Source: a bacterium (GTDB taxonomy: Bacteria; JAAXHH01). Taken from it: 64,000 nt of DNA. Shown piece by piece: positions 1-64,000 of the stretch. The position numbers and the translations under genes are program-made. The first letter of the stretch is position 1. Each line of letters begins with the position of its first letter. A model generated the notes under the pieces. That model was not told the DNA's origin, searched no databases, and saw only the letters and a list, made by a program, of their open reading frames with translations. Where the stretch lies: the NCBI GenBank assembly GCA_965117045.1, contig OZ220749.1, forward strand, positions 2,416,552 through 2,480,551, written 5' to 3'.

Positions 1-139
1 TGGTTGTCTATCTGGCCATCAATGTTGGTCCTGTTACGCTGCGATTCCGGCAAGAAAGTGGATACGGTCAATAGGACCCGTCATGATTCGGCTGCACTTT
101 ATATGGCAATCAGCGTGCTGCGGGATAAGAGGAAGGTAA

Positions 140-1246
140 ATGCCTGCAAAATCCAATGACTCTCTCGATCACCTGGTGCTGGTGTTGGAAGAACGCATCC
201 CACTGATAATCCATGAAGCCAACGTTCCAGGGCTCTCTATCGCGTTGATACGGAATGGGGAGACCGCATGGGCACAGGGCTTCGGCGTAATGAACGCGGA
301 AACACGCCAACCCGTGAAACCGGAAACCATTTTCGAAGGCTGTTCGTTGAGCAAACCGGTTTTCGCATATGCCGCGCTTAAACTTTGCGAAACGGGATGC
401 TTGGTACTGGACAAGCCGCTGTCCCAATATCTTTTAGATCCTTACGTGTCTAACGACCTCAGGGTGCAAAGGATCACAATGAGGCAAGCCCTCGCCCATA
501 CTTCGGGTTTCCCTAACTGGCGTCCTGACTGCTGGGATTCGGATGGTTGGAGCCCTGAAGGCAATCCATTGCAAACATATTTTGAACCTGGCGAGCGCTT
601 CAGCTATTCCGGTGAAGGATACATGTACGTGCAGCATGTGGTCGAGCATGTAACAGGACAGTCTGGTGAATCCTATATGGAGTCCGAGTTGTTCGAGCCG
701 GCCGGAATGGGGTTTAGCACGTATCTATGTACATCGGATCAGGCGCCTGACATGGCGACCGGTCATGATGAACACGGGCAACCGGCGAAAAAACAGATGT
801 ATAAGTCTATGTGTTCGGCCGCCAGCCTTCATTCGACCCCTTCGGACATCGCCAGAATCTTAGGCGCATGTATGCGACCCGGCTCCGGTATTTCCTGGCA
901 CATCAGTACCGAGTTGGCGAAGGAAATGGCCACCGCCCAGGTGCCGGTAAATGATTCTGCTTCGTGGCATGACGATTGGCCGGATGTCCCGGTAAAGAAT
1001 GATCCCTTTGTTTCGTGGGGACTTGGATGGGCCACCCAGAATCACAAAGGGCTGAAAGCTATCTGGCATTGGGGAGACAATGGGCCCTTTAAGGCATTTG
1101 CGTTGGGGTACTCTGAAGAAGGGATAGGAATAGTGGCGATGGCCAACGGATCGAATGGCTACAAACTCTGGTCCGCGTTGTGCGACATGGCAATGGGCGG
1201 CGAGTATCCCTGTATCGACTGGTTGAACAGAGTAGTGTATAGCTGA
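140..1246 (+). CDS. serine hydrolase, beta-lactamase-related (class C beta-lactamase/esterase-like)
   Basis: 368-aa ORF. SxxK active-site motif (CSLSKP) about 70 aa from the N-terminus. Overall similarity to penicillin-binding/beta-lactamase-fold esterases. Confidence 0.7.
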   Translation: MPAKSNDSLDHLVLVLEERIPLIIHEANVPGLSIALIRNGETAWAQGFGVMNAETRQPVKPETIFEGCSLSKPVFAYAALKLCETGCLVLDKPLSQYLLDPYVSNDLRVQRITMRQALAHTSGFPNWRPDCWDSDGWSPEGNPLQTYFEPGERFSYSGEGYMYVQHVVEHVTGQSGESYMESELFEPAGMGFSTYLCTSDQAPDMATGHDEHGQPAKKQMYKSMCSAASLHSTPSDIARILGACMRPGSGISWHISTELAKEMATAQVPVNDSASWHDDWPDVPVKNDPFVSWGLGWATQNHKGLKAIWHWGDNGPFKAFALGYSEEGIGIVAMANGSNGYKLWSALCDMAMGGEYPCIDWLNRVVYS

Positions 1247-1360
1247 TGTGCGGGGTACGCAGCTCGAGACATTGGATCCTCCGTTTTTGAGTGTAGTGTT
1301 TTGTGCTGCGCTGTGCTGTGAGGTGGTCTTCGATGACTGCCGGAATTCAAAGGTGAAACA

Positions 1361-2125
1361 ATGAAAGAATTCCCTGAGCGTCCTATCGCGCTAGTTACAG
1401 GAGTGAGCCGCAAAATAGGCATCGGCGCAGCTATCTCTCTGGCCCTGGCCAAGGCAGGTTGGGATGTGGCAACTACTTTCTGGCGACCGTACGATGCCTC
1501 CATGCCCTGGGGTAGCGATGATAACGCAACCGGGGAAATCGCTGATCAGGTCCGTGGTTTCTCGGCAAGGACAGTTTCCATAGAAGCCGACCTGTCAGAC
1601 ATCGCTTCTCCGAAGCGTGTTTTTGACCGGGTAGAAAGCTCCCTTGGCCTTGTCTCCGCTCTGGTGATGGCACACTGTCATTCGGTAGAAAGCAATATCG
1701 AAAACACAACTATTGAGAGCTTTGATCTGCATTTTGCGGTTAACGCTCGAGCTACATGGCTGCTGACAAGGGAGTTTGGAAAACGATTCAAGGGTGATCA
1801 TGGTCGTGGCCGTATCATCTCGATAACGAGCGATCATACTACGCACCACCTGCCCTACGGGGCCAGCAAGGGAGCGATGGACCGAATTGTCCTGGCTTCT
1901 GCCCACGAATTCAGGGACCGGGGAGTCACAGCAAACGTAATTAACCCGGGTGGAACAGACACAGGCTGGATGTCGGATGATCTGAAAGAGCAGATACGTC
2001 ATGAGACACCGCTTGGCCGAATCGGCTTGCCTGAGGACTGTTCCCGCCTCGTCAGTTTCCTCTGTTCCGAAGAGGGTGGTTGGATAAACGGCCAGTTATT
2101 ATACAGTGATGGCGGTGTTCGATAA
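1361..2125 (+). CDS. SDR family oxidoreductase
   Basis: N-terminal Rossmann glycine motif LVTGVSRKIGIG. Typical roughly 250-aa short-chain dehydrogenase length. NPGG..T segment near the C-terminus. Confidence 0.75.
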   Translation: MKEFPERPIALVTGVSRKIGIGAAISLALAKAGWDVATTFWRPYDASMPWGSDDNATGEIADQVRGFSARTVSIEADLSDIASPKRVFDRVESSLGLVSALVMAHCHSVESNIENTTIESFDLHFAVNARATWLLTREFGKRFKGDHGRGRIISITSDHTTHHLPYGASKGAMDRIVLASAHEFRDRGVTANVINPGGTDTGWMSDDLKEQIRHETPLGRIGLPEDCSRLVSFLCSEEGGWINGQLLYSDGGVR

Positions 2126-2254
2126 GGATGGTGTCGTTGAAACCAGCCATACTTGCATACCGCTTAGCAGCACGGTTAGCATGACGTAGATTCACCCTGG
2201 GTTCGCAGTGCACGAGATATCGTCAGGAAAAGGACAGTCTGAGAGGACCGATTA

Positions 2255-2782
2255 ATGCAGTGGGACTACTACCGTCCTCATATAGACCGGAGAGTTCCCG
2301 GCAACAAAGTAGACCTGACGCCCCTGTGCAACGAATCAGCAGTTCGCAGGAACCTGATTCTCGATCTCGCCCGTCCATTCCGCAATGTCGATGTGGACAA
2401 GGTAGCGAGTCCGGAGTCGCTGGGATTCATCCTGGGCAGTGCGGTCGCTCAGAGGCTGAACCGGGGCTTCATACCCTTCCGTAAAGGAGGGGAACTTCCC
2501 ATTCATCGTCAGCACAAGTCGAGAATCTCGTTTGTAGACTACACGAACACGAAGAAGTCTCTGGAGGTGAACAAAAACCTGATAAAACCCGGCGAACGCA
2601 TACTGATTGTGGACGATGTGATCGACACCGGCGCCCAGGTCAAGGCCATGATCAAGTTGATCGAACGCCTGCAGGGTAAAGTTGTGGGTGTTTCGGTGCT
2701 GGTTGCGGACAGGAGCCGGAAAACGGAGCATCTGATTAAAACGCACAACGTGCATGCCATATATATGCCTATTGTTCGTTGA
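2255..2782 (+). CDS. phosphoribosyltransferase, adenine PRTase-like
   Basis: PRPP-binding motif ILIVDDVIDTGAQ. Upstream GFIPFRKGGELP resembles the APRT GFVPVRKKGKLP block. Has an unusual roughly 50-aa N-terminal extension. Confidence 0.6.
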   Translation: MQWDYYRPHIDRRVPGNKVDLTPLCNESAVRRNLILDLARPFRNVDVDKVASPESLGFILGSAVAQRLNRGFIPFRKGGELPIHRQHKSRISFVDYTNTKKSLEVNKNLIKPGERILIVDDVIDTGAQVKAMIKLIERLQGKVVGVSVLVADRSRKTEHLIKTHNVHAIYMPIVR

Positions 2783-2854
2783 AATTGATGCCGAAAAGGA
2801 AGAATCGTTGATCGTGGAGACCTCCGATCATGGACTTTCCTGGAGGAGCTGGTA

Positions 2855-3304
2855 ATGGCCGAAGAATCCGACAATCAACACGTTCACATCGGCGCTTACG
2901 CGTTGTGCCGCGACCCTTCGAACCGCCTGCTCCTGGTTCGTGCGACGGCCGGCCTCGAGGACGGAGGCCTGTGGACGATGCCCGGCGGCGGAATCGAATG
3001 GGGCGAGCACCCGGGTGCCGCGTTGCGCCGCGAACTGGAGGAGGAGACAGGGCTCGTAGACATCAGGGCGTACCGCGTGGCCGCCGTGTATTCGCATGCC
3101 TATGATTATCGCGAAGCTTGGCAGGGCGACCCGGTGCACCACATCGGCATCGTATACGAGGTTGATCTCGCGGCGTTCGACCTGAGACCCGAAAAAGAAG
3201 GATCGACCGATCACTGCGAGTGGCTTACCGAAAGCCAGGTTCGAAAATTGCCTCTGGGACCGTTAGCGGAGTTCGCGGTCAAGCTGGCATGGCCAAAAAC
3301 ATAG
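2855..3304 (+). CDS. NUDIX hydrolase
   Basis: Nudix box GGGIEWGEHPGAALRRELEEETGL (GX5EX7REUXEEXGU). Confidence 0.8.
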   Translation: MAEESDNQHVHIGAYALCRDPSNRLLLVRATAGLEDGGLWTMPGGGIEWGEHPGAALRRELEEETGLVDIRAYRVAAVYSHAYDYREAWQGDPVHHIGIVYEVDLAAFDLRPEKEGSTDHCEWLTESQVRKLPLGPLAEFAVKLAWPKT

Positions 3305-3443
3305 CGGCAGGTTATCTTGGCTGGCAGGTTATCTTGGATGATTGAATTGCGCAGTATACTCAAGGATACATTCGTGTCCTGGCATGGATAGAAATGAGCG
3401 TCCTGGAAATTCTGGGGTGCTGATTAAAACGATAGGTGCATGA

Positions 3444-3797
3444 ATGAAACCCGCTCCCATAAAAGAAACCGTCGCATTCGAGGATTTCGAGAAACTCGAC
3501 ATTCGTGCCGGTACAATCACTTCGGTTGAGGAAGTGGACAATTCAAACAAGTTCGTGAAGCTGGTTGTCGACTTCGGGGATCACTCCCGGTCGATCCTGG
3601 CGGGCATCAAGCAGGAACGGTCCGACCCTCGCGAAATCGAAGGAAAGCAAGCGCACTTCGTGGTAAACCTGTACGAGCGGGAAATGGCCGGTGAAGTATC
3701 CCAGGGAATGCTCTTCGATATAGGATACGCGGACGGACTTACGCCGTGTCTGTTGGTTCCCGAACTGCCTGTGCCGGACGGCGCAAGGGCGGGTTGA
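3444..3797 (+). CDS. tRNA-binding domain protein (CsaA/EMAP-like)
   Basis: 117-aa ORF with the conserved CsaA pattern: F.KLDIR.G.I..VE...nS.KL..L.VDfG.. then SQGMLF. Confidence 0.65.
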   Translation: MKPAPIKETVAFEDFEKLDIRAGTITSVEEVDNSNKFVKLVVDFGDHSRSILAGIKQERSDPREIEGKQAHFVVNLYEREMAGEVSQGMLFDIGYADGLTPCLLVPELPVPDGARAG

Positions 3798-3901
3798 CGC
3801 GATACCGCGGGAGGTTTGCCCATTGGCGCGCCGCACCATGCCGACGATCGGTTACGTTCTTTATCAAGATCCGTTCTTCAATTGGACTGAGTGGAGGTAG
3901 C

Positions 3902-5170
3902 ATGGCGTCCGAAACCGTTATCGGCCGCCGCCAGCGCGAGCACGCACGCTATGGCGCCGCGACCCAGCAGGAGTTTGATGGACCGCTCCCGCAGCCCTTT
4001 CCCCGGGAGATCGGCCCGCACGCCATGGAGTACCTGGCCGAGGTTGTGGATTCCGGCCTCACCTGCGACATGGTGGGCCGGTTCGAACGCGCCTTTGCCG
4101 AGGCCAACGGCGCCGCCCACTGCATTGCCACGCCGGGATGCACGCCGGCCCTGGCCGTGCTGGCCGCGGCCTTCGATTTCGAACCGGGCGACGAGATCAT
4201 CGTGAGCTCGGTCAGCGATTTCGGCACCGTCCAGGGCCTGATCAGCGCAGGATACATTCCCGTGTTCGCCGATACCGCGCCCGGCACGATCAACGTGAGT
4301 GCCGAGACCATCGAGGCATGCATTTCCGACCGCACCCGGGCGGTCCTCGTCGTGCACCTGAGCGGCCTGATCTGCGACATGGACGCCATCAACGAAGTCG
4401 CCGCGCGTCACGGCCTGGTGGTCTACGAGGACGCCTGCCAGGCGGTCTTCGGCCGTTACAAGGGCCGCTACGCCGGCACTCTGGCGACGGCCGGGGGATT
4501 CTCTTTCGACTCAGAGAAGACCATGGGCTCTGACGTGGGCGGCTGCATCCTCACCGATGACGATGCACTGGCCGAACGGGCACGCTTCGTCGGCCACAGC
4601 CGCGCCGGGGAGATGGTGGAGCACTTCGGACGGGTGCACACGGTGAACGGTTTCGCCCATCGCATGACCCAGTCCACCGCGGCGATCAGTCTGGCTCAAT
4701 TGGAGATCATTAAGCCGCAGGTGGAGCAGCGCGACCGCATGATCCGCCTGCTGAGCGCGCGCCTTGACGAGATCCCGGGCATCACGGCACTGCCGATCCC
4801 GCCGGAGACCGAAGTCTACTCCTGCTGGATGGCAGGATTCACGATCGACCCTGAACAGTTCAAATGCGACGTGGAGGAATTCGGCGCGCAGGTAGCGGCG
4901 GCCGGCGTCCCCGGGGCGAGTCCGATGCGCTACTACCTGCTGCCGGTGGCTCTGCCCTTTCTCAACGAGGCGGCGACGCGGCTACGCTTCCCGTATTCCC
5001 AACCTCCGGCGTCACGCGCCTACCGCTACGATGCGGAAAGCTGCCCGAATGCCCACGAGATACTGGAGCGCTTCATCCGGTGGAGTTCGTTCTGCGACAA
5101 GTACGAGCCTCACCACTGCGAGCAGGCGGCCGCGATCGTGCGCCGCGTCGCGGAGGAGAACCGGAGATGA
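3902..5170 (+). CDS. DegT/DnrJ/EryC1/StrS family PLP-dependent aminotransferase
   Basis: Fold-type I sugar aminotransferase pattern (IIVSSVSDFGTVQ, FSFDSEKTMGS with candidate PLP lysine, HFGRVHTVNGF). Start moved to the ATG at 3902 inside the longer ORF 3746..5170. Confidence 0.75.
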   Translation: MASETVIGRRQREHARYGAATQQEFDGPLPQPFPREIGPHAMEYLAEVVDSGLTCDMVGRFERAFAEANGAAHCIATPGCTPALAVLAAAFDFEPGDEIIVSSVSDFGTVQGLISAGYIPVFADTAPGTINVSAETIEACISDRTRAVLVVHLSGLICDMDAINEVAARHGLVVYEDACQAVFGRYKGRYAGTLATAGGFSFDSEKTMGSDVGGCILTDDDALAERARFVGHSRAGEMVEHFGRVHTVNGFAHRMTQSTAAISLAQLEIIKPQVEQRDRMIRLLSARLDEIPGITALPIPPETEVYSCWMAGFTIDPEQFKCDVEEFGAQVAAAGVPGASPMRYYLLPVALPFLNEAATRLRFPYSQPPASRAYRYDAESCPNAHEILERFIRWSSFCDKYEPHHCEQAAAIVRRVAEENRR

Positions 5171-5970
5171 GCGAGCGCCACGTTGATCATTCGGTGGAGC
5201 ACACCATGCGCCTTCCCGCCCGTTACTACCGGGCCCTGCCCACCGACCGGCCGGGATACGAAGAAACCATCCTGACGCTCCCGGTGGAGAAGACGGCCCT
5301 GGTGGGCATGCATTGCTGGAACATCGGCTGTCCGGACGGTCCGGCTACGGACCCCGACTACTGTGTCGGCATGGGCTGGCCCCAGGCGACGCGGGAAGCC
5401 GCCCGCATCATGGTCGAGGTCATTCGTCCGGCCATGGACCTGGCCCGTTCGATCGATATGCCGGTCTGCCACGTCGAAACGGACTGGATGGATGTAAAAT
5501 ACCCACACATCGCGTCGAGGCGGGCGGCGGCAACCTCACCGGCGCACCCTCGCCAGCAAGCAATGCTCGATCGGGCCCACGGCGTCGACTACATGGAGCA
5601 CTCACCCCTGGCGGAGATGCGGCGCGCCGAGATCGTTTCCCCGGTCGGGGACGAGCCCCTCGTGTTCTATTCCGACAAGCTGGACGAATACCTGCGCGAG
5701 CGCGGCATCGAGACGCTTATCTACATGGGGTTCGCGGCCGACATGTGCCTGCTCGGCGCCGAGGGAGGCGCACGGCCCATGCTGGCGCGCGGATATCGTT
5801 GCGTGGTCATGCGAGACGCGACCGTCGGCGTCGAGTCGCCGGACACCTTCCCGCAACGGCTGGCAACCAACTATGGGCTCCACATATTCGAGTGGACCCT
5901 CGGCCACGGCTGTACCTTCGCGCAGTTCAAGCAGGCCGTCGAGCAAGTCCAGGACGGTCGGGCCACCTGA
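5167..5970 (+). CDS. isochorismatase-family (cysteine hydrolase) protein
   Basis: C-terminal block IYMGFAADMCLLG...GYRCVVMRDA matches the isochorismatase catalytic-Cys region. Its start ATG overlaps the stop of the upstream gene (ATGA), suggesting translational coupling. Confidence 0.6.
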   Translation: MSERHVDHSVEHTMRLPARYYRALPTDRPGYEETILTLPVEKTALVGMHCWNIGCPDGPATDPDYCVGMGWPQATREAARIMVEVIRPAMDLARSIDMPVCHVETDWMDVKYPHIASRRAAATSPAHPRQQAMLDRAHGVDYMEHSPLAEMRRAEIVSPVGDEPLVFYSDKLDEYLRERGIETLIYMGFAADMCLLGAEGGARPMLARGYRCVVMRDATVGVESPDTFPQRLATNYGLHIFEWTLGHGCTFAQFKQAVEQVQDGRAT

Positions 5971-5985
5971 TATGAGTCAAGCACC

Positions 5986-7029
5986 ATGAGCCTGAAAATC
6001 TGTCCGTGGAAATACGGCAAGCGCTGGGTCTACTCGATCACCTACGACGAGGCCCTCGCCGACCTGCATCGCTTCGCCATCCCCATACACGAGGAGTACG
6101 GCATCCCCGGACACGTGGAAGTCGTCGTCGGCCAGTTGGGCGAGGTCCGCAATATCGGCGCTTCGAGCTTCAACGGCTACCGGCACATGAATGCGGAGGA
6201 GTTACGCGACTTGCTCGCCCGCGGCTGGGGCGTGGGCAACCATTCGTGGAGCCACGAGGTGATCACACCGGCGATGGTGGAAAGAGAGATCGGCCACGCC
6301 AAGGAAGTACTTGAGGAAGCCCTCGGCGAAGCGATCATCCTGTACTGCTCGCCCGGAGACAACACCAACATGGCCGACCATGTCCTCGATGCCTGTCGCC
6401 GGTATGACTACCTGGGGGCCATGAGCCTGACGGACGCGCTGAATCTCCCCGGAGACGAGCTGTTCTGGATCAACCGCACGGCGCTCCACGACCACTACTA
6501 CCCGCCCTTCTACAGCGCCTACGATCCTTACCGGAATATCCGCCAGGCCCAGGCCGTTCAAGGCTGGCTCATCGATTACTGCCACTGTCCCCTGGAGACG
6601 GCCGTCCATCCCAACAAGGACTGTTCCGAAGCCCAGCTCAGAAAGCGCATCGAGACGATCTTGTCCGAAGGCGATGATGCGGTCTGGTGCGCGGTACCCG
6701 AAGAAGCGCTCAGCTATCACCTGATGCGGCGCCACGGCCGGATCGAAACGGTTGACGAAGGCGAGACCGGGGACACTGGCGGGCAGACCACAGATTCCAA
6801 GGAAGAAGCGCAGCGTTTTCGTATTGATCTGCCCGGGTTGCCCGAACAAGTGCCATACCGCAGTCTGACTTTAGAGGCCAGTGTTCCGGCAGCCTGGTGC
6901 CGCGACCCACGCGTGGTGGTGGACGGACGGGAACTCATGGCAGAGGTCGCGCGGCCCGGTGTGCTGCGGTTTACTACGCCGGTGCGGGACGGGACCGAGG
7001 TCGCTTTGTGCGGCACACCTCGCCCCTGA
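5986..7029 (+). CDS. polysaccharide deacetylase (NodB-homology) family protein
   Basis: NodB-type motifs including GNHSWSH and a TFDD-like N-terminal region (ITYDEA). Confidence 0.7.
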   Translation: MSLKICPWKYGKRWVYSITYDEALADLHRFAIPIHEEYGIPGHVEVVVGQLGEVRNIGASSFNGYRHMNAEELRDLLARGWGVGNHSWSHEVITPAMVEREIGHAKEVLEEALGEAIILYCSPGDNTNMADHVLDACRRYDYLGAMSLTDALNLPGDELFWINRTALHDHYYPPFYSAYDPYRNIRQAQAVQGWLIDYCHCPLETAVHPNKDCSEAQLRKRIETILSEGDDAVWCAVPEEALSYHLMRRHGRIETVDEGETGDTGGQTTDSKEEAQRFRIDLPGLPEQVPYRSLTLEASVPAAWCRDPRVVVDGRELMAEVARPGVLRFTTPVRDGTEVALCGTPRP

Positions 7030-7110
7030 GTGGTTCCTATTGAGTATGAACAGCATCACCCATCCGGCGATTACGGGGAAATGGCTCAATCGATGGAGAG
7101 GAGTTCCGGT

Positions 7111-7851
7111 ATGACAGCGCGTGTTTTTGGCCTGCTGGTACTTGCATTCTGCTGCATGCTACTGTTCGACAACCCGTGCGATGCCCAGACAGAGGAAAGA
7201 CAGGTTGCAAAACGGCTTGCGCCATCCAATAATGGAGAGACCGGCGAGATGAGTTACCTCCTGTACCTGCCACCGGCATACGAATCAAACGAGATGAAAT
7301 GGCCGCTGCTCCTCTTCCTGCATGGCGCGGGCGAGCGTGGAGACGATCTAGAGTTGGTGAAAGTCCACGGCCCTCCTAAAATGATCGCGCAAGGGAGGGA
7401 TTTCCCCTTCGTGGTCATCTCGCCACAGTGCCCCGATGGTGAGATATGGTCCATCGAAACGCTTCATGCACTGATCAATGAAGTCGTCGAAACTCATCGC
7501 ATCGATACGTCCCGGATCTACGTAACCGGTCTGAGTATGGGCGGATACGGGTCTTGGGGACTGGCTTACACCTATCCGGACCTGTTCGCAGCGGCCGTTC
7601 CCATCTGCGGGGGCGGCGAGCCTGAGAAAGCGCCGCTGATGAAGGAGATTCCGACCTGGGTCTTCCACGGCGCGAAAGACACGGCCGTGCCGCTGGAGCG
7701 ATCCCAGGAGATGGTCGATGCGCTTGAGGAAGCCGGGGGCAACGTCCAATTCACCGTGTACCCGGATGCTGGACATGTCGGGGCATGGGAAAATGCTTAC
7801 GGAGATCCTGAGCTTTGGGAATGGCTGGTGAAGCAGGAGCGGAAGGATTAA
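7111..7851 (+). CDS. secreted alpha/beta-hydrolase esterase (phospholipase/carboxylesterase / PHB-depolymerase-like)
   Basis: Signal peptide MTARVFGLLVLAFCCMLL after SD GGAGAGGAG. Nucleophile elbow GLSMGG. Catalytic-triad-like D...H near the C-terminus. Confidence 0.7.
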   Translation: MTARVFGLLVLAFCCMLLFDNPCDAQTEERQVAKRLAPSNNGETGEMSYLLYLPPAYESNEMKWPLLLFLHGAGERGDDLELVKVHGPPKMIAQGRDFPFVVISPQCPDGEIWSIETLHALINEVVETHRIDTSRIYVTGLSMGGYGSWGLAYTYPDLFAAAVPICGGGEPEKAPLMKEIPTWVFHGAKDTAVPLERSQEMVDALEEAGGNVQFTVYPDAGHVGAWENAYGDPELWEWLVKQERKD

Positions 7852-8034
7852 CGAATCCAACCATCATACAAGACCTGACTACCTCCTCTACTCACGCTTC
7901 CGGGATACCAATCACTCTGGTTGCAGGGTAATTTCCTCAAACACGATTCTCTTAAATGTGTTAACGGAAAGGGTTAACAGGTTTATATTACCACGAATGG
8001 AAAAATCGTCCACGAATAGGCGATTGGAGAGACT

Positions 8035-8319
8035 GTGCCACAGAATAAAACCAGGGAAGGTTCCTTAAAGCGGGACTGGATCTCGCCACCCGGTCATACC
8101 ATAGCGGATCTGCTCGAAGAGCGTAACTGGACGCAAACCGAATTGGCAGAGCTTATGGGTGTGTCGCACAGGCATGTGAGTGAGTTACTCACCGGGAAGG
8201 CTGCGATCTCGGAAGCGAATGCCATCAAACTGGCACGCGTGCTGGGAAGTACGGTTGGATTCTGGCTAAACCGTGAAGCGGGTTATAGAGCGGCTCTTGA
8301 CGATCTCCACGCGATATAG
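8035..8319 (+). CDS. higA: HigA-family antitoxin-like XRE HTH protein (no HigB partner found)
   Basis: 94-aa HTH_XRE protein with the HigA pattern (PPGHTIADLLEERNWTQTELAELMGVSHRHVSELLTGKAAIS...). Lower-GC surroundings. No toxin ORF in the 180 bp upstream. Confidence 0.6.
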   Translation: MPQNKTREGSLKRDWISPPGHTIADLLEERNWTQTELAELMGVSHRHVSELLTGKAAISEANAIKLARVLGSTVGFWLNREAGYRAALDDLHAI

Positions 8320-8334
8320 CAACTAAATGACGAC

Positions 8335-8529
8335 GTGAGTTGGTTGGACGAACTGCACGATTTGCCAAATACCAGAGCAGAGGTCATCCAATTCGCCAGG
8401 AAGATAGGCATCCAACCAGGCATCGTCGTCGGATGGATGCAACTCGAAGGGTTCTTATCCCACAGGCAACTGTACGACTTGTCAGCACACCCGCAATATC
8501 CCACCACCCCGCCGGGAAACCTCGAATGA
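8335..8529 (+). CDS. hypothetical small protein, possibly the C-terminal remnant of an ImmA/IrrE-like partner gene
   Basis: 64-aa ORF 16 nt downstream of higA. The segment FARKIGIQPGIVVGWMQLEGFLS resembles the C-terminal helix of ImmA/IrrE proteins. No HEXXH motif. Overlaps the 3' end of the convergent heparinase-like gene. Confidence 0.2.
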   Translation: MSWLDELHDLPNTRAEVIQFARKIGIQPGIVVGWMQLEGFLSHRQLYDLSAHPQYPTTPPGNLE

Positions 8530-11019
8530 AAACTCCCGGCCGCCCGCGCGCAGCGTGAACCGGTCGTCCTCACGGGTAATCCGAGCCTTCATCGAACTGC
8601 CGCAGATTGCCAGGACCATAACGTCTCCGTCCATACCGGCCACCAGGCGCGTCGACGCTTCGGCAGCATTCGGGAGGAAACTTAAAAGGCTGCCGGCGGC
8701 GAGCCCGGAAGGCGCGAAGGGTACCTCCTCCTTTCGGAATTCTGTTTCCCGACCGAACACCGAGATCACCTTCACTTCAGAAGACCCCGCGCCCAAACGG
8801 GCACCGTCTCCATTCACGCCGCGCAGGTCCACAGGATTCAGCTTGTAGGCCAGTTCACCGCTACCGGTCTCCGGACCCAGGCCGGCAGCCGGATCCACGT
8901 TCAGACGGCGCCGACCAGGACAGCGAAGGTCGATCAGGGCAAGATCGCAATCCGCCGAGAGCCCGGGCGTCTGTATCGAACCGCCGAAGGCCAGGGCGGT
9001 ATTGGGCCGGGCGTAGAACGTGCGCGGTTCCTTCCGCGAAGCGAGTCCCTGCGTGTCCTGTCCCATCTCGCCGAAGACCGCCGGGTCGTCCAGTCGGTTC
9101 GACCTGCCATCAAGGGCGATCTCCATCCACGGCTTGCCGCCGCGCCGGTTGAATCCGTCCCAGGCAATCTGCACGTCGTGCCAGACCCCTGCCTCGACGT
9201 TGCCCGGCGCCTTCACGGTGACCAGGTTGCTGTTCTGGCTTTGTACGTTGAAACTCAGCCGTCCGTCCGTATCGACGACGAGTGCGAAGGTATTGACGCC
9301 CGTTCCAAGATGACCGCCGACACCGTTCCCTGCATTGAACAGGACCCGCGGGGCGCTCGCGTTCCCGGGACCGCCCGCACGTCCCCCCAATCGGAAGCGA
9401 ATACGAAGGCGTCCACCGTTGGCACGAAACCAGCGTTCCGCTTCATACTGAAGGACATCACCGAGACGCAACTGGATGTGCGGAACGCCCGTTTTTACAA
9501 CCCGAACACCGCGCGGGCGCCGCCGCACCGCCACGAGCAGCACCGGATGCTCCCCGCGAGATATCCAGTATTCGTGCTCTGTTCGCCGGGCGGAGACACG
9601 CAGCCGCTGCCAGTCCTTCGTGCGCTTCAGGCCGCCCAACATGGCGACGGTCTCGTTCTGCCCGCCCACGCAGGGCAGGCTGCCGCAGGTCGTAGGCTGG
9701 GCTTCGAAGGCGCTTATGGTCTGCAGCAAGGGACGGCCCGCCCACTGAACGTGCAGGCTCATGAAATTGGCGGCCAGGCCGCCGTCGTATCCGCTGACGC
9801 ACAGCATGGCCGCATCGGATCCGTGGCTGCTGCGCATTACGGCGAAACGGCCCGTGTACATCTCGTAACGACCCGCCAGCGTAGTCACCCGCCGCGCCCG
9901 GGTTGAGCGGAACGCAGGATCGTAGTAGCAGTAGGCATACGGCCCGTAGGAAATCATACACTCCGCCGTCGTACCCCTGACGCCCATTCCGAAGCGATAC
10001 AGCCGGCCCAGGCGGGGATCGGAAAGGGCCACGTCGCGCAGCCTCCCGTCTCCGGCCTCCTGGGCCAGCCTCAGGAGTACCGTCGAATTGACGTTGAGCT
10101 GGCCGCCGAGTACGATGTTCGCATTGGGCGGGTAGTAGAGCTGGTCGGGAACCTTGCGAGGCGCGGTCCAGTGGGCGCGGAACCAGTTCAGCGGCAGACG
10201 CAGCCGGCCCGGTGCTTCGCTTAGCAGGTCGATACCGGAAACGTTTTGCAGCGCATCGGCGAAATGCAGCAGCCAGAGGTTTTCAAAGCCCCAGAAGGTG
10301 GGTCCGTCGACGGGTTCGCCGCCGGGACCACAGCCGTAGGGCAGAATGCCGCAGCGGAAGCGATCGATAACCGCCTGCAACCATTTTTCCGCCCGGGGGT
10401 GCTCTCCCAGCAGGTGCACCGCGGCCACCCCGTAGTGCCCATAGTCGACGACGGCGTGGTGCCCGCCGGCCGTGTAGTGCCGCCGTTCGTCCACGTAGGG
10501 CCACCAGCGTTCCATCAATCCCACGAGACTGTCGCGGATCTGACGCTTCTCGGCATCGGTCAGAACCTCGTCCATCAGGTCGAGGGCAAGCGCGAAAGCG
10601 TGCATGTAGCGGTTGGCCGTGTAGAAGTGCTCCTCCACGTGGTCGCCGTGGTCCCAGGCCGCCGCGGCCCGCAGCCACGCGCGGGCTCGTCCCAGCCAGC
10701 GCGGGTCTCCCGTGATTCGCCAGGCGAAAGCGTAATTCTCGATCAGGGCCGTGGCCTGCATGGCGGTGTAGAAGGTCAGGTAAAGCTGGTGGTTGGGGTG
10801 CGGGCTGTGGGTCCTGCGCGGGACCCGGCGCCACGGCCGCTGCCCCGCATACAACGCGCAGTCGTCAAGGAGGCAGGAGAGGATACGACGTCGAACCGGA
10901 TCGGACGGAGCCTCGGAACGGAAGTCAGGATCGTCGGTCGGCCTGAACAGCCGGGGCCGCTCGTGGCGGATGACTGGGATCGGGACCCGTTGCGAAGAGT
11001 CGGTCGATGGGTTGGTCAT
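8482..11019 (-). CDS. heparinase II/III-like (polysaccharide lyase-like) protein with C-terminal concanavalin/LamG-like region
   Basis: 845-aa ORF. The N-terminal alpha/alpha-toroid-like region is rich in W/H/Y, as in heparinase II/III-family proteins. Beta-rich C-terminal half. No signal peptide seen. Confidence 0.55.
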   Translation of the reverse strand: MTNPSTDSSQRVPIPVIRHERPRLFRPTDDPDFRSEAPSDPVRRRILSCLLDDCALYAGQRPWRRVPRRTHSPHPNHQLYLTFYTAMQATALIENYAFAWRITGDPRWLGRARAWLRAAAAWDHGDHVEEHFYTANRYMHAFALALDLMDEVLTDAEKRQIRDSLVGLMERWWPYVDERRHYTAGGHHAVVDYGHYGVAAVHLLGEHPRAEKWLQAVIDRFRCGILPYGCGPGGEPVDGPTFWGFENLWLLHFADALQNVSGIDLLSEAPGRLRLPLNWFRAHWTAPRKVPDQLYYPPNANIVLGGQLNVNSTVLLRLAQEAGDGRLRDVALSDPRLGRLYRFGMGVRGTTAECMISYGPYAYCYYDPAFRSTRARRVTTLAGRYEMYTGRFAVMRSSHGSDAAMLCVSGYDGGLAANFMSLHVQWAGRPLLQTISAFEAQPTTCGSLPCVGGQNETVAMLGGLKRTKDWQRLRVSARRTEHEYWISRGEHPVLLVAVRRRPRGVRVVKTGVPHIQLRLGDVLQYEAERWFRANGGRLRIRFRLGGRAGGPGNASAPRVLFNAGNGVGGHLGTGVNTFALVVDTDGRLSFNVQSQNSNLVTVKAPGNVEAGVWHDVQIAWDGFNRRGGKPWMEIALDGRSNRLDDPAVFGEMGQDTQGLASRKEPRTFYARPNTALAFGGSIQTPGLSADCDLALIDLRCPGRRRLNVDPAAGLGPETGSGELAYKLNPVDLRGVNGDGARLGAGSSEVKVISVFGRETEFRKEEVPFAPSGLAAGSLLSFLPNAAEASTRLVAGMDGDVMVLAICGSSMKARITREDDRFTLRAGGREFSFEVSRRGGGILRVC

Positions 11020-11179
11020 TGTTGATTTCCGGGATTCCAGAAAAGGATGTGTTGTCGGCTCAAGGCCGCTTGGACAGCCAGAAGTTAGAATGTAAGTAAC
11101 ATGGTTTGAAAATCAGAGATAAGGTATATCTTGCATAGAACAGACATTTCGATACGGCAGTCGCAGACAGGACCGCAAA

Positions 11180-11902
11180 TTGCCGAATATCCCTAGAAAA
11201 CCCATCCACACCACAGGGGACGCGGAACTGCTCAATCGCACCCTCCCCGACAAGATCGACTGGGAGGCTTTCTACACCGAAGGTAATCGGAAACCACCGT
11301 TTCTTACAGACAAACCGGACGAAAATCTGGTCGGGTATTTCGAACAAGGTTATCTCAAACCCGGTCGTGCCATTGATCTGGGTTGCGGGACAGGCCGCAA
11401 TGCCGTATACCTGGCGAAAGCGGGGTGCCGGGTCGACGCCGTCGACCTCTCGGAAACAGCGGTAAGGAAAGCACGTACATTTGCGCGACGGTCGGAAGTG
11501 GACGTCGAATTCACTGTCGGATCGATTTTCGACCTGGCCTTATCCGGCGGCCGCTACGACCTGGCCTACGATGCAGGTCTTCTTCACCACCTGCAGCCCC
11601 ATAGAAGGCCATACTATCTCAAAAAAGTACATGCGATCCTTAAGCCAAACGGAGTGTTTGGGATGACCTGCTTCGACGTATCCGGCGGAGTACCCAAAGA
11701 AGACTGGGAGATCTACGAAGAAGGCAAGATGCCGCCTGGAATCGGGTACACAGAAGATAGATTGCGAGCTATCCTTCAACACTACTTTGAGATCATCGAG
11801 TTTCGACCCATGAAGACACAACCTGATGATAGCGAACTGTTCGGCATACCGGGACTGTGGGCAATACTGATCAGACCTTTGCACTCACGTCAAGCATACT
11901 AA
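11180..11902 (+). CDS. class I SAM-dependent methyltransferase
   Basis: Motif I DLGCGTGRNAVYLA. Acidic motif II VDAVDLS. Confidence 0.8.
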   Translation: MPNIPRKPIHTTGDAELLNRTLPDKIDWEAFYTEGNRKPPFLTDKPDENLVGYFEQGYLKPGRAIDLGCGTGRNAVYLAKAGCRVDAVDLSETAVRKARTFARRSEVDVEFTVGSIFDLALSGGRYDLAYDAGLLHHLQPHRRPYYLKKVHAILKPNGVFGMTCFDVSGGVPKEDWEIYEEGKMPPGIGYTEDRLRAILQHYFEIIEFRPMKTQPDDSELFGIPGLWAILIRPLHSRQAY

Positions 11903-11915
11903 TAGTAAATTCGCT

Positions 11916-12353
11916 ATGGCAGACAGATTCAAACTGATCACGGACGTTCATGTTTTCCTTAAGAACGACAATGACGAGATCTTGATGCTCAGACGGGCCA
12001 ACACAGGATACGAAGACGGTAACTACAGCGTAATCGCTGGACATCTCGACGGCCACGAGGAAGTGATAGAGGCCGCTATACGGGAAGCGAGGGAGGAAGC
12101 TGGCATCGAGATACGGTCTATGGATATCGAGGTAGTCGGGGTAATGCACAGGAGAGAAAACGACGAAAGGATTTCGTTCTTTCTATCTGCGTCGAGATGG
12201 TACGGAGACATCGTCAACATGGAGGAGGGAAGTTGCGATGATTTGTCATGGTTTCCCACCTGCGATTTACCCGTCAACACCATTCCCTATGTACGTAGAG
12301 CAATAGAGAACTGGGGAAATGGGTTGTTCTTTGACAGCTACGGATGGCGGTAA
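11916..12353 (+). CDS. NUDIX hydrolase
   Basis: Nudix box GHLDGHEEVIEAAIREAREEAGIE. Confidence 0.75.
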   Translation: MADRFKLITDVHVFLKNDNDEILMLRRANTGYEDGNYSVIAGHLDGHEEVIEAAIREAREEAGIEIRSMDIEVVGVMHRRENDERISFFLSASRWYGDIVNMEEGSCDDLSWFPTCDLPVNTIPYVRRAIENWGNGLFFDSYGWR

Positions 12354-12427
12354 TACGTCCTGTGTCGTTGCTCGCCTCGCCCGACAACGCGTACTCTAGA
12401 ACTGAAAGACAGATAAACTGACATCCC

Positions 12428-14833
12428 ATGCTCCAGAACTACCTCACCATCGCCCTGCGCAGCCTCCTCAGGTATCCCGGCTACACGCTCATCAACATCG
12501 TGGGCCTCGCGATCGGCCTGGCGGCCTGCATGCTGATCCTGCGCTACGTCTGGGACGAGTTGAGCTACGACCGGTATCATCCCCATGCCGACCGGGTCTA
12601 CCGGATCGTCGATGACATAGAAAGCGCCGGCCAGACCGTCCGGACGGCGGGATCGCCCTCGGGTTGGGGCCCCGCCCTGAAGCGCGATTTTCCCGAAATC
12701 GAACTGTTCGCCCGGGTGAGGGGCACGACATCGGCCTGGTTCATCATGCATGAGGAAAAGCGTTTCTACGAGAGAAAGGTCATCTGGGCCGATGCGGCCC
12801 TGCTTGAAATGCTTTCCATTCCCTTCGTCACAGGCGATCCCGGGACCGCGCTGGCTGAACCGTATTCGATCGTGATCTCGGAGGATATGGCCTTGAAATA
12901 CTTCGGAGACGATGATCCCATGGGGAAAGTCCTCAGGGGGGATAACCTGTGGGATTTCACGGTGACGGGCGTCATGCGGAACATCCCCGCCAATTCGCAT
13001 CTGCGTCCGGACATGATCATATCCCTCTTGACACGGAATGCCCTGTATCCGAACAGCCTCGATGAATGGGAGATACACGAGAATCAATATACCTACATCA
13101 TGTTGCATGAAAACGCCTCTCCGGATGATCTGGAAGCGCAACTGCCCGCTTTTTTAGAACGGAACAAATCAGGCAGGTTCAGTGAATCCACCAAGGTATT
13201 GAGACCTTCACTGCAGCCCCTGTTGGACATTCACCTGCATTCCCACCGGGACAGCGAACTCGAGCCCAACGGTGATTTCCGCTACGTGGTGCTCTTCCTG
13301 ATCATCGCGCTGCTGATTCCACTCATCGCGTGCATCAACTTCGTGAACCTGGCCACGGCGCGGTCGGCCATGCGTGCCAGGGAGGTAGGCGTGCGCAAGG
13401 TGATGGGCGCCAACCGGTCCCAGTTGCTGGTTCAGTTTCTGGGAGAAGCCGTCGTCATGACGGGGCTTGCCATGATCGTGGCCGTCGCGCTTGTGCACCT
13501 CGCCCTGCCCGGCGTGAACGCGCTTGCAGATAAGCAACTGGACTTTGCCCTCTCGAACGGTTGGGTGCTGGGAACGCTCGCAGCCGGAACTTTCGTGATC
13601 GCAGTGGCCGCCGGCAGTTATCCCGCGGTCTACCTGTCAGGATTCCTGCCCACCGAAGTACTGAAAGGAAGCCTGAAGTCAGGAACGCAAGGGATGGGAT
13701 TGAGGCAGGTCCTGGTCGTGATCCAGTTCGTCATGTCCATCTTTCTGCTGGTCAGCACAGCCGTCATCTACGACCAGCTCGAATACATACAGGACATGAG
13801 ACTGGGTTTCAACAAAGAGCACGTGATGGTCGTGAAAATCACCGGACGTGCGCAACGGGAAAGCGTACCTGTCCTGAAACAGCGCCTGGCGCAGTTGCCC
13901 GGCGTGGTCGGAATGGCAACGACCGATGGGGTCCCGGGCGTGAAGGCACCGCGGATCATGGCCGTCCGTTCCGATGAGATGAGTCCCGAAGACAATCTGA
14001 TTGTGTCCCTGCTCACGTCGGACGACCGGTTCCTGGACGTCATGGGAATAAACCTCGTGGCCGGCCAGAACTTTCCGGTCGAATGGAGCAGGGATTCAAC
14101 CATGGTACTCCTGCTGAACGAGACCGCGGCGCGTAAACTGGGCTGGGAGGCGCCTCCAGACGCGATCGGCATGCCGGTCGAATGGATCGAGTACGGAGGA
14201 TTGCGGGGACGCGTCCTGGGGGTCGTGGAGGATTTCCACCTCCAATCGATTCGCGAGGAAATCGAACCGATCGTTTTCACGCACCATCCCTTTTACTTCA
14301 CCGACGTGCTCATTCGGATCAGTCCGGAGGACGTATCGGACACCATCGCCCGTATCCAGGAGGTGTGGCAAGACGTCGATCCTCTCTATCCCCTGGCATT
14401 CACGTTCCTCGACGACGATTTCGACAGCCTCTACCGCGCCGAGCGCCAGTTGGGTACGGTCTTCGCGGTCTTCGCCTTTCTCGCGATCTTCGTCGCGTGC
14501 CTGGGCTTGCTCGGCCTGGCTTCCTTCTCGATCCAGCAGAGAACCCGTGAGATCGGGATCCGAAAGGTGCTCGGAGCCGCTGTTTCAGATATCGTGCTGC
14601 TGCTCTCCAGGGACTTCATGAAGTATGTACTGCTGGCCAACGTCATCGCCTGGCCGCTGGCGTACGTCGTTATGGCGCGTTGGCTGCAGAACTATGCCTA
14701 TGCGGCGGGAATCGATTTCGTGTGGTTTATCGCGGGCGGCATCGTCGCACTGGCCATCGCCTGGTTGACGATTGGTGCGCATGCGCTGGCTGCGGCAAAC
14801 AGGAATCCCGTTAACGCTCTGAGGCAGGGCTGA
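12428..14833 (+). CDS. ABC transporter permease, duplicated FtsX/MacB-like (two MacB-PCD + FtsX halves)
   Basis: 801 aa. N-terminal TM then periplasmic domain then an FtsX 3-TM bundle, repeated twice (ATARSAMRAREVGVRKVMGA...; FSIQQRTREIGIRKVLGA...). No ATPase gene adjacent. Confidence 0.85.
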   Translation: MLQNYLTIALRSLLRYPGYTLINIVGLAIGLAACMLILRYVWDELSYDRYHPHADRVYRIVDDIESAGQTVRTAGSPSGWGPALKRDFPEIELFARVRGTTSAWFIMHEEKRFYERKVIWADAALLEMLSIPFVTGDPGTALAEPYSIVISEDMALKYFGDDDPMGKVLRGDNLWDFTVTGVMRNIPANSHLRPDMIISLLTRNALYPNSLDEWEIHENQYTYIMLHENASPDDLEAQLPAFLERNKSGRFSESTKVLRPSLQPLLDIHLHSHRDSELEPNGDFRYVVLFLIIALLIPLIACINFVNLATARSAMRAREVGVRKVMGANRSQLLVQFLGEAVVMTGLAMIVAVALVHLALPGVNALADKQLDFALSNGWVLGTLAAGTFVIAVAAGSYPAVYLSGFLPTEVLKGSLKSGTQGMGLRQVLVVIQFVMSIFLLVSTAVIYDQLEYIQDMRLGFNKEHVMVVKITGRAQRESVPVLKQRLAQLPGVVGMATTDGVPGVKAPRIMAVRSDEMSPEDNLIVSLLTSDDRFLDVMGINLVAGQNFPVEWSRDSTMVLLLNETAARKLGWEAPPDAIGMPVEWIEYGGLRGRVLGVVEDFHLQSIREEIEPIVFTHHPFYFTDVLIRISPEDVSDTIARIQEVWQDVDPLYPLAFTFLDDDFDSLYRAERQLGTVFAVFAFLAIFVACLGLLGLASFSIQQRTREIGIRKVLGAAVSDIVLLLSRDFMKYVLLANVIAWPLAYVVMARWLQNYAYAAGIDFVWFIAGGIVALAIAWLTIGAHALAAANRNPVNALRQG

Positions 14834-14880
14834 TGGGACAAAGTGAAAGGTAACCAGAATATCCACGGAGTCGCAATACC

Positions 14881-15693
14881 ATGGATGATCTGTCCGACAT
14901 ACGCGCATTCTACAACGACGGCTGGGACAGGGAGGCCGACCGGTTGGCGCACCGGCAACTCGAGGCCGACGTAACGTGGCGCTACCTAGACCGGTATCTG
15001 CCTTCCCGGGGCGTTATTCTCGAAGTGGGTTTCGGCACCGGCGCATATACCTTTCCGCTAGCGCGGCGCGGATACCAGATTACTGCCGTGGATCTTTCCG
15101 ATGAATTCACCACGCGATGCAAAGCCAGGGCGAAGGAACTCGGCCTTTCTGACCACATCGATTTCATGACGGGCGACGCACGCACGCTGGAGCTGGTCCC
15201 CCGCGGTGCTTTCGAGGCAGTACTCCTTCTGGGCCCTTTGTACCACCTGGTGGAGGAAGAGGACAGAACGAGTGCACTGCGTGCGGTCCATGACTGTCTG
15301 AAACCGGGGGGAGTGATCCTGTCCGCATGGCTTTCCAGGTTCGGTAATTTCGGCAACCTGATCAAGAAGAACCCTTCGTGGATTGAGAACCGCGACGAGG
15401 TACGCTGGTTGATCGAAAAAGGCCGCCGGCCGGATGACGCGCCTAGGGGCGGCTTCCGGGGCCATTTTTCCAGTGTGGAAGAAATCGCCCCCATACACGA
15501 AAAAACGGGCTTCCATACGCTACAGATTGCCGGGGTCGAGCCGGCCATCTCCGCGGACGACGAAAGTTATAACCGCCTGGAGGGTAGCGAACGGAAACGC
15601 TGGCTGGATCTACTGTTCGAAATCAGCTCGGAACCCAGTATCGTGGCCGCCTCGAGGCACATCCTCTATGTGGGTCGGAGGAATCCCACGTGA
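14881..15693 (+). CDS. class I SAM-dependent methyltransferase (paralog family with 24418 and 25829)
   Basis: Motif I ILEVGFGTGAYTFPLA. The LLLGPLYHL block is shared with the two downstream paralogs. Confidence 0.8.
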   Translation: MDDLSDIRAFYNDGWDREADRLAHRQLEADVTWRYLDRYLPSRGVILEVGFGTGAYTFPLARRGYQITAVDLSDEFTTRCKARAKELGLSDHIDFMTGDARTLELVPRGAFEAVLLLGPLYHLVEEEDRTSALRAVHDCLKPGGVILSAWLSRFGNFGNLIKKNPSWIENRDEVRWLIEKGRRPDDAPRGGFRGHFSSVEEIAPIHEKTGFHTLQIAGVEPAISADDESYNRLEGSERKRWLDLLFEISSEPSIVAASRHILYVGRRNPT

Positions 15694-15744
15694 AATCGGA
15701 AGCCATACGATCGGAGTCTACGACCGTTCATCAGGAGGTTCAAC

Positions 15745-16137
15745 ATGTCGCAACCAAGCGAATTCGGTCTTTCAGCCATCGGCCAGGTATCCGTCACTGT
15801 GCAGGATCTCGACCGGGCTGTTTCCTTCTATCGCGACCAGTTGGGCATGCGGTTCCTCTTTCAGGTGCCGAACATGGCGTTCTTCGACTGCGCGGGCGTG
15901 CGCCTCATGTTGACTTTGCCCGAAGCGGGTTCTGACGCTGTCCACACTTCCATACTGTATTACAAAGTCGACGACATCCAGGACGCCTACCGGATTATGA
16001 AGGACCGTAACGTGCAGTTCGTCGGACGGCCGCACAAAATCGCCAATCTTGAGGACCACGAGCTATGGATGGCGTTCTTCCGGGACAGTGAGACGAATCT
16101 CCTGGCGCTCATGGCCGAGATTGCCTATCAGAAATAG
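15745..16137 (+). CDS. VOC (glyoxalase/bleomycin-resistance/dioxygenase) family protein
   Basis: 130 aa, two beta-alpha-beta-beta-beta modules. The VSVTVQDLDRAVSFYRDQLGM N-terminal pattern is typical of VOC proteins. Confidence 0.7.
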   Translation: MSQPSEFGLSAIGQVSVTVQDLDRAVSFYRDQLGMRFLFQVPNMAFFDCAGVRLMLTLPEAGSDAVHTSILYYKVDDIQDAYRIMKDRNVQFVGRPHKIANLEDHELWMAFFRDSETNLLALMAEIAYQK

Positions 16138-16139
16138 GT

Positions 16140-17171
16140 TCAGGAATCGACCCGCTCCAGGTTACGTTCCGATTTAAAGAGAGACTGATAAAGTCCCCAC
16201 AGTTCCTCTTCGATGGCCGCTCTGATCTCGTCCGTCACTTTATCTTGCTTCGCCGCGCTGTCCGGCGCAAAGGGCTCGGACGCCCCATCGCTCTTCGAGT
16301 AGAATCCGAACTGCTTGACCATACCGTCGTATTCCTCTCCGGTCACGTTGATACCGAAGAAGCGAAGGATCCTGGGGAGGTTTTCCGGTATCAACTGCGT
16401 ATAGTCCACGAACAGACAGTGGTCGCAGGCGTTTTCGATGGCGATCCGCAGGGTGGAAGACTCGACCTGCACGCTGAATTCCAGATCGCTCATCTTTTCG
16501 ACCGCTTCGATCGGAAGATCGGCTTCGAAGGCGCCTTCGGCTGTATTCTTGTTGCGGATAAACCACGCGGGTCCCTCGAGCGAGGTCGGGATGATTTCGT
16601 ACGGGTTGCGAAAGAGGAACAACCAGGGTACGCCGGGATAGAGCCTGCGGATCATTGCTAACCTTTTAACATGATTGCTGGAGAATTTGACGAAGAATCG
16701 TTCGTGCACCGGCAACCGCCTATGACCGTAAATGTTGATCAGGGACTGCAAGTAACGAACACGCTTTTCGCTGAATACCTCTTCGTATTCAACGTCCAGC
16801 AAATGCTGTACGGGTTCGGCCTCCTTGATGACGATGTGCCGGTCCAGGCTCGACAACACCTTGGCTAGCAAGGTCGATCCGCACCTTCCGACGTGGAAGA
16901 TGAATCCCGCTGGTGAAAGCGTGTCCGGGTAAAGATCAGGCGTTTCAAGCACTGCAAGGTCGGTAACCACGGTCAAAGCGTCGGCATGCTGCGACAGTCT
17001 CTCTTCCGCGGAGATCTCGAGAAAGGTCTCACGCAGATGCATATCCCCGAAGTCGAACCACGAGATCTCTCCGGCGTCGCAGTGCAGTTCGAGCGGCAAA
17101 AGTCCACGCCGGCTGTTGAGCAGGGCCTTTACTTCCTCAATGGGCTTGTTTCTGAAATCCTGTTTAGGCAT
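16140..17171 (-). CDS. sulfotransferase family protein
   Basis: PAPS 5'-phosphosulfate-binding P-loop-like motif HVGRCGSTLL. Downstream RxxxxRNP-like block (FLFRNPYEI) typical of the 3'-phosphate-binding motif. Confidence 0.6.
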   Translation of the reverse strand: MPKQDFRNKPIEEVKALLNSRRGLLPLELHCDAGEISWFDFGDMHLRETFLEISAEERLSQHADALTVVTDLAVLETPDLYPDTLSPAGFIFHVGRCGSTLLAKVLSSLDRHIVIKEAEPVQHLLDVEYEEVFSEKRVRYLQSLINIYGHRRLPVHERFFVKFSSNHVKRLAMIRRLYPGVPWLFLFRNPYEIIPTSLEGPAWFIRNKNTAEGAFEADLPIEAVEKMSDLEFSVQVESSTLRIAIENACDHCLFVDYTQLIPENLPRILRFFGINVTGEEYDGMVKQFGFYSKSDGASEPFAPDSAAKQDKVTDEIRAAIEEELWGLYQSLFKSERNLERVDS

Positions 17172-17361
17172 TGATCGACCCGTTTAGAGAGAACTGAATT
17201 AAGTCTATACCGAACCACGTTCAGATTGCGAGGCAACATCATCTAGAAACGGTGGAGGACTTTGCTTCGGTGTGCCAAATTGGCTTATTGATATCCATCG
17301 GATTCTCAGAACTGAATCTAGAAACAAACCGCATTTTCATCATCCAGTACGCCGATACGCC

Positions 17362-18780
17362 TTACGCCCTGATGCCACACGCCTCATCCGTCAGGCTGTC
17401 GTAGTGATGCACGTACTTGACGCCGTCGATCACCTGCCGGTCGGTGTACGGTAGATCTTCTTCCCACGTCATTTTGACGCCCCAAGAGTGGGGCGGATTC
17501 TCTCGCTTTCCCCACTGGTTTCCGTTGTAGCGCCGGAACAGGATAGTGCGGCCTGCGCGGGTGACGTACGCCATGACCAGTACGGCCCGCTCGGACGCAT
17601 CATCGTCAATGTCGAATACGCGCATGCACTCGAAAGCCCGGTCGCCGATGCGCACGGTGTAGAGGCCATGAGAGATCACCTGTGGCGCGCCCTCCCGTCT
17701 AGATAACGTACCATCCGTCTGCTCCGCAAGGAAGCCTTTGGCTTCGACATGACGCGCCGACATGCCCCAATCCCATCCAAAGTCCTCATCGAGACAGGTC
17801 AGCAGCTCCCTGGTACCGTCGTATTTCATGCTCTCGACGGCCAGCCAATGTACTTCCGTCTCTGTCAGACTGCCCCAGAACCGGGTATGGCGGGCTAACT
17901 TGTCCGGATCATGGTTGAGCGGCAGAAGCCCTTCCCGGTCCTTATGGCGATGTTCCTCGATCTCGATCTCGACGCACTCCCGCCCGTGTATGATCGCGCG
18001 ACGGCAGGCGGCCGCGGACTTGTCTTCAGTCAACTTCCAGGACGTTCCATCGCGGGTTGGCTCGTAGTCGGCCCATCGCACCCGATCACCGATTTCGGGA
18101 ACGATGAACCACCAGGCAAGCTCCCTGAAATCGATGGAGAAAGGAGTGCCAGTGTTTTTTTCGATGGATATGTCGGGCCTGAGATCCGGGAAGGCCTCTT
18201 TTCCCGTTCTGCTTTGTGCGCTCATGGCCGTGCTCCTTCTGTTCGTGGTGACGCCCAGTTCGCTCCGAACCATGTCCCTTCCGTGGGACAACCGCCGTTT
18301 GATGGTTCCCGAAGGACAGCGATGCCGGGCTGCGATTTCCGCTATGCTCAACCCATCCAGGTAGAACGACCTGAGTGCCGCCCGTTCCTTCGCAGGCAGG
18401 TGGTCGAATGCATCGACCACTTCCTTCGCTGCCCGGCGTTGGCGTGCCGCCGGCACACCGGAACGGTTGATCATCGTTGCGAGATCCTCGGACTCGACGA
18501 ATCGCTCCCTGCGTTGTGCGGAGCGCAGGTAGTCGGCGCAACGGTTGCGCGCAACTTGGTAGAGCCAGGCTCGGACATGCCGGGGAGCCCGTTCGCGCAG
18601 CCCCGACCAGGCGTGTACGAGCGTCTCCTGCAGCACGTCTTCGACCGCGTCCACAGCGCCGATTCGATCCCGGATCAGTGCAGACAGCGAACGCTCGTAT
18701 CGGCGGATAAGCGTTACGAAGGCCTGCTCGTCGCCGGACCGTATTTGTTGGACCAGCATCTGGTCATCGAGGAACCCCAT
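17362..18780 (-). CDS. ECF-type sigma-70 family RNA polymerase sigma factor with roughly 300-aa C-terminal extension
   Basis: N-terminal roughly 170 aa with region 2 (LIRRYERSLSALI...VLQETLVHAW) and region 4 (LPAKERAALRSFYLDGLSIAEIAARHRCPSGTIKRRL). Followed by a soluble roughly 300-aa domain of unknown function. No TM segment. Confidence 0.75.
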   Translation of the reverse strand: MGFLDDQMLVQQIRSGDEQAFVTLIRRYERSLSALIRDRIGAVDAVEDVLQETLVHAWSGLRERAPRHVRAWLYQVARNRCADYLRSAQRRERFVESEDLATMINRSGVPAARQRRAAKEVVDAFDHLPAKERAALRSFYLDGLSIAEIAARHRCPSGTIKRRLSHGRDMVRSELGVTTNRRSTAMSAQSRTGKEAFPDLRPDISIEKNTGTPFSIDFRELAWWFIVPEIGDRVRWADYEPTRDGTSWKLTEDKSAAACRRAIIHGRECVEIEIEEHRHKDREGLLPLNHDPDKLARHTRFWGSLTETEVHWLAVESMKYDGTRELLTCLDEDFGWDWGMSARHVEAKGFLAEQTDGTLSRREGAPQVISHGLYTVRIGDRAFECMRVFDIDDDASERAVLVMAYVTRAGRTILFRRYNGNQWGKRENPPHSWGVKMTWEEDLPYTDRQVIDGVKYVHHYDSLTDEACGIRA

Positions 18781-18926
18781 CAGATCGCTCTCCCTTCATC
18801 TAACAGGGCGAAGTTCGAGAGGAAAAGGTTCAGGAGGCACAACAGTTCTTTGCTTTACGGAGAGCCAGCAGGTCGAAGCCACACATACATGTTACAGGTG
18901 TCTTGCCGCTTGGAGTTTCACAGTCA

Positions 18927-19745
18927 TTACTCCGCATTCTGACCGAAAACCAATTGATAAAGGCTCTCGGCTTGCCTGCAGGCTTGTCGCAGAAATCCAA
19001 CATGGTCCTTGAATCCCGAGAAATCCGTTAAAACTTCAAGGCTAATGGGCCCCGCGTATGCAGTCCGCCGGATTTTCCCGCAGAGTACTGGCCAAGCTAT
19101 AAACCCTTCACCAGGAATGACATGATCGACATGCTCCCTGATCCTGTCGGACAAATGAAGGGCCAGAAGTCTGTCTGCCAAGCCATCAAGCAGATCGAAC
19201 GGTTTCGGACCGCCTATTTGGTCATGTGAGGAGTCGTAGCAGAATCCGAAGTGTTCACTGGGCAATCGGTCAAGTGCAGAACTGACAAGATCTGTCGCTG
19301 GACCCGGGAGGACATTTTCAAGTGCGAATCTCACACCGGTGTCTTCCGAAACTGGTAACAAGGCTTCACAATTCTCAAGTACCACTTCCAAGCGTTTGTC
19401 GAATTCACTGGAGTCGAAATGAAACGAACTCGCGTGGACAACGACAACCGGGACGTTGAGAAACGCTGCGGCCTCAGCGGCAGTCGTGAGGCGGGAAAGG
19501 GTATCAGGCAGATCAAGTCGGGTGCCGTGGATCGTGTCCATGCGCAGGTCAGATTCATCCAGAAGCCCGAGAAGACTACCCCTCTTCGATACACTCAGAT
19601 AGCCGGAGTGAGGCGCTATAGCGCCGAGCGATACGTGTGTGAATCCCGCGGCAGCTATCAGAGGCAGAAGATCTTCAAGAGAGCGGTCGTAGGAGAAGCA
19701 TGTCGAGATAGATGTCTGTGCTGGGTTCAACCGCCAAACTCCCAC
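18927..19745 (-). CDS. sugar phosphate isomerase/epimerase (xylose-isomerase-like TIM barrel)
   Basis: 272 aa. Pattern AAAGFTHVSL...FALENV...HLSD typical of AP-endonuclease 2 / xylose isomerase-like TIM barrels. Confidence 0.65.
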   Translation of the reverse strand: MGVWRLNPAQTSISTCFSYDRSLEDLLPLIAAAGFTHVSLGAIAPHSGYLSVSKRGSLLGLLDESDLRMDTIHGTRLDLPDTLSRLTTAAEAAAFLNVPVVVVHASSFHFDSSEFDKRLEVVLENCEALLPVSEDTGVRFALENVLPGPATDLVSSALDRLPSEHFGFCYDSSHDQIGGPKPFDLLDGLADRLLALHLSDRIREHVDHVIPGEGFIAWPVLCGKIRRTAYAGPISLEVLTDFSGFKDHVGFLRQACRQAESLYQLVFGQNAE

Positions 19746-19801
19746 GCAGGTATCTTGAACCTGCCAACTTCTAGATTAACGATTTGCGGTGCCTGAACCG
19801 A

Positions 19802-19822
19802 GCATCGGTTCAGAGAAGAGCC
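19802..19822. other. perfect 9-bp stem / 3-nt loop hairpin (ctgaaccga-gca-tcggttcag) between the P-loop gene and the isomerase gene
   Basis: Read directly in the sequence. No strong U-tract on either side. Confidence 0.3.
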
Positions 19823-19858
19823 ACAGGGTCGGAATTCGGGTTACTTGAAGTGGACTAC

Positions 19859-20467
19859 CTAGCTCACAACGTCGCCGGAAGGGGCCGATTCGCAGCTGCG
19901 CTGCGCATTCAATAATTGAATTCGCTTCACAATATCATCAATGCTGGGTGAGTAATGCTGTTCTGTCGAGACATAAACTGTAGGCAAGTCGAAGTCTGGA
20001 GCTTCATAGTTGCCAGGAGGTGATATTTCACCCGTTTTCCTATAAATTTCAACACGCTTATCTCCGTGATAGAACTCTCGATTCGGATTATCCAGACACC
20101 GCTGGAGGTGACGCTTGGCCGCCATCCTCCCGTCAACGGAGCATACGATAATGAAAGGAGTGCTCAATTCAAGTATCCTGGGCATTCTTGGTTCCCAAAC
20201 CTTGTGCTGAAACGCTGCCTCTAAAACGATAGAGACCTTACCCGCCAAGTGATGGTACACTATCTCGAAGAAAAGATTGGAGACTACGCCATTGGTGTCC
20301 GGTGGAAGCTGATCGTGTCTGATGCCATGAGTATTGACATAGCCCTCCTTGATCTCGTCGCGACTGATAACCGGCATCCACAATAACTCACCCAACCTTT
20401 TGGATAAACTCGTTTTCCCTGATCCCGGTCGACCTGTTGCGATAATGCATTTAGGTTTTCTGCTCAT
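19859..20467 (-). CDS. P-loop NTPase (AAA_33/zeta-toxin-like kinase fold)
   Basis: Walker A GRPGSGKTS near the N-terminus. 202 aa. Sits in a lower-GC segment. Confidence 0.55.
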   Translation of the reverse strand: MSRKPKCIIATGRPGSGKTSLSKRLGELLWMPVISRDEIKEGYVNTHGIRHDQLPPDTNGVVSNLFFEIVYHHLAGKVSIVLEAAFQHKVWEPRMPRILELSTPFIIVCSVDGRMAAKRHLQRCLDNPNREFYHGDKRVEIYRKTGEISPPGNYEAPDFDLPTVYVSTEQHYSPSIDDIVKRIQLLNAQRSCESAPSGDVVS

Positions 20468-20580
20468 GTTTCTGGCTTCCCAAAGTAATTCGAATGGCGA
20501 TCGGCAAATTCGACCTCAGGTTTTCCCGCTTTCGTAGTGGTTCCGCGTATCCATCATAACGTGCCACAAGGAGATATCGA

Positions 20581-21264
20581 TCAGCTAAGCATCACGCCGG
20601 TCACGCCGAGGTACAGTTCACCCTCGTGCCGCACGGTAAAGTCCATTTCGTAGGTCTTCGACATCTGGTCGAAGTCGGACTTCTCGAAGTATCTCTTGTA
20701 GATCTCGTATTGTCTTCCGTCGTTCAGCGTGCGTTGCGCGAGACCTTCCTTCGGTCGTGTTCCTCGGAAACGCGTCCAGTTGGAGTCCAAGATGAGAATG
20801 AGCCCGCCCGGTTTCAGTGCATTCTTCAGTTTTTTAAAAAACGGGGCCATCCGGGCATCGGTGACATGACTGAGGAAGAATCCCACCAGCACGGAGTCGT
20901 AGGTTCGTTGATCCAGTGATACTTCCAGGGCATCGGCCTTTATGAACCTGGTGATCGGTTCAACTCCGTGTTCACGAGTCTTCGCACGTCCTTCAAGCAG
21001 CATATTTTCCGACTGATCCACGAGCGTAATGGACGAACAACACGAAGCGTAGAACTGAAGCCAGTAGCCGGTACCGCAGGGAATGTCCAGGAAGCTGCCG
21101 TGGCAGTGGTCGCCAACAAGTTTTCCCAGGGATCTTGCTTCCCGCATGTATAGCTCGGGATCCGCAACCTGGCCAGGCGGTTTGCCCTGAGTATAGATTT
21201 CGTCATACTCGGCAGCCCGCTCATTGTAGTACTCGTTCATGTTCTGCCGGAGGTGCTGACTCAT
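20581..21264 (-). CDS. class I SAM-dependent methyltransferase (close paralog of 33671..34354)
   Basis: Near-identical blocks to the 33.7-kb gene (NEYYNERAAEYDEIYTQGKPPG, LDIPCGTGYWLQFYA, LVDQSENML, VGFFLSH, LKPGG). Start set to the ATG at 21264 preceded by GGAGGAA. Confidence 0.75.
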   Translation of the reverse strand: MSQHLRQNMNEYYNERAAEYDEIYTQGKPPGQVADPELYMREARSLGKLVGDHCHGSFLDIPCGTGYWLQFYASCCSSITLVDQSENMLLEGRAKTREHGVEPITRFIKADALEVSLDQRTYDSVLVGFFLSHVTDARMAPFFKKLKNALKPGGLILILDSNWTRFRGTRPKEGLAQRTLNDGRQYEIYKRYFEKSDFDQMSKTYEMDFTVRHEGELYLGVTGVMLS

Positions 21265-21310
21265 AAGGTGTTCCTCCATTTTTAAGACGATCTGTGAATA
21301 GGTGGATTGG

Positions 21311-21345
21311 CAACAAAAAACCCGGCGTTGATACAACGCCGGGTT
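21311..21345 (-). terminator. Rho-independent terminator (minus strand)
   Basis: Perfect 11-bp GC-rich stem aacccggcgtt / loop gatac / aacgccgggtt. On the minus strand it is followed by TTTTTTTG. Lies just 3' of the GNAT remnant. Confidence 0.5.
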
Positions 21346-21466
21346 AAGAAACCGTCCAGTCAATGTGGGGACATTCCATGTGCGCTCCACGGATGGGCCA
21401 CCCGCTCACTGCTGATCTTCAGTATACCGTTGAATAAGCCAGATGTCAACTTATCTATTGAAGCAC

Positions 21467-21697
21467 TCATCGGTCGACGAGATACTTCTTGAACCCCCGA
21501 CTGTTTGCATCGTCGAATCCCAGACTTCTATAGAATCCTGCCTGGTCGTCCTTGGGACCGCTTAACACCTGGATTTTAAAACAGTCGTTATGCTTTGCAA
21601 CGTCCGTTGCAAAGTCCATCATTTTCTGCCCTATACCCTTTCTTCTCCACTCCCTGCTTACGACTTTTCGTATCCTCCAATAAGCTGCCGTATCAAA
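21467..21697 (-). pseudogene. GNAT acetyltransferase C-terminal remnant (N-terminal half absent)
   Basis: 76-codon ORF ...YWRIRKVVSREWRRKGIGQKMMDFATDVAKHNDCFKIQVLSGPKDDQAGFYRSLGFDD. This contains GNAT motif A (RRKGIG) and the FY..lGF tail. Only about 24 nt separate it from the stop of the 2H-phosphoesterase gene, so no room for an N-terminal half. Confidence 0.4.
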
Positions 21698-21721
21698 TCA
21701 AAACCACGCGGAGAATCCGTT

Positions 21722-22240
21722 TCACAGGACAAAGGAAGTATGCTTACTCCACTTGCCGCTGTGTTTCACCATTAGCCAAACCTCTTCTGCACGATTCTTC
21801 ATCGGTAGGTACGATCCGGCATGTGATCGAAACTCATCGGCGACTGCCTCCAACGCAACCGCATCATCCACGTGGGCTACGGTAAGGTGAGGGGTGATGG
21901 ATGGATACGCCCCTTTGTAAGGCGGATGGTCCGGAAAATGATTTACCAGAGATCGGGTCATTCTTATAAACTCATTATCGGGCTCCGGATGCATATATAG
22001 AACGCCAGGCCATCTGCGTACCTCGACCAGGGAAAAATCGAAAGGCTTAAAACGCTGAATCACCTCCCGGACTTCATTGACACTATTGGGTGTGATTTCC
22101 CCACGATCGAGAAACGGATAGAGTAAGGTGATATGAGCAGGAACCCCGGCCCCGGCAGCCGGATCATACCTATTCCTATACGCCCCGACCAATTCCTCTG
22201 CCTCGGGTACTGGAATGATGATCGTTGATTCGTCTGGCAT
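21722..22240 (-). CDS. 2'-5' RNA ligase / 2H phosphoesterase superfamily protein (LigT-like)
   Basis: Two H-x-T/S-x motifs (HITL and HLTV) at the typical spacing. 172 aa. Confidence 0.7.
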   Translation of the reverse strand: MPDESTIIIPVPEAEELVGAYRNRYDPAAGAGVPAHITLLYPFLDRGEITPNSVNEVREVIQRFKPFDFSLVEVRRWPGVLYMHPEPDNEFIRMTRSLVNHFPDHPPYKGAYPSITPHLTVAHVDDAVALEAVADEFRSHAGSYLPMKNRAEEVWLMVKHSGKWSKHTSFVL

Positions 22241-22367
22241 TTCAGATCCTCTCCAACTGATGGCATGAACTTTCTAGCTTCTGGTTAACATCTCTCATAA
22301 AGCGGTTCTCTATGCAAGAGGACGCGGGTCTTCTTGACGACGGTAATCACCGCCCTGTTTCAGTGAT

Positions 22368-22832
22368 TCAGGTAACTTTCTTAAGTTCATTGCGCAGGCG
22401 TTCCAGACTGTCTTCAGGCCACACCTCGTTTCTGTCGTATCCTTTTTCAAATTGGGGAACATGAGCCGGCAACTCAAGCCAGAGGTGCTTTTCCTTGATC
22501 CAAATATGCGCGTTTATCTCAAGAACCCTCATGTCGTCCAATGTTCGCGAACTCAGCAGCGCGGTGGCCGGATGATTGGAAGCGGTCCTGTAGATAACCT
22601 CTTCGCAGGATTCGCAGATAAACGTGGTTCGGCTTGCATCGGAAGGCTTTGGAACAACTACCCCATGATCTGATGCAATATCGCTTTCCAGAACGATAGT
22701 CGTAATCCCGAAGGCGGAACCGGTAGCCTTCTGACAGTCGAGACAGTGGCACGCGTGCACGAAAAGAGGCGAGTTACGAAGCGAGTAACGCGCTTCTCCG
22801 CAGCTACAGCCACCAGAGAGTTTTCTTTTCAT
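22368..22832 (-). CDS. GFA family protein (glutathione-dependent formaldehyde-activating / CENP-V-like)
   Basis: Zinc-cysteine pattern CSCG...CHC..C plus downstream CESC. Start set at the internal Met (MKRKLSGGCSCG). Confidence 0.7.
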   Translation of the reverse strand: MKRKLSGGCSCGEARYSLRNSPLFVHACHCLDCQKATGSAFGITTIVLESDIASDHGVVVPKPSDASRTTFICESCEEVIYRTASNHPATALLSSRTLDDMRVLEINAHIWIKEKHLWLELPAHVPQFEKGYDRNEVWPEDSLERLRNELKKVT

Positions 22833-22833
22833 G

Positions 22834-23187
22834 TTAACCTGTTTCCGGCCAGTCGGCACCGGCTCCCGGACCGATAACATGCCAGTGCATGTGGGGCGTA
22901 ACGCCGGGTGCCGCCACGTTGGTCCTTACATAGAATCCGGCGTCATCCAGCAGGCCGGAGGAAGTCGCAGTCTGCTGGACGGCCTGCATCATCGAAGTGA
23001 GAAGATTCCCGTCCAGGGCGGCCTCATCCATGAGTCCCGCTACATGGGCTTTCGGTATGACGACCACGTGGACCTGGGCTACGGGTCTCGGATGATGGAA
23101 CGCCAGGACCAGATCGTCTTCATAGACGCGCTCTACGAGGAGTCTACCCGAAAGTACATCCTCGCAATACCAATCTCACCGAGGCAT
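22834..23187 (-). CDS. HIT (histidine triad) family protein, N-terminus interrupted by an in-frame TGA
   Basis: C-terminal HMHWHVI histidine triad and VVIPKAH block. The frame reads ATG-CCT-CGG-TGA and then continues DWYCEDVLSGRLLVERVYEDD with no canonical start codon. Confidence 0.5.
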
Positions 23188-23590
23188 AGATAACCCACTT
23201 TCTCATTCCTAAGGTGCTACCATTCGGATTGCCTTGATTATATCGTTAGACGTACCACTGCTTGTATCAGTGGATAGATCCCGATTAAACCGGAACACTT
23301 TAGTTCTTGCTATACCGATACGAGGCTATTTCATACCCGTAATATACTCCGACCTGAAGCGGTATCCATTCGTTTACTAGAAAAACTAACCTCGAACGGT
23401 CAGGGAGTAATGATTTTGCTACAGGCACGGAAGGTATACTCGACACTCATTTCGGGCGGAATTTCGGACCGCTACGGAAGAATCTGCGTTACGCTTCTCT
23501 ATCAAGCAGGTTGTAGCCTCGGCAGCCGACCAAGCTCAAGCATCTGTAAACGTACTGTGACAGTATGCAGATATGTAGAGAGGAGGGGGA

Positions 23591-24211
23591 ATGAAGTTGT
23601 ATCTGTCCTCTTATCGTTTGGGTAATGAGACGGAGAAACTGATCTCGATGGTCCCGGAAAACAAAAGGGCAGCTGTGATTTTCAATGCACTCGATTTCTC
23701 CAGCGATTTGGAGAGAAAGCAGTCAACTATCGATCGTGAGATTCACGATTTGTCCGAAATAGGTTTGGAACCCGAGGAGTTTGATTTACGCCCATACTTT
23801 GGGAATCTCGGGTCTCTGAATGAAAAGCTATCCCGCTTTGGTCTCATATGGGCGATTGGCGGAAATACATTCGTGCTGAGAAGAGCAATGAGCCAGAGTG
23901 GGTTCGATAAATTCCTAATCGAGCACAGAAACAATGATTCTCTGATTTATGCGGGATACAGTGCCGGAGCCTGTGTTCTGTCGCCTACACTACGGGGCAT
24001 TGATCTTGTCGATGATCCGCAGTTAGTGCCAGAGGGATATGAAAGCGATGTAATCTGGGAAGGAATGTCCCTGATCAATTACTGCATAGCGCCACACTAT
24101 AAATCGAACCATGCTGAGTCTGAGTTGATGGACAAAACCATCGAGTACTTTATCGAGAACAAAATACTGTTCAAAGCGCTTCATGATGGGGAAGTTGTAG
24201 TCATCGAATGA
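23591..24211 (+). CDS. peptidase E-like (S51 family, class I glutamine amidotransferase-like fold)
   Basis: Strong SD GAGAGGAGGGGGA then ATG. GGNTFVL and AGYSAGA nucleophile region typical of S51 dipeptidase E. Low-GC codon usage. Confidence 0.65.
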   Translation: MKLYLSSYRLGNETEKLISMVPENKRAAVIFNALDFSSDLERKQSTIDREIHDLSEIGLEPEEFDLRPYFGNLGSLNEKLSRFGLIWAIGGNTFVLRRAMSQSGFDKFLIEHRNNDSLIYAGYSAGACVLSPTLRGIDLVDDPQLVPEGYESDVIWEGMSLINYCIAPHYKSNHAESELMDKTIEYFIENKILFKALHDGEVVVIE

Positions 24212-24417
24212 ATCTTCTCAGAATAGACGCTACGGCCTGAGTTGGTGTTGTGTCCCAGAAACAGCCTTGCATAAACGCTCGATTTTCTGAAGGATCGATA
24301 CCGTGGTGACAGTTCATACTAAAGGCTTTGACGTCTGGTTGTAGTTGTCGGTGAAGGGTTGGATTCTTTCGATGAGTTCTTTCACGAACCTGTTAGAGTT
24401 TTGTACTGAGGGGGACA

Positions 24418-25224
24418 GTGGACCGAAACGTATTCCAACACTACGAGAAGATCGTGGACGAATCCAGTCGTCTGGCCAAGGGAACCGCCCGGTTGGAAGG
24501 CGAAAGGACCAGGGAGATCCTGCGGGAACACCTGCCCGCGCCGCCAGCCCGCATCCTCGACGTGGGCGGCGGCCCGGGCGCCTACGCCTTCTGGCTGGCG
24601 GAGCGGTCCTATGAAGTCCATCTGCTGGACATTGTCCCGCTCCACATCGAGCAGGCGAAGGAACGGAATAAAGACGGAATCCTGAAGAGCGCGGCGGGCG
24701 GCGATGCCAGAACCCTGGACTTCAAGACGGATTCCGTGGACGCGGTTCTTCTGCTGGGTCCCCTGTACCACCTTCCGGAGCGGCCGGACCGGATCGAAGC
24801 GCTTGAGGAATCCCTCCGCGTGCTGAAACCGGGAGGCGTTCTCTTCTGTGCAGCCATTTCCAGATTCGCGTCACTCCTGAACGGCATGAGGAAGGGATAC
24901 CTGTTCGATCCGGTATTTTCCAGGATAGTCCTGAAAGACCTGAATGAAGGGCGCCACGAGAACTCGGAAATGGACCCCCGCTACTTCACCACTTCCTGTT
25001 TCCACCGGCCTGAAGAACTCGAAGAAGAGATCACGGACGCGGGGTTCGACCTGGTGAAGACGGTTGGGGTGGAGGGTCCGGCCTGGCTTCTCGGCGATTT
25101 CGATGACCTGTGGGCAGACGAGTCAAAGCGCGAGGAGATGCTTACCTTTCTGAAACTGGTCGAGACGGAATCCTCTCTTATTGGCGTGAGCGCGCACTTA
25201 CTCACCGTCGCGAAAGCGCCCTGA
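24418..25224 (+). CDS. class I SAM-dependent methyltransferase (tandem paralog 1)
   Basis: GTG start. Motif I ILDVGGGPGAYAFWLA. About 80% aa identity to 25829..26635. Confidence 0.8.
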   Translation: MDRNVFQHYEKIVDESSRLAKGTARLEGERTREILREHLPAPPARILDVGGGPGAYAFWLAERSYEVHLLDIVPLHIEQAKERNKDGILKSAAGGDARTLDFKTDSVDAVLLLGPLYHLPERPDRIEALEESLRVLKPGGVLFCAAISRFASLLNGMRKGYLFDPVFSRIVLKDLNEGRHENSEMDPRYFTTSCFHRPEELEEEITDAGFDLVKTVGVEGPAWLLGDFDDLWADESKREEMLTFLKLVETESSLIGVSAHLLTVAKAP

Positions 25225-25336
25225 TGAGTATAGAATAGCCGGACCGGGGGTCGGTGTGTAATTTACACGCGAATGAAGTTACTGATCAGGGTTTAATTCA
25301 ATCACCCGTTTTTCCTATCATATCGGTCGTAGGCGT

Positions 25337-25792
25337 ATGGGCGTCGAACCGGTCAGTATCCATATCGAACCCCTCGAGACAAGACACCATCCCGGGATTA
25401 TTGCCATCATGGAGGACCTCCCCGAATGGTTTGACGAAACGGCTAGAACCAGGTCTGTCCCCACCGACTTGCGGCATCAGATGGGGTTTGTGGCCGCCAG
25501 AGATCAAGAGGTGGTCGGGTTTATTACCCTCTACGTCGCAGAGGGACGGATGCACATCGGCTGGCTCGCGGTCGACAGGCAGATGCAAGGTCATGGTATT
25601 GGCAGCCGACTACTTAAAGCGGCCGAATCGGAAGCGCATGAGATGGGCATCGACGAACTGGCGACGTACACGCTGGGCGAAAGTGTCGCGTACCAACCCT
25701 ACGAATTGACCAGACGATTCTACTGGAAACACGGATTCACAGTATTCAAGCGTTCCAGGACGGACAATCCCGGATGCCCCGAAGAGATCTGA
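25337..25792 (+). CDS. GNAT family N-acetyltransferase
   Basis: Motif A QGHGIGSRLL. C-terminal RFYWKHGF. Confidence 0.8.
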   Translation: MGVEPVSIHIEPLETRHHPGIIAIMEDLPEWFDETARTRSVPTDLRHQMGFVAARDQEVVGFITLYVAEGRMHIGWLAVDRQMQGHGIGSRLLKAAESEAHEMGIDELATYTLGESVAYQPYELTRRFYWKHGFTVFKRSRTDNPGCPEEI

Positions 25793-25828
25793 ATTTCGAA
25801 ACAGATCGATCCATAAAAGAGGTTCACC

Positions 25829-26635
25829 GTGGACCGTGACGTAATCCATTACTACGAGCATCTGGAGAACGAATCCGAGCGGCTCGAGATGGGAACCGCC
25901 CGGTTGGAAGGCGAAAGGACCCGGGAGATCCTTCGGGAATACCTGCCCCCACCGCCGGCCCGTATTCTCGATGCCGGTGGCGGCCCGGGGACCTATGCCT
26001 TCTGGCTTGCCGGGCAATCCTACGATGTCTATTTGCTGGACATCGTCCCGCGCCACATCGAACAGGCAAGGGAACGGGACAAGGACAGAATCCTGAAGAG
26101 CGCGGCGGTCGGAGACGCCAGAGACCTCGACTTCGAGACGGATTCCATGGACGCGGTCCTGCTGCTGGGTCCCCTGTACCACCTGCAGGAGCGGCCGGAC
26201 CGGATCGCGGCGCTTGAAGAATCCCGGCGTGTGCTGAAGCAGGGAGGTGTTCTTATCTGTGCTGCCATCTCCAGATTTGCTTCGTTTCTGGACGGCATGA
26301 AACAGGGATATCTCTTCAATCCCGAGTTCGCCAGAATCGTCCTGAAGGACCTGAATGAAGGGCGCCACGAGAACCCGGACATGGATCCCCGTTACTTCAC
26401 TACGGCATGTTTCCATCGGCCGGACGAACTCGAAGAGGAAATAACGGACGCGGGGTTCGACCTGGTGAAGACGATCGGACTGGAAGGCCCGGCGTGGCTG
26501 TTAAGTGATTTCGATGAGCTTTGGGCGGACGAGGCGAAGCGCAAGGATCTACTCACTTTCCTTAAGTTGGTCGAGTCGGAAACCTCAATCATCGGCGTGA
26601 GCGCGCACATCCTCGCCGCCGCGAAAGCGCCCTGA
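25829..26635 (+). CDS. class I SAM-dependent methyltransferase (tandem paralog 2)
   Basis: GTG start. Motif I ILDAGGGPGTYAFWLA. Shares a 30-nt identical DNA stretch (ggaaccgcccggttggaaggcgaaaggacc) with paralog 1. Confidence 0.8.
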   Translation: MDRDVIHYYEHLENESERLEMGTARLEGERTREILREYLPPPPARILDAGGGPGTYAFWLAGQSYDVYLLDIVPRHIEQARERDKDRILKSAAVGDARDLDFETDSMDAVLLLGPLYHLQERPDRIAALEESRRVLKQGGVLICAAISRFASFLDGMKQGYLFNPEFARIVLKDLNEGRHENPDMDPRYFTTACFHRPDELEEEITDAGFDLVKTIGLEGPAWLLSDFDELWADEAKRKDLLTFLKLVESETSIIGVSAHILAAAKAP

Positions 26636-26804
26636 CGAAGGCCGGATAGCGTGAAGCGTCGCGGCGAAGCCCGGCGTCCCGGAAGCGTTACGCGGAACAG
26701 TCCAGCGGGTCGCGGCCAGCGGGATGAGTCCAGCAGGACATCTCGGGTTACCTGCACATTCTAGTTTGGTCCCATCAGTTTAGTCCAACTGTAGAGGCGA
26801 AATT

Positions 26805-27479
26805 TTGCGGATTTCAGCCATATCCTTCGACGGCGACATGACCCTGTGGGACTTTCAGAAGGTCATGCGTCATTCATTGAAGAAAGCCCTGGCGGAATTG
26901 CGTCGGCTGGTTCCGACGCAAGAAGCCGCGGACCTCTCGGTGGAAGAAATGATCGCGATACGGAAACGGGTCGAGGAAGAAGAGGAGGGGCGAACCTGGA
27001 ACATGGAGGAACTCAGACTCCTCGCGTTTGAAAGGACGCTCGAACGTTTGGGGCGCCCGGACCGCGATGTCGCTGCCCATCTGAATGAGCTCTACCTCAA
27101 GCATCGCTTTGAAGACATTGAGCTGTATCCAGATGTGATTCCGGCTCTCGATCGGCTTGCACCGCACTACAAGCTGGGCCTGCTGTCAAACGGGAACAGC
27201 TACCCCGAGCGATGCGGGCTCGAGGGGCGGTTTGCATTCGTGGTCTTCTCGCAGGACGTGCAGGTTAGAAAGCCCGATCGGAGGATCTTCGAGATCGCCG
27301 CGCAGAAAGCAGACTGTCCGATGGACGAACTGCTGCACGTGGGGGATTCGCTCGAGAACGATGTCGCGGGGGCGAACGCGGCAGGCGCGCATACAGTCTG
27401 GCTGAACCGCGAAGGACTGCCGGAAGACACCGCGATCAAAGCCGACGTTGAAATCACCTCGCTGGCCGACCTGCCTTGA
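26805..27479 (+). CDS. HAD-superfamily hydrolase
   Basis: Motif I DGDMT (DxDxT). Motif IV GDSLENDVAGANAAG. Probable TTG start. Confidence 0.7.
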   Translation: MRISAISFDGDMTLWDFQKVMRHSLKKALAELRRLVPTQEAADLSVEEMIAIRKRVEEEEEGRTWNMEELRLLAFERTLERLGRPDRDVAAHLNELYLKHRFEDIELYPDVIPALDRLAPHYKLGLLSNGNSYPERCGLEGRFAFVVFSQDVQVRKPDRRIFEIAAQKADCPMDELLHVGDSLENDVAGANAAGAHTVWLNREGLPEDTAIKADVEITSLADLP

Positions 27480-27554
27480 GGTTCTAGGACCAGGACGCAC
27501 CTGAGGGCGGATCCGTCGACCTGGTTTACAAACGCAAAACCGGATCCATCCTGC

Positions 27555-28214
27555 CTAGAACCCGTAGCTGAGACCCAGTTTCAGGACCGGATACATGGAT
27601 GCGACGCCGGGGATGTCCTCGTTGGCCGATTCGGCCTCCGCATCCAGGTCCATCCTGAACTGCGGGTCCGAAGATACGGAACCGGTAGCCTCGAGGCTGT
27701 ATTCCGGCGTCCCGTGGTAGGCTACCCCGACATCCAGCGCAAAGCCGAAACCGGTTCCGACGGCGTTGCCCCACCCCAGACCCAGGTAGGGCGCAATTTT
27801 GGAGGTCCCAAGTGAGCCGCGGATCGTTCCCACCTGGGCCGGTGTGTATACGTTGTTCCCAAGCTCCACATCATCGGTCGGAGCACCCTCGACGCTAAGC
27901 GACCCTCCGAAGTACACCACGCCCGTACTCAGACGGAAACCGCTTTCGTTCGGATACAGATCGAGCACGGCCGTCACGGCGGCAGCGGGGAACTCCACAT
28001 CCAGTTCCACGTCCTCCACGGTGACCTGGAAATCGACCGGCTGAAAATCGATCCCCCCTCGGAAGTTGATCCGGCTAGCAAGTGGCGTAGCGACCTGCGC
28101 CCCGATCCCGAGCGTGCCCACGTGGACAGATCCCGTAGTCCCTTGTGCAAGGGCGGGGGATGTGCTTAGGCCCAGCAGTATGATCGTCATGAACCCGAAT
28201 CTCAGGCTTCGCAT
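27555..28214 (-). CDS. outer-membrane beta-barrel protein (OmpW/OmpA-beta-barrel-like)
   Basis: Signal peptide ending ALAQG. Alternating amphipathic beta-strands. C-terminal LSYGF with terminal Phe typical of OMPs. Confidence 0.55.
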   Translation of the reverse strand: MRSLRFGFMTIILLGLSTSPALAQGTTGSVHVGTLGIGAQVATPLASRINFRGGIDFQPVDFQVTVEDVELDVEFPAAAVTAVLDLYPNESGFRLSTGVVYFGGSLSVEGAPTDDVELGNNVYTPAQVGTIRGSLGTSKIAPYLGLGWGNAVGTGFGFALDVGVAYHGTPEYSLEATGSVSSDPQFRMDLDAEAESANEDIPGVASMYPVLKLGLSYGF

Positions 28215-28273
28215 CGTATTTTCCTCGTGAATTTCGCTCTAATTGAAACTAAAAAGTGCGCTGTCCCGCATCT

Positions 28274-28363
28274 CACCCACCTCAACCCCACCCAGACCCG
28301 GCGATCCCGTACCGTTGCCACCCACCTCAGCCCCGCCCCGGCAAGGCGATCCCGTACCGTTGC
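28274..28363. repeat. 45-nt imperfect tandem direct repeat (x2) spanning the 3' end of the MFS gene
   Basis: Unit 1 is cacccacctcaaccccacccagacccggcgatcccgtaccgttgc. Unit 2 is cacccacctcagccccgccccggcaaggcgatcccgtaccgttgc (about 84% identity). Confidence 0.6.
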
Positions 28364-29634
28364 AGCGTGGTCTCGAGCGTCGGGCGACCCAGGCGGATCC
28401 GGCCGTCGTTGAGCAGGTAGGAGAACAGGTAGCCGGCGCCGAGCATGAGGATCCCGATGAGGAAGCAGTACATGACCGCGCGGTCGGGATATACGTCCTT
28501 TAGATACCCCACGTACAGCGGACCGAAAATCCCAGCGGCCGCCCACGCGGTGAGCACCGCGCCGTAGATGGTGGACATCTTCTTCGTGCCGAACACGTCG
28601 AGGACGAAGGAAGGCATGGTGGCGAAACCCCCGCCGAAGCAGAGCAGCACGTAACAGACCAGCGCGGAGAAAATCCAGGGATTGGTCTCGGTCATGAGTA
28701 TGCCGAAGACCACCATCTGGCTGCCGAGCAGCACCCTGAATATCGTAACCCTGCCGAAACGGTCGGACAGCAGTCCCCAGAACAACCTTCCCAGGCCGTT
28801 GCAGATCGAACTCACCGCGATGAGCGTGGCGCCGTATTCGGCCAGTAAGGTGGGTTCGATGGAATCATCCGCCAGGCCCCAGATCTCCTGCAGGATCTCC
28901 GACTGGAAACTGACGACCGAAATCCCGGCCGCGATGTTGAAGAAGAAGACGATCCACATGAAGACGAACTGCGTGGTGCCCAGGTAGGTGCGGGCGTACT
29001 TCGGTTCGTCGGCCTCGTCGGGATCGGCCGCGGCCGTGGTCGAAGGACCCGTGGCATCCGGCGGCGGATCGGACAGGGCGAGGCTGCAGGGGATGAGAAT
29101 CAGGGCGAAGATGATGCCGAGCCAGATGAAGACTTCCGGCAGGGCGCCCGCGGTCCGCACGATGAGGAAGGGCGCGAGGCCCTTGCTGAGCAGAAAAGCC
29201 CCGACACCGAACCCCATGACCACGATCCCGGTGGCCAGTCCCTTGCGGTCCGGAAACCACTTGGCGACCGTCGCGACCGGCGTGACGTATCCCAGCCCAA
29301 TGCCCGCGCCGCCGATCACCCCGTATCCGAGATAGAACAGCGGGATATACTCCATCTCCAGCGCCAGCCCCGATACCAGGTACCCGCACGCAAACATGAA
29401 ACTGCCGATCAGCGCGAGTTTGCGCGGTCCCATCTTCGGCAGCATGTTTCCGGCCCACGCCGCCGACACGCCGAGGGTGAAAATGGCGATACTGAAGGCC
29501 CAGGCCGTCTCGGTATGGGTCCAGCCGATCTGGCGTACGAGTATGGTCTGGAAGAAGCTCCAGGCGTAGACCGTGCCGAAGCAGATCTGCAGCGCCGTGC
29601 AGAAGAGCGCGATGGCGCTTCGGGGAATGCGCAT
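28327..29634 (-). CDS. MFS transporter, oxalate/formate antiporter (OFA)-like
   Basis: 12-TM MFS layout. Strong SD GGGGAGGA 7 nt upstream of the ATG. OFA-like N-terminal block (FGTVYAWSFF). Confidence 0.75.
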   Translation of the reverse strand: MRIPRSAIALFCTALQICFGTVYAWSFFQTILVRQIGWTHTETAWAFSIAIFTLGVSAAWAGNMLPKMGPRKLALIGSFMFACGYLVSGLALEMEYIPLFYLGYGVIGGAGIGLGYVTPVATVAKWFPDRKGLATGIVVMGFGVGAFLLSKGLAPFLIVRTAGALPEVFIWLGIIFALILIPCSLALSDPPPDATGPSTTAAADPDEADEPKYARTYLGTTQFVFMWIVFFFNIAAGISVVSFQSEILQEIWGLADDSIEPTLLAEYGATLIAVSSICNGLGRLFWGLLSDRFGRVTIFRVLLGSQMVVFGILMTETNPWIFSALVCYVLLCFGGGFATMPSFVLDVFGTKKMSTIYGAVLTAWAAAGIFGPLYVGYLKDVYPDRAVMYCFLIGILMLGAGYLFSYLLNDGRIRLGRPTLETTLQRYGIALPGRG

Positions 29635-29648
29635 CGCTTATCCTCCCC

Positions 29649-30389
29649 TTACCGGACGTTCTCCGGTGGCGCGCCGGACGTACCTGAACCGGGCGGCTGG
29701 CCGGCGATGTGTTGGAAGAGGCGGGCCAGGTCGCCCACTTCATCGTCGCGTCCGAGGAGATCGTCGGCCGAGGTGTCCGTCTCCTTGTTGCCCGCGATGC
29801 CTACGGCGTAGGCGAGCAGTTCCGCGAGTGGTTTCGCGGCGAGATTGACCAGCCAGATCGACGCGAGGACGCCCACGACCAGGAAAATGCAGATGAGGAT
29901 GACCTGCTGGCCGATGGCGCGCTGGATCTTGAGGGCGACTTCATCCTGGTCCATGCCGACGTGCACCGTACCCGCGACACCCGCCAGGATGGGGCTGCCG
30001 ACTTCCAGGAAATCGCCCAGGCCCGGGATGCTTCGTTCCACGGGATCGGTATTCGCATGATCGCTCGCGAGTATCTGCTCCGGGATGCCGGGTACGAAGG
30101 TGTGAGCGAGGAACTCGCCATTCTCGCTGGTGATATAAATGTACCGGATACCCTGGATCTCGACGAACTGATCGATCATCGACTGCAGTGTGGCAAGATT
30201 CCGGTTGAGCAGGATGTCGACGCTGGCGTCAGCGACGCTCTTGGCAATGTTCTGGCTGTTGGTCTCGTACTCCGCCGTCAACTGTGTATCTACAGTGTAT
30301 ATACACAGCGCGGACGTGCAGAGGACGATGACGCCGAAGAGCAGAAAGATCCCGAAACGGGTACGCTGGAACAGTTTCTGTATTTTCAT
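29649..30389 (-). CDS. membrane sensor-like protein: TM, periplasmic domain, TM, HAMP, with no output domain
   Basis: N-terminal TM (FGIFLLFGVIVL). Roughly 140-aa extracytoplasmic domain. Second TM. HAMP-like segment AKPLAELLAYAVGIAGNKETDTS...DEVGDLARLFQHIAG. Then stops, leaving a 14-nt gap to the MFS gene. Confidence 0.5.
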   Translation of the reverse strand: MKIQKLFQRTRFGIFLLFGVIVLCTSALCIYTVDTQLTAEYETNSQNIAKSVADASVDILLNRNLATLQSMIDQFVEIQGIRYIYITSENGEFLAHTFVPGIPEQILASDHANTDPVERSIPGLGDFLEVGSPILAGVAGTVHVGMDQDEVALKIQRAIGQQVILICIFLVVGVLASIWLVNLAAKPLAELLAYAVGIAGNKETDTSADDLLGRDDEVGDLARLFQHIAGQPPGSGTSGAPPENVR

Positions 30390-30390
30390 G

Positions 30391-31791
30391 CTAGGATAGC
30401 CAGCCTTGCCAGTCGTCCAGGGTCACGTACCGGCCCTCCTGGACGACGGTGTAGTAGACCGTCTGCAGCCCCTGCCTGCGGTCCGGTCCGAAGGAGACCC
30501 GCTCGCCGATCCCGAGATCGTAGTTGTCGACCGAAAACACCGCATCCTCCAACCCGTTGCGGTCGGGAGATCCTCCTAGGCGCCGCAGGATCTCGGTCAT
30601 CAGCTTGGCGTCCAGGAATCCCTCGAGACTGACGAAACTCTGGGGAAAGGGACTGTAGGCCTCCTGAACGAGTTCTTCCGGAACCGCCGGATCGTAGCGT
30701 TCCATCAGTTCGCGGTACTCCCGGACCGCCGGAATGGACATGTCCTCGTAGCTCGGAACCACCTGGGAGTTGACGAGATAACGGGAGTAGGTCTCCACGT
30801 CCTCTCCCAGGTCGCTGAGTAACTGGAGCATGTTTTCGCTGCCCACGAACGATAGATTGGCAATGGGCACGCGGAGATCATGGTCGACCGCGTCCCGGGC
30901 GAAGGCCGCGCAGGCCGCGTACGACCCGATGCAGATGACGGCATCCGGGGCATTGGCCTTGAGGATCTCCACCTGTTCCCGCATGCTGCCGGTGAACCGC
31001 TGGCCCCGCCGGTAGGTCGCCTCGCCCGACAGGCGCTCTCCGTGCCGGTCCAGCGCCGCCCTCACCCCGGCCCATCCGCTCCTTCCATAGGCGTCGGCCT
31101 GATAGAACACACCGATTTTCCGCTTGCCCGCGGCGAGGAAATTGTTGACGAGCCCGGCCGTCTCCTGGCGGTAGGAAGCCCGGAGGTTGAAGGCGAAATC
31201 TCCATAGGGCGGCTCCCGCTGGGGCTGGGCGCCGGTGAATGGGAAGAACAGGTAGACCTGCTCGTCCTGGAACTTCTTCAACAGGGGCAGCACGCGCGTT
31301 ACGGTCGGCGTGCCCACGTACCCGAAGAGCAGGAACACGTTGTCCTCGAGCATGAGCTTCATGGTGTTGCGGACGCAGGGATCCGGCTGGTAACCATCGT
31401 CGTACAGCTTAAGGGTAATCTTGCGCCCGGCCACGCCGCCGTTGTCGTTTACATGGTTGAAATAGGCCATGGCGCCGCGGTACAGCTCGCTGCCGAGTCC
31501 CCTGGAAGGACCGGAGAACGCGGCCGACATGCCCAGGAGGATCTCATCATCCGTCGCACCCGCGAACCCGGCTTCCATTTCCTGTGCTGAGACCATGTTC
31601 AAACCTCCCGAAAAGGTACCGGTGTCCTTCCGGTCCGGCCGGCCCGCCCAGCCCGCAAAGGAAACCGCAAGCAGTCCCGCCAGGCCGCGGCGCAACATGG
31701 TCCTCCGCGTCAACAACGGCGCAGGCGACCCGGGCCTATCCCCTGATTGACCTTTACCGTCACGCCCACTCATACGTTTCCTCGTCATCAA
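30391..31791 (-). CDS. periplasmic substrate-binding protein, PBP type 1 (Leu/Ile/Val-binding-protein-like), Tat-signal
   Basis: Twin-arginine motif TRRTMLRRGLAGLLA. Branched-chain amino-acid-binding-like fold length (466 aa). Stop is 2 nt from the HAMP gene start. Confidence 0.7.
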   Translation of the reverse strand: MMTRKRMSGRDGKGQSGDRPGSPAPLLTRRTMLRRGLAGLLAVSFAGWAGRPDRKDTGTFSGGLNMVSAQEMEAGFAGATDDEILLGMSAAFSGPSRGLGSELYRGAMAYFNHVNDNGGVAGRKITLKLYDDGYQPDPCVRNTMKLMLEDNVFLLFGYVGTPTVTRVLPLLKKFQDEQVYLFFPFTGAQPQREPPYGDFAFNLRASYRQETAGLVNNFLAAGKRKIGVFYQADAYGRSGWAGVRAALDRHGERLSGEATYRRGQRFTGSMREQVEILKANAPDAVICIGSYAACAAFARDAVDHDLRVPIANLSFVGSENMLQLLSDLGEDVETYSRYLVNSQVVPSYEDMSIPAVREYRELMERYDPAVPEELVQEAYSPFPQSFVSLEGFLDAKLMTEILRRLGGSPDRNGLEDAVFSVDNYDLGIGERVSFGPDRRQGLQTVYYTVVQEGRYVTLDDWQGWLS

Positions 31792-32077
31792 ACAAGCCGC
31801 AAGGGTTCCTCTTCGTGCATCTCACGGCCGTCCGGCAACCGTATCCGGGCCGGTTCTTTGACTATACCGGGAATCGCAGTACAGAAATCTGGTATGGGAA
31901 ATGTGCTAATTGTTTCCGACTTATAAACGGTTGTAATGATTCAAAATGATAAGACCGGCATTACCCCGTTGCAAGGTATTTTTGTGACCGTGCGTGAGTT
32001 CCCGCGAAGCCTCGGCCACTTCAAAAAACAGAACACGGATCGCCTGGACACGGTTCGCCTGCTTCCGCGTAGTGACC

Positions 32078-33436
32078 CTACCTTCTCATTCGTGCCGGAT
32101 CGAACGCGTATCTGCTGTACGGTTCCGGCAGACCGTTCGTCGCCACCTCTTCCATCACGTCGCAGAAGTAATCCAGCTCGGACAGCGTGGTGTAGAGATT
32201 CGGCGTGATTCGAACCCACGTTCGACCGGCGTCCTCCCGGTCGTATCGGCCCCGGGATGTGCGCATCTGGAGTTCATTCCAAAGGTAGTCCCGCATACCG
32301 GTCGGATCGGCCCCTTCAATACCGACCCCCGCGATACAGCAGCTCATTTCAGGGGCTGTTGACGTATAGAGCCTTATGCGGGGATGCTTCCGAAGCCGTT
32401 CCGCCCAATAATCCTTCAGGTAACGAAGCCGTTCTTCTTTGCGCTTCGGTCCGATGGCGTTGTGAAAAGCGACGGCCTCGCCGATGGCGAGGAACGGCGG
32501 CAGGGGTTGGGTACCGACGGACTCGTATTTCTGCATGCTCGTCAGGGGGTTGTATCTGAGACTCATGGTCGGCCCGTACAGCGGCTCGATCTTCTCGACG
32601 TGCTCGCGCTTCATGTACAGCAATCCGGTCCCTTTCGGCGCGCTGAGCCACTTGTGCAGGCTCGTTCCGTAGTAGTCGCAATCCAGGTCCGAGACCTTGA
32701 AATCCAGATGGGCGACGGCATGGGCGCCGTCCACGACGACTTCGATGCCGTGCCTATGGGCCAGGTCGCAGATCCGCCGGACCGGGAACACCTGGCCGGT
32801 GGTGTACGTGATGTGGGACACCAGGATCAGGCGGGTCTTCGGCGTAATGCCCGCTTCAATGGCCTTCACCAGCTCATCCATGGACCCTGCGGGAAAGGGT
32901 ACCGGCACTTCGACCAGCTTGATCCCTTCCTTCTGCGCCCGATTCCGCACGACACGCACCAGGGAAGGATAATCATGGGTCGTGGTGAGGACTTCGTCGC
33001 CCGGGTTCAGCGGGATGCCGTACAGGACCGTCTTGAGCGCTTCGGTGGTGTTGCGTACGAGGGCGATTTCATCGGGACTGCTCCCGAACAGCCGCGCAAC
33101 GGACTTCTTCACGGCACCCTCGCGACGTTCCCTGGCCTTTTCAACGAACACCCCGTACGGGTTCTGTTCCTGTTCCCATATGTAACGAATGAACGCTTCG
33201 GTGACGACGCGGGGCGTAGGACAGGCATAGCCGTTATCCAGGTTGATCAGGCTGCGGTCTATGGTAAACGCCTGCTTCACTTCGCGCCAGAGTCTCTCAT
33301 CGCGGGCGGCTTCCTGCGGCGTGAGATCCGCGATTTCACTTACCGCCGCCTCGACGCCCCGGAAGGAGTCGGGGCCGAGGAACGTCGCCAAACCGGCCGT
33401 CACGCCGGCGGTTTTCAGGAAATGACGCCGTTCCAT
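32078..33436 (-). CDS. aminotransferase class V-fold PLP-dependent enzyme with Tat signal
   Basis: Tat consensus RRHFLKTAGVTAGLA. Class V block SLHKWLSAPKGTGLLY with candidate PLP lysine. Start set at MERRHFLK. Confidence 0.7.
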   Translation of the reverse strand: MERRHFLKTAGVTAGLATFLGPDSFRGVEAAVSEIADLTPQEAARDERLWREVKQAFTIDRSLINLDNGYACPTPRVVTEAFIRYIWEQEQNPYGVFVEKARERREGAVKKSVARLFGSSPDEIALVRNTTEALKTVLYGIPLNPGDEVLTTTHDYPSLVRVVRNRAQKEGIKLVEVPVPFPAGSMDELVKAIEAGITPKTRLILVSHITYTTGQVFPVRRICDLAHRHGIEVVVDGAHAVAHLDFKVSDLDCDYYGTSLHKWLSAPKGTGLLYMKREHVEKIEPLYGPTMSLRYNPLTSMQKYESVGTQPLPPFLAIGEAVAFHNAIGPKRKEERLRYLKDYWAERLRKHPRIRLYTSTAPEMSCCIAGVGIEGADPTGMRDYLWNELQMRTSRGRYDREDAGRTWVRITPNLYTTLSELDYFCDVMEEVATNGLPEPYSRYAFDPARMRR

Positions 33437-33670
33437 GGTATTCGGGCGTCCCGCGGGACGGTCGTTTGCGTCGTTTTCCGATCTCATCATAAGACTCCTT
33501 TGATCGTTGAGATTGCCGGCATCCTCTATTTGGAATCCCGGTTTCGGAGCGGTGCTTATTTCTATAATGCATCCTTGACTAGGTAATTAACAGTTTTACA
33601 CTTTGGATACCCAGGACATTCAAGACGGCAGGCGGCTACCTTTAATAACAATCGGAAAAGAGCATCATCC

Positions 33671-34354
33671 ATGGACCAAAGCCTGCGGCAGAGCATGAAC
33701 GCGTATTATGATGAACGCGCGGCCGAATTCGACGAGATCTACACCCAGGGCAAGCCGCCCGGCAAGGTCACGGACCCGGAGTTGTACAGGGAAGAGGCCC
33801 AGTCCCTGGGGCATCTCGTCCGCGAACACTGCCGCGGCAGCATCCTGGACATTCCTTGCGGAACGGGCTACTGGCTTCAGTTCTACGCCGCCAACTGCAC
33901 GGCGATCACGCTCGTGGACCAGTCGGAGAACATGCTGCGCGAGGGCCGTGAAAAAGCGTGCGAGCACGACGTCGAGGCGATCACGACGTTCATCGAGTCC
34001 GATGCCCTGGAAGTACCGCTGGAAGACCGGTCCTTCGATACCGCGCTGGTCGGCTTCTTCCTCAGTCACCTCACGGATGCCCAGATGGGCCTGTTTTTTC
34101 GGAACCTGGGGAACGCCCTGAAACCGGGTGGACGCGTCCTCATACTGGACTCCGGCTGGACGCGCTACCGCGGATCCCGTCGGAAGGAAGGGACCACGGT
34201 GCGAAAGCTCAATGACGGCCGGGAATTCGAGATCTACAAGCGATACTTCGAAGGGTCCGGCTTCGACCGCATGTCGGCGGCCTGCAGGATGGATTTCACC
34301 GTTCTGTACGAGGGCAAGCTTTACCTTGCCGTCACGGGCACGATGAAAAGATGA
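33671..34354 (+). CDS. class I SAM-dependent methyltransferase (close paralog of 20581..21264)
   Basis: See the 20.6-kb paralog: the same blocks are present with roughly 75% identity. Confidence 0.8.
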   Translation: MDQSLRQSMNAYYDERAAEFDEIYTQGKPPGKVTDPELYREEAQSLGHLVREHCRGSILDIPCGTGYWLQFYAANCTAITLVDQSENMLREGREKACEHDVEAITTFIESDALEVPLEDRSFDTALVGFFLSHLTDAQMGLFFRNLGNALKPGGRVLILDSGWTRYRGSRRKEGTTVRKLNDGREFEIYKRYFEGSGFDRMSAACRMDFTVLYEGKLYLAVTGTMKR

Positions 34355-34382
34355 ATTCGTCAATGAAAGCACGGGGCGACGA

Positions 34383-35102
34383 ATGAAAGCCCGGGGGCGA
34401 CCATTGGAATCTGCCAGGCTGAAACCGGAAATTCTCCATCGGACGACCGTCGAGTACTACAACCTGAGGCAGGTCCACGGAGACATGCCGCATAAGGTGC
34501 CCCGAGGACCCGCGCCTGATCTGCCCGCCGAACAGGCCCGGATGGTCCGGGAATCCCGGGAGGCCATGCGGGGCCGGAAGGTGCTCGAAGTAGCGAGTGG
34601 CACGGGATCGGCGACCCGGGAAATCGCGGAAACAGCGGCATCCGTCACGGGCGTGGAGATCGCCCCCAACATGTTGCGCATAGCCAGGGAAAACGACAAT
34701 CCGCCCAATGTGAGTTACCTGGAAGGCGATGCTTACGACCTTGGATCGGTAGCGCCCGGAATGTGTTTCAACGGCGGGTTCGCATCAGGATTCCTGCACA
34801 CCTGTCCTTCTTCGAGGCATACGGAGTTTCTGAGTGGTTTTCACGCCCGGCTCGAGCGGGGTTCGACCGTATTCATGCGATCGTCCCGGCCGACGAGTCC
34901 CGATGCCGTAAGCAGGCTCTTCAGGGTAGCGGGACACACGGACCAGTTCATGACTCGGCAATTGTCCGACGGGTCCGAATACATTATGGTGGAAAACGAT
35001 CCTTCAGAAGATGAACTCAGGAATCTGTTCGAACCCCTGTCGGTGAATCTCAGGGTGCATATCGGCAGCTACTGGTGGTGGATCCGGTACGAACTGCCCT
35101 GA
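34383..35102 (+). CDS. class I SAM-dependent methyltransferase
   Basis: Motif I VLEVASGTGSATREIA. Motif II-like VTGVEIAPNM. Confidence 0.6.
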   Translation: MKARGRPLESARLKPEILHRTTVEYYNLRQVHGDMPHKVPRGPAPDLPAEQARMVRESREAMRGRKVLEVASGTGSATREIAETAASVTGVEIAPNMLRIARENDNPPNVSYLEGDAYDLGSVAPGMCFNGGFASGFLHTCPSSRHTEFLSGFHARLERGSTVFMRSSRPTSPDAVSRLFRVAGHTDQFMTRQLSDGSEYIMVENDPSEDELRNLFEPLSVNLRVHIGSYWWWIRYELP

Positions 35103-35111
35103 GGACGGCCC

Positions 35112-35990
35112 ATGTTCGAGATTGTGCAGCACGATCACGCGAAGGAATTGCTGACGCTGTCCGGAGCCTTCCTTGAAAAGCGTGAAAGCGAGGACAACCT
35201 GCCCTTCGGCCTGGCGCGCACGCTGGCCAGGGATCCCCTGTACTACGGCGACGATCCGCCGCTGCTCCTGAGCATCCTTGAAGGCGGCAACACGGTCGGC
35301 GTGGCGCTCCGGTCGCCGCCGCACAGAATCGTCCTGAGCAGGTTCGACACGGATCTCGAAGCCGCCGTGGACCGGCTCGTCGGCTTCCTGCGTGACCGCG
35401 AAAAGCGGATTCCCGGTGTCGTTGGACCGGAGTTCGAGTCGCGGTGTTTTGCGGACCGCTGGAAGAAAGCGCACTACGGGCTGGCCGTAACGAATACCAA
35501 GCGGTTGCGTGCATTCGAGGCTCGACGTGTCGTCGATGTGCCGCTGGCCCCGGGTGGTCTGCGCCTGGCCGAGATGGTCGATCACGCCCTGATGGCAACG
35601 TGGGTCGCGGGTTTTTCCCGGGAGGCGGCAGGGGAAGGGGCCGATCCGGCGAAAGCGGAACGTAACGCGGAAAAATACATCAAGGAGCGAAACCTGTATA
35701 TCTGGGAACACGACGGGCCGGTCTCGATCGCCAGGGAATCCAGGGCCATGAAGACCGGCACGGTGATCTCGCTGGTGTACACGCCGCGGGAATTCCGCAA
35801 CCGGGGATACGCGACTTCGTGTGTCTACCACTTGACGAAGAAACTGCTTGCGGGCGGGTACAGGTTCTGTAGTCTGTTTACCGACCTGTCGAACCCGGCC
35901 TCCAACCGGATTTACCCGAAAATAGGATACGTACCGGTGGGTGAAAGGTTTGAATTCGATTTCGACTACGCGGCAGGACAGGCCGAATAG
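35112..35990 (+). CDS. GNAT family acetyltransferase (C-terminal GNAT domain)
   Basis: Motif A-like FRNRGYATSCVYHL. C-terminal NPASNRIYPKIGY. Confidence 0.6.
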   Translation: MFEIVQHDHAKELLTLSGAFLEKRESEDNLPFGLARTLARDPLYYGDDPPLLLSILEGGNTVGVALRSPPHRIVLSRFDTDLEAAVDRLVGFLRDREKRIPGVVGPEFESRCFADRWKKAHYGLAVTNTKRLRAFEARRVVDVPLAPGGLRLAEMVDHALMATWVAGFSREAAGEGADPAKAERNAEKYIKERNLYIWEHDGPVSIARESRAMKTGTVISLVYTPREFRNRGYATSCVYHLTKKLLAGGYRFCSLFTDLSNPASNRIYPKIGYVPVGERFEFDFDYAAGQAE

Positions 35991-36074
35991 TAACCGGCTG
36001 TCCCGCGGATGATTCACACATCCCCATCGATGGCCCGGCAGACCGATTCCATGCCGGGACAAGGAGCGCAGGAT

Positions 36075-36911
36075 ATGGACCGCAAACTGACTGAACAGCA
36101 ACTCGCCTTCTTCGATACGTTCGGATACCTGGGGTTCCCGGGGCTGATGGATGATCGCATCGACGAGATCATCGACGCCTTCGAGGAAGTCTGGGCCAGC
36201 CGCGGAGGCGGCCATAACGGACGACCACATGACGGTAAGGAACGCTCCTGCATCGTACCCTTCATCGACCAGCATGAACGCCTCTCCTCGCTGCTGGACG
36301 ACGAGCGGATCAGGGGGATCGCAACCAGCCTGCTGGGTGACGATTTCAACTACATGGGCAGCGACGGCAACTACTACGCCGGCGATACGAGGTGGCACTC
36401 CGACGGATGGCATCCCGAGATCCTGCATATCAAAATAGCTTTTTACTTGGATACGCTGACACGGGATACCGGCTGCCTGCGCGTCATTCCCGGCAGCCAC
36501 AAGCGCGATGACGTCTATGGGGCTTCCTTGCAGGAGAACGTCGGGGAGAGTTCGTCCTTGTGGGATACGGATCCGCGGGACGTGCCGGCGATGGCGCTGG
36601 AGACCCGGCCGGGCGACATTGTCTGTTTCAACCACAATACCAAGCACGCCTCGTTCGGCGGCGGCGGTCGCCGGCGGATGTTCACCATGAACCTGTGCCA
36701 GCGCTATCCCAAGCGGCTCATCCCGGAACTGCGCGACTACATCAGCGGCGCTTCCCGGTTCTGGCTGGACGAAGCGTACGGCGAGGCGATGCTTCGAACC
36801 GCTTCTCCCGACCGCATGCGCCACCTCGAGCAGGTCATGGCCAACGACGACCACTTGCCGGAACTAAGCCGTAAGGCCCGGGAAACCATGAGCGAGCCGT
36901 CGCGGGGCTGA
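36075..36911 (+). CDS. phytanoyl-CoA dioxygenase (PhyH) family Fe(II)/2-oxoglutarate oxygenase
   Basis: WHSDGWH (His-x-Asp facial triad), VIPGSH, second His near FNHNTKHAS. RBS AAGGAG 8 nt upstream of the ATG at 36075. Confidence 0.7.
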   Translation: MDRKLTEQQLAFFDTFGYLGFPGLMDDRIDEIIDAFEEVWASRGGGHNGRPHDGKERSCIVPFIDQHERLSSLLDDERIRGIATSLLGDDFNYMGSDGNYYAGDTRWHSDGWHPEILHIKIAFYLDTLTRDTGCLRVIPGSHKRDDVYGASLQENVGESSSLWDTDPRDVPAMALETRPGDIVCFNHNTKHASFGGGGRRRMFTMNLCQRYPKRLIPELRDYISGASRFWLDEAYGEAMLRTASPDRMRHLEQVMANDDHLPELSRKARETMSEPSRG

Positions 36912-36933
36912 GTTCATTGTAAGGCCGCTCGCA

Positions 36934-37788
36934 CTACGTCATCTTCCACTTCGTATCCGGCACATCCCCGTGCTGGACGCGACGCGCCAGTATCGGCGTC
37001 TGTCGCAACTCCCGGACCAGTTCGATCACGCCGTTGATGGCCGCCTCCAGGAACTTCTCTCCCTTTTCCTTCGTCGCTTTGGTGGCGTCTCCCATGACCC
37101 CGCTGGGTGAAATCGAACTCCAGTAGGGCACCATGCGGGCGTCGGACGCATCGGGATGCCCGCCGGCCAGGAGATCCGTCTTGAAACTGTCGGGCAGCGG
37201 GCTCCTGTTGTCCACGGCCTTGTCCATCTCGACCAGGTCGGGCTTCAGGGCGAGATAGAGGGAGGTCTCGTATTCCCCGCCGTGCGACGTCCCGCCATAG
37301 TCCGAATCGCGGAGCGCATTGCCTGTCTCCCTGGCCTGGCGCAGGCCCCAGTGGTTGGCGCTGGCGCACAGGATGCGTCCTTCGAAATCGATCACGGACA
37401 GGCGCGCGGCCAGGTCGAGGGGCGAGGTGTTGCTCCCATGGCCGTTGATGATGAGGATGCGCTTGAATCCGTGATAGGCCAGGCTGCAGCACACATCCCG
37501 GACATAGTTGATGAAGGTGTCCCACCGGATGGTGATCGTCCCGTGAAAATCCATGTGGTGGGGACTGTAGCCGTGGGTCACCGGAGGGGCAAGCACGACC
37601 TCTTCCGGGATGCGGGCCGCGGCGCGTCTGCAGATCTCCGTCGCGAGGACCACGTCGACGTCCACCGGCAGGTGCGGGCCGTGGTCTTCATAAGTCGCCA
37701 CGGGCAGGAGAGCGACCCGGTCCTGGGCTGCGGCGTCCCTGATTTCGTTCCAGATCATTTCCGCGTAGTCATACTTTATCGATGCCAT
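36934..37788 (-). CDS. creatininase-family amidohydrolase (creatinine amidohydrolase / deformylase family)
   Basis: 284 aa. Creatininase-family pattern: N-terminal LLPVATYEDHGPHLPVDVD and HGGEYETS block. Last gene of the hut operon. Confidence 0.7.
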   Translation of the reverse strand: MASIKYDYAEMIWNEIRDAAAQDRVALLPVATYEDHGPHLPVDVDVVLATEICRRAAARIPEEVVLAPPVTHGYSPHHMDFHGTITIRWDTFINYVRDVCCSLAYHGFKRILIINGHGSNTSPLDLAARLSVIDFEGRILCASANHWGLRQARETGNALRDSDYGGTSHGGEYETSLYLALKPDLVEMDKAVDNRSPLPDSFKTDLLAGGHPDASDARMVPYWSSISPSGVMGDATKATKEKGEKFLEAAINGVIELVRELRQTPILARRVQHGDVPDTKWKMT

Positions 37789-37825
37789 TACGATCTCCTT
37801 CCCATTCGTCTTTGTGGTTCCTGAA

Positions 37826-39073
37826 TCAAATCAACTGAAGTTTTTTCAGCGACTTGCGGTACAGTTCCAACGTCTCTCCGTATTGGTCGTGACGGCCTTC
37901 GGTGACGATCTGCTTCCCTCCGACCGTGACGGTTTTCACCGCCCGCGGCGTGGCGCCGAAGAGGATCGCATCCGGTGCGAGATCCGGGTTGACGGCGGCG
38001 ATGGACGGATCTTCAGGGTCCAGGTGGACATGGTCTTCCCGCCACGACGCATCCAGGCCGCATGCCGCATAGCCCAGACGGGTAGCCGCATCCAGCAAAT
38101 CCGGTCCCTCCGCCGCGGCATGGCGTTGCTCCAGGCGGGACCGTTCGTCGAGTTCCACGGCCCGGACTTCCTCGAAAGCATTCTCGCAGGCGTGGCTGTC
38201 CACCCCGACGCAGAGCCGCGCGCCGGCCTGGAGGAGATTCGACGTGGGCGGCAGCCCGTCGCCGAGATCCCTTTCCGTGGTACGGCAAATGCACACAAAC
38301 GCGTGGTTTTCTCCCAGTGCCGAGACTTCCGCATCCTCCAGGTGCGTGGCGTGCACGGCCACGAAACGCGGGGACAGTACCCCTTCATTGGACAGTAATG
38401 CGACGGGCGTCGTCCCGTGCTCAGCCCTGCATTCCTCCAGTTCGCCGCGTTGTTCGCAGACGTGCATATGGAAAGGGAGCGCATTCTCGTCCGCGTACGC
38501 CGCCAGGGTCCGGATCCCGGATATCGGCACCGCCCGGACACTATGCGCGGCCGCGGCCACGGCAACCAGGGGATCGTCTCCGTATCGCTTTCGAAGGTCA
38601 TCGAGGTCTCGCATCACGAGCTCGATCGTCGGGTCGATGAATCGTTCCTGTGCGGAAACCGCGGCCTGCCGGTAACCGGCCCGCAGGTAGGCGGTCCGGA
38701 TCAGGCAGATCCGTATGCCGGCGTCCCGGGCCGCGCGAACCGCGGCGTCCGCCAGTTCGGTACGATGGGCATAGGGACGCCCGCCGGGACCATGGTGCAC
38801 GTAGTGGAACTCGCCGACGGCCGTGACGCCGGACATCGCCAGTTCGGTATAGGCAAACCGCGAAATCGCGTAAAGGTCGTCCGGACTGAGCCCCTCGACC
38901 AGCCGGTACATCTCGTCACGCCAGCCCCGGAAGGTGCCCGCCCGTGTCGCGCGCCGCTGGGTTCGCCCGCGGAGCGCGCGCTGGAAAGCGTGGGAATGGG
39001 CCGTGGCCAGGCCCGGAAGGACCCATCGGCCGGCTTCGAATCGAATCGCGGGCGCGTCGTTCCCTGGGTTCAT
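37826..39073 (-). CDS. hutF: formimidoylglutamate deiminase
   Basis: Amidohydrolase HxH metal motif in the HutF-specific context LPGLATAHSHAFQRALRG. Positioned between hutI and the creatininase-like gene. Its stop overlaps the hutI start. Confidence 0.7.
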   Translation of the reverse strand: MNPGNDAPAIRFEAGRWVLPGLATAHSHAFQRALRGRTQRRATRAGTFRGWRDEMYRLVEGLSPDDLYAISRFAYTELAMSGVTAVGEFHYVHHGPGGRPYAHRTELADAAVRAARDAGIRICLIRTAYLRAGYRQAAVSAQERFIDPTIELVMRDLDDLRKRYGDDPLVAVAAAAHSVRAVPISGIRTLAAYADENALPFHMHVCEQRGELEECRAEHGTTPVALLSNEGVLSPRFVAVHATHLEDAEVSALGENHAFVCICRTTERDLGDGLPPTSNLLQAGARLCVGVDSHACENAFEEVRAVELDERSRLEQRHAAAEGPDLLDAATRLGYAACGLDASWREDHVHLDPEDPSIAAVNPDLAPDAILFGATPRAVKTVTVGGKQIVTEGRHDQYGETLELYRKSLKKLQLI

Positions 39074-40410
39074 AGGTTCACTACCCGCCCCCGCTTGATC
39101 ACGGTCTGTACCGGGTTACCTCCGAAGAAATAAGGGATATGCCGGTAGTCCTGCGCCTTCAGTACGAGGAGGTCGGCCCGCTTGCCGGCTTCGATGGATC
39201 CCGCCTCTTCGCTTTGCCCGATCGCATGGGCGGCATTGAGGGTGGACGCGTTCAGCGCTTCCGCCGGAGTGAATCGCTGGTACCTGCAGGCGATGGCCAT
39301 GACTGCGGGCATGGATGGGCAGGGCGCGGAACCGGGGTTCAGGTCGGTGGCGAGGGCTACGGCTGCGCCTGAGTCCATCATCGCCCGGGCGTCGGCGTAA
39401 TCCGTCATGCCCAGGTTGAAGTTCACGGCCGGCAGCAGGACGCCGATCGTGTCCGACCGGGCCAGCGATTCGATCGCTGACGGACCCGTCACGTCGAGAT
39501 GGTCCACCGACGCGGCACCGAGTTCCAGCGCCAGGTCGACGCCGCCGAAATCATTGAACTGGTCCACGTGCATCTTCGCCTTGAAACCGGCTTCGATCCC
39601 CGCCTCCAGCACGCGGCGTGACTGGTCGAGATCGAAGGCATGGTCTTCGCAGAACACGTCGATGTACATGGGCACGCCGCGCGCCGCGAACCGGGACGAG
39701 GCGTACCAGGCCGCCGCTTCGGGCAGGATCTCGTCGATAACGCACCGTGCGTACCCTTCGGCATCCCCGTCGAATTCGGGAGGCACCGCGTGGGCGCCGA
39801 GGAACGTGGGCACGATATCGCAGGGATGGTCCTGGTCGAGCCGTTCGATGACCTGGAGCATCTTCAGTTCGTCTGAAGCGTTCAGCCCGTAGCCGGTCTT
39901 GATCTCCACGGTCGTAGCGCCCAGCGCCAGCATTTCGTCGAGCCGGGCTGTAGCGGAACGCGCGAGTTCTTCCACGGATGCCGCCCGCGTGTGCCGGACG
40001 GTACGGACGATACCCCCGCCGGCCGCCATGATTTCCAGGTACGAAGCGCCCTTGATCCGCTGCTCGAACTCCGCCGCCCGGTCTCCGCCGAAAACCGTAT
40101 GGGTATGGGCGTCCACGAAACCGGGACAGACGGACCGGCCCGTGCAGTCGATCACGCGTTCGGCCGAATAGGTTTCGTCCAGTTGTGTGGTCGGCCCGAC
40201 CGCCGCGATCCGCCCGTCATTTATCGCCACGGCGCCGCGCTCGATCACGGCGGCATCCGCCATGCCGAATCCGCGCTTCGGTGCGCCGGCCCCGCGCTTC
40301 GGTGCGCCGGCCTCCGCCATGGACGTCCCGCGCTTCGGTCGGTGCGATGCGCAGGTCACGACCTGTTCCGCGTTGTGGAGGTACAGATCTACGGTTTCCA
40401 TTTTGCTCAT
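39070..40410 (-). CDS. hutI: imidazolonepropionase
   Basis: Amidohydrolase motifs (FVDAHTHTVFGG ... HVDQF ... ATDLNPGS) characteristic of HutI. Contains an N-terminal repeat insertion. Confidence 0.85.
   Translation of the reverse strand: MSKMETVDLYLHNAEQVVTCASHRPKRGTSMAEAGAPKRGAGAPKRGFGMADAAVIERGAVAINDGRIAAVGPTTQLDETYSAERVIDCTGRSVCPGFVDAHTHTVFGGDRAAEFEQRIKGASYLEIMAAGGGIVRTVRHTRAASVEELARSATARLDEMLALGATTVEIKTGYGLNASDELKMLQVIERLDQDHPCDIVPTFLGAHAVPPEFDGDAEGYARCVIDEILPEAAAWYASSRFAARGVPMYIDVFCEDHAFDLDQSRRVLEAGIEAGFKAKMHVDQFNDFGGVDLALELGAASVDHLDVTGPSAIESLARSDTIGVLLPAVNFNLGMTDYADARAMMDSGAAVALATDLNPGSAPCPSMPAVMAIACRYQRFTPAEALNASTLNAAHAIGQSEEAGSIEAGKRADLLVLKAQDYRHIPYFFGGNPVQTVIKRGRVVNL
40271..40347. 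repeat. 21-nt tandem repeat (2 full copies + 1 diverged) inside hutI, encoding APKRGAG heptads
   Basis: ccgcgcttcggtgcgccggcc occurs twice in tandem (40271..40312). A diverged copy sits at 40328..40347. Translates to HRPKRGTSMAEAGAPKRGAGAPKRGFG. Confidence 0.7.
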
Positions 40411-40485
40411 CTCGAAACAGGAGGCGATCGTCGATCCGGAGTTTACGATCTTGCCGGGCCGCGCTCGGCCGCGGTGATATATGGA

Positions 40486-42087
40486 TCAGTCCAGCGTGGG
40501 TCCCGGGACGTTCACCTTCTCTCCGACCGCGGAGGTCACATCGCCCTGCGCGACGCGTTTTCGTATGGTTTCAAACAGTGGGGAAAGCGGGACGTCGCGG
40601 TCGAGGAAGGGGACGTGCCGGCGAATCAACCGGTATGCCAGGCCGGTACCGGCGCCCATGGCTTCCGCGGTGATCCCGGGTTCCCTGCATCTGAAATCGA
40701 TGGCCTGGGCGGCGGCGATCAGCTCGATGGCGACGATGGTCTCCACGTTCTCCACCACCTGCAGCGTGTGGTGCACCGACGCCGCGCCCATGCTCACGTG
40801 ATCTTCCGTGTTGGCGCCGCTCGGAATGGAGTCGGCGCTGGCGGGATGGGCCAGCACCTTGTTCTCCGACGCCAGGGCCGCCGCCGTGTACTGGGCAAGC
40901 ATCAGCCCACTTTCAAGTCCGCCGTGGTCCGTGAGGAACATGGGCAGAATGCCTCCGTTGGAATCGGCATCCACGAGCCGGGCCGAACGCCGCTCGCTCA
41001 TGTTGCCCATGTCCGCGAGCGCCAGTTTCATACTGTCCATGGCGACGGCGATGGGTTCGCCGTGGAAATTGCCCGCGCTGATGACTTCCGCGTCGTCGGG
41101 ATCGTCCCCGACGAAGACCAGCGGATTATCGTTCGCGGCGTTCAACTCGATGCCGACCACCCACCGGGCGTAGTCGATCGTGTCCCGGACCGTGCCGTGC
41201 ACCTGGGGGACGCAGCGCAGGGTATAGGGGTCCTGGACGTTGCCCGGATTGTCGGTACGCAACAGCCGGCTGCCGTTCAGGATGTCCCGCAGGAATCGCG
41301 CGCAGGCGATCTGCCGGGGGTGGGGCCGTATGGCGTGCACCCGCGCGTCGTAGGCGCGGTCGGTGCCGGCCAGCGCCTCCAGGGTCATGGCGGCGGCGAC
41401 GTCCGCCGTGAGGGCTAGGTGGGTCGCCCGATGGACCAGCAGGGCCCCGAGGCCGGCCATGAGCGTGGTTCCGTTCGTCAGGGCCAGCCCTTCCTTCGCG
41501 CCCAGGGTTACGGGCCGAAGCCCGGCTTCCTGCAGCGCGGACGCGCCGTCGAGCCGACGGGACCGGTACATGGCCTCGCCTTCGCCGATGAGCACCAGGG
41601 ACATGTGCGCCAGGGTCGCCAGGTCGCCGCTCGCGCCGAGGGAACCCCGTCCGGGTATGCAGGGATGCACGCCCGCGTTCAGCATGTCCACCATCAGCTG
41701 GACGACCTCGGTCCGTATGCCCGAATAGCCCATGGCGAGCGTATTGGCCCGGATGACCAGCATGGCCCGTACGGTTTCCTCGTCCAGTTCGGGACCGGTT
41801 CCGGCCGCGTGACTCCGAATCAGGTTCAACTGCAGTTCGGCGACCTGGCCGGGAGAGATCAGCTTGTCTTTGAACCGGCCGAATCCCGTGGTGATGCCGT
41901 AGGCGATCCGCCCTTCCGAGACCAGCCGGTCCACGACCTCCCGGGACCGTTCCATGGGAGGAAGGGCATCGGGGTGTATGGCGACGGTTCGACCCCGCGA
42001 GACGGCGACGACGTCGTCGATGGTGAGATCGTGACCCGTGAGGGCCAGGGGGTCCGTGCGGGAGAGTGTTTCCTGGGAAGTAGCCAT
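40486..42087 (-). CDS. hutH: histidine ammonia-lyase
   Basis: MIO-forming Ala-Ser-Gly triad in GSLGASGDLA. 533 aa. Aromatic ammonia-lyase family pattern throughout. Confidence 0.9.
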   Translation of the reverse strand: MATSQETLSRTDPLALTGHDLTIDDVVAVSRGRTVAIHPDALPPMERSREVVDRLVSEGRIAYGITTGFGRFKDKLISPGQVAELQLNLIRSHAAGTGPELDEETVRAMLVIRANTLAMGYSGIRTEVVQLMVDMLNAGVHPCIPGRGSLGASGDLATLAHMSLVLIGEGEAMYRSRRLDGASALQEAGLRPVTLGAKEGLALTNGTTLMAGLGALLVHRATHLALTADVAAAMTLEALAGTDRAYDARVHAIRPHPRQIACARFLRDILNGSRLLRTDNPGNVQDPYTLRCVPQVHGTVRDTIDYARWVVGIELNAANDNPLVFVGDDPDDAEVISAGNFHGEPIAVAMDSMKLALADMGNMSERRSARLVDADSNGGILPMFLTDHGGLESGLMLAQYTAAALASENKVLAHPASADSIPSGANTEDHVSMGAASVHHTLQVVENVETIVAIELIAAAQAIDFRCREPGITAEAMGAGTGLAYRLIRRHVPFLDRDVPLSPLFETIRKRVAQGDVTSAVGEKVNVPGPTLD

Positions 42088-42109
42088 TTTCCAGCCAGCG
42101 CTTCCGGAC

Positions 42110-43795
42110 TCAGTCCATCATGGGGATCTTGACGCCGCGGGTCTTCGCCACGGCCCGGGCCGCTTCGTAGCCGGCGTCGACGTGCCGGGCCACGCCCATC
42201 CCCGGATCGTTGGTGAGCACGCGCTCCAGGCGCCCGGCCGCTTCGGGCGTGCCGTCGGCGACGATGACCTGTCCGGCGTGCAGGCTGTATCCGATGCCCA
42301 CGCCGCCGCCGTGGTGGTAGCTCACCCAGGTGGCGCCGCTCGCCGTGTTGATCAATGCGTTCAGTACGGGCCAGTCCGCGATGGCGTCCGATCCGTCCTT
42401 CATGGCCTCGGTCTCGCGGTTCGGGCTGGCGACGGACCCGCTGTCGAGGTGGTCGCGGCCAATGACGACAGGCGCGGTGACCTCGCCCGAAGCGACCAGT
42501 TCGTTGAATTTCAGTCCCGCCCGGGCCCTTTCGCCGTATCCCAGCCAGCAGATACGGGCGGGAAGCCCCTGGAATTCCACGTGCCGTCGGGCCATCGTGA
42601 TCCAGCGGAACAGGTGATCGTCGTCCGGAAGCAGTTCCAGGATGGCCTGGTCCGTCCGGTAGATGTCCTCGGGATCTCCCGAGAGGGCGACCCAGCGGAA
42701 GGGGCCCTTGCCTTCGCAGAACAACGGACGGATGTAGGCCGGGACGAAACCGGGATAGTCGAAGGCCTCCTGCAGTCCGTTGTCATAGGCGCGCTGGCGC
42801 AGGTTGTTGCCGTAGTCGAAGACCACGGATCCCTGTTTCTGCCAGTCGAGCATGGCCTGTACGTGGACGGTCATGGAGGCGATGGAGCGTTCCTGGTAGG
42901 CGTCCGGATCGCGCTCGCGCAACCGGCGCGCTTCTTCGGGCGACAGCCCGGCGGGGATGTACCCGTAGAGCGGATCGTGGGCCGCGGTCTGGTCCGTGAC
43001 CACGTCGGGCACGATACCCCGGTCAAGCAGTTCTGGAAGGACCTCGGCGGCGTTTCCGATCAGGGCGATCGACCGAGCTTCGCCCGCGGCCAGCGCCTCG
43101 TCCACCCAGCTCAACGCGAGATCGAGGTTCTCCGCCACGGTATCCACCTGGCGAAGCTCCAGGCGCCGGCGGGCCCTCCACGGATCCACCTCCACCAGCA
43201 GTCCCACACCGCCGTTCATCGTGATGGCCAGCGCCTGGGCGCCGCCCATCTCGCCCAGGCCGGCCGTTAACACGAGCTTTCCCGACAGGCTGCCCCAACC
43301 GTGTTTCCGGGCGAGCGCGCCGAAAGTCTCGTAAGTACCCTGCAGGATGCCCTGCGTGCCGATGTAGATCCAGCTGCCGGCCGTCATCTGGCCGTACATC
43401 GTCAGGCCCTCGCGCTCCCAGGCGTCGAAGTTCTCCTGCGTCGCCCAGGCCGGCACCATGTTCGAGTTGGCGATCAGGACGCGCGGCGCGTCCTCGTGGG
43501 TACGGAACACCGCCACCGGCTTGCCCGACTGCACCATGAGGGTCTCGTCGGGTTCCAGGTTCCGCAAGGCGTTCAGGATGGCTTCGAGGGCTTTCCGGTT
43601 CCGAGCGGCCTTGCCCCTGCCGCCGTAGACGACGAGGTTGTCCGGATCGAAGGCGACCTGAGGGTCCAGGTTGTTCTGGATCATGCGGTAGGCCGCTTCG
43701 ATGAGCCAGTTTCTGCAATGCAGCTCGGTTCCCGTCGGTGCTTTCACGATCTGGTCCAATAGGCTGCTTACGCCTTCGATTCCCGGTTCTTCCAC
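42110..43795 (-). CDS. hutU: urocanate hydratase
   Basis: 561 aa. N-terminal [28 protein letters not shown] and NAD-binding GGMGGAQ-like block (GLGEMGGAQ). Confidence 0.9.
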
Positions 43796-44442
43796 TTTTC
43801 GTAGGAGAAATCGGGGCTGGTGATCATGTCGAAGTGGGACCGTTCCCAGGTCCTGATTTCATTCGCCTTTCTCAGGGTGTCGGCTGCTATGTCGAGCGGG
43901 ATCTTCACCACGCCGTCCACGTCCGCGAGCAACAGGTCGCCGGTCTGCACCAGCAGCTGACCGGCCACAAGAGGACGGCCGACGGCCCGCACGTTGAAGG
44001 GGCCGTGACCGGATACCGTGCCGAGGCCCCAGATGGGCAGGCCCGCCGCCCGGATGCCCTCGAGGTCGCGGACGCAGCCTTCGACCACGGCGCCCACTAC
44101 GCCGAGCTTCCTGTGAATATGCGCCATGCCGTCACCGAAGATGGCGGCGCGCTTCGGACGGGTGTCGACGTCCTTCATCACCGCGATCATGGGACCGGGC
44201 GTCTCGTTCAGTACGTCGTAGTAGTCGGGCCAGCTCATATTGGCCGGTGTGGCGTCCAGCGGAGTAACCTCGGAAGTTACGGCGTATCCGATCACGGCGC
44301 CGAATTCAGGGGTAAGGTACTGAATCTCCGGTCCGGTGTAATCGTCGTTCGAAACGCCCTGCACTTTCTCCACGGCGTTGTAAACCGTGGCCGAGTCGAA
44401 TCCGGCCAGACCGTTCAATACGGCATCGTCTACACGGGTCAT
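43768..44442 (-). CDS. RraA family protein (RraA / 4-hydroxy-4-methyl-2-oxoglutarate aldolase-like)
   Basis: 224 aa RraA-like fold pattern (…[14 protein letters not shown]…). First gene of the hut transcription unit. Overlaps the hutU start by 28 nt. Confidence 0.65.
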
Positions 44443-44515
44443 CCCAGTAGCTCCTTTAAATTGAAGAAATGCGGCTATCGGACGTATAATGAATCGTCAC
44501 TGAAGGAAGGGGTTG

Positions 44516-44544
44516 TTGAACTGTTGGTCCCCACGGGCTATAAT
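44516..44544 (+). promoter_or_regulatory. near-consensus sigma-70-type promoter (TTGAAC-17 nt-TATAAT)
   Basis: -35 TTGAAC at 44516..44521, 17-nt spacer, -10 TATAAT at 44539..44544. A second TTGAAG-18-TATAAT sits at 44461..44490. Both lie about 220 to 280 nt upstream of the DUF2911 gene. Confidence 0.35.
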
Positions 44545-44761
44545 CGACCGGGAAGGGCTAAAGATCAAGGGAAATACACCACCGGTCTACCATCTCCCGA
44601 GGCCGGCCGCGGCATGCGTGTCGACTTTTCCCTGGTCCGTCTCCCAGGTATCTTCGGGTCGATGCAAACTCGTTGACAGCAACGCTGTTTCTTCTCATTT
44701 TCTGCTCGTACGGCCTACTTCAACAGCATGACAGAACGAGCACCGTTTTCAGGAGGTATTT

Positions 44762-45322
44762 ATGCTTCGCATTACCCGTTTGATCGGCGGCCTGGCCTTT
44801 TCCATGGCTTTTGCCGCCCTGGGCAGCGGGATCGCCGACGCCCAGACGACCATGCCCGCAGGCGATGAAGGCACGGACCCCGGCCGGGGCATGGTGGAAG
44901 TTGCACTGGCGGGCGGCAAGGTCTCCATCGACTATGGCCGTCCCGAGATGAAGGGCAGGGACATGCTGGCCATGGCGCCTGACGGCTTCGTCTGGCGTTT
45001 CGGCAGCAACAAATCCACCACCTTCACGACCGAGGCCGACCTCATGTTCGGCGACGCCACCCTGGCCAAGGGATCCTACAGCGCGTGGATCAAGCACGTG
45101 GAAGGCGATTCGTGGTCGCTCATCTTCAACAGCGAAGTGGGGATCTGGGGCGCGCCGGGCGCCAGCCGGGAGAACGATGTGCTGGAAGTGCCGCTGAGTT
45201 ACAGCGTGGAAAACGAGACGGTCGAACGGCTCACCGTGAGACTTATGGAAAGGGAAGGCCAGTTTTACCTGGGAGTTGGATGGGGTACCCACCGCCTGAT
45301 TGTCGAATTCTCAGCCAAGTAA
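44762..45322 (+). CDS. secreted DUF2911-like protein
   Basis: Signal peptide. Pattern IDYGRPEMKGRDM...VWRFGSNKSTTFT...GSYSAWIKHVEGDSWSLIFNSE matches my recollection of the DUF2911 family profile. SD AGGAGG upstream. Confidence 0.5.
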   Translation: MLRITRLIGGLAFSMAFAALGSGIADAQTTMPAGDEGTDPGRGMVEVALAGGKVSIDYGRPEMKGRDMLAMAPDGFVWRFGSNKSTTFTTEADLMFGDATLAKGSYSAWIKHVEGDSWSLIFNSEVGIWGAPGASRENDVLEVPLSYSVENETVERLTVRLMEREGQFYLGVGWGTHRLIVEFSAK

Positions 45323-45348
45323 GCACGCGGTAACTTCAAGATAGTCTC

Positions 45349-45392
45349 AAAGGGACGGGAGAGCTTGTTCTCCGGTCCCTTTTCCATTTTTA
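45349..45392 (+). terminator. Rho-independent terminator after the DUF2911 gene
   Basis: Stem aaagggacgggag / loop agcttgtt / ctccggtcccttt (one mismatch). Followed by TTTTCCATTTTT. Confidence 0.45.
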
Positions 45393-45413
45393 AGGGCTTA
45401 CCAATTCACGGAC

Positions 45414-46472
45414 TTACCATTTCTCCGGGTCCAGCCCGACCCGGATCCCGGCTTCCTCGATCTGCTGCCAGGTCGTGTCGTCGATGTTGATGCCTTCCCG
45501 CCGGCGCTTCGCCGCCAGGCGGAACTCCGGTTCGCCCGGCATGAGAATCTCGTCGAATCCCGGCGCCGTCCGGCTGGCCTTTACGTGCCGGATCATTCCT
45601 TCGATTTCCTCGAAGTACCATTCCAGGTCCGTAAAGAAGGAAATGTCGTAAACGGTGAAGAGTACCCCGTTGCTCGAAACGGTCTGTTCCCCCTGTGCGC
45701 AACCCTGTCCACTCAGCGTACCGCCCAGGATTTCCACGAGCATGCCCAGGCTGTACCCCTTGTGGGCGACGATGCCGCCCATGGGCAGGATCGCGCCGTT
45801 GGGCGGCGGACCTTTTATCACCGTAGGGTCGGTCGTAGGATTTCCTTCGTGGTCGATCAGCCAGCCTTCAGGAACCCGCACGCCCTTGTTCGCGGCCACA
45901 CGCACCTTGCCCTCCGCGACGACGGAGGTGGTCAGATCCACCATGACGGGATCGTCGTCCCGGCGAGGGGCCGAGAAGGCGATGGGATTGGTGCTGATGC
46001 GTCCGTCGATGCCGCCGAAGGGTGGTATCTGGCGTCCGAACCGGCCCGCGTTGACGAAGGCCAGTCCGATCAGCCCTTCCCGGGCCGCCATGAGCGGATA
46101 GGCGCCCACACGCCCCACATGACTGGTGCGCCGGAGGGAAACCGTGGCCGTGCCGTGTTCTCGCGCCTTCTTCATGGCCAGTTGCATGGCAATAGTACCG
46201 CCTACCTGGCCGAGGGCGCCGCCATTGTCCACCACCGCCGTGCACGGACTTTCCCGTAGGACCTGCACTTCGGCCTTCGCCTTGAATCGACCCTCGTCCT
46301 TGATGGCCTTGACGTATTCCGGAATTCGAATGGCGCCGTGGGAGTCGTGGCCGAAGAGATTGGAATCCACGAGATGGTCCACGACGCTGCGGGCGTCGTC
46401 CGCCGTACAGCCGGCCGCCTCCATCACTTCGCAGCCGATTCGATGCAGTTTGTCAGGGGTAATTACTGGCAT
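45414..46472 (-). CDS. Ldh family 2 oxidoreductase (malate/L-lactate/sulfolactate dehydrogenase-like)
   Basis: 352 aa. Conserved DSHG..R block (FGHDSHGAIRIPEY) and TNPIAF typical of Ldh_2. Confidence 0.75.
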   Translation of the reverse strand: MPVITPDKLHRIGCEVMEAAGCTADDARSVVDHLVDSNLFGHDSHGAIRIPEYVKAIKDEGRFKAKAEVQVLRESPCTAVVDNGGALGQVGGTIAMQLAMKKAREHGTATVSLRRTSHVGRVGAYPLMAAREGLIGLAFVNAGRFGRQIPPFGGIDGRISTNPIAFSAPRRDDDPVMVDLTTSVVAEGKVRVAANKGVRVPEGWLIDHEGNPTTDPTVIKGPPPNGAILPMGGIVAHKGYSLGMLVEILGGTLSGQGCAQGEQTVSSNGVLFTVYDISFFTDLEWYFEEIEGMIRHVKASRTAPGFDEILMPGEPEFRLAAKRRREGINIDDTTWQQIEEAGIRVGLDPEKW

Positions 46473-46490
46473 TTTCTTCCTTTCCTGGTC

Positions 46491-47540
46491 TTATCTGCTG
46501 AACTTCTCCAGTTTCCTCTTCAGTCCCGGACGGTCGAGCACTGCCCGGTTGACCACGTAGGGAGGCTCATCTCCCCGGGAGACGGCCAGGGCCGCCTTCA
46601 TGCAGTCGTGTCCGATATCGCGAAACAGCTCGTGGGTCCAACACGAAGCGTGAGGCGCCAGTATGACGTTGGGAAGGGACAGCAGGGGATCGTCGGCGTC
46701 TGGTGGTTCCCGCTCGAAAACGTCAATGGCCGCGCCTGCTATCCAGCCTTCCTGCAACGCCTGCTCCAGTGCTTTCTGGTCGACGATGGCGCCACGGGCC
46801 GTGTTGATCAGGAAGGCGTCCTCCCGCATCATGCGCAGTTCCCGCGGACCGATCAGGTACCGGGTGTGTTCGTTCAACGGGCAGTGGATGGTAACGAACG
46901 TGCTGCGCCGCAACAGGGTCTCCAGATCGACCAGGGTAACGCCCAGTTGCGCGGCCTCCTCCCCGGACACCGCGGGATCAGAGACCAGGATTTCGGACGG
47001 CTCGAAGGGCGCCAGCATGCGCACCACCTCGCGGCCGATCATGCCCATGCCGATCAGGCCGACCACGCGGCCCCGGATCTCGCATCCCATGTGATCGAAT
47101 CGGATGTCCCAGTCGTCGTTCCGTACGATGGCGTCCTTGATCGTCACCCGGTGGCAAAGACCGAGCATCAGGGCCATCGTCGCGCTCGCCACGGGTCTCC
47201 GCGTGGCCTCGGGGGTGATCGTCACCATGACGTCCGCTTCCGTCGCGGCGTCCATATCGATCATATCGTAGCCCACGCCCGTCCGGGCGATGAGCGCGAG
47301 ACGCTCGACGCCCGCGAAGGACTCCCGCGTGTAGGATTGTCCCATGGATATCACCGCGTCGAAACCGGCGAGCTGATCGGGAGTGACGGGACTCAGGTCC
47401 TCCTCCAGGAAGGCGCGGAAAACCCCGGCTTCGTCCAGCAGATCGACGCCGAAATCGTCAAACACGACCCCACCGTCGGGACCCAGCAGGTCGGCGACCA
47501 GGGCTACGCGGAATGCATCGGTCATAAACTGTCCGTTCAC
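46491..47540 (-). CDS. D-isomer-specific 2-hydroxyacid dehydrogenase family, NAD-binding
   Basis: Rossmann GLIGMGMIGREV. Catalytic-region pattern ...R...E...H (APHASCWTHE). Confidence 0.8.
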   Translation of the reverse strand: MNGQFMTDAFRVALVADLLGPDGGVVFDDFGVDLLDEAGVFRAFLEEDLSPVTPDQLAGFDAVISMGQSYTRESFAGVERLALIARTGVGYDMIDMDAATEADVMVTITPEATRRPVASATMALMLGLCHRVTIKDAIVRNDDWDIRFDHMGCEIRGRVVGLIGMGMIGREVVRMLAPFEPSEILVSDPAVSGEEAAQLGVTLVDLETLLRRSTFVTIHCPLNEHTRYLIGPRELRMMREDAFLINTARGAIVDQKALEQALQEGWIAGAAIDVFEREPPDADDPLLSLPNVILAPHASCWTHELFRDIGHDCMKAALAVSRGDEPPYVVNRAVLDRPGLKRKLEKFSR

Positions 47541-47572
47541 TCTTTAGTATCGTCAGACCAGGTTCCGGGACG

Positions 47573-49621
47573 TCAGAACAGGATCTGGGACGTGGACTTG
47601 GCGATCAGCACCAGGGAGACGGCCGCCATGCCGATCAGCCCCAGGCCGCATCCGTATCCGGCCAGGATAACAGGTGCATAGGCCCGCCACCTTTTTTCTC
47701 CGTAGCGCCGTCCGAAATAGAACCTTCCCAGCATGGCGCCGATGAACGTGGGCAGCGTGTAGTGTATCCAGGCGCCGGTGCCCAGTCCCGCGACCAGACC
47801 GTAGAAGAGCAGCGGCGGGGCCTTGAGCAGGCTCAGGACCCCGTAGAGGGCCACCGTGAACCCCATCCCGGCGCCGATGTACTCCCACTTTATGAGTTGC
47901 CCGATCACATCCGATCCGCCCGGAAGGGTCGACTTGATCCAGATCGTTTCCATCGTCGCCTGCAGCGGCCACATCTTTTCTACGAAGGGATAGGCCGCGG
48001 ACGGTATGGGCGCCAGTTTCCAGATCAGGGCGTAGAACAGGAAACTGAATACGATGAGCAGCAACAGGCTCAATATATACAGTTTGACCAGGCTTGGAAA
48101 TCGCGTTCGGGTGAGTTCAAGCTGCCGGAAGGTCGCAACCACGCCGCTGTGATCGAAGAGCGGAACCGGCGCGAACCAGATGGCCACGCCCTTGTAGCCC
48201 GACAGGTAGAAGGACCCCTCTCGCGCGTAGGGGAAGGACGATCCGTAGGGCGAGCCCGTGAGGCCGATCATGCGCGCGCCGATGTAGGAGAAGAAGGGCG
48301 TCCACAGGAACCCGAATACCACGGAGATCCATACCGGGAACGAGGGTTCCAGGTAGTAGACCAGGAGGATGAAGCACACGGTCGAAACCGCCCAGAGCGC
48401 GATGGGAATGGGCAGCCTGAAATCGCCCCGGTCCGGCGGCGGCCGGCGGGGTCCCTGGCCTCCGGATGCGCCGTCCGGGTCTCGCCTCAGGGCGCGGGCG
48501 AAGGCGACCAGGCCGATCAGGCCGATGACCAGCGAAGTGCCGATCGAGGAGAAACTCAGCCAGAAATCGATGGTATTGTTGATGGAGGTGGGGATGGTGC
48601 TCATCCCCGGCGCCCAGCTGTGCAACAGGCCGAAGTGGTAGAGGGCCGGGTTGGCGATAAAGGTGACGACGAAGGAACTGATGAAGGTGCCGACCACGAT
48701 CCAGAAGGGAAGGACGAAACCCACCAGGAGCGTGGCCATGTCCGTGCCGATGCCGATGGGCGACGCGGGCAGCACGTCCCGTACCCGAGGCGTGAAGTCC
48801 GCGAAGGGAATGGGGAAGACCTCGACGCCCTTGGTCAGCACCACGCCCGATACCGTCGGGACGACCACGTAGAGTATGCCCCAGCCCAGGCCGATCATCG
48901 CGCCGACGGTAAACAGGCGCCATCGCCAGGTCTCCTCGCCCGCCGACGATTCCGCCAGCGCGGTGGCGCCGGCCGCCTGTACGGGCGCCAGGGGAAAGGG
49001 CAGGCGCTCGGTGTCGGCTGTGATCCGGAAGAGCACGTAGCCCAGGGAAAGGGCGTTGACCAGGCCGAGGATAGACACGAGGACGGCCAGGAGAATGGGT
49101 TCCAGCCACTCCATGGAGAAGAGGGTCCGAGTAATCAGCGAATCGGAACCCCGGGGCAGCGACACCCACTGCGGAAGCAGCTGGGCCAGGCCGTCCGCCT
49201 GGGGGGACTGGATCAGGTACTGGAACCAGATCATCTTGGCGAAAGGCGCGCCGTGCACCGACGATCCGGCGGCCATGCCGCTGGCGCCCAGTCCCGTTGC
49301 CGCCAGACCGGCGGCGAGCCAGTAGAGGATGATGGCTTCCTGGGGCTTCAGCTTGATGAACAGGCGCTTCCCGATCTCGATGAACATGATGATGGTGACC
49401 CATTCCGCGGCGCCCGCGAAACTCTTTCCGGTCACCAGTTCCAGGTAGATCGCCCCCGGAAGCATGACCAGCCCGACGAAGAAGGCGGCCCAGATGATCC
49501 GGCTGCTGAACCCGTCCTCGTAGGGCAGGCTGTCCGGAACGATCTGCCACCGGTCGTCCTGTTCGGCGGCCGCCGCGTCCTGGTCCCGCGGTTCCTGCTG
49601 TTCACGCCTGGTGTCACTCAT
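47573..49621 (-). CDS. large polytopic membrane protein of unknown function (paralog B)
   Basis: 682 aa, at least 14 hydrophobic segments. Shares blocks with the 715-aa protein (G.GAPF...P..W; YIG.R.IG..G.PY). Charged N-terminal tail. Confidence 0.55.
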   Translation of the reverse strand: MSDTRREQQEPRDQDAAAAEQDDRWQIVPDSLPYEDGFSSRIIWAAFFVGLVMLPGAIYLELVTGKSFAGAAEWVTIIMFIEIGKRLFIKLKPQEAIILYWLAAGLAATGLGASGMAAGSSVHGAPFAKMIWFQYLIQSPQADGLAQLLPQWVSLPRGSDSLITRTLFSMEWLEPILLAVLVSILGLVNALSLGYVLFRITADTERLPFPLAPVQAAGATALAESSAGEETWRWRLFTVGAMIGLGWGILYVVVPTVSGVVLTKGVEVFPIPFADFTPRVRDVLPASPIGIGTDMATLLVGFVLPFWIVVGTFISSFVVTFIANPALYHFGLLHSWAPGMSTIPTSINNTIDFWLSFSSIGTSLVIGLIGLVAFARALRRDPDGASGGQGPRRPPPDRGDFRLPIPIALWAVSTVCFILLVYYLEPSFPVWISVVFGFLWTPFFSYIGARMIGLTGSPYGSSFPYAREGSFYLSGYKGVAIWFAPVPLFDHSGVVATFRQLELTRTRFPSLVKLYILSLLLLIVFSFLFYALIWKLAPIPSAAYPFVEKMWPLQATMETIWIKSTLPGGSDVIGQLIKWEYIGAGMGFTVALYGVLSLLKAPPLLFYGLVAGLGTGAWIHYTLPTFIGAMLGRFYFGRRYGEKRWRAYAPVILAGYGCGLGLIGMAAVSLVLIAKSTSQILF

Positions 49622-49625
49622 CCGC

Positions 49626-50783
49626 TTATTCGGTCCTTACGTAGTCGCCCGCCTTGTCCCAGTCCGGCCGCGACAGGCCGTTCAGGTCCCAGACCACCTC
49701 GCCGGCCCGCACCGTCAGCAGGCACCTCAGCCGCCGGTCGCCGCGCATGCGCGCATGGCCCGAGTCCACGAAACCGAATTCTCCGTATTCCAGCTCCAGC
49801 ACGGCGACGTCCGCCTCCGCGCCGATGCTCAGCGTACCCAGTTCCGGGCGCCGGATGGCGCGGGCGGGATTGCGCGTGGAGCGCATGACCACGTCCTCCA
49901 GCGTCATTCCCATGTTCAGGCATTTGGACATGGTCGTGTTCATGCTCGCGTTCGGTATCAGGGCGCTGTACTTGTGGAGGTCCGTGCTGATGGTATCCGG
50001 CAGGAACCCCTGCTCGATGGCCGGCACGGCGATGCGGAACCAGAAGCTGCCGCCGCCGTGGCCCAGGTCGAACAGGATGCCCTTGTCCCGCGCCTCCCGG
50101 ACGTAGTCGTTCACCCGGCCGTGCCCGTCCAGCAGGGGGATGTGCTGCGCGTAGAGGTGCGTATGAATGTCGCCGGGACTCAGCTTCTTCAGCAGCAGGT
50201 CCCGGTAGCTGCGGGTCGGCTTCGGCGCGAAATCGATCATGGCGATGGTGCCGCTCCGCCGGGCCGCCTCGACGGCGCCGTCCACCGCCTCCCATCCCGG
50301 TCCCCCGAAATGGGCGGTCTTGGACCCGACGACGTGTTCCGGGTACCTGCTGATCATGTCCGCGCAGGGTACCGGGTCCATCTCCGAGACGTCCTGCTCC
50401 ACGGCGCCTTCCATGCCGGCGCCCACGATGTTGATCAGCGCCAGCACGCGGGTAATGGACTCGGCGATGACCGTGTCCTTGAAGTCTTCGAACTTCTTCC
50501 ACCCCGCGCCCCCCGTATCCAGCACCGTGGTCACCCCGTTGGGGAGCACATGGGCGTCGGGGAAAACCCACCCCCGGTATCCACCGTAAGCGTGCATGTG
50601 GATGTCGATCAGCCCGGGCGTGACGTAATGGCCGTGGACGCGGGCGACCTTCCGGCCGTGCTCCGCCGGGATGTCGTGCTCCACCGCCGCGATCAGGCCG
50701 TTGTCGACGGCTACGTCCCGGCTTCCGCTGATGCCGTTCTCGGGATCGATGACGTGGCCGCCCTTGATGATCAGATCGTACAT
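49626..50783 (-). CDS. amidohydrolase-family metallohydrolase (D-aminoacylase / dihydroorotase-like)
   Basis: HxH metal motif DIHMHAYGG. Additional His/Asp ligands (HTHLY..., DLGHGGG). 385 aa. Confidence 0.7.
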   Translation of the reverse strand: MYDLIIKGGHVIDPENGISGSRDVAVDNGLIAAVEHDIPAEHGRKVARVHGHYVTPGLIDIHMHAYGGYRGWVFPDAHVLPNGVTTVLDTGGAGWKKFEDFKDTVIAESITRVLALINIVGAGMEGAVEQDVSEMDPVPCADMISRYPEHVVGSKTAHFGGPGWEAVDGAVEAARRSGTIAMIDFAPKPTRSYRDLLLKKLSPGDIHTHLYAQHIPLLDGHGRVNDYVREARDKGILFDLGHGGGSFWFRIAVPAIEQGFLPDTISTDLHKYSALIPNASMNTTMSKCLNMGMTLEDVVMRSTRNPARAIRRPELGTLSIGAEADVAVLELEYGEFGFVDSGHARMRGDRRLRCLLTVRAGEVVWDLNGLSRPDWDKAGDYVRTE

Positions 50784-50802
50784 CGCCGCTCCTCTCCTCC
50801 GA

Positions 50803-53800
50803 TTACAGGGCCGTGTGACGATCGAAAGCCCTGACGTCCCGGTACCGCGCCTTTATGGGCTCGGCAATGGTCCGCCACACGAGAAACCGCTTCCTCAGTA
50901 CGGTAAAGAACCGCCGATTGATCGTCTGCCACTGCGCCAGGTCGCCGCTGCGTCGGTGGATCACGATCAGGATGCGGTACAGTCTCTCGTGAAGCACGGG
51001 TTCCAGTTCAAGCCGCACGTCCTGGCTGATGGCGAGGTCATAGGGCGCCAGCCAGACGGTGGACGCCACGTGATACGTGTCGAAGGTATCCCCCGGTATC
51101 GCGTCGAGCGTGGTTCCCTCCGCGACGAAGTCCTCCGCCGAACTGTCTTCATGCGTCTGGAAGATGTGGTTCAGGTAACCCGACAGCGGCAACGCTTCGG
51201 GGACGGTCACCGTGAAGGGAAACTCGAAGCACCAGTCGTCTTCGTCGGGCGGCGGGGGCGACCAGCGACGCGTCACGTCCTCTACCGTCATGTCCGCGGC
51301 CTTCTTTGCCGGGTAGAGGGTGGACAGGAAGACGATGGCCATGACGACCACCGTGGCGTACACGGTCGACAGGGAGGAATAGTTGAGCGACATGCCGCCC
51401 AGCAGGTCGAATTGCGAGAGTCCCATGGTGATGATCTGGCCGGCCAGGTAACCGAAGACGGCCCCGAGGGTCGCGAACACGGCGGCTTCGGCGATGAACA
51501 GGGCGGCGACGTGGTTCGGCGCCAGGCCGACCGCGCTGTAGACGCCGATTTCCCGGAACCGTTCGAACACGGCGCCCATCATGGTGTTCAACACCAGGAA
51601 CGCCGCGATGAGCACCGGGATGATCAGGTTGGCCAGGCCCGAAACCGAAGTGGCGCCCAGGGAGCTGTAAACCCTTACCTCGTCTTCCAAGCCGACGAAC
51701 ACGGCCAGGAGGACCCGCGACATGAAGGCCTCCACGGAGTCGCGGAGCTCTTCGCCGCCGTCGAAGCCCGCGATCGCCACGGACCGCGTGGACCCGTTCA
51801 GGTCGAGCGTCTGCCGGTAGGGCAGGACCAGCACGTTGCGGGACGGCAGGTGCTCGGAGGCCTGGATGGTGGACATGAACACCTCCACGTCCATTTCGGT
51901 CAACGAGCGCGTTATCGAGAAGCTGGCGGGCATGATGCTTTCGTCGTCCATGTCCCGGTAGGCGTCGAATCCATCGGAATCGAGCAGTCCGATCACGGTA
52001 TAGCGTCCACCGAGGATCTCCACCTCCGCCGTACCCACGTCCTCCGGTCCCACGTCCAACCGTTCGGCCAGTTCCGTGGGCAGCAGGCAGGCCGCCCTTT
52101 CGTCCGGGGCGAACCACCGTCCGCCCGGCACCAGGTAGCGGTCCAGACCGGTGACGGCCGGTTCGTCGGCGTGCAGTCCCAGGATGGACTGTACCGTGCT
52201 GGCGGTCCCCTTGCCCGGCGCGCGCAGATCGATGTAGGGACTGGTCATGTCCTCCGGCTCGTACCAGGACCGGGGCACCACGTCCGCCTGGTCTTCGAAG
52301 GCGTTTTCCACGTAGGGCAGGAAGGACGTGGGCAGGGAGTGCCACGACAGGCTGCGCATGAGGACGCCGTCGTACGGCGGGGTGTTCTCACGGTCCAGCG
52401 TATAGAACTGGATGCCGGTCCGAAAGGAAGTGAAGGACAGTACGGTGAAGGTCAGCAGGGTCAGCGTGACCGCCGTCAACGCCGTGCGCATCTTCCGCTT
52501 GCGCAGGTTCGATATGCCCAGGGAAATGGCCACCGCCGTGGCGCTCAGCCGGCCGATGTCCGCCTCGTGGAGGCCGGCCGCCGACCGGGTCAGGTTCTTC
52601 ATTTCGGTGTCGAACCGGGTGACGATCATGGTGATGATGATCAGCGCCATGGCCAGGATGATGAAGGCGAGAAAGACCATGTACGGCGTCAGGCTGAGCT
52701 GAAAGGCGGGGTGCACGTTCTGCAGCAGCATGAAGACCGCCGCGAAGATGACGCCCACCGAGGCCAGCCGCTTCCGAATGTCTGTGAAACCGAAGAACAG
52801 CCGTTCGAGGAAGAAACAGAAGGGGACGAGCAGCATGAAGTAGAACACGATGCCGTCCACCGTGTCGTCCGCGGCGTACCGCACGTCGGGATAGGCCCGC
52901 GCCTCGTAGCCCCACGCCTCCCTCGACTGTGCGGCGAAGGCGTCGTACCGGCGGTTCTCCAGGGCTTCCCGGGCGGCTCGAAGCGCCCGGGTGCTTTCCT
53001 CGTGCAGCTCGGCGGCCCGGGCGTTGGTCACGCCGTGGTCCTCCAGTTTCATCAGGCGGGCCCGGTTGAGCGACCACAGGTCCAGGGCGCTCTGGTAGAA
53101 GGGGTAGAGGATCAGGCCCTGGTCTGCCGTGAATCCGCGTCCCTGGGCGAGGGCCATGGCGTCGTCCGAGATACTTTCCGGCGGATCGTCGAGCCACGAT
53201 TCGGGCGTGTTGGTCAGCAGGTACTTGACGCCCCGGGGACCGGAGCTCATGAACATCTTGACCCGGTCCTCGGCCCGGGCGAAGACCACCGCGGCGTTGG
53301 TCATCCAGTTGCCGAAGAAACTCTGATCCTCCACGAAGGCCGCGCCGTACTTGCGCAGCGGACTGTTGTCCCGGCCGAGTACGGTCAGGTTGTCGAGGGC
53401 GACGAAGACGCCGGGGTCCACGATGTCGAAGAGGTTGATCTCCTCGCAGGGGAAGAGGACCTGGATGGTATTGTTCACCTTGGAAGAATTCGGCACCGCG
53501 AGGGGAAAGGTGGCGTTGCCCTCTTCACCCAGGTCCGGGGCGTACACGATCCGGCCGTCGACGCCCAGGCCGTAGCTGCGCAGTTCCGTCGGTCCCCGGG
53601 GGAACCGGACCATGGAATGCCTGAAGTGCCCCAGCGAGTCGGCGTGGGTAACCATGAACCCCCGCACGCCGCTGTGGCTCTGGTATCCGGGCTCGTAGAC
53701 GACCAGGGCATCGGACACCGGGGTATTGGGCTTGAAGAAATCCACCGTGCGGTCGAATTCGAGGACCCGGCCCTCGATGTCGCGGCCCTCGTCCTTGAGC

Positions 53801-55371
53801 CGTATCGACTCGTCCACGTCGAAGGCTTCGGGATCGGACAGCATGGCGGGAAGCAAGGTGCCGAGCGTCCGGATCTGCCGGACCAGGTTGGGGAAATCGA
53901 CATACTCGATCCGGTCCTTCGGGGTATCGATGAGGAGCCGGTTGTCGTTCACCGTGGCGAAGGTCATGCCGTGGAGTCCGGCGAGCGTGACCATCTCGTG
54001 GTCGAAGGCGGGCCCCGCGGGCATGAAGCTCTCCTGCGACCGGAGCGGGTGCGTCAGCGTGTTGAGGTAGGCCGTCCGGCTGTCCACTTCATCGTGGACC
54101 CCGGCCTTGCGCGCGTAATTCAGGTACCGGTCCGCGTAGGGTTCGAACAGGATATCCAGATTCGAGGTGAAGAAGATGAAATCGCCGTAGCTGAACAGGC
54201 CGACCTGATCCGCCCTGCTGGTCAGGTCCAGGCCCAGGAAGAGCGTGAAGGGTATCCGGTCTTCTTCAGATATCCGCTCCAGGAAGAACTCGTCCTTCCG
54301 CTGGTGCCGGTCCAGGAAGTCGTTTACGCCCTGCAGCCCGTGGAAATGGGCGGACGTGGCCAGGAACAGCACGGTGTATCCCGGCGGATGGGCCCGGAGC
54401 ACGTCCATCAGCTCCAGCATGGCGGCGATGCCCCCCGCGCCCTCGGCGCCCGGCGCCAGTCCCGGTACGACCGACATGGCGTCGTAGAACGCCGACAGCA
54501 CGACGGTCCGGTCTTTCCATTTCTCCGTGCCGTCGCCCCCCGGCAGCGGTTCGTCCCGGCCCGGTATCCACCCCATGACGTTCCAGGTCTCGGCCCGCTC
54601 CCAGGTCATGCGTCCCCGGATCGTCACTTCGACCTCGCCGGACCGCGCGGCCGCCAGGACCGCGGCGGCATGCGGGTCCGGGACCCAGAAGCGCGGCACG
54701 TCGGCGGGCACGTCCAGGATCTTGCGCTGGGCCTGGTTGTTGGTTACCGCGCCGGGGCCGTTGTCGTAGAACAGGACAGCCTGCGCGCCGAGCATACGCG
54801 CGTTGAGATACTGGTCGCGCCCGTCGAAATCGACCAGGACGATGCTGCCCTCGATCTCCTTCCCGTTGAAGGCCTGGAACTCGCCCTGCCGGCCGTAGTG
54901 CAGGGGGCCCCGGATCCCGTCCGGAAAGGAGTTCAGCCGGACCAGGTTGGGCCAGAACTGGTACACCGGTATCTCGGTCTCCACGGAGTCGTGCACGGTC
55001 AACGTGAAACCGTGGTCGACGGGCGAGGATACGGTAAAGGTGTCGACGGCGACCTCGGTCAGGCCGCCGGCATGGAAGGCATCGACCACGTATTCCATGG
55101 CCGCCCGGTTTCCGGGATAGCCGACGACGCGCGACGGGTTTTCGCTCATCGCCCGGACATGGGCCTCCACGCGTTCCGGGGTGACGATTTCGGATACCTC
55201 TTCCCAGGACACCGGCGCCTCCTCGAGGGGCCTGGGCGGCACGTCCTCGGGAAGGGATACGATCCTCAGGATCACGTGTTCCGTCACCCAGGCCGGCCCG
55301 GCCACGGCCACGGCGAGGAACAACAGGACGCCCACGGCGAGGAAGAAGGTTCCGAATATCCGCGAATACAC
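50803..55371 (-). CDS. giant fusion protein: TM + PA/M28-peptidase-like ectodomain + complete MacB/FtsX-type permease + C-terminal domain
   Basis: GTG start. N-terminal TM. PA-domain-like GSIVLVDFDGRDQYLNARMLGAQAVLFYD. M28-like block YDAMSVVPGLAPGAEGAGGIAAMLEL. Multi-TM linker. MacB-like TM1 (RKRKMRTALTAVTLTLLTFTVLSF) then a roughly 300-aa periplasmic domain. FtsX 3-TM bundle (NTMMGAVFERFREIGVYSAVGL...). Roughly 200-aa cytoplasmic tail. Continuous 1522-codon ORF. Confidence 0.7.
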   Translation of the reverse strand: MYSRIFGTFFLAVGVLLFLAVAVAGPAWVTEHVILRIVSLPEDVPPRPLEEAPVSWEEVSEIVTPERVEAHVRAMSENPSRVVGYPGNRAAMEYVVDAFHAGGLTEVAVDTFTVSSPVDHGFTLTVHDSVETEIPVYQFWPNLVRLNSFPDGIRGPLHYGRQGEFQAFNGKEIEGSIVLVDFDGRDQYLNARMLGAQAVLFYDNGPGAVTNNQAQRKILDVPADVPRFWVPDPHAAAVLAAARSGEVEVTIRGRMTWERAETWNVMGWIPGRDEPLPGGDGTEKWKDRTVVLSAFYDAMSVVPGLAPGAEGAGGIAAMLELMDVLRAHPPGYTVLFLATSAHFHGLQGVNDFLDRHQRKDEFFLERISEEDRIPFTLFLGLDLTSRADQVGLFSYGDFIFFTSNLDILFEPYADRYLNYARKAGVHDEVDSRTAYLNTLTHPLRSQESFMPAGPAFDHEMVTLAGLHGMTFATVNDNRLLIDTPKDRIEYVDFPNLVRQIRTLGTLLPAMLSDPEAFDVDESIRLKDEGRDIEGRVLEFDRTVDFFKPNTPVSDALVVYEPGYQSHSGVRGFMVTHADSLGHFRHSMVRFPRGPTELRSYGLGVDGRIVYAPDLGEEGNATFPLAVPNSSKVNNTIQVLFPCEEINLFDIVDPGVFVALDNLTVLGRDNSPLRKYGAAFVEDQSFFGNWMTNAAVVFARAEDRVKMFMSSGPRGVKYLLTNTPESWLDDPPESISDDAMALAQGRGFTADQGLILYPFYQSALDLWSLNRARLMKLEDHGVTNARAAELHEESTRALRAAREALENRRYDAFAAQSREAWGYEARAYPDVRYAADDTVDGIVFYFMLLVPFCFFLERLFFGFTDIRKRLASVGVIFAAVFMLLQNVHPAFQLSLTPYMVFLAFIILAMALIIITMIVTRFDTEMKNLTRSAAGLHEADIGRLSATAVAISLGISNLRKRKMRTALTAVTLTLLTFTVLSFTSFRTGIQFYTLDRENTPPYDGVLMRSLSWHSLPTSFLPYVENAFEDQADVVPRSWYEPEDMTSPYIDLRAPGKGTASTVQSILGLHADEPAVTGLDRYLVPGGRWFAPDERAACLLPTELAERLDVGPEDVGTAEVEILGGRYTVIGLLDSDGFDAYRDMDDESIMPASFSITRSLTEMDVEVFMSTIQASEHLPSRNVLVLPYRQTLDLNGSTRSVAIAGFDGGEELRDSVEAFMSRVLLAVFVGLEDEVRVYSSLGATSVSGLANLIIPVLIAAFLVLNTMMGAVFERFREIGVYSAVGLAPNHVAALFIAEAAVFATLGAVFGYLAGQIITMGLSQFDLLGGMSLNYSSLSTVYATVVVMAIVFLSTLYPAKKAADMTVEDVTRRWSPPPPDEDDWCFEFPFTVTVPEALPLSGYLNHIFQTHEDSSAEDFVAEGTTLDAIPGDTFDTYHVASTVWLAPYDLAISQDVRLELEPVLHERLYRILIVIHRRSGDLAQWQTINRRFFTVLRKRFLVWRTIAEPIKARYRDVRAFDRHTAL

Positions 55372-55372
55372 G

Positions 55373-57367
55373 CTAGTCTATCCCGTAGATATGATGGCCG
55401 GCGTGGGGAAACCACACGTAGTCGACGAACATGGAGATGACCACGCCGGTGACCACGCCGAAGATCAGGCCCAGGAAGAAGGGCTGTCCCTTCCGGTACA
55501 GTTCGATGCCGCCGACCCACATCATGATGCTCTTGATGACCCAGCACACGAACATGGACGAGACGATCGCCCGGGCGGGCCAGGAGTATGAAAGGAAGAA
55601 TCCGAGGGGATGCAGCGGCCAGCCCGGCAGCCGGGCCCTCAGCGTCATGAGCAGAAACATGAGCGCACCGCCCACCATGAAGAACATCAGCCGCGCCGTG
55701 TCCGGTCCGAAGGGATCTCGCATCTTGGTCAGTGTTTCATTGTAGGGGATGGTCGATCCGATCCGGCCGAACCACCAGCCGTTGGTGAACTGGCGCGTAC
55801 CCAGGTCGAACCCCATGTAGATCGTCCAGACCAGCGAGATCACCACGCCGATCACCGCGGCGGAAAGAAGCGACCAGCCCAGGCCGCGTTGCCAGCGCGT
55901 GCCGATCTCGGACAGCTTGGCCGCCTGCATGAAGGCGGGCATGAAGGTCGACTTGATCTCGCTGACAGGTCCGTAGGTCTGAGCCATGGCCGTCATGGTG
56001 GACATGGAAAGGTTGGCCGACCCGACCGAATAGAACACGAGCACCTGGGCGATCATGGGCGAACGCACGTAGGGCAGCCCGGCCTCGGCGATGATTCGGG
56101 ACACGCCGATATAGATGATGAACACGCCGGCGAGGAGGAATACGGCGATGGGCACGCTCATGCCCAGCTGGTTCAGCCAGACCACCCCGTAGACGAAACC
56201 GCCGATGAATCCGAAGACCGCGACCCGGTAGGGCAGCATCTCGTCCGAGTCGTCCAGGTCCGACCTGCGGCCGAAGGCCTGGGAGACCACGGCGCGGATG
56301 TGAAACCGCGCCCGCCAGAGCCCCCATCCCACGAAGAGGATGAACGCGCCCATGTTCTGCCAGTCCAGCATGGGATGGATCGAGGTGTAGTTGTCCCGTC
56401 CCGGGATGTCGTACCCGATCCGGTGGGCGATGCCCACCTGGATGATCCCGATCATGTAGAATACCCAGAAACCGGCGAGGACGTCCAGGTTGACGAAATA
56501 GGAAATGCCCAGGATGGCCGGGCGGAAGTTGATTTCCAGCGGCGGAAAACCCTCGCCGAACACGATGGGCGGCGCCGACCCGAAATAGGGGAACTGGGGC
56601 ACGACCGGGGTGAAGAACCCGACGATGTTGTACATCATCACGCAGAACGGGATCGAAAAGCCGATCCAGAACCGCTTCTCCGAGAGAAAGGCCGGGATTC
56701 GGCTCGGCGAATCCATGCCGCGGGTGAAGGCGAGGGGGATCTGCATCATGGGAAAGACGAGCTTCTCGTGTTCGACCCACTGCCGCCTGAGGATGACCAC
56801 GAGACACAGGCCCATGAAGATGATCGGGACGATGAAGGTCAGCCACCAGAACAGCGGAATGCCCCACACGCTCCAGGGAATGGACGCGCCGGGCGGGATC
56901 CCGTCCACCAGCCACGTAAGGGCGTTGCCCTGGTTCGTGACGTTCGCCCAGGGTTGCAGGTACGGGTAGAAGTACTCGGCCCACTGGTTCTCGGGCGTCG
57001 CCAGCAGATAGGGGGCCATCAGCGTGGAGATGAACGGGGCGCCCATGCCGTTGGTCGTCAGCCCCGATGCCGCCATGCCCATGACCAGGGGGATGACGAA
57101 CTCGTGGGGCGTGAGGGCCCAGTCCTTCTTCCACCTCGCCAGCACCACGTTGAATATGACCAGGTACCCGAAGGCCAGAAACAGCGCGCCGATGTGGAGA
57201 TGATCCGCGCCCAGCTGGGACGAGGCCATGGTGTACTGGAAATAGGGGACGATCAGGGAGATCAGGACGACGCTCGTCAGGCCCAGGAGAATGGATCGCG
57301 GCGTAATGATCCGGGTCGCGGTCGCACGGACAGCGGAGGCGGAAACACTTTGCTGTACTGAGGCCAT
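55373..57367 (-). CDS. large polytopic membrane protein of unknown function (paralog A)
   Basis: Start moved to MASVQQ at 57367. The longer ORF runs to 57520, but its first roughly 50 aa look like translated intergenic sequence. Stop is 1 nt from the GTG start of the fusion gene. Homologous blocks with paralog B. Confidence 0.55.
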   Translation of the reverse strand: MASVQQSVSASAVRATATRIITPRSILLGLTSVVLISLIVPYFQYTMASSQLGADHLHIGALFLAFGYLVIFNVVLARWKKDWALTPHEFVIPLVMGMAASGLTTNGMGAPFISTLMAPYLLATPENQWAEYFYPYLQPWANVTNQGNALTWLVDGIPPGASIPWSVWGIPLFWWLTFIVPIIFMGLCLVVILRRQWVEHEKLVFPMMQIPLAFTRGMDSPSRIPAFLSEKRFWIGFSIPFCVMMYNIVGFFTPVVPQFPYFGSAPPIVFGEGFPPLEINFRPAILGISYFVNLDVLAGFWVFYMIGIIQVGIAHRIGYDIPGRDNYTSIHPMLDWQNMGAFILFVGWGLWRARFHIRAVVSQAFGRRSDLDDSDEMLPYRVAVFGFIGGFVYGVVWLNQLGMSVPIAVFLLAGVFIIYIGVSRIIAEAGLPYVRSPMIAQVLVFYSVGSANLSMSTMTAMAQTYGPVSEIKSTFMPAFMQAAKLSEIGTRWQRGLGWSLLSAAVIGVVISLVWTIYMGFDLGTRQFTNGWWFGRIGSTIPYNETLTKMRDPFGPDTARLMFFMVGGALMFLLMTLRARLPGWPLHPLGFFLSYSWPARAIVSSMFVCWVIKSIMMWVGGIELYRKGQPFFLGLIFGVVTGVVISMFVDYVWFPHAGHHIYGID

Positions 57368-57533
57368 GGAGTGGGCGGAGAATGGAGTGGTCGGAAAACG
57401 GTTCTTGCGCTTTTGGCAAAGGGATTGAATTAAAAAAAAGGTCCAGCATATGTAAGGTCGCGCGCGGGATAAGTCAAAGAAAAACGCCTTTCGCCGAAGT
57501 CCTTCAGCCCCGTTGCACAAGCCGTTTTAGTGG

Positions 57534-57562
57534 TTGACACTCCAGTGGTTTACGGGGATATT
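57534..57562 (+). promoter_or_regulatory. candidate sigma-70 promoter for the MMPL gene (TTGACA-17-GATATT)
   Basis: Consensus -35 TTGACA at 57534..57539. 17-nt spacer. Weak -10 GATATT at 57557..57562. Consistent with a GTG start at 57604 preceded by GAGGAA. Confidence 0.25.
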
Positions 57563-57603
57563 TCCATACCTTGGATGTGCGCGTTTCACACGAGGAATGC
57601 ACC

Positions 57604-60144
57604 GTGAAGGCCGAGACCAGAGCCGCCATAGACCGCTTCCTGAACAGGTATATCGCCTTCATATGCCGCCATCCGGCCAAGGTCCTGCTGTTCGCGCTGC
57701 TTTCCGCCTCCCTGTCCGTCCACTTCGCCTCCAGGCTTCAGCTGAAAACCGACTTCGTCGAACTGCTTCCCGAAGGCTACCGGAGCGTCGACGACATAAA
57801 CCGGCTCACGGAGCGCGTCGGCGGCATCGGCAACCTGACCATCGTCATAGAAACGGAAGACCTTCCCGCCGCCCAGCGGTACGCCGACGACCTCGCCGGC
57901 CGGCTGCGGTCCGATCTCCCGGAAGGGTATGTCCGCTACATCGAGTACCGGGTGGACGACGAGAAGCGGTTCTACGAAGACCACAAGTACCTGTACGCCG
58001 ACCTGGAAGACCTGGAAGAGATCCAGAGCCGGCTGAGCCGGCAGATCCTGAAGACGAAACTGGAGCAGAACCCCCTATTCGTCTCCGAGGAAGACCTCGG
58101 CCTGGAGGTGGAAGACGAGCCGTTCACCGTGAGCGACCTGGAGGAGAAGTACGAGCAACAGGCGTCGGAGAAGCTGGACAAGTGGGTCGACGGGTATTTC
58201 ACGGGACACGACGAGCAGGGGCGGTTTCTCGTCATGGTCCTGAAACCTTTCGGATCGTCGACCGGCGTGACCTTCTCGCGGGACCTGTGCGAACGGGTGC
58301 TGGCCATCGCGGAAGGGCTCGAACCCACGTCCTACCACCCGTCGCTGAAGGTCGGCCTCACCGGCAAGTACCGCCTGATCCTGGACCAGTACGAGTCCGT
58401 CAACCGGGAGATCTTCACGTCGGCCGGCGTCACGCTGTCACTGGTCGCCCTGGCCATATTCCTCTACTTCCGCACTATCGTACCGGTCATCAACATCACG
58501 CTGGTCGTGGTCGTCGGCATCCTCTGGACGTTCTGCCTGACCTACTTCCGCATCGGCTACCTGAACATGCAGACCGCCTTTCTGGGCGCCATCATCATAG
58601 GGAACGGCATCAACTATGGCCTGATCCTGATGTCCAGGTACAAGGAAGAGCGGCTGCGGGGCGAAAACGCACGGGACGGCGTGCAGATCGCCTTCCGGAA
58701 CACGCTCACGGCGACGGTCACCTCGGCGGCTTCCACCGGCCTGGCTTACGGCACGCTCATGATCACCGATTTCCGGGGCTTCAACCATTTCGGGTTCATC
58801 GGCGGCCTGGGCATGCTGCTGTGCTGGCTTTCGACCTTCTCCATCCTGCCGGCGCTGCTGATGCTCTGGGACCGCACCGCGTTCGGACGGCAGACCTGGA
58901 CCCGGAAGGTCTCACGGGGCCGGTCGATGAGCCGTCTCGCCAACCTGGTGCAGAAGAAGCCGCGGGCCGTGGTAGGCACGAGCGCCTCCCTGGTGCTGCT
59001 GGGCGCCGTACTGCTGGTGTGGTGGCTTCCGAACTCCTTCGAGTACGACTTCTCGAAACTCCGCAACGAGCCGCGGGGCGACACCTACGAGCGGATCCTC
59101 AACCACCGCGTCAACGCGCTCTTCGGCATTTCGCAGTCGCCGGCCGTCATCCTGGCAGACCGCCTGGACCAGGTGCCGGGCATACGCCGGGCCGTGCTGG
59201 ACAAGAAAGAGGCCGAAAGGGAAGTCCCCAATCCGACCATCGACCGGGTCCGGACCATTTACGACCTGCTGCCGGAGGACCAGGAGGACAAGATCGACGT
59301 CCTCTGGGACATCGAGTACATGCTCGACACGAATCCGCCCGACGAACTCGGCATCCCGCCCGATCAGCTCGCGAAGATTAACGATTTCCGCGACAACCTG
59401 AACCTGGACGGGATCACCGTGGACGACCTGCCCGAAGCGCTCACGCGGCCCTACGAGGAGCGGGACGGTACGGTGGGCAGGCTGATCTACGTCTACCCGA
59501 GGTCGGACGCCGGGCTCTGGAACGGCCGTAACCTGATCCGGTTCGCGGAGGTCGTCCGTTCCAACCGCCTGCCGGACGATGAGATCATCTATTCTTCCGG
59601 GGAGGCCGTGGTCTTCGCCGATATGCTAAAGGCCGTGGACCGCGACGGGCCCCTCGCCACGATCGCCTGCTTCGTGGGCGTGATCACGCTCCTCGTACTG
59701 GCGTTTCGAAGCATCCACGCGTCGGTGGTCATCCTGGCCTCCCTGCTGGGCGGCATGCTGGTCATGGGCGGGGTCATCGCCGTCTTCGACATCAAGGTGA
59801 ACTTCTTCAACTTCATCGTCATTCCCACTACGCTGGGCATCGGAGTGGACTACAGCGTGAACCTGTATCAACGCTACCGCCTTGACGGACGAGGTTCCAT
59901 ACGTAATATGGTACAGCATACGGGCGCGGCCCTGGTCATGTGTTCCTCCACGACGCTGATCGGGTACACCTCGCTCATGCTGACGTCCAACCGGGGCCTG
60001 CATTCCTTCGGGATCATGGCCAACGTGGGAGAGATCGCCACGCTGGCGACGGCCCTGATCGCACTGCCCGCCTACCTGCTCATCATGGAAAAGCGGATGG
60101 GGAACAGGACGCCGGAACCGCGGGATCCCCTCCGGGCCGCCTGA
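57604..60144 (+). CDS. MMPL/RND-superfamily transporter (two 6-TM sterol-sensing-like domains)
   Basis: Two repeated halves, each with a large periplasmic loop followed by a TM bundle (GAIIIGNGINYGLILMSRYKEE...; TTLGIGVDYSVNLYQRYR...). GTG start 57604 preferred over TTG 57571. Confidence 0.8.
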   Translation: MKAETRAAIDRFLNRYIAFICRHPAKVLLFALLSASLSVHFASRLQLKTDFVELLPEGYRSVDDINRLTERVGGIGNLTIVIETEDLPAAQRYADDLAGRLRSDLPEGYVRYIEYRVDDEKRFYEDHKYLYADLEDLEEIQSRLSRQILKTKLEQNPLFVSEEDLGLEVEDEPFTVSDLEEKYEQQASEKLDKWVDGYFTGHDEQGRFLVMVLKPFGSSTGVTFSRDLCERVLAIAEGLEPTSYHPSLKVGLTGKYRLILDQYESVNREIFTSAGVTLSLVALAIFLYFRTIVPVINITLVVVVGILWTFCLTYFRIGYLNMQTAFLGAIIIGNGINYGLILMSRYKEERLRGENARDGVQIAFRNTLTATVTSAASTGLAYGTLMITDFRGFNHFGFIGGLGMLLCWLSTFSILPALLMLWDRTAFGRQTWTRKVSRGRSMSRLANLVQKKPRAVVGTSASLVLLGAVLLVWWLPNSFEYDFSKLRNEPRGDTYERILNHRVNALFGISQSPAVILADRLDQVPGIRRAVLDKKEAEREVPNPTIDRVRTIYDLLPEDQEDKIDVLWDIEYMLDTNPPDELGIPPDQLAKINDFRDNLNLDGITVDDLPEALTRPYEERDGTVGRLIYVYPRSDAGLWNGRNLIRFAEVVRSNRLPDDEIIYSSGEAVVFADMLKAVDRDGPLATIACFVGVITLLVLAFRSIHASVVILASLLGGMLVMGGVIAVFDIKVNFFNFIVIPTTLGIGVDYSVNLYQRYRLDGRGSIRNMVQHTGAALVMCSSTTLIGYTSLMLTSNRGLHSFGIMANVGEIATLATALIALPAYLLIMEKRMGNRTPEPRDPLRAA

Positions 60145-60184
60145 TGCCGATGACGCCGACTTCGCAGCCCTGCCGATCGGGTAT

Positions 60185-61840
60185 GTGTCGAACAAGGCCG
60201 GTTACATGAACGCTCATGCAGTGGATTACCGCCAGGTGTTGCCGGACCACCTGCTGCATACCTTTCTCGAAGACTTCGAGTCGTTACGGTCTTTCTATAC
60301 CCACGATCCACGGGACCCGGAGGTATGGCCGCGCATGATCGAGGCCGTGCAGTCCCGCGCCGTTCCACCGCCGCGAAAGGCGCTCGCCAAGATCCTCGAG
60401 GCACAGAACGCCCGTTACGGGGCGGACGAAACCGTCCTCGCCAACACCCGTTCCCTCGCAGGGGAAGATGCCTTCGTCGTTTCCACCGGGCAGCAGACGG
60501 GCCTGTTGACGGGTCCGCTGTTCACCATCTACAAGGCCGTGACGGCGATCAAGCTGGCGAGACGGGTCTCGGAGGAGACCGGCGTGCGGGCCGTGCCCGT
60601 TTTCTGGATGGCCGCCGACGACCATGATTACGCCGAAATCAACCATGTCCATGTCTGCCGCACGGACGGGAACGCCCTCAGGTTCGAGCTGAGCCCCGAC
60701 GACCCCAACGACCGCCGGTCCGCGAGCGACCGCCTGCTCGGACCCGGAATCGAAGCGCTGCTCGGGCAGTTCGCCGAGGCCCTGCCCGATTCGGAGTACC
60801 GCCCGTCCGCCATCGAGGCGCTTCGGCGGCACTGTACCGCCGGGACCTCGTTGTCCGACGCTTTCGCGCGGCTCATGACACTGCTGTTCAGGGAACAGGG
60901 CCTGGTCCTCGTGGACCCCACCGACCCGGCGCTGAAACCCCTTATGCGTTCCGTGTTCGAGCAGGAAATCCTGGAACCGCTCGCCACCACGCGTTCGGTC
61001 CTGGAGGCGTCCCGCGATCTGGAGGACGCCGGGCTGCATCCCCAGGTCTCCCGATCCCCGGACGCGGTGAACCTGTTTCTGTACGAGGACGGGCAGCGCA
61101 ACGCCCTGCGCTACGAGGACGGGCGGTTCAGCAGCCGGGACGGAAGCCTTTCCTTCACCGGCGAGGAACTGCTACGGATGCTTAAGGATACACCCGGTCG
61201 GTTCACGCATAACGTCATCACCCGGCCCCTGGTGCAGGACACGCTGTTCCCGACGCTGACCTATATCGGCGGACCGGCGGAAATCGCCTACTACGGCCAG
61301 CTCGGCGGGGTCTACCGCCGGTCCGGCCTGCCCTTCCCCGTGGTCTATCCCCGCGCGTCCCACACGCTGGTCGGCGCGAGGACCGCCCGGGTCCTGGAGA
61401 AGCACGGCCTCGCGATCTCCCATTTCGTCCAGGGCATCGAATCCGTGGTCGACCGAAAACTCCGGGAAGAGATGCCGGTACCGGTCACCGAGGGTCTCCG
61501 GGCCGCACGAGGCGACGTGGAAGCCCATTACAGAAACCTGAAGGGACAGGTGACCGCCATCGATCCCGGTCTGAGCCGGATCGTCGAGGCCTCGGAGCGG
61601 AAGACTAACTTCGCCCTGGGCAGGCTGGAGGAAAAGACCCTCCGCGCCCTGAAGAAGGCGGACGGTGTCATGCGCGGCCAGATCATGCGGGCGGACCGCC
61701 TGTTGTATCCCAACGGGCACCTCCAGGAACGGGTGGCCAACATCTGGCAGTACGTCGCCCTGCACGGATTCGACGTCATGAACACCATCTTCGAGGCCAC
61801 GGACGAAACGGACTTCAGACACAGGATGACCCCCCTATGA
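60185..61840 (+). CDS. bshC: bacillithiol biosynthesis cysteine-adding enzyme
   Basis: Roughly 540 aa with the BshC-characteristic block VSTGQQTGLLTGPLFTIYKAVTAIKLA and C-terminal coiled region. GTG 60185, or the ATG at 60206, could be the start. Confidence 0.75.
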   Translation: MSNKAGYMNAHAVDYRQVLPDHLLHTFLEDFESLRSFYTHDPRDPEVWPRMIEAVQSRAVPPPRKALAKILEAQNARYGADETVLANTRSLAGEDAFVVSTGQQTGLLTGPLFTIYKAVTAIKLARRVSEETGVRAVPVFWMAADDHDYAEINHVHVCRTDGNALRFELSPDDPNDRRSASDRLLGPGIEALLGQFAEALPDSEYRPSAIEALRRHCTAGTSLSDAFARLMTLLFREQGLVLVDPTDPALKPLMRSVFEQEILEPLATTRSVLEASRDLEDAGLHPQVSRSPDAVNLFLYEDGQRNALRYEDGRFSSRDGSLSFTGEELLRMLKDTPGRFTHNVITRPLVQDTLFPTLTYIGGPAEIAYYGQLGGVYRRSGLPFPVVYPRASHTLVGARTARVLEKHGLAISHFVQGIESVVDRKLREEMPVPVTEGLRAARGDVEAHYRNLKGQVTAIDPGLSRIVEASERKTNFALGRLEEKTLRALKKADGVMRGQIMRADRLLYPNGHLQERVANIWQYVALHGFDVMNTIFEATDETDFRHRMTPL

Positions 61841-62562
61841 AACTCGATGTGCTCGCCGTATCCCCCCACCCGGACGACGTGGAGCTGCACTGCGGCGGAC
61901 TAATGATCCGATTCGCCGACCTGGGTTATGCCACCGGTATCGTCGATATGAGCCTGGGCGAGATGGGTACCCGGGGGACGGTCGACGGGCGGAAAGGGGA
62001 AGCGGCGGCGGCTGGCGAAGTGCTCGGGCTGTCCGACAGGCTGAACCTCGAACTGCCGGACGCCCGCATCGGTACCTGCCCGACGCACCGCGACGCCCTC
62101 ATCGACGCCATACGCCGGTACCGGCCCGAGCTGCTCCTCGTCCCCCACGAGGTCGCCCGCCATCCCGATCACGGGGCGACCGCCCGGCTGGCGAGAGATG
62201 CGGCTTTCCTGGCCGGCCTGGAGAAGATCGATACGGACCACACGGCCTTCCGGCCCCGGAAAGTGGTCTTCTACCTCACCCACCACCGCTACCAGGAACC
62301 CCGTACATCGTTCATCGTCGACATCACCTCGACGTTCGCCCGCAAGATCGAAGCCGTCAAGGCCCACCGGTCACAGTTCCACGACCCGGACTCCAACGAA
62401 CCGGAGACCTTCATCAGCCGGCCCGGGTTCCTCGAAGAGGTCGAAGCCCAGAGCCGCTACTATGGACAGCTGATCGGCGCGCGGCACGGGGAGCCCTTCG
62501 TCGTCCGCGAGTACCTTTCAATCGACGATCCCCTGGCCCATTTCGCAGGACGCACGGAATAG
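61837..62562 (+). CDS. bshB: bacillithiol biosynthesis deacetylase (PIG-L/LmbE family)
   Basis: LmbE motif VLAVSPHPDDVELHCGG. His/Asp metal ligands (HPDH). Start overlaps the bshC stop. Confidence 0.8.
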   Translation: MKLDVLAVSPHPDDVELHCGGLMIRFADLGYATGIVDMSLGEMGTRGTVDGRKGEAAAAGEVLGLSDRLNLELPDARIGTCPTHRDALIDAIRRYRPELLLVPHEVARHPDHGATARLARDAAFLAGLEKIDTDHTAFRPRKVVFYLTHHRYQEPRTSFIVDITSTFARKIEAVKAHRSQFHDPDSNEPETFISRPGFLEEVEAQSRYYGQLIGARHGEPFVVREYLSIDDPLAHFAGRTE

Positions 62563-62647
62563 CACGGCAGGCCGGGCGCCCGGACGGGCCAGGTTTGCAC
62601 AGCGGGCTGGAACGCGAGCGTCCACGCACCAGAAGAGGCGGAAACCG

Positions 62648-63769
62648 ATGAACATCGGCATCACCTGCTACCCCACCTACGGAGGGAGCGGCGCCATCGC
62701 CGCCGAACTGGGACAGGCGCTGGCCCGGAAGGGGCACAGGGTCCATTTCGTGAGCTATTCGATCCCCTTCCGCCTGCAGGAATACAGCCAGAACATCTCC
62801 TTCCATAACGTGGAGGTGATGCCCTATCCGTTGTTCAAGTACCCGCCCTACACCCTCGCGCTCGCCGCGAAAATGGCGGACGTGGCCTCCGAGGCGGAGC
62901 TGGACATCCTGCACGTGCACTACGCCGTACCTCACGCCACCTGCGCCTTCCTGGCGCGGCACATGCTGCGCGACCAGGACATCAAGGTCATCACGACGCT
63001 CCACGGCACCGACATCACCCTCGTGGGCAGCGACAAGTCCTTCTACCGGATCACCCGTTTCAGCATCGAGGAAAGCCAGGGGGTCACGGCGGTCTCCGAG
63101 TCTCTCAAGCGCGACACGCTGTCCCTCTTCGACATCGACAAGGACATCCGGGTGATCCCCAACTTCGTGGACGTCGAACGTTTCCGACGCGGGGACGGTC
63201 ACTGCGACATCAGCAACTTCGTGGACGATGACGAGAAGGTCATCGCGCACGTGTCGAATTTCCGGCCGGTCAAACGCATCGGGGACATCATCCGCATGTA
63301 CGCGGAGGTGCGGCGCAACGTCAAGTGCAAGCTGCTGCTCGTGGGGGAAGGTCCGGAGCGCATCCCCATGCAGGAACTGGCCCGGGAACTGGGCCTGGAG
63401 GACGGCGTGGTGTTCATGGGCGAACAGGAGGGGGTGGACCGCATTCTCTCCTGTTCCGACCTGTACCTGCTGCCCAGCGAACAGGAGAGCTTCGGCCTGT
63501 CGGCCCTGGAAGCGATGAGCTGCGGCGTCCCGGTGATCGGCGCCAACGTCGGCGGCCTGCCGGAACTCGTGCGCCACGGGGAGACGGGCTACATCACCGA
63601 AGTGGGCGACATCGGGCAGATGGCCCGGCACGCCACGGACCTGCTGGCAAACGACGACTTGCGGGAGGCGATCGGCCGGAAGGCCCGGCAGCGTGTGCTG
63701 GACCACTTCGCGGAAGAAGCCGTGGTCCCGCAGTACGAAGCCTACTACGAAGAGGTGTTGCGGGGATAA
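62648..63769 (+). CDS. bshA: N-acetyl-alpha-D-glucosaminyl L-malate synthase (GT4 glycosyltransferase)
   Basis: BshA-type N-terminus MNIGITCYPTYGGSGAIAAELGQALARKGHRVHFVS. GT4 E-x7-E region (ESFGLSALEAMSCGVPVIG). Confidence 0.85.
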   Translation: MNIGITCYPTYGGSGAIAAELGQALARKGHRVHFVSYSIPFRLQEYSQNISFHNVEVMPYPLFKYPPYTLALAAKMADVASEAELDILHVHYAVPHATCAFLARHMLRDQDIKVITTLHGTDITLVGSDKSFYRITRFSIEESQGVTAVSESLKRDTLSLFDIDKDIRVIPNFVDVERFRRGDGHCDISNFVDDDEKVIAHVSNFRPVKRIGDIIRMYAEVRRNVKCKLLLVGEGPERIPMQELARELGLEDGVVFMGEQEGVDRILSCSDLYLLPSEQESFGLSALEAMSCGVPVIGANVGGLPELVRHGETGYITEVGDIGQMARHATDLLANDDLREAIGRKARQRVLDHFAEEAVVPQYEAYYEEVLRG

Positions 63770-63798
63770 GCAGTGATCAGATACTGAAAACCTGTTGT

Positions 63799-63939
63799 CT
63801 ATCCGGCCGCACAACCGGTACCTCCGCCACAGTCGCAGTCTATGACGCGGATGCGGTCGCCGAATGCCATCGCAGGCAATGTGTAGAACAGACTCAATAT
63901 GAACATAGCCGCTGCCGCCAGCGGCTTCCTTGAAGTCAT
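63799..63939 (-). CDS. small hypothetical protein with hydrophobic N-terminus and Cys/Gly-rich tail
   Basis: 46 codons from MTSRKPLAAAAMFILSLFYTLPAMAFG... ending CDCGGGTGCAAG. Convergent with bshA. Weak support only. Confidence 0.15.
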   Translation of the reverse strand: MTSRKPLAAAAMFILSLFYTLPAMAFGDRIRVIDCDCGGGTGCAAG

Positions 63940-64000
63940 TCGAGAGCGCCACGACACTCGAAACACCCCGTTGTTAGCCACGACATCCACTGCGTTGCGG

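Follow-up and report, generated by a model that had tools for sequence, protein, structure and literature searches.

The window analysed here is a 64-kb stretch of DNA, in which a run of six co-directional minus-strand ORFs (g1 to g6, positions 45414-57367) is separated by gaps of 1, 19, 4, 32 and 18 nt, with GC3 values of 0.77-0.90 for the six frames. The original prediction of six codirectional genes spaced by 1 to 32 nt was correct for all six ORFs and their positions, and its domain calls for g1, g2, g3, g5 and g6 were confirmed by Pfam and NCBIfam profile searches. The predicted end of g1 at 57367 also stood, with an ATG start and a length of 664 aa that agrees with homologs of 644-676 aa; the length of 715 aa did not, as it belongs to the maximal TTG-started ORF reaching 57520. 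In the presumed promoter region between g1 and a divergent MMPL gene, the sole consensus promoter match is on the plus strand, and match counts are at chance level. As predicted, neither an ABC ATPase nor a regulator was found, with no LSGGQ-type ABC signature in any part of the window's 64 kb and no regulator gene inside the cluster. The operon-like unit, thought to be of an unrecognised kind, is real, and a literature search found no description of such a system.

Table 1. Coordinates of the genes, the intergenic region and the segments of g2 within the window.
Feature	Coordinates	Strand	Description
g1	55373..57367	-	664-aa polytopic membrane protein, DUF6785 + DUF6784
g2	50803..55371	-	1522 aa, 8 TM; PA/M28-like ectodomain, three TMs, MacB-type module, cytoplasmic C-terminal domain
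g3	49626..50783	-	385-aa cytoplasmic metallo-amidohydrolase, EF_0837/PRK09237-like family
g4	47573..49621	-	682-aa transporter, OPT/YSL fold by structural model; no Pfam family
g5	46491..47540	-	349-aa D-isomer-specific 2-hydroxyacid dehydrogenase
g6	45414..46472	-	352-aa Ldh_2-family oxidoreductase
g1/MMPL intergenic region	57368..57600	.	presumed promoter region; MMPL gene divergent from g1
g2 residues ~57-500	53872..55203	-	periplasmic PA + M28-like domain, non-canonical but invariant site
g2 residues ~501-836	52864..53871	-	second periplasmic region, conserved across the g2 family
g2 residues 837-917	52621..52863	-	three extra TM helices before the MacB-type module (hydropathy; model helices 3-104)
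g2 residues 965-1352	51316..52479	-	MacB/FtsX-type module: TM1, ~260-residue periplasmic domain, TM2-4
g2 residues 1363-1522	50806..51285	-	conserved cytoplasmic C-terminal domain

The largest protein, g2, combines the Pfam domains PA (26.2 bits, cut-off 23.9), Peptidase_M28 (36.6 bits, cut-off 21.3) and FtsX, and full-length homologs are present across phyla. Its topology of eight TM helices was obtained from hydropathy. The C-terminal half is a four-TM bundle of the FtsX type, its TM1 and TM2 separated by a periplasmic domain, and it carries the conserved coupling-helix motif E-R-x-x-E-I-G, of which E1270, R1271, E1274 and I1275 are invariant in the family alignment. This part of g2 is a MacB-type fold with a mapped topology. 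For the second periplasmic region, no relatives were recognised by Pfam or by PDB sequence matches. The conserved cytoplasmic domain at the C-terminus was absent from the original prediction. Its secondary-structure elements follow each other as beta-alpha-beta-beta-beta-beta-alpha, in a fold that seems similar to those of START/Bet v 1/AHSA1 and KA1 domains, which may point to lipid or hydrophobic ligands.

The best solved relatives of the g2 ectodomain are the secreted PA-domain aminopeptidases 2ek8 (E = 7.5e-18) and 6hc6, and sequence matches extend to nicalin (E = 1e-6) and transferrin receptor 1 (TfR1, E = 2e-3). Canonical M28 peptidases have the co-catalytic zinc ligands His-Asp-Glu-Asp-His and a catalytic Glu, arranged in the motifs HxD, D, EE, D and H. 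We located the corresponding site by aligning g2 with two active aminopeptidases (2ek8, 6hc6), with column frequencies from 121 family members, and found the conserved residues F295, D297, E310, H342, F343, D382 and D482. The position of the first His is occupied by F, Y or H (50, 45 and 26 of the 121 proteins, respectively), the bridging Asp is replaced by Glu310 (118/121), the catalytic Glu by His342 (121/121), the ligand Glu by Phe343 (109/121) and the last ligand His by Asp482 (121/121), while Asp382 is retained (120/121). Because the catalytic Glu of canonical M28 enzymes and the majority of their zinc ligands are thus missing in this alignment of 121 proteins, the trimming activity originally ascribed to the fusion protein is unproven and appears doubtful. 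The replacement residues are invariant across the 121 proteins; this invariance suggests that the site has been remodelled and still works, rather than being dead.

The two polytopic proteins had been described as transporter-like, with a guessed relation to the OPT family, and this guess was borne out. The AF2 model of g4 (pLDDT 78.3, pTM 0.82) matched HvYS1, the barley Yellow Stripe 1 transporter, in a Foldseek comparison with the PDB (7wst/7wsr, E = 1.5e-9, probability 1.00, TM 0.58-0.67 over ~700 columns, 14% identity), and HvYS1 was the only significant match, the second-best having E = 0.04 and TM 0.12. Profile searches with g4 itself gave no Pfam or NCBIfam match, including the OPT profile PF03169, which 1 of the 61 members of the g4 family (P0234) does match over model positions 132-619 of 623 (E = 7e-7, 28.7 bits, cut-off 25.8). 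On the basis of its model, g4 is a protein of the OPT/YSL fold. The Pfam domains of g1 lie in order, DUF6785 at residues 22-523 (366.6 bits, cut-off 25) and DUF6784 at residues 561-651 (81.2 bits, cut-off 26.4). The claim that g1 and g4 are paralogs holds as remote homology, since hhalign aligned the two families over 515 collinear columns (66-648 versus 62-638; 92.8% probability, E = 4.1e-7), and not as close paralogy, for which BLASTP gave only E = 5e-4 over 75 residues; g1 is therefore probably also OPT-fold. YS1 works as a proton-coupled importer (PMC9691689), and the substrates taken up by OPT members include peptides, glutathione and folates (PMC12687453), so that the partners of g2 look like importers. 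Distant DUF6785 genes without a g2 neighbour are set among sulfatases, oxidoreductases and TIM-barrel isomerases, a typical setting for the uptake genes of catabolic clusters, which supports an importer role.

The sole structural match of g4 being an Fe(III)-phytosiderophore transporter, the module might import a metallophore-metal complex in the manner of YS1/YSL proteins, with the remodelled His/carboxylate site of g2, which keeps the invariant E310, H342, D382 and D482, acting as a metal or chelate receptor. We regard this as very improbable. The match to HvYS1 shows the fold of g4 and does not inform on its substrate; metallophore biosynthesis genes, a TonB-dependent receptor or a metal regulator are not consistently found near g2 loci, and the enzymes of the window's operon are a hydrolase and dehydrogenases.

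The module of g2 with an OPT-fold partner is present in hundreds of uncultured bacteria. We considered g2 loci flanked by at least 8 kb of sequence on either side and searched for a partner within 10 kb. A g1- or g4-type gene was present in all 65 such full-flank loci, and both were present in 35; outside the window's clade, the respective numbers were 52 of 52 and 22. Reverse look-ups starting from g4 homologs led to an adjoining g2 gene in both cases (2/2). The g2 and g4 families co-diversify (Spearman rho 0.80, and 0.67 for pairs with a g2 identity <0.6), with the observed value reached in none of 500 permutations, whereas the linkage of g1 and g2 between clades is weak (rho = 0.14). Thus, g4 is the tightest partner of g2 and g1 is more loosely linked. 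Only g2 and its OPT-fold partners form the widely conserved part of the operon.

These data also bear on the possibility that g2 acts by itself as an ectoenzyme or receptor anchored in the membrane, next to stand-alone OPT-fold permeases, the genes sharing a regulon but the proteins forming no complex. Such independence would fit the existence of DUF6785 genes without g2, the arrangement of g1 and g4 around g2, which differs in order, strand and spacing between locus types, the seeming exchange of g1 partners between clades, and the fact that a search for g2-OPT fusion proteins found none. We consider it rather unlikely, because the genes co-occur in every full-flank locus, g4 immediately follows g2 at many loci in different phyla and adjoins it in the reverse look-ups, and g2 and g4 co-diversify between clades as well.

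Conserved synteny thus holds for the core and does not extend to the six-gene set. In the window's Gemmatimonadota-like clade, defined by a g2 identity of at least 65% (14 loci), g3, g5 and g6 accompany the membrane genes in 12-13 loci (g3 in 13, g5 in 12). Of the 52 remaining full-flank loci, six have an opposite-strand Ldh_2 gene; otherwise none of the three enzymes was present, and no locus outside the clade had g3. These enzymes are therefore additions particular to one clade. The g3 gene sits between g2 and g4 there, with gaps of 4-19 nt; its product shows the HxH motif DIHMH, scores just below the cut-off of NCBIfam NF006689 (370.7 versus 371 bits) and has PDB relatives with generic names only (8je0, "Amidase"; 2ogj; 2ics), and a literature search found nothing on the substrate of its family. 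For g5, 2-Hacid_dh_C scored 186 bits and no NCBIfam equivalog cut-off, such as those of the GhrB-type or PGDH models, was reached. Ldh_2 scored 357.7 bits for g6, of which the nearest NCBIfam model is the YbiC-like NF007504 (299 bits, below the cut-off of 336) and the PDB relatives are 1v9n, 2g8y and 2x06. Other g2 loci carry different small-molecule enzymes, and in one (L001) an AP_endonuc_2 gene overlaps the g2 stop codon. Among the best 80 loci, at least 13 assemblies have two g2 loci each. Many Latescibacterota loci have co-directional neighbours encoding a SurA-like PPIase, T9SS-CTD proteins and unknown secreted proteins.

We propose that the module most likely serves the uptake of a peptide-like nutrient. 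In our tentatively preferred reading, g2 would be a periplasmic platform for capture or processing that feeds proton-driven OPT-fold importers, with clade-specific catabolism in the cytoplasm. Besides g2, the inner-membrane module would comprise an OPT-fold permease or two, with close genomic linkage for g4 and looser linkage for g1. The platform, made up of the PA/M28-like domain, the unknown domain and the MacB-type periplasmic domain, may bind or atypically process an organic substrate that is peptide-like or has another kind of amide linkage, perhaps located in or at the membrane, and g4 and g1 would import the product via the proton gradient, like characterised OPT/YSL transporters. In the window's clade, g3 could then cleave an amide bond of the imported compound, and g5 and g6, as 2-hydroxy/2-oxo-acid oxidoreductases, could convert the released acid. 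We infer the physical complex, the direction of transport, the substrate class, the roles of g3, g5 and g6 and any movement of the MacB-type module.

Uptake is favoured by the invariable linkage of g2 to g1 or g4 together with the co-diversification of g2 and g4, by the importer-like partners, and by the kinship of the ectodomain to secreted aminopeptidases. The position of g3 between g2 and g4, together with the small-molecule enzymes at other loci, makes the loci look catabolic, and the occurrence of two loci in at least 13 assemblies, with variable accessory genes, resembles that of substrate-specific utilisation loci. The accessory enzymes vary among the loci and so point to no particular substrate. 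Against uptake count the missing catalytic Glu and zinc ligands of the M28-like site, the weak g1-g2 linkage between clades, the START/KA1-like domain, which the model does not explain, and the many Latescibacterota loci with envelope and secretion neighbours instead of catabolic enzymes. Moreover, all characterised proteins of the MacB/FtsX type work in ATP-driven export, extraction or mechanotransduction, and none is an importer (PMC5985334; 10.1101/2025.05.16.654284).

The import pathway and the envelope machine, offered as alternatives by the original prediction, are both live hypotheses, the latter as the main rival. As an envelope machine, g2 would form the membrane component of a type VII ABC system with its ATPase gene at another genomic site. 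ATP-driven mechanotransmission would move or present to the fused M28-like domain a membrane or periplasmic substrate (a lipid, a lipoprotein, or a lipid-linked or cell-wall peptide), in parallel to FtsEX-EnvC or YbbAP-TesA, with the OPT-fold proteins only recycling the released product. Type VII systems paired with periplasmic hydrolases provide the precedent (10.1101/2025.05.16.654284), and the invariant coupling-helix residues, the apparent resemblance of the cytoplasmic domain to lipid-binding folds, and the SurA-like PPIase and T9SS cargo genes upstream of g2 in many loci are consistent with such a machine. However, profile searches (Pfam, NCBIfam) found no NBD fused to g2, and of 56 loci, one has an ABC ATPase-like ORF within 3 kb of g2 and 14 have one within 10 kb, in most cases that of an unrelated BPD-type importer. 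The C-terminal domain of g2 begins where FtsX-family proteins normally end and, judging from the sequence, would sit under the membrane domain at the putative NBD docking place. As the several copies per genome, the variable enzyme neighbours and the non-canonical M28 residues also speak against it, we consider this alternative somewhat unlikely.

Compared with type VII ABC transporters, both those with periplasmic hydrolases (FtsEX-EnvC/PcsB, YbbAP-TesA) and MacAB-TolC, LolCDE, HrtBA and YtrEF, g2 shares the four-helix FtsX-type bundle, the large periplasmic domain between TM1 and TM2 and the coupling-helix motif, and the hydrolase-like periplasmic partner of the former group is fused in cis. 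It differs in having no fused NBD and usually no nearby ABC ATPase gene, in the START/KA1-like domain after TM4, in the three extra TMs and the N-terminal 810-residue ectodomain, and in an obligate link of its gene to those of OPT-fold secondary transporters, unreported for any type VII system. With the OPT/YSL family (TC 2.A.67; PF03169; HvYS1, 7WSR/7WST), g4 shares the overall fold, as modelled, and the size of ~660-680 aa, but 60 of the 61 g4-family members, including g4, do not match the OPT profile, g1 belongs to the separate Pfam families DUF6785 and DUF6784, and both gene types are encoded here beside a MacB-like giant. The TRAP (DctPQM) and TTT (TctABC) systems resemble the proposed arrangement of g2 with g4 and g1 in concept only, as an extracytoplasmic capture component with a gradient-driven permease; they have no sequence or fold relationship to the module, and the putative receptor g2 is a membrane-integral protein of 1522 aa instead of a soluble SBP. 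Finally, g2 may be likened to the membrane-fused M28 protein ERMP1, and it shares with transferrin receptor 1 and nicalin, which are non-catalytic or atypical PA/M28-fold proteins, an M28-like fold carrying a PA insertion, membrane anchoring and the loss of canonical zinc and catalytic residues, but differs from these two in that its replacement residues are invariant in 121 proteins and its membrane part is of the MacB type.

The six co-directional ORFs on the minus strand, named g1 to g6 from the first transcribed gene onwards, are separated by gaps of 1, 19, 4, 32 and 18 nt and have a GC3 of 0.77-0.90, a coding signature for a genome of approximately 63% GC. The original prediction described a six-gene membrane/peptidase operon, and its ORFs, coordinates, gaps and domain calls were reproduced with two adjustments that concern the length of g1 and its kinship to g4. 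The predicted length of 715 aa corresponds to the maximal TTG ORF, and g1 comprises 664 aa when read from the ATG at 57367. On its upstream side, the cluster adjoins a divergently oriented MMPL gene and a bacillithiol-type bshC/bshB/bshA set; on its downstream side lie a convergent DUF2911 gene and then a hut operon. No ABC signature motif was found in the whole 64-kb window, and scans for promoters and terminators gave matches at chance level.

Coordinates of the operon genes and of further features in the window
Feature	Position	Strand	Assignment
g1	55373-57367	-	DUF6785 + DUF6784 (Pfam/NCBIfam)
g2	50803-55371	-	PA + Peptidase_M28 + FtsX (Pfam/NCBIfam)
g3	49626-50783	-	amidohydrolase, 0.3 bits below the cut-off of the EF_0837/PRK09237-type model (Pfam/NCBIfam)
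g4	47573-49621	-	no Pfam or NCBIfam family
g5	46491-47540	-	D-2-hydroxyacid dehydrogenase (Pfam/NCBIfam)
g6	45414-46472	-	Ldh_2 oxidoreductase (Pfam/NCBIfam)
Duplicated permease	12428-14833	+	801-aa MacB_PCD + FtsX, ADOP-like; likewise without a nearby ABC ATPase gene
GC dip	20000-24000		approximately 50% against 60-66% elsewhere; adjoins the methyltransferase pair
Methyltransferase pair	24418-25224 and 25829-26635	+	paralogous 268-aa SAM-methyltransferase genes on either side of a 151-aa gene
Histidine-utilisation set	36934-44442	-	urocanase, histidine ammonia-lyase, two amidohydrolases; with RraA-like gene and creatininase
MMPL/g1 junction	57368-57600		MMPL directly adjoins g1
Bacillithiol-biosynthesis-like cluster	60185-63769	+	bshC, PIG-L-type deacetylase and GT4 glycosyltransferase in a row; Gemmatimonadota-type genome

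In the related loci L008, L009 and L010, genes for a GAF-HisKA hybrid kinase, a GAF-HD protein and a Lactamase_B protein lie between MMPL and g1 (approximately 3000-7700); this trio is absent from the window. RraA-like and creatininase genes also occur downstream of the six-gene operon in L008 and L010. A second DUF6785 gene (30-35% identical) is located approximately 8 kb upstream of g1 at positions 1-2000 of the related loci L011-L021. Most loci in the clade to which the window belongs, a Gemmatimonadota-like group, carry this gene, which would be expected just past window position 64000.

We analysed the gene neighbourhood by tblastn and all-against-all clustering in 88 of 90 g2 loci, leaving out two near-identical duplicates. 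A g1- or g4-family gene was located within 10 kb of g2 in all 65 loci with at least 8 kb of flank on each side (both genes in 35), including 52 of 52 loci outside the window's clade (both in 22). Look-ups starting from two g4 homologs likewise led to an adjoining g2 gene in both cases. The arrangement of this core varies (g1-g2-g4, g2-g4, g2-g1-g4, g4...g1-g2, or g1 divergent from g2), and the full order g1-g2-g3-g4-g5-g6 is confined to the clade with a g2 identity of at least 65%. Within that clade, g3 is present in 13 and g5 and g6 in 12 of 14 loci, one member being shown without g5 and g6; outside it, g3 occurs in no locus and g6-like genes occur in six, on the opposite strand. Synteny thus led us to reject the six-gene set as a conserved unit, and the object of interest is the core of g2 with g4 and/or g1. 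The divergence of g2 was correlated with that of g4 (Spearman rho 0.80; 0.67 where g2 identity is below 0.6), a value reached in none of 500 permutations. Co-diversification of g2 and g1 was much lower between clades (rho 0.14; 0.56 overall).

The best match of g2 has 97% identity and belongs to a Gemmatimonadetes MAG (VXTP01000016.1). Full-length relatives (37-97% identity, approximately 1450-1900 aa) were found in MAGs of Latescibacterota, Gemmatimonadota, Zixibacteria, Handelsmanbacteria and Planctomycetota. Scanning a single genome for each species gave at least 582 g2-encoding loci, and at least 13 assemblies contributed two loci each to the best 80. This large, uncharacterised family, often with several copies per genome, is predominant in Latescibacterota, Gemmatimonadota, Zixibacteria and Planctomycetota, phyla of which few members or none have been cultured. 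Used on their own as a query, the C-terminal 168 residues of g2 match 1204 representatives of clusters formed at 50% identity, and the match forms the C-terminal end of all listed proteins, most of them very large, except P0424, P0457 and P0480. We also looked for a short architecture of FtsX plus this domain; the three hits of approximately 600 aa whose sequences we inspected (P0362, P0379 and P0395) start mid-way in g2-type sequence and were therefore interpreted as gene calls that lack their N-terminal part. Among the longer g2 homologs, we found no g2-OPT fusion, the extra length consisting of periplasmic insertions only.

Several other genes recur around the core: 22 loci encode a SurA-like PPIase, 16 have an unknown 263-aa protein immediately upstream of g2, 14 encode T9SS-CTD/discoidin proteins, about 10 carry AP_endonuc_2, and a secreted unknown protein of approximately 870 aa also recurs. 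In Latescibacterota loci (L077, 975-9950; L094, 1-3215; L091, 1-9983), a conserved co-directional set of the ~870-aa protein, the SurA-like PPIase and an unknown protein of approximately 262 aa precedes the core, with T9SS-CTD/discoidin proteins around it. L091 has, in addition, ExbB/ExbD/ExbD genes upstream, and its g4 and g2 are separated by an FGE-sulfatase gene. A pair of 84-aa and 126-aa genes that resembles VapBC-type toxin-antitoxin systems by eye is inserted between g2 and g1 in L077 (14643-15280), and its 126-aa ORF recurs at the same position in nine loci.

The g4 family, named 'peptide transporter' by NCBI, is highly conserved, its alignment columns averaging 67% identity across phyla, and only one of 61 members reached the Pfam OPT threshold. 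Sequence searches of the PDB with the g1 and g4 profiles gave no match. An AlphaFold2 model of g4 (pLDDT 78.3, pTM 0.82) had two significant PDB matches, both to barley Yellow Stripe 1 (E = 1.5e-9, TM 0.58-0.67 over ~700 columns), and the next match had an E of 0.04 and a TM of 0.12. On this model, g4 is an OPT/YSL-fold protein that lies outside the current sequence family. Because BLASTP was nearly uninformative for g1 against g4, we compared the two family profiles, which aligned over 515 collinear columns (92.8% probability, E = 4e-7) and have common motifs including ERLPFP/EKLVFP. The predicted 'paralogs' are therefore homologous and only remotely akin, and g1, with its DUF6785 and DUF6784 domains, most probably represents another branch of the superfamily that includes g4.

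For the 1522-aa protein g2, we derived a layout from hydropathy, the family alignment and a model of residues 826-1522 (pLDDT 78.5). It predicts a TM segment at 5-23, a periplasmic part (24-836), TMs at 837-855, 869-887 and 899-917, a short cytoplasmic loop, a TM at 965-983, a second periplasmic part (984-1242), TMs within 1243-1352 and a cytoplasmic C-terminus (1353-1522). The closest solved relatives of the ectodomain are PA-domain aminopeptidases (2ek8, E = 7.5e-18; YwaD), with weaker matches to nicalin and the transferrin receptor. We mapped the M28 motifs onto g2 by aminopeptidase alignments and counted residues in 121 family members. The first His ligand corresponds to F, Y or H (50, 45 and 26 members), the bridging Asp to Glu310 (118), the catalytic Glu to His342 (all 121), a ligand Glu to Phe343 (109) and the last His to Asp482 (all 121), and Asp382 is retained (120). 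By these counts, the canonical di-zinc aminopeptidase site is absent from g2: the ectodomain matches the M28 profile, but the catalytic Glu and most zinc ligands are replaced, and the predicted peptidase is not a canonical one. Because the replacement residues are invariant, we favour a remodelled functional site over a merely decayed domain.

Residues 965-1352 of g2 form a MacB/FtsX-type module (Foldseek E = 5e-10 to 5xu1, LolC/E, MacB and HrtB) with a coupling-helix motif that is invariant in the family alignment. The START/KA1-like C-terminal domain starts directly after a YPAKKAA motif and would sit beneath the membrane domain, at the NBD-docking position. The MacB fold, a C-terminus that resembles lipid domains and the PPIase and T9SS neighbours are consistent with an envelope machine powered by an ATPase encoded elsewhere in the genome, but the C-terminal domain would then occupy the place of the NBD, and no ATPase is linked to g2. 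Of 56 loci, 14 have an ABC ATPase-like ORF at 10 kb or less from g2, one of them at 3 kb or less; the C-terminal half has a MacB fold but, at least among nearby genes, usually no ATPase. The ABC ATPases at +8 kb were rejected as partners since their neighbours are BPD_transp_1 permeases of an ordinary importer.

The amidohydrolase g3 carries the HxH motif, its solved relatives (8je0 'Amidase', 2ogj, 8wzy and 2ics) have generic or structural-genomics names only, and our literature search found no paper assigning a substrate to its family. Both g5 and g6 gave strong family matches that reached no equivalog cut-off, g6 being nearest to YbiC-type, sulfolactate and malate dehydrogenases. Because no signal peptide or TM segment was seen by eye in g3, g5 and g6, these enzymes are presumably cytoplasmic.

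The best-supported reading, which we still hold at somewhat less than even odds, is that g2 with g4 and/or g1 forms a capture-and-uptake module. In such a module, the periplasmic platform of g2 would bind, or atypically process, a peptide-like or amide-linked substrate, the product would be imported by g4, and more variably by g1, with the proton gradient, and lineage-specific cytoplasmic enzymes, in the window an amidohydrolase and two 2-hydroxy/2-oxo-acid oxidoreductases, would complete the pathway. Characterised OPT/YSL proteins import by means of the proton gradient (PMC9691689; PMC12687453). Besides the OPT fold, this reading draws on the position of g3 wedged between g2 and g4, on the multiple copies that a genome may carry beside varying enzyme genes, and on the catabolic setting of DUF6785 genes that stand alone, two distant examples of which lie without g2 amid sulfatases, GFO_IDH_MocA oxidoreductases, SDRs and AP_endonuc_2 genes. 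It can be combined with the envelope reading if g2 extracts or presents a substrate that the OPT-fold proteins then import. Overall, the original interpretation of an import pathway or envelope machine is borne out in part; the six-gene unit does not stand, and the peptidase is not a canonical one.

More speculatively, and with a real chance although less likely than not, g2 might be an ATPase-less MacB-type receptor or gating subunit of the OPT-fold permeases, with the START/KA1-like domain at the NBD position. Such a machine would belong to a new class, in which the membrane domain of a type VII ABC system is coupled, without ATP, to secondary transport driven by protons; it could work either in binding-protein-dependent import or in gradient-powered extraction and processing of a membrane-associated substrate.

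If the core is an uptake system, it would open a new route to organic nitrogen or carbon for widespread sediment, soil and marine bacteria and supply a function for DUF6785, DUF6784 and the unnamed OPT-like family; the accessible literature yielded none for these domains or the g4 family. If g2 works without an ATPase alongside secondary transporters, it would refute the assumption that ATP drives FtsX/MacB-type domains in every case and would be the first accessory subunit in OPT-family biology. We found no description, in the accessible literature, of a MacB-type protein with the g2 architecture or of an obligate linkage of such a protein to OPT-fold transporters. The OPT/YSL, MacB/FtsX, PA/M28 and START/KA1-like folds are all known singly, and ordinary FtsX-family proteins end at the very point where g2 continues into its C-terminal domain.

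Follow-up and report, generated by a model that had tools for sequence, protein, structure and literature searches.

Many proteins of the OPT family carry NPG and KIPPR motifs, context analysis suggests that many of the prokaryotic members are peptide transporters, a function predicted for those of 650–690 aa, and none of the prokaryotic members had been biochemically characterised as of the 2011 survey (PMC3061005). The barley transporter Yellow Stripe 1 (HvYS1), an OPT member of solved structure, moves its cargo by a proton-driven elevator mechanism and is built of core and scaffold domains; it was purified and solved as a dimer joined via the scaffold domains, and its authors were unable to exclude a functional monomer (PMC9691689). 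Pfam also includes the families DUF6785 and DUF6784, both of unknown function, and a literature search on them found nothing relevant.

Two other kinds of system resemble parts of the locus described here. In the type VII ABC systems MacB, LolCDE and FtsEX, the first two helices of an FtsX-type C-terminal permease are separated by a large extracytoplasmic domain. In the TRAP and TAXI binding-protein-dependent secondary transporters, a secondary transporter of the elevator type works together with an extracytoplasmic component that binds or processes the substrate; the likeness to our locus is a functional analogy only, with no relation in sequence or fold.

The locus is a run of six genes in a 64-kb window (the whole stretch of DNA that was analysed), and includes genes for two polytopic membrane proteins, denoted A1 and A2, and a large fusion protein. 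The best explanation for the three, to which we give a probability of roughly 0.6, is that A1 and A2 are OPT-type importers that form one uptake module with the fusion. From the first gene of the run to the last, preceded by the intergenic region, the features are:

57368..57570: divergent intergenic region of 203 bp, between A2 and an MMPL gene
55373..57367, minus strand: A2, polytopic membrane protein of 664 aa; Pfam DUF6785 and DUF6784; predicted OPT-superfamily fold; first gene of the run
50803..55371, minus strand: fusion protein of 1522 aa; Pfam FtsX, Peptidase_M28 and PA
49626..50783, minus strand: amidohydrolase/deacetylase-family metallohydrolase of 385 aa, between fusion and A1
47573..49621, minus strand: A1, polytopic membrane protein of 682 aa; ATG start
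46491..47540, minus strand: D-isomer-specific 2-hydroxyacid dehydrogenase of 349 aa; Pfam 2-Hacid_dh_C, 186 bits
45414..46472, minus strand: Ldh_2-family (malate/L-lactate dehydrogenase type 2) oxidoreductase of 352 aa; Pfam Ldh_2, 357.7 bits; last gene of the run

An earlier reading of the sequence alone had called A1 and A2 as proteins of 682 and 715 aa. Both open reading frames are real and lie on the minus strand, and the size of A1 was correct. A2, however, has 664 aa at 55373..57367; the figure of 715 aa was traced to an in-frame upstream TTG at 57520, a start that is unsupported because of homologues such as P0121, which has 664 aa and is 93% identical to A2 at 100% query coverage. The gaps are as tight as had been described, with 1 nt between the A2 stop and the fusion start (55371) and 4 nt between the amidohydrolase stop and the A1 start, and the 2-hydroxyacid dehydrogenase gene lies 32 nt downstream of A1. 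The 203-bp region is the sole non-coding gap of more than 32 nt from 45414 to 57570 and is probably where the promoter of the six-gene run lies. A scan detected no strong terminator within the run, and sigma-70 promoter and terminator scans of the locus did no better than on shuffled sequence. The window contains no second copy of A1 or A2.

A1 and A2 had been described as diverged paralogues. In pairwise alignment the similarity is weak but real: the single HSP returned by BLASTP covers 75 aa around the GAPF block at 31% identity (E = 5e-4). It is robust by profile alignment with hhalign (39 sequences for A1, 50 for A2), which matched A1 residues 22–649 to A2 residues 11–640 over 567 collinear columns (probability 96.5%, E = 9e-10, score 85.5), and in which the blocks named in the earlier reading (GAPF, YIG.R.I..G.PY and the glycine-rich C-terminal helices) align with each other. 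Reversal of the A2 columns raised E to 0.22, and five block-shuffles gave E = 5e-4 to 5e-3 over only 16–84 columns; the loss of the end-to-end alignment in these controls rules out a chance likeness of two hydrophobic proteins. With hmmsearch on a set of 240 sequences, matches across the two families reached E = 1e-6 to 1e-7. Taken together, the profile comparisons show A1 and A2 to be homologous over their full length, as very distant relatives. The proposed count of at least 14 transmembrane helices is plausible rather than strictly established: a 19-residue hydropathy scan gave 11 strong segments in each protein, and each AlphaFold model contains about 13 helices of at least 17 residues plus 6–8 short ones, compared to 16 (or 17) transmembrane segments in the OPT family.

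The AlphaFold2 models of both proteins (pLDDT 73.5 and pTM 0.81 for A1; pLDDT 89.7 and pTM 0.90 for A2) share the overall fold of HvYS1, itself built of core and scaffold with inverted repeats. When the PDB was searched with Foldseek, HvYS1 was the only match at E ≤ 0.001 both for A1 (E = 3.6e-9, TM 0.58–0.67) and for A2 (7wst/7wsr; E = 4e-10, TM 0.64–0.70), each with probability 1.00; the next matches had E > 0.01 and TM < 0.15. Sequence identity to HvYS1 is just ≈13–14%, and the PDB yielded nothing useful when searched by sequence with either profile (A1 or A2) or with the A1-family protein P0114.

No family signature had been recognised in either protein in the earlier reading, which put forward OPT, MOP and YfhO-like families for testing. 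For A1 the lack of a signature holds within Pfam and NCBIfam, which gave no family match, including DUF6785 and DUF6784, and ten further A1-type proteins had no Pfam match either. A2, in contrast, is a clear member of DUF6785 (PF20581; 366.6 bits, E = 2e-109) and DUF6784 (PF20580; 81.2 bits, E = 7e-23), scoring above both cutoffs, as are all 50 aligned A2 homologues, with strong matches, and has no match in NCBIfam. Neither A1 nor A2 matched PF03169 (OPT; gathering cutoff 25.8 bits) at E ≤ 1. The earlier reading would have been refuted by a clear match of both proteins to a well-known family of established substrate; this does not arise, as neither scores on the OPT model and prokaryotic OPT members lacked biochemical characterisation as of the 2011 survey. 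PF03169 matched 0 of 50 A2-family and 1 of 39 A1-family members, namely P0114, which passes the cutoff at 28.7 bits. MOP flippase, YfhO-like and other flippase families in Pfam and NCBIfam likewise gave no match to A1 or A2 at E ≤ 1. The link to OPT was instead made through a second tier of proteins retrieved by the A1 profile at 230–320 bits (group A4; 615–661 aa). Thirty-one of the 54 A4 members match PF03169 (best E = 5e-18), and one of them, P0338, scores 56.5 bits over profile positions 12–618 of 623. Aligned by hhalign, A2 and A4 match over 572 columns (99.1%, E = 9e-19). The alignments of A2 with A1 and with A4 run through both the DUF6785 and the DUF6784 parts, and the pair, which Pfam treats as two families, behaves in A2 as one OPT-like fold.

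Because of the HvYS1 fold and the profile links to a Pfam OPT-positive subfamily, it is very probable that A1 and A2 are divergent, anciently split transporters of the OPT superfamily (TC 2.A.67), which bears out the earlier suggestion that they resemble secondary transporters. They are similar in size to OPT proteins (≈620–690 aa) and share with them an E-[KR]-L-x-F-P block. They differ from known OPT proteins in being embedded in a module with an FtsX fusion, such as was not found in a literature search, and the A1 family is a small one (1054 of 1.84 billion cluster representatives); 1728 A1 homologues were found, some of which are labelled “peptide transporter” in NCBI records. A regex search found neither NPG nor KIPPR in A1 or A2; A1 has an invariant N324-P325 inside “NPA”. 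Acidic residues are conserved at E82, D203, E205, D275, D294, D352, D400 and E468 in A1 and at E89, E126, E201, D373 and E376 in A2; the proton-site aspartates of HvYS1 are D446, D490 and D494. Against the OPT placement can be set the missing direct OPT match and motifs, the moderate TM-scores and the pLDDT of 73.5 for A1.

The fusion consists of an N-terminal anchor, a PA and M28-like ectodomain of ≈850 aa, a cluster of transmembrane helices, a MacB/FtsX-type permease half and a C-terminal cytoplasmic domain of ≈150 aa. Its Pfam scores are 52.1 bits for FtsX, 36.6 bits for Peptidase_M28 and 26.2 bits for PA, and the matches to LolC/MacB permeases in NCBIfam are weak. It resembles the type VII ABC proteins in its FtsX C-terminal permease with a large extracytoplasmic domain between the first two helices, but the permease is joined in cis to the PA/M28-like ectodomain and additional transmembrane helices, and the fusion has secondary transporters for partners, a combination that a literature search did not turn up. 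When the M28 domain was aligned to 2ek8, AH.DS was replaced by AFYDA, DD by EG and EE by HF. The replaced metal-ligand motifs are conserved across 55 fusion homologues (A[FYH]YDA, PGAE[NSG], GHF[QEH]GL, DTP.D), and since the canonical di-zinc ligands (H, D, E, D, H) and the catalytic Glu are absent from all 55, peptidase activity of the fusion is doubtful, judging from these residues.

The earlier reading gave each transporter its own soluble-enzyme partner, an idea that gene neighbourhoods do not support: whether of the A1 or the A2 type, the transporter genes have the fusion as their conserved neighbour. Among diverged loci anchored on A1 and having full flanks, A2 and fusion homologues were both present in 30 of 40, in at least six gene orders, and 6 of 40 lacked both partners. 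Among 24 metagenome loci that were anchored on the fusion and had flanks of at least 5 kb on either side, both transporter types were present in 16, A1 only in four, A2 only in three and neither in one. At least one OPT-like neighbour was present in 68 of 80 fusion-anchored loci; the order in the window, A2, fusion, A1, occurred in 18 of the 80, and the commonest contiguous arrangement was the fusion followed by A1 without an adjacent A2 (21/80). The trio, found in Latescibacterota and Gemmatimonadota-type genomes, is kept at 35–55% identity, in shuffled orders and with several copies per genome. Complete chromosomes such as OZ252103.1, OY762445.1 and OX638340.1 bear modules nearly identical to that of the window. 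The distance matrices of A1, A2 and the fusion correlate (r = 0.95–0.98), which is not evidence of interaction, since shared descent explains it. A literature search for the combination of FtsX, M28, OPT and Latescibacteria found nothing relevant.

The conserved partner of A1 and A2 is thus the fusion and not the amidohydrolase. The latter (NCBIfam NF006689, 370.7 bits against a cutoff of 371; also Pfam Amidohydro_1/3) was considered as a dedicated partner of A1 and rejected, being confined to loci in which A1 is at least 75% identical to that of the window; the amidohydrolase gene is an insertion, specific to the lineage, that separates A1 from the fusion. The 2-hydroxyacid dehydrogenase is kept beside A1 only where A1 is at least 72% identical to that of the window, and the Ldh_2 gene is syntenic in most of those loci. 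In 13 distant loci, the genes downstream of A1 encode an ATPase of the LolD/MacB type and a small FtsX protein, as in MacB, LolCDE and FtsEX. The 64-kb window has no small FtsX partner, and searches by Walker A and LSGGQ regex and by phmmer detected no ABC ATPase there or in 83 related loci (L001–L083).

The recurrence of the trio points to an undescribed nutrient-uptake module. A1 and A2 would each be a cation (proton)-coupled elevator-type importer, by analogy to the OPT family, with a mobile core domain sliding against the scaffold; the direction of transport and the substrate are extrapolated from plants and fungi because no prokaryotic OPT had been characterised by 2011. The gene context suggests that A1, A2 and the fusion make up one uptake module, and a functional coupling of the transporters to the fusion is likely. 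The fusion would bind or process a peptide-like substrate outside the cell, a step that in distant versions is probably driven by the small FtsX partner and the ABC ATPase. The products would then be imported by both paralogues, which probably differ in specificity, and in the lineage of the window the amidohydrolase/deacetylase, the 2-hydroxyacid dehydrogenase and the Ldh_2 oxidoreductase may have been added to the operon for downstream catabolism. The peptide-like nature of the substrate is tentative, at a little under even odds.

Alternatively, A1 and A2 might be independent OPT-type importers that have nothing but regulation in common with their neighbours and no mechanistic link to the fusion, a reading that we consider unlikely. 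Characterised OPT and YSL members need no partner, and peptides need not be the substrate: candidates are metal chelates, oligosaccharides and acylated hydroxy or amino acids that feed the adjacent deacetylase and dehydrogenases. Oligosaccharides have been proposed for one prokaryotic OPT subcluster (PMC3061005). The presence of amidohydrolase, 2-hydroxyacid dehydrogenase and Ldh_2 genes in the same operon fits an acylated small molecule, but these catabolic enzymes are restricted to close relatives of the window. Distant DUF6785 genes, also in pairs, lie among sulfatase and oxidoreductase genes without a fusion, and so the substrates of the wider DUF6785 family are not all peptides. Shared regulation, however, poorly explains a trio that persists through so many gene orders, at such low identity and in multiple copies.

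We also considered the possibility that A1 and A2 form an obligate heterodimer, pairing through their scaffolds as in the HvYS1 homodimer, so that one transporter has two different transport domains. The dimeric HvYS1 structure and the joint occurrence of the two types in well-flanked loci (30/40 and 16/24), often 37–47 nt apart, agree with this, as does the pairing of distant DUF6785 genes. Many modules, however, have one type only, including the 21 of 80 loci with a fusion and A1 and no adjacent A2, and A1-only or A2-only cases occur even with full flanks. There are also orphan A1 paralogues, and L026-type loci have genes on the opposite strand in the 4 kb that separate A1 from A2. As a functional HvYS1 monomer could not be excluded by its authors either, obligate pairing seems quite improbable.

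A bolder version of the module would have A1, A2 and the fusion assemble into one membrane machine, of which the small FtsX protein and the ABC ATPase would also be part in some lineages; this version is similarly improbable. There, a type VII ABC-like mechanotransducer would drive the non-canonical M28/PA ectodomain to capture or process an extracellular peptide or protein, and the products would be handed directly to the elevator-type OPT importers. If true, this would be a new class of processing-coupled uptake in which a primary-active mechanotransducer is joined to secondary transporters. That A1 and A2 are not importers at all but exporters, flippases (as raised in the earlier reading) or transceptor-like sensors working with FtsX machinery is highly improbable: FtsX/MacB systems are typically export or mechanotransmission devices, but flippase families gave no matches, the neighbouring genes are catabolic, and the functionally characterised OPT members all catalyse uptake by cation symport (PMC3061005).

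With the OPT placement, DUF6785 and DUF6784 gain a fold and a superfamily, as does the A1 family, which neither Pfam nor NCBIfam covers. The module also offers defined prokaryotic OPT candidates with a conserved partner protein, of value because no prokaryotic OPT had been biochemically characterised as of the 2011 survey. If the FtsX-type association is physical, it would be a new way to couple extracellular substrate handling to secondary transport.

Several observations hint at peptides: the PA/M28-like ectodomain of the fusion, an A1-family variant (P0265) with an inserted PDZ domain, and neighbouring genes for amino acid catabolism (hutUHIF and creatininase), as well as the published context analysis of prokaryotic OPTs (PMC3061005). 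Uncultured Latescibacterota and Gemmatimonadota-type bacteria have expanded sets of both the A1 and the A2 family, at several copies per genome. Many of the genomes with these families come from marine and sponge metagenomes, settings in which uptake of host- or detritus-derived organic nitrogen shapes the ecology of these bacteria.

The minus strand of the window carries a nearly gapless run of six genes:

55373..57367, minus strand, membrane protein A2 (664 aa)
50803..55371, minus strand, fusion protein (1522 aa)
49626..50783, minus strand, amidohydrolase
47573..49621, minus strand, membrane protein A1 (682 aa)
46491..47540, minus strand, 2-hydroxyacid dehydrogenase
45414..46472, minus strand, Ldh_2-family oxidoreductase

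The intergenic gaps from A2 to Ldh_2 are 1, 19, 4, 32 and 18 nt. The sole sizeable non-coding stretch (57368..57570, 203 bp) lies divergently between A2 and the gene for an 857-aa MMPL/RND-type membrane protein (57571..60144, plus strand), which is also a neighbour in L002, an 87%-identical relative. The sequence-only reading had given A2 715 aa, which corresponds to an upstream TTG at 57520; since homologues of 664 aa fully span the ATG-started form, A2 was taken as 664 aa.

A1 and A2 were compared by BLASTP, which gave a single, marginal HSP of 75 residues (31% identity, E 5e-4), and by profiles built from the homologues gathered for each protein (39 sequences for A1, 50 for A2). In hhalign the two profiles matched with 96.5% probability (E 9e-10), and the 567 collinear columns begin close to both N-termini and end close to both C-termini. 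When the A2 columns were reversed, the best match had an E value of 0.22, and shuffling of 25-column blocks left only a short local motif (E 5e-4 to 5e-3, 16–84 columns). Each family HMM also detected members of the other family in a 240-sequence set (E 1e-6 to 1e-7). Judged from these alignments, A1 and A2 are true paralogues, and very old ones. This bears out the earlier proposal of diverged paralogy, and the shared blocks named at that time do align with each other.

A2 matched Pfam DUF6785 (residues 22–523) and DUF6784 (561–651) strongly, while A1 had no match in Pfam or NCBIfam. AlphaFold2 models made from the respective family alignments were confident for A2 (pLDDT 89.7, pTM 0.90) and fair for A1 (pLDDT 73.5, pTM 0.81). 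Foldseek searches of the PDB returned one significant fold for both models, that of barley Yellow Stripe 1 (HvYS1), a member of the oligopeptide transporter (OPT) family, with E 4e-9 and TM 0.58–0.67 for A1, and E 4e-10 and TM 0.64–0.70 for A2; all remaining matches had E>0.01 and TM<0.15. The A1 profile retrieved just 1054 proteins at E≤1e-3 from 1.84 billion cluster representatives, including a second tier of 615–661-aa proteins scoring 230–320 bits. Pfam OPT matched 31 of the 54 second-tier proteins (best E 5e-18), one of which, P0338, covered the model nearly end to end. The A2 profile aligned with this OPT-positive group at 99.1% probability (E 9e-19, 572 columns), the A1-family member P0114 exceeded the OPT cutoff on its own, and several A1 homologues are named "peptide transporter" in NCBI records. 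The predicted fold and the profile bridge to OPT-positive sequences thus assign A1 and A2 to the OPT superfamily, outside the present PF03169 model; both lack the NPG and KIPPR motifs. The Pfam DUF6785/DUF6784 boundary appears to cut through one OPT-like fold. OPT transporters are already known; what is new is the placement of DUF6785/6784 proteins and the Pfam-orphan A1 family among them.

Some A1-family proteins are longer (810–1080 aa; P0265, P0246, P0241, L128 5762..8200 and L138 7569..10013), with an additional domain inserted near profile position 560, which is a PDZ domain in P0265 and has a faint propeller-repeat match in P0246.

Scanning representative genomes with the A1 alignment yielded 80 loci, which all belong to MAGs of Latescibacterota, Gemmatimonadota or Zixibacteria type or to unclassified MAGs; the nearest is 97–99% identical to the window. 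Where A1 was ≥82% identical, the gene order of the window was kept within the extent of each contig. The 2-hydroxyacid dehydrogenase was confined to loci with A1 ≥72% identical; Ldh_2 was syntenic in most close loci, and some distant ones had a 39–45% identical homologue on the opposite strand. Among 40 diverged loci with full flanks (A1 52–59% identical), 30 contained both a DUF6785 homologue (34–41% identical to A2) and a giant fusion homologue (39–49%), three the fusion only, one A2 only, and six neither, in at least six gene orders. In a reciprocal scan of metagenome contigs anchored on the fusion (80 loci, 34–74% identity), 68 loci had at least one OPT-like neighbour. The contiguous orders were fusion>A1 (21), A2>fusion>A1 (18, the bracket seen in the window), fusion>A2>A1 (9) and A2>fusion (9); the fusion stood alone in 13, many of which were truncated contigs. 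Of the 24 loci flanked by 5 kb or more on both sides, 16 had both types, 4 just the A1 type, 3 just the A2 type, and 1 had neither. From both sets of counts, what is conserved is the fusion together with one or both OPT-type transporters. The separate soluble partner earlier proposed for each transporter fails outside the close relatives of the window, the amidohydrolase being confined to loci with A1 ≥75% identical. The recurrent association with a giant M28-like/FtsX protein is new, and no published description of such a module was found in the literature searched.

Several genomes had two or more modules (e.g., L026 and L062 on OX638377.1). In the module type of L026 (11950..16048), A1 and A2 lie 4 kb apart, separated by a candidate formylglycine-generating-enzyme-like lipoprotein, a leucine-rich-repeat-like protein and two NHL-repeat proteins (translations read by eye). 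Several genomes also had orphan A1 paralogues, such as the ≈55% identical second copy in L058 (9980..12004; on OY762445.1, the chromosome that carries L014), beside DapA-like and MBL-fold genes. Further second copies, likewise ≈55% identical, are in L063, L074, L080, L081 and L083; all six belong to genomes close to that of the window, and none had A2 or the fusion nearby.

The fusion starts with an N-terminal anchor and a PA and M28-like ectodomain, followed by a second large extracytoplasmic region and three clustered hydrophobic helices; next comes a MacB/FtsX-type half, whose own first two helices enclose a large domain, and a cytoplasmic tail of ≈150 aa. Aligned with the 2ek8 aminopeptidase, the M28-like domain (fusion residues ≈290–490) keeps neither the canonical zinc ligands nor the catalytic Glu: H-x-D is replaced by F-Y-D (AH.DS by AFYDA), D-D by E-G, E-E by H-F and H..D by DTP.D. 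The domain is unlikely to be an ordinary di-zinc aminopeptidase. Because the replacement motifs (A[FYH]YDA, PGAE[NSG], GHF[QEH]GL and DTP.D) are kept across 55 homologues, it is under selection, and the site would be non-canonical rather than decayed.

The 64-kb window and 83 related loci (L001–L083) contain neither an ABC ATPase nor a small FtsX-type protein. In 13 distant modules, by contrast, a small FtsX-type protein (≈215–280 aa) is present together with a LolD/MacB-type ATPase, as in L139:

16750..17394, small FtsX-type protein
17410..18141, LolD/MacB-type ATPase

The others are L109, L121, L127, L130, L131, L140, L154, L158–L160, L163 and L164. The pair usually follows the A1-type gene, 0.05–3 kb further down the same strand; in L127 it is upstream, on the opposite strand. 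These modules suggest that the FtsX half of the fusion is part of a type VII ABC-like assembly; in the lineage of the window, the ATPase gene either lies elsewhere or has been lost.

HvYS1 works by a proton-driven elevator mechanism, binding its substrate in the core and dimerising through the scaffold (PMC9691689). Every characterised OPT member takes up peptides or metal chelates by cation coupling, and context analysis has suggested peptides for many prokaryotic members (PMC3061005). By family, A1 and A2 would work by an HvYS1-like, proton-driven elevator mechanism of cation-coupled import; by context, the module would import a substrate, peptide-like or derived from amino acids, which the fusion ectodomain binds or processes, possibly binding without cleaving. 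Hints of a peptide-like substrate are the PA/M28-like domain, the PDZ insertion in P0265, and the nearby genes of amino-acid catabolism:

42110..43795, minus strand, hutU
40486..42087, minus strand, hutH
39070..40410, minus strand, hutI
37826..39073, minus strand, hutF
36934..37788, minus strand, creatininase

In the lineage of the window, the amidohydrolase/deacetylase and both dehydrogenases may add steps to the pathway. The wider DUF6785 family is not peptide-specific, since convergently oriented pairs of distant DUF6785/6784 genes (32–34% identity with A2) lie amid sulfatase, GFO/IDH/MocA, SDR and succinate-dehydrogenase-like genes, with neither fusion nor A1-type gene (L084 10001..13897; L085 and L086 10001..13964).

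If the components prove to form one machine, the finding would be more noteworthy. That A1 and A2 are independent transporters, just co-regulated with their neighbours, seems unlikely. An obligate A1:A2 heterodimer is somewhat more doubtful: the solved HvYS1 structure is a scaffold-mediated dimer and A1-type and A2-type genes are frequently adjacent, but many modules have only one paralogue and orphans occur. A non-import role for A1 and A2 is highly improbable.

The hut genes and creatininase (36934..43795) follow shortly after the transporter operon in the same orientation; the hut genes are absent from the corresponding position in L002. On the other side of the run is a complete bacillithiol biosynthesis set (60185..63769), each gene above its NCBIfam equivalog cutoff:

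60185..61840, plus strand, bshC
61837..62562, plus strand, bshB1
62648..63769, plus strand, bshA

The G+C content is 0.50–0.55 at 1..4000 and 20001..24000, compared to 0.60–0.67 across most of the window, and these two stretches may be atypical DNA, for instance of foreign origin.

Follow-up and report, generated by a model that had tools for sequence, protein, structure and literature searches.

What does a bacterial membrane protein do when it joins a peptidase-like ectodomain and an ABC-type permease in one chain, and no ATPase is encoded beside it? MacB/FtsX-type permeases are generally understood as ATP-driven mechanotransducers. The question is raised by a fusion gene, here called FUS, at 50803..55371 on the minus strand of the 64-kb stretch of DNA that was analysed as a whole and is referred to as the window. 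FUS, its parts and the genes of its gene string described below all lie on the minus strand. An earlier note, made from the sequence alone, had recognised the fusion, but missed what proved to be its most informative feature, namely the OPT-fold neighbours of FUS, and also missed a LolD-type ATPase and a short FtsX protein that occur in the FUS operon of a few lineages.

According to the ORF list and the translation, FUS is a single intact ORF of 1522 aa with a GTG start and a stop codon at 50803-50805. A plus-strand ORF of 1589 aa (50671..55440) overlaps it antisense, and its translation is rich in R, G, H, D and E. Since every domain match and every homologue falls in the minus-strand frame, that frame is taken as FUS; the plus-strand ORF, with its noise-like composition and lack of support, was rejected as a true gene and is an antisense shadow typical of 65% GC DNA. 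There are 563 homologues, the full-length ones being 1480-1600 aa long with identities from 97% down to 37%, and collinear full-length copies are found in hundreds of independent assemblies, closed chromosomes included. Shorter matches of 560-830 aa were considered as a minimal architecture (tail or MacB module alone) and rejected, as they begin at arbitrary profile positions and are contig-end fragments. Because full-length homologues extend to 37% identity and at least 594 FUS-encoding loci occur in GTDB species genomes, a frameshift or mis-join is excluded. FUS is a real, widely conserved membrane protein and not an assembly artefact, and the earlier claim of one continuous ORF, made without stating the strand, held.

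The hydropathy profile places transmembrane segments (TMs) at residues 5-23 (TM1, the N-terminal anchor; 55303..55359; hydropathy peak 2.72), three within residues 837-917 (a linker at 52621..52863; conservation 0.71), one at residues 965-983 (TM5, equivalent to TM1 of MacB; 52423..52479), and three within residues 1243-1352. This fits an inner-membrane protein with eight TMs and its N-terminus inside, of which residues 24-836 and 984-1242 would be periplasmic. The loop before TM5 (residues 918-964; 52480..52620; conservation 0.68) would be cytoplasmic and ends in the basic stretch NLRKRKMRT.

The N-terminal ectodomain comprises about 810 aa, and not about 600 aa as earlier estimated. In it, a PA domain core (residues 168-214; 54730..54870; Pfam PF02225, 26.2 bits; matched in 18 of 29 family members) precedes an M28-like core (residues 284-498; 53878..54522; PF04389, 36.6 bits against a cut-off of 21.3; found in 28 of 29). 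The family profile matches the PA-aminopeptidase 2ek8 (9e-18), YwaD, nicalin (6e-7) and the transferrin receptor (TfR; 4e-6); the TfR and 2ek8 matches span profile positions of about 58-354, with TfR chains aligning to positions 58-207 at E of about 4e-6. Nicalin is also matched by the single FUS sequence (E = 0.02), in an alignment of no more than about 70 residues within the generic M28 core. The remainder of the ectodomain (residues 499-836; 52864..53877; conservation 0.57-0.58) starts out beta-rich and ends in a helical stalk. It has no Pfam match even at E <= 10, and at this threshold, which concerns sequence only, no TFR_dimer-type helical dimerisation domain was detected in it. The assignment of a PSMA/TfR-type PA-plus-M28 architecture therefore held against both the Pfam models and the profile matches, with the exception of the undetected dimerisation domain.

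The metal and catalytic site of the M28-like domain was compared by means of alignments to YwaD, AAP and nicalin and of column statistics over 121 family members; the last two zinc ligands (D382 and H458) were located by motif and spacing and not read from an alignment. The canonical set H, D, E, E, D, H is replaced in the window's FUS by F295, E310, H342, F343, D382 and H458: the HxD motif reads F295-Y-D297, the bridging Asp is E310, and the Glu-Glu pair is H342-F343. Across the family the five zinc-ligand positions are F/Y/H, E (118/121), F (109/121), D (120/121) and S/H/A. The first-ligand His is Phe or Tyr in 95 of the 121 sequences and retained in 26, the Zn1 ligand Glu is kept in none, and the last His persists in 23. 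The general-base Glu is His (H342) in all 121, and no member (0/121) has the full canonical catalytic set. D297, E310, H342, D382, E459 and R478 are nevertheless each retained in at least 118 of 121 sequences, so the site has not simply decayed and a non-canonical activity is not excluded. The outer part of FUS is thus a PA-inserted M28-like domain in which the canonical di-zinc ligands and the general base are gone and another, near-invariant polar set stands instead. The earlier suspicion of a non-canonical site, based on the SAFYDAMS and ATSAHFHGLQG regions, was borne out in all 121 members. The further suggestion of a non-catalytic, TfR-like binding module held with a reservation: the canonical residues are gone, but a different polar set is conserved and activity cannot be ruled out.

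The membrane part follows the order of one TM, a large periplasmic domain and an FtsX bundle: TM5, 260 residues, then three TMs. TM5 is the best-conserved segment of FUS, and the membrane segments are in general better conserved (TM5 0.85, FtsX TMs 0.77, TM2-4 0.71) than the ectodomain. The MacB-type periplasmic domain (residues 984-1242, about 260 aa; 51646..52422) is supported by Pfam MacB_PCD matches in 10 of 29 family members, though not in the window's own FUS at E <= 0.01, and by MacB chains that align to the family profile from position ~1193. The FtsX three-TM bundle occupies residues 1243-1354 (51310..51645), and the FtsX domain (PF02687, residues 1252-1361, 52.1 bits) is found in all 29 members. 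In the PDB, the membrane part of the family profile matches YtrF, MacB, LolC and LolF. Between the second and third TM of the four-TM FtsX-type unit (counted from TM5) lies the cytoplasmic coupling helix VFERFREIGVYSAVG, with the motif VFERFREIG; bona fide short FtsX proteins have SVTERYREIG at the aligned position, and the ERFREIG columns are near-invariant in the family. In its membrane part FUS has one MacB/FtsX-type half-transporter, the coupling-helix motif of which is intact, and the earlier description of a multi-TM linker followed by a complete MacB-type permease held.

After the last TM comes a cytoplasmic tail (residues 1355-1522, 165 aa; 50806..51309) that serves as a family signature. 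Its fold is helix-grip/KA1-like (beta-alpha-beta4-alpha), the domain is seen in the FUS family only, and a sequence search found no match for it in Pfam or PDB. The possibility that the tail is a degenerate ATPase or nucleotide-binding domain (NBD) was rejected by fold, there being no P-loop NTPase fold with Walker A, Walker B and signature motifs.

Where, then, is the ATPase? No frame in the 64-kb window contains a Walker A motif followed by an ABC signature, and at most related FUS loci no ATPase lies within 10 kb, so the earlier claim of a locus without ATPase held. Among the 86 loci, just 4 lineages carry a LolD-type ATPase inside the FUS operon. Three of them (L007, L029 and L078) have the order FUS, p682, p320, PqqD-like gene, short FtsX and LolD-type ABC; in the fourth (L082), p320 and the PqqD-like gene are absent from this order, and the short FtsX gene overlaps p682 by 4 nt. 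This ATPase scores best against LolD, MacB, DevA and YbbA models, and the short FtsX has almost no ectodomain. The two also form a widespread stand-alone pair in the same phyla as FUS; in the Gemmatimonadota genomes examined the pair lies in unrelated housekeeping contexts beside an S41 protease. Among the top 120 matches to the pair, none lies on contigs of the genomes closest to the window. An ABC ATPase at least 8 kb downstream of FUS in L001 was rejected as a partner, as it belongs to an unrelated BPD_transp_1 importer, and the ATPases of L018-L025, in the same position and with similar scores, were likewise rejected. Because a LolD-type ATPase and a short FtsX do join a few operons, the lack of an ATPase in the locus does not imply ATPase-free function. 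The near-invariant coupling helix argues that an ATPase is needed, in which case the MacB part would be an active machine and not a scaffold.

FUS is embedded in a tight gene string. Upstream lies a DUF6785/DUF6784 gene encoding an OPT/YSL-fold transporter (55373..57367; 664 aa from the ATG at 57367, with the ORF reaching a TTG at 57520), the stop codon of which ends 1 nt ahead of the FUS start. Downstream are an amidohydrolase/deacetylase-family metallohydrolase of 385 aa (49626..50783; NCBIfam NF006689, 370.7 bits; Pfam Amidohydro_1/3), the 682-aa polytopic protein p682 (47573..49621; no Pfam match), a D-2-hydroxyacid dehydrogenase family gene (46491..47540; Pfam 2-Hacid_dh_C, 5e-55) and, as the final gene, a malate/L-lactate dehydrogenase family gene (45414..46472; Pfam Ldh_2, 8e-107). 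In the relatives L009-L017 the gene spacing agrees with this layout, although the identity of the gene between FUS and p682 is not part of the match.

p682, which is 50% identical to the gene adjoining the fusion in L002, is a remote full-length paralogue of DUF6785. A first, shallow profile comparison of the two gave a probability of 25%, whereas hhalign with deeper alignments gave 94.7% (E = 6e-8, 564 columns); that p682 has the OPT fold is inferred from this remote paralogy. The OPT/YSL fold extends across the whole chain of the partner proteins, and the relationship is at fold level only. Neither partner matches the OPT sequence models of Pfam (PF03169) and NCBIfam (TIGR00728 and TIGR00733), and their profiles, shallow or deep, did not find barley YS1 or other solved structures. 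The OPT members that have been characterised import oligopeptides, glutathione and metal chelates by cation-coupled transport, and prokaryotic members are about 650-690 aa long (PMC3061005); YS1 works as a proton symporter and moves in an elevator-like manner (PMC9691689). By analogy alone, DUF6785 and p682 may be supposed to take up oligopeptides or metal chelates in the same cation-coupled way.

The association with FUS is nearly universal. An OPT-fold neighbour is present at 83 of 86 distinct FUS loci, with a median gap of 28 nt; it lies within 100 nt at 51 of the loci and on the same strand at 72. The two homologue lists have nine contigs in common, and in L006 the FUS/OPT-fold pairs are duplicated in tandem. 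FUS is thus the signature of a conserved module with one or two OPT/YSL-fold secondary transporters (DUF6785/6784 and p682). The reverse does not apply: three of three distant DUF6785 homologues have no fusion gene within 8 kb, and their loci look like carbohydrate or sulfatase catabolism. Since homologues occur without FUS in such loci, DUF6785 transporters are autonomous, and what they carry may be something other than a peptide. No paper on DUF6785 or on an M28-FtsX fusion was found in the literature searched.

Taken together, FUS and its OPT-fold partners point to an undescribed bacterial uptake system, which is an inference and is untested. We propose that FUS is a membrane-tethered periplasmic device that would capture a ligand and hand it over to the OPT-fold importers, following a logic like that of TRAP or ABC importer binding proteins; the proposal is inferred and untested, and we would not quite give it an even chance. 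The PA/M28-like pocket would bind a ligand that is peptide-like or contains an amide, and would probably not hydrolyse it in the canonical way (there are no binding data); the OPT-fold partners would bring the ligand in by cation symport, as in characterised OPT members; and the cytoplasmic amidohydrolase and the 2-hydroxyacid and Ldh_2 dehydrogenases of the operon would then metabolise it. The MacB-type module may be a conformational scaffold, or may be driven in trans by the LolD-type ATPase and the short, ectodomain-less FtsX, a pair that is operon-linked in few lineages and stand-alone in the other genomes checked. It is important to note that direct evidence is lacking both for physical contact of FUS with the OPT-fold proteins and for a functional dependence, that synteny cannot tell a complex from a sequential pathway, that the strongly conserved pocket and its His in place of the general base leave room for catalysis, and that membrane segments more conserved than the ectodomain are unexpected for a simple ligand receptor. 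A bolder version is conceivable, in which FUS is a MacB-type mechanotransmission protein, without an ATPase of its own, physically coupled to elevator-type OPT-fold symporters, to which its tethered pseudo-M28/PA receptor delivers the ligand. If true, it would be the first case of a secondary transporter having taken on a type VII ABC-like permease as its accessory, and would offer a first functional handle on DUF6785/DUF6784 and prokaryotic OPT-fold proteins.

Other explanations have to be weighed against the capture device. That FUS is an artefact, with peptidase and permease genes misjoined or the antisense ORF being the real one, gains some support from the overlap on the opposite strand, but is all but excluded by the collinearity of homologues across assemblies, the contig-end nature of the short matches and the noise-like antisense translation. 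A more serious possibility, though a less probable one than the capture device, is that FUS is an active, non-canonical periplasmic peptidase, with a single metal bound in the remodelled pocket (E310, H342, D382, E459 and, in some members, H295 or H458); it would trim periplasmic peptides or amides, the adjacent OPT-fold transporters would take up the products, and the MacB module would position or gate the enzyme, in a way reminiscent of the control that FtsEX exerts over its hydrolases. Six polar residues at the old active site, each in at least 118 of 121 sequences, are unlike a decaying pseudoenzyme. The first-ligand and last His survive in 26 and 23 of the 121 members, and the linkage to OPT-fold genes is also in favour of this reading. 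In addition, the invariant His at the general-base position has a counterpart in PDB 2anp, an Aeromonas aminopeptidase with His at that place to which the window sequence was aligned; this E151H variant is reported to keep some activity. Against it, the Zn1 Glu is never kept (Phe in 109/121), Phe or Tyr stands in for the first His in 95/121 and the canonical set is found in 0/121. Moreover, transferrin receptor, nicalin and nicastrin are M28-fold proteins that lack catalytic residues and are non-catalytic, and nicalin and TfR are among the matches of FUS.

It is also possible, with about the same probability as the peptidase, that FUS is a type VII ABC mechanotransducer. It would form a heterodimer with the short FtsX, a LolD-type ATPase from another locus would supply the energy, and the large periplasmic domains of FUS would serve to extract, expel or remodel an envelope component, with the OPT-fold genes merely co-regulated, for example to recycle products. 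The near-invariant ERFREIG motif supports this, as do the operon shared by three lineages and its shorter form in L082, the LolD, MacB, DevA and YbbA scores of the ATPase, and the wide occurrence of the pair in the same phyla. However, about 80 of 85 loci have no short FtsX/LolD pair within 10 kb, and there is none in the window; where examined in Gemmatimonadota, the pair sits in housekeeping contexts near the S41 protease. Behind the last TM, at the place where, by inference, the NBDs of MacB and LolCDE dock, FUS has a conserved 150-aa domain, and the near-universal OPT linkage is left unexplained. Less plausible, and in our view unlikely, is a nicalin/nicastrin-like partner that caps or stabilises the OPT-fold transporters as a structural, gating or biogenesis subunit, with the pseudo-M28 ectodomain as a lid and no transport or catalytic role of its own. 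Nicalin is detectable by sequence for the M28-like core (E = 0.02 with the single sequence, 6e-7 with the profile); the best-conserved parts are the membrane segments (TM5 0.85, FtsX TMs 0.77, TM2-4 0.71) and not the ectodomain; and translational coupling suggests stoichiometric co-production. But FUS-free DUF6785 homologues imply that FUS is not needed for folding or function, the nicalin match covers just ~70 residues of generic M28 core, and a full MacB module with a unique cytoplasmic domain exceeds the needs of a lid.

The FUS family comprises over 1,200 clusters at 50% identity and at least 594 species-level loci, mainly in Gemmatimonadota, Latescibacterota and related, largely uncultured phyla, and the module is often multi-copy per genome. 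A multi-copy, phylum-restricted module suggests a lineage-specific strategy of nutrient acquisition. With its fused pseudo-peptidase, its private cytoplasmic domain and no conserved ATPase, FUS challenges ideas of how MacB/FtsX modules are powered and used. Two uncharacterised families, DUF6785/DUF6784 and the Pfam-less p682, are now given a fold and a plausible transporter role, and the link to FUS provides a testable hypothesis for prokaryotic OPT-fold transporters, which are biochemically uncharacterised. The remodelled yet invariant M28 pocket offers a natural case of a peptidase fold turning into a receptor or a new catalyst.

Among known systems, FUS shares with MacB, LolCDE, FtsEX and YtrF (type VII ABC) a four-TM FtsX-type unit with a large periplasmic domain between the first two TMs, the conserved cytoplasmic coupling-helix motif, and matches to Pfam FtsX and MacB_PCD. 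Unlike them, it has no fused or conserved adjacent ATPase, and it has four extra TMs, an 810-aa N-terminal pseudo-peptidase ectodomain, a unique 150-aa helix-grip-like tail and near-universal linkage (83/86 loci) to a secondary transporter; in FtsEX the ectodomain regulates separate hydrolases, whereas in FUS the hydrolase-like domain is fused. With PSMA/GCPII, TfR, nicalin, nicastrin, 2ek8 and YwaD, FUS has in common an M28 fold that carries an inserted PA domain and lies outside a membrane anchor; the absence of the canonical metal-binding and catalytic residues is a feature it shares with TfR, nicalin and nicastrin. Unlike in the TfR group, the old active site was exchanged for another invariant residue set and not simply degraded, and the M28-like domain shares its chain with a polytopic membrane domain of the transporter type; the helical dimerisation domain of TfR and PSMA was not detected. 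With respect to the OPT/YSL family (TC 2.A.67; barley YS1, PDB 7wsr and 7wst), the partners have no sequence match to Pfam OPT or YS1, and their genes are filed as DUF6785/DUF6784 or in no family; no paper on an OPT transporter with a MacB-type or M28-like accessory was found in the literature searched. An extracytoplasmic ligand-capture component for a secondary transporter, as proposed here by inference, recalls TRAP-T and TTT, but there is no homology, and the capture component would here be an integral 8-TM fusion and not a soluble or lipid-anchored binding protein.

A second FtsX permease in the window (12428..14833) had earlier been described as lacking a neighbouring ATPase, which held, there being no ABC ATPase in the window. 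It is an ADOP (duplicated orphan permease) gene (TIGR03434) and resembles FUS as an FtsX/MacB-type permease without adjacent ATPase, a lack that is characteristic of ADOP; ADOP, however, has no peptidase-like domain and duplicates the MacB_PCD+FtsX unit (about 800 aa), whereas FUS has a single FtsX unit.

The gene under study, FUS, is one continuous ORF that runs exactly from 50803 to 55371 on the minus strand, with a GTG start and a product of 1522 aa, according to the ORF list and its translation. Pfam places three domains above their curated cut-offs, namely PA (residues 168-214), Peptidase_M28 (284-498) and FtsX (1252-1361), and detects no family in residues 499-836. Hydropathy gives eight transmembrane segments (TMs), at 5-23, three within 837-917, 965-983 and three within 1243-1352; together with the basic stretch NLRKRKMRT immediately ahead of TM5, these indicate an N-in topology. 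The architecture and the logic of this topology are established; from that logic, residues 24-836 and 984-1242 are inferred to be external (periplasmic in a diderm) and residues 918-964 and 1355-1522 cytoplasmic. An earlier note had proposed the same layout, which held except for its sizes: the ectodomain has ~810 rather than ~600 aa, the periplasmic domain ~260 rather than ~300, and the tail ~165 rather than ~200. An ORF antisense to FUS (50671..55440, plus strand, 1589 aa, ATG start) was rejected as an R/G/H/D/E/V-rich noise translation. It is a shadow ORF opposite a real gene in DNA of 65% GC, and it could mislead gene callers.

Among 5.8 billion proteins searched, 563 relatives of FUS came up. 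Full-length collinear relatives span 1480-1600 aa, range from 97% down to 37% identity and come from Gemmatimonadota, Latescibacterota, Zixibacteria and Planctomycetota; longer forms of 1.7-2.0 kaa also exist. When one genome per GTDB species was scanned, at least 594 loci emerged (top match, 97% identity, in the Gemmatimonadetes MAG VXTP01000016.1); closed chromosomes hold several matches, and in many genomes the gene is present at least twice. Because collinear homologues recur across independent genomes, a frameshift parting the peptidase from the permease, which would have refuted the one-gene claim, can be set aside, and that claim held. In public databases, such entries are labelled 'FtsX-like permease family protein', 'M28 family peptidase' or 'hypothetical'. 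In forms of 1.7-2.1 kaa, the ectodomain contains insertions.

Among solved structures, the family profile matches the PA-containing aminopeptidase 2ek8 (9e-18, profile positions 59-354), YwaD, the Aeromonas aminopeptidase, nicalin (6e-7) and the transferrin receptor (~4e-6, positions 58-207). These matches confirm a PA domain inserted in an M28 fold, as in the PSMA/transferrin-receptor-like ectodomain first suggested. The six canonical M28 positions were located from printed alignments with YwaD and with AAP and from an alignment of 121 family members; the second Asp and the last His were set by motif and spacing, without a printed alignment. The first His ligand is F295 in the window protein (family: F 50, Y 45, H 26), the bridging Asp is E310 (E in 118/121), the general-base Glu is H342 (H in 121/121), and the ligand Glu is F343 (F in 109/121, never Glu). 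The second Asp ligand is retained as D382 (D in 120/121), and the last His ligand is H458 (S 73, H 23 of 121). The canonical set is thus complete in none of the 121 members, and the suspicion that the zinc and Glu-Glu positions were non-canonical was correct. This loss of residues rules out canonical M28 chemistry. Since D297, E310, H342, D382, E459 and R478 are each retained in at least 118 of the 121 sequences, the site is not merely eroded. A binding pocket is the simplest reading, inferred from sequence without binding data; a non-canonical catalyst is also possible.

The permease part is of the MacB/FtsX type: among the sampled members, 29/29 contain FtsX and 10/29 MacB_PCD, and PDB matches include YtrF, MacB, LolC and LolF. 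The cytoplasmic coupling-helix motif VFERFREIG is nearly invariant in the family and can be aligned with its counterpart in bona fide short FtsX proteins. Conservation in FUS is highest in the membrane segments (TM5 0.85, FtsX TMs 0.77 and TM2-4 0.71, vs 0.46-0.60 for the ectodomain). The C-terminal cytoplasmic tail (residues ~1355-1522) has a helix-grip/KA1-like fold. Across 1.84 billion cluster representatives, an exhaustive phmmer search identified 1204 proteins that carry this domain, 567 of them at E <= 1e-10, and all have it at the extreme C-terminus. A shorter tail-bearing architecture was rejected, as the short matches begin at arbitrary profile positions and are fragments, and tail-bearing proteins of 2.8-3.1 kaa hold the whole FUS architecture with an N-terminal extension added. 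This makes the tail a private signature of the fusion family. In the giant members P0361 (3053 aa), P0363 (2930 aa) and P0367 (2769 aa), the extension measures ~1,100-1,240 aa.

FUS stands in a minus-strand operon. A DUF6785/DUF6784 gene (57367..55373) comes first, with a 1 nt gap to FUS (TAG C GTG), followed after FUS by an amidohydrolase gene (19 nt gap), the gene for p682 (49621..47573; 4 nt gap), a 2-Hacid_dh gene (32 nt gap) and an Ldh_2 gene (18 nt gap). An HMM scan found a DUF6785 and/or p682 gene at 83 of 86 distinct related loci (both at 34, p682 only at 26, DUF6785 only at 23); the three loci without a partner are all contigs < 10 kb. The distance to the partner has a median of 28 nt and is <= 100 nt in 51 loci, with both genes on the same strand in 72, and the order varies (DUF6785-FUS, FUS-p682, FUS-DUF6785-p682, DUF6785-FUS-DUF6785). 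Tight linkage is thus near-universal. One 8-Mb genome has a tandem array of DUF6785, FUS (1505 aa), DUF6785 and FUS (1514 aa) at locus L006 (1241..14545), and a third copy elsewhere (L002). In most close relatives, the fusion gene has another DUF6785 copy ~9 kb upstream (first ~1.0-1.3 kb of L009, L011-L015 and L017); its equivalent here would sit just beyond 64000, past the 3' end. At two unrelated loci, the module is preceded upstream by a gene for a Pfam-less protein of ~1,090 aa (L003 4700..7993, L005 4580..7828).

The structure model of DUF6785 (pLDDT 92, pTM 0.92) matches the OPT/YSL fold of YS1 (Foldseek E = 3e-9, probability 1.00, TM 0.63/0.68), and all remaining matches have probability <= 0.21. 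The Pfam-less p682 is its remote paralogue over the full length (hhalign probability 94.7%, E = 6e-8, 564 columns). The model-predicted fold of DUF6785 is well established; as neither protein has a sequence match to OPT models or YS1 in Pfam, NCBIfam or family profiles, our claim is 'OPT fold' and not membership of Pfam OPT. YS1, a representative of the superfamily, is a homodimeric proton symporter of the elevator type (PMC9691689). Those OPT members that have been characterised use cation symport to take up oligopeptides, glutathione and metal chelates, and prokaryotic members of ~650-690 aa are biochemically uncharacterised (PMC3061005). The linkage is asymmetric: at three of three distant DUF6785 homologues on long contigs, which adjoin sulfatase, isomerase and dehydrogenase genes, no fusion gene occurs within 8 kb. 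Convergent DUF6785 pairs without a fusion gene (L095 8001..11964, L096 8001..11919) lie among sulfatase, AP_endonuc_2, SDR, GFO_IDH_MocA, DUF1611 and histidinol-dehydrogenase-like genes, a hint that some DUF6785 transporters take non-peptide substrates.

No ABC ATPase is encoded anywhere in the 64-kb window (the rest of the genome is not covered), and none is conserved near the module across the surveyed loci; ABC-motif ORFs occur in a minority of these, mostly >= 8 kb off. The ATPase at locus L001 was rejected as a partner, being part of an unrelated BPD_transp_1 importer. The earlier claim that the locus lacks an ATPase held for the window, but four independent lineages elsewhere add one to the operon. 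In L007, L029 and L078, the order is FUS, p682-like, p320, PqqD-like, short FtsX and ABC ATPase, and the extension that follows the module lies at 17586..20524, 7999..11110 and 16423..19709, respectively; in L082 (extension at 16351..17762), FUS and p682 are followed only by the short FtsX gene, which overlaps p682 by 4 nt, and the ABC gene. These short FtsX proteins have 214-228 aa and almost no ectodomain. The conserved, Pfam-less p320 (~320 aa) and the PqqD-like protein (~130 aa) are absent from the L082 extension; where present, they are homologous between loci, and the arrangement is therefore inherited. The operon ATPases score best against LolD, then MacB, DevA, YbbA and DarD models, with FtsE slightly lower. 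ATPases of the LolD/MacB-like class drive FtsX-type permeases. The short FtsX/ATPase pair is also common as a stand-alone unit. Far from any FUS, it adjoins the gene for an S41 (CtpB-like) C-terminal processing protease in one Gemmatimonadetes assembly with matching metagenome contigs (L089-L092, 8195..11498) and in a further genome (L093, 7313..11622), a pairing that recalls the FtsEX-protease neighbourhoods of other bacteria. It is conceivable, and supported without being proven, that FUS forms a heterodimer with the short FtsX and is energised in trans, by analogy with LolC/LolE.

We propose that FUS may be a tethered periplasmic device that captures a compound and hands it over to OPT-fold importers; the compound would then be metabolised by the co-encoded amidohydrolase and dehydrogenases, and the MacB-type module would serve as a scaffold or else be driven in trans. 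Taken with all its steps, this inferred reading falls slightly short of an even chance. That FUS is an active peptidase of a non-canonical kind remains possible, with the retained polar residues on its side and the loss of the canonical set against it. It might equally be a type VII ABC machine in its own right that is served by an ATPase in trans; the near-invariant coupling helix and the four extended operons favour this, and the lack of a conserved neighbouring ATPase does not. A nicalin-like structural or gating subunit is unlikely, and an artefact is all but excluded by the collinear homologues.

Every domain of the module belongs to a known superfamily, and the literature searched makes no mention of DUF6785 or an M28-FtsX fusion. 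What had not been described is the fusion itself with its private tail, the OPT-fold assignment of DUF6785 and p682, and the obligatory partnership between a MacB-type protein and secondary transporters. That the module represents a truly new transport principle is no more than a possibility.

Elsewhere in the window, the second FtsX gene (12428..14833, plus strand, 801 aa) shows the ADOP 'duplicated orphan permease' layout, with MacB_PCD and FtsX present in two stretches each, and lies between two SAM-methyltransferase genes (11180..11902 and 14881..15693). ADOP permeases by definition have no adjacent ATPase, which fits the earlier remark that this gene lacks one. Divergent from the operon, 57571..62562 (plus strand) encodes an MMPL/RND-type membrane protein of 857 aa, followed by BshC and by a PIG-L (BshB-like) deacetylase, the latter two being bacillithiol biosynthesis genes. 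GC falls to 0.50-0.55 at 1..4000 and 20001..24000, vs 0.60-0.67 elsewhere, and these stretches may be foreign DNA; the second contains the sole Walker A motif of the window (GRPGSGKT, near 20434 on the minus strand).
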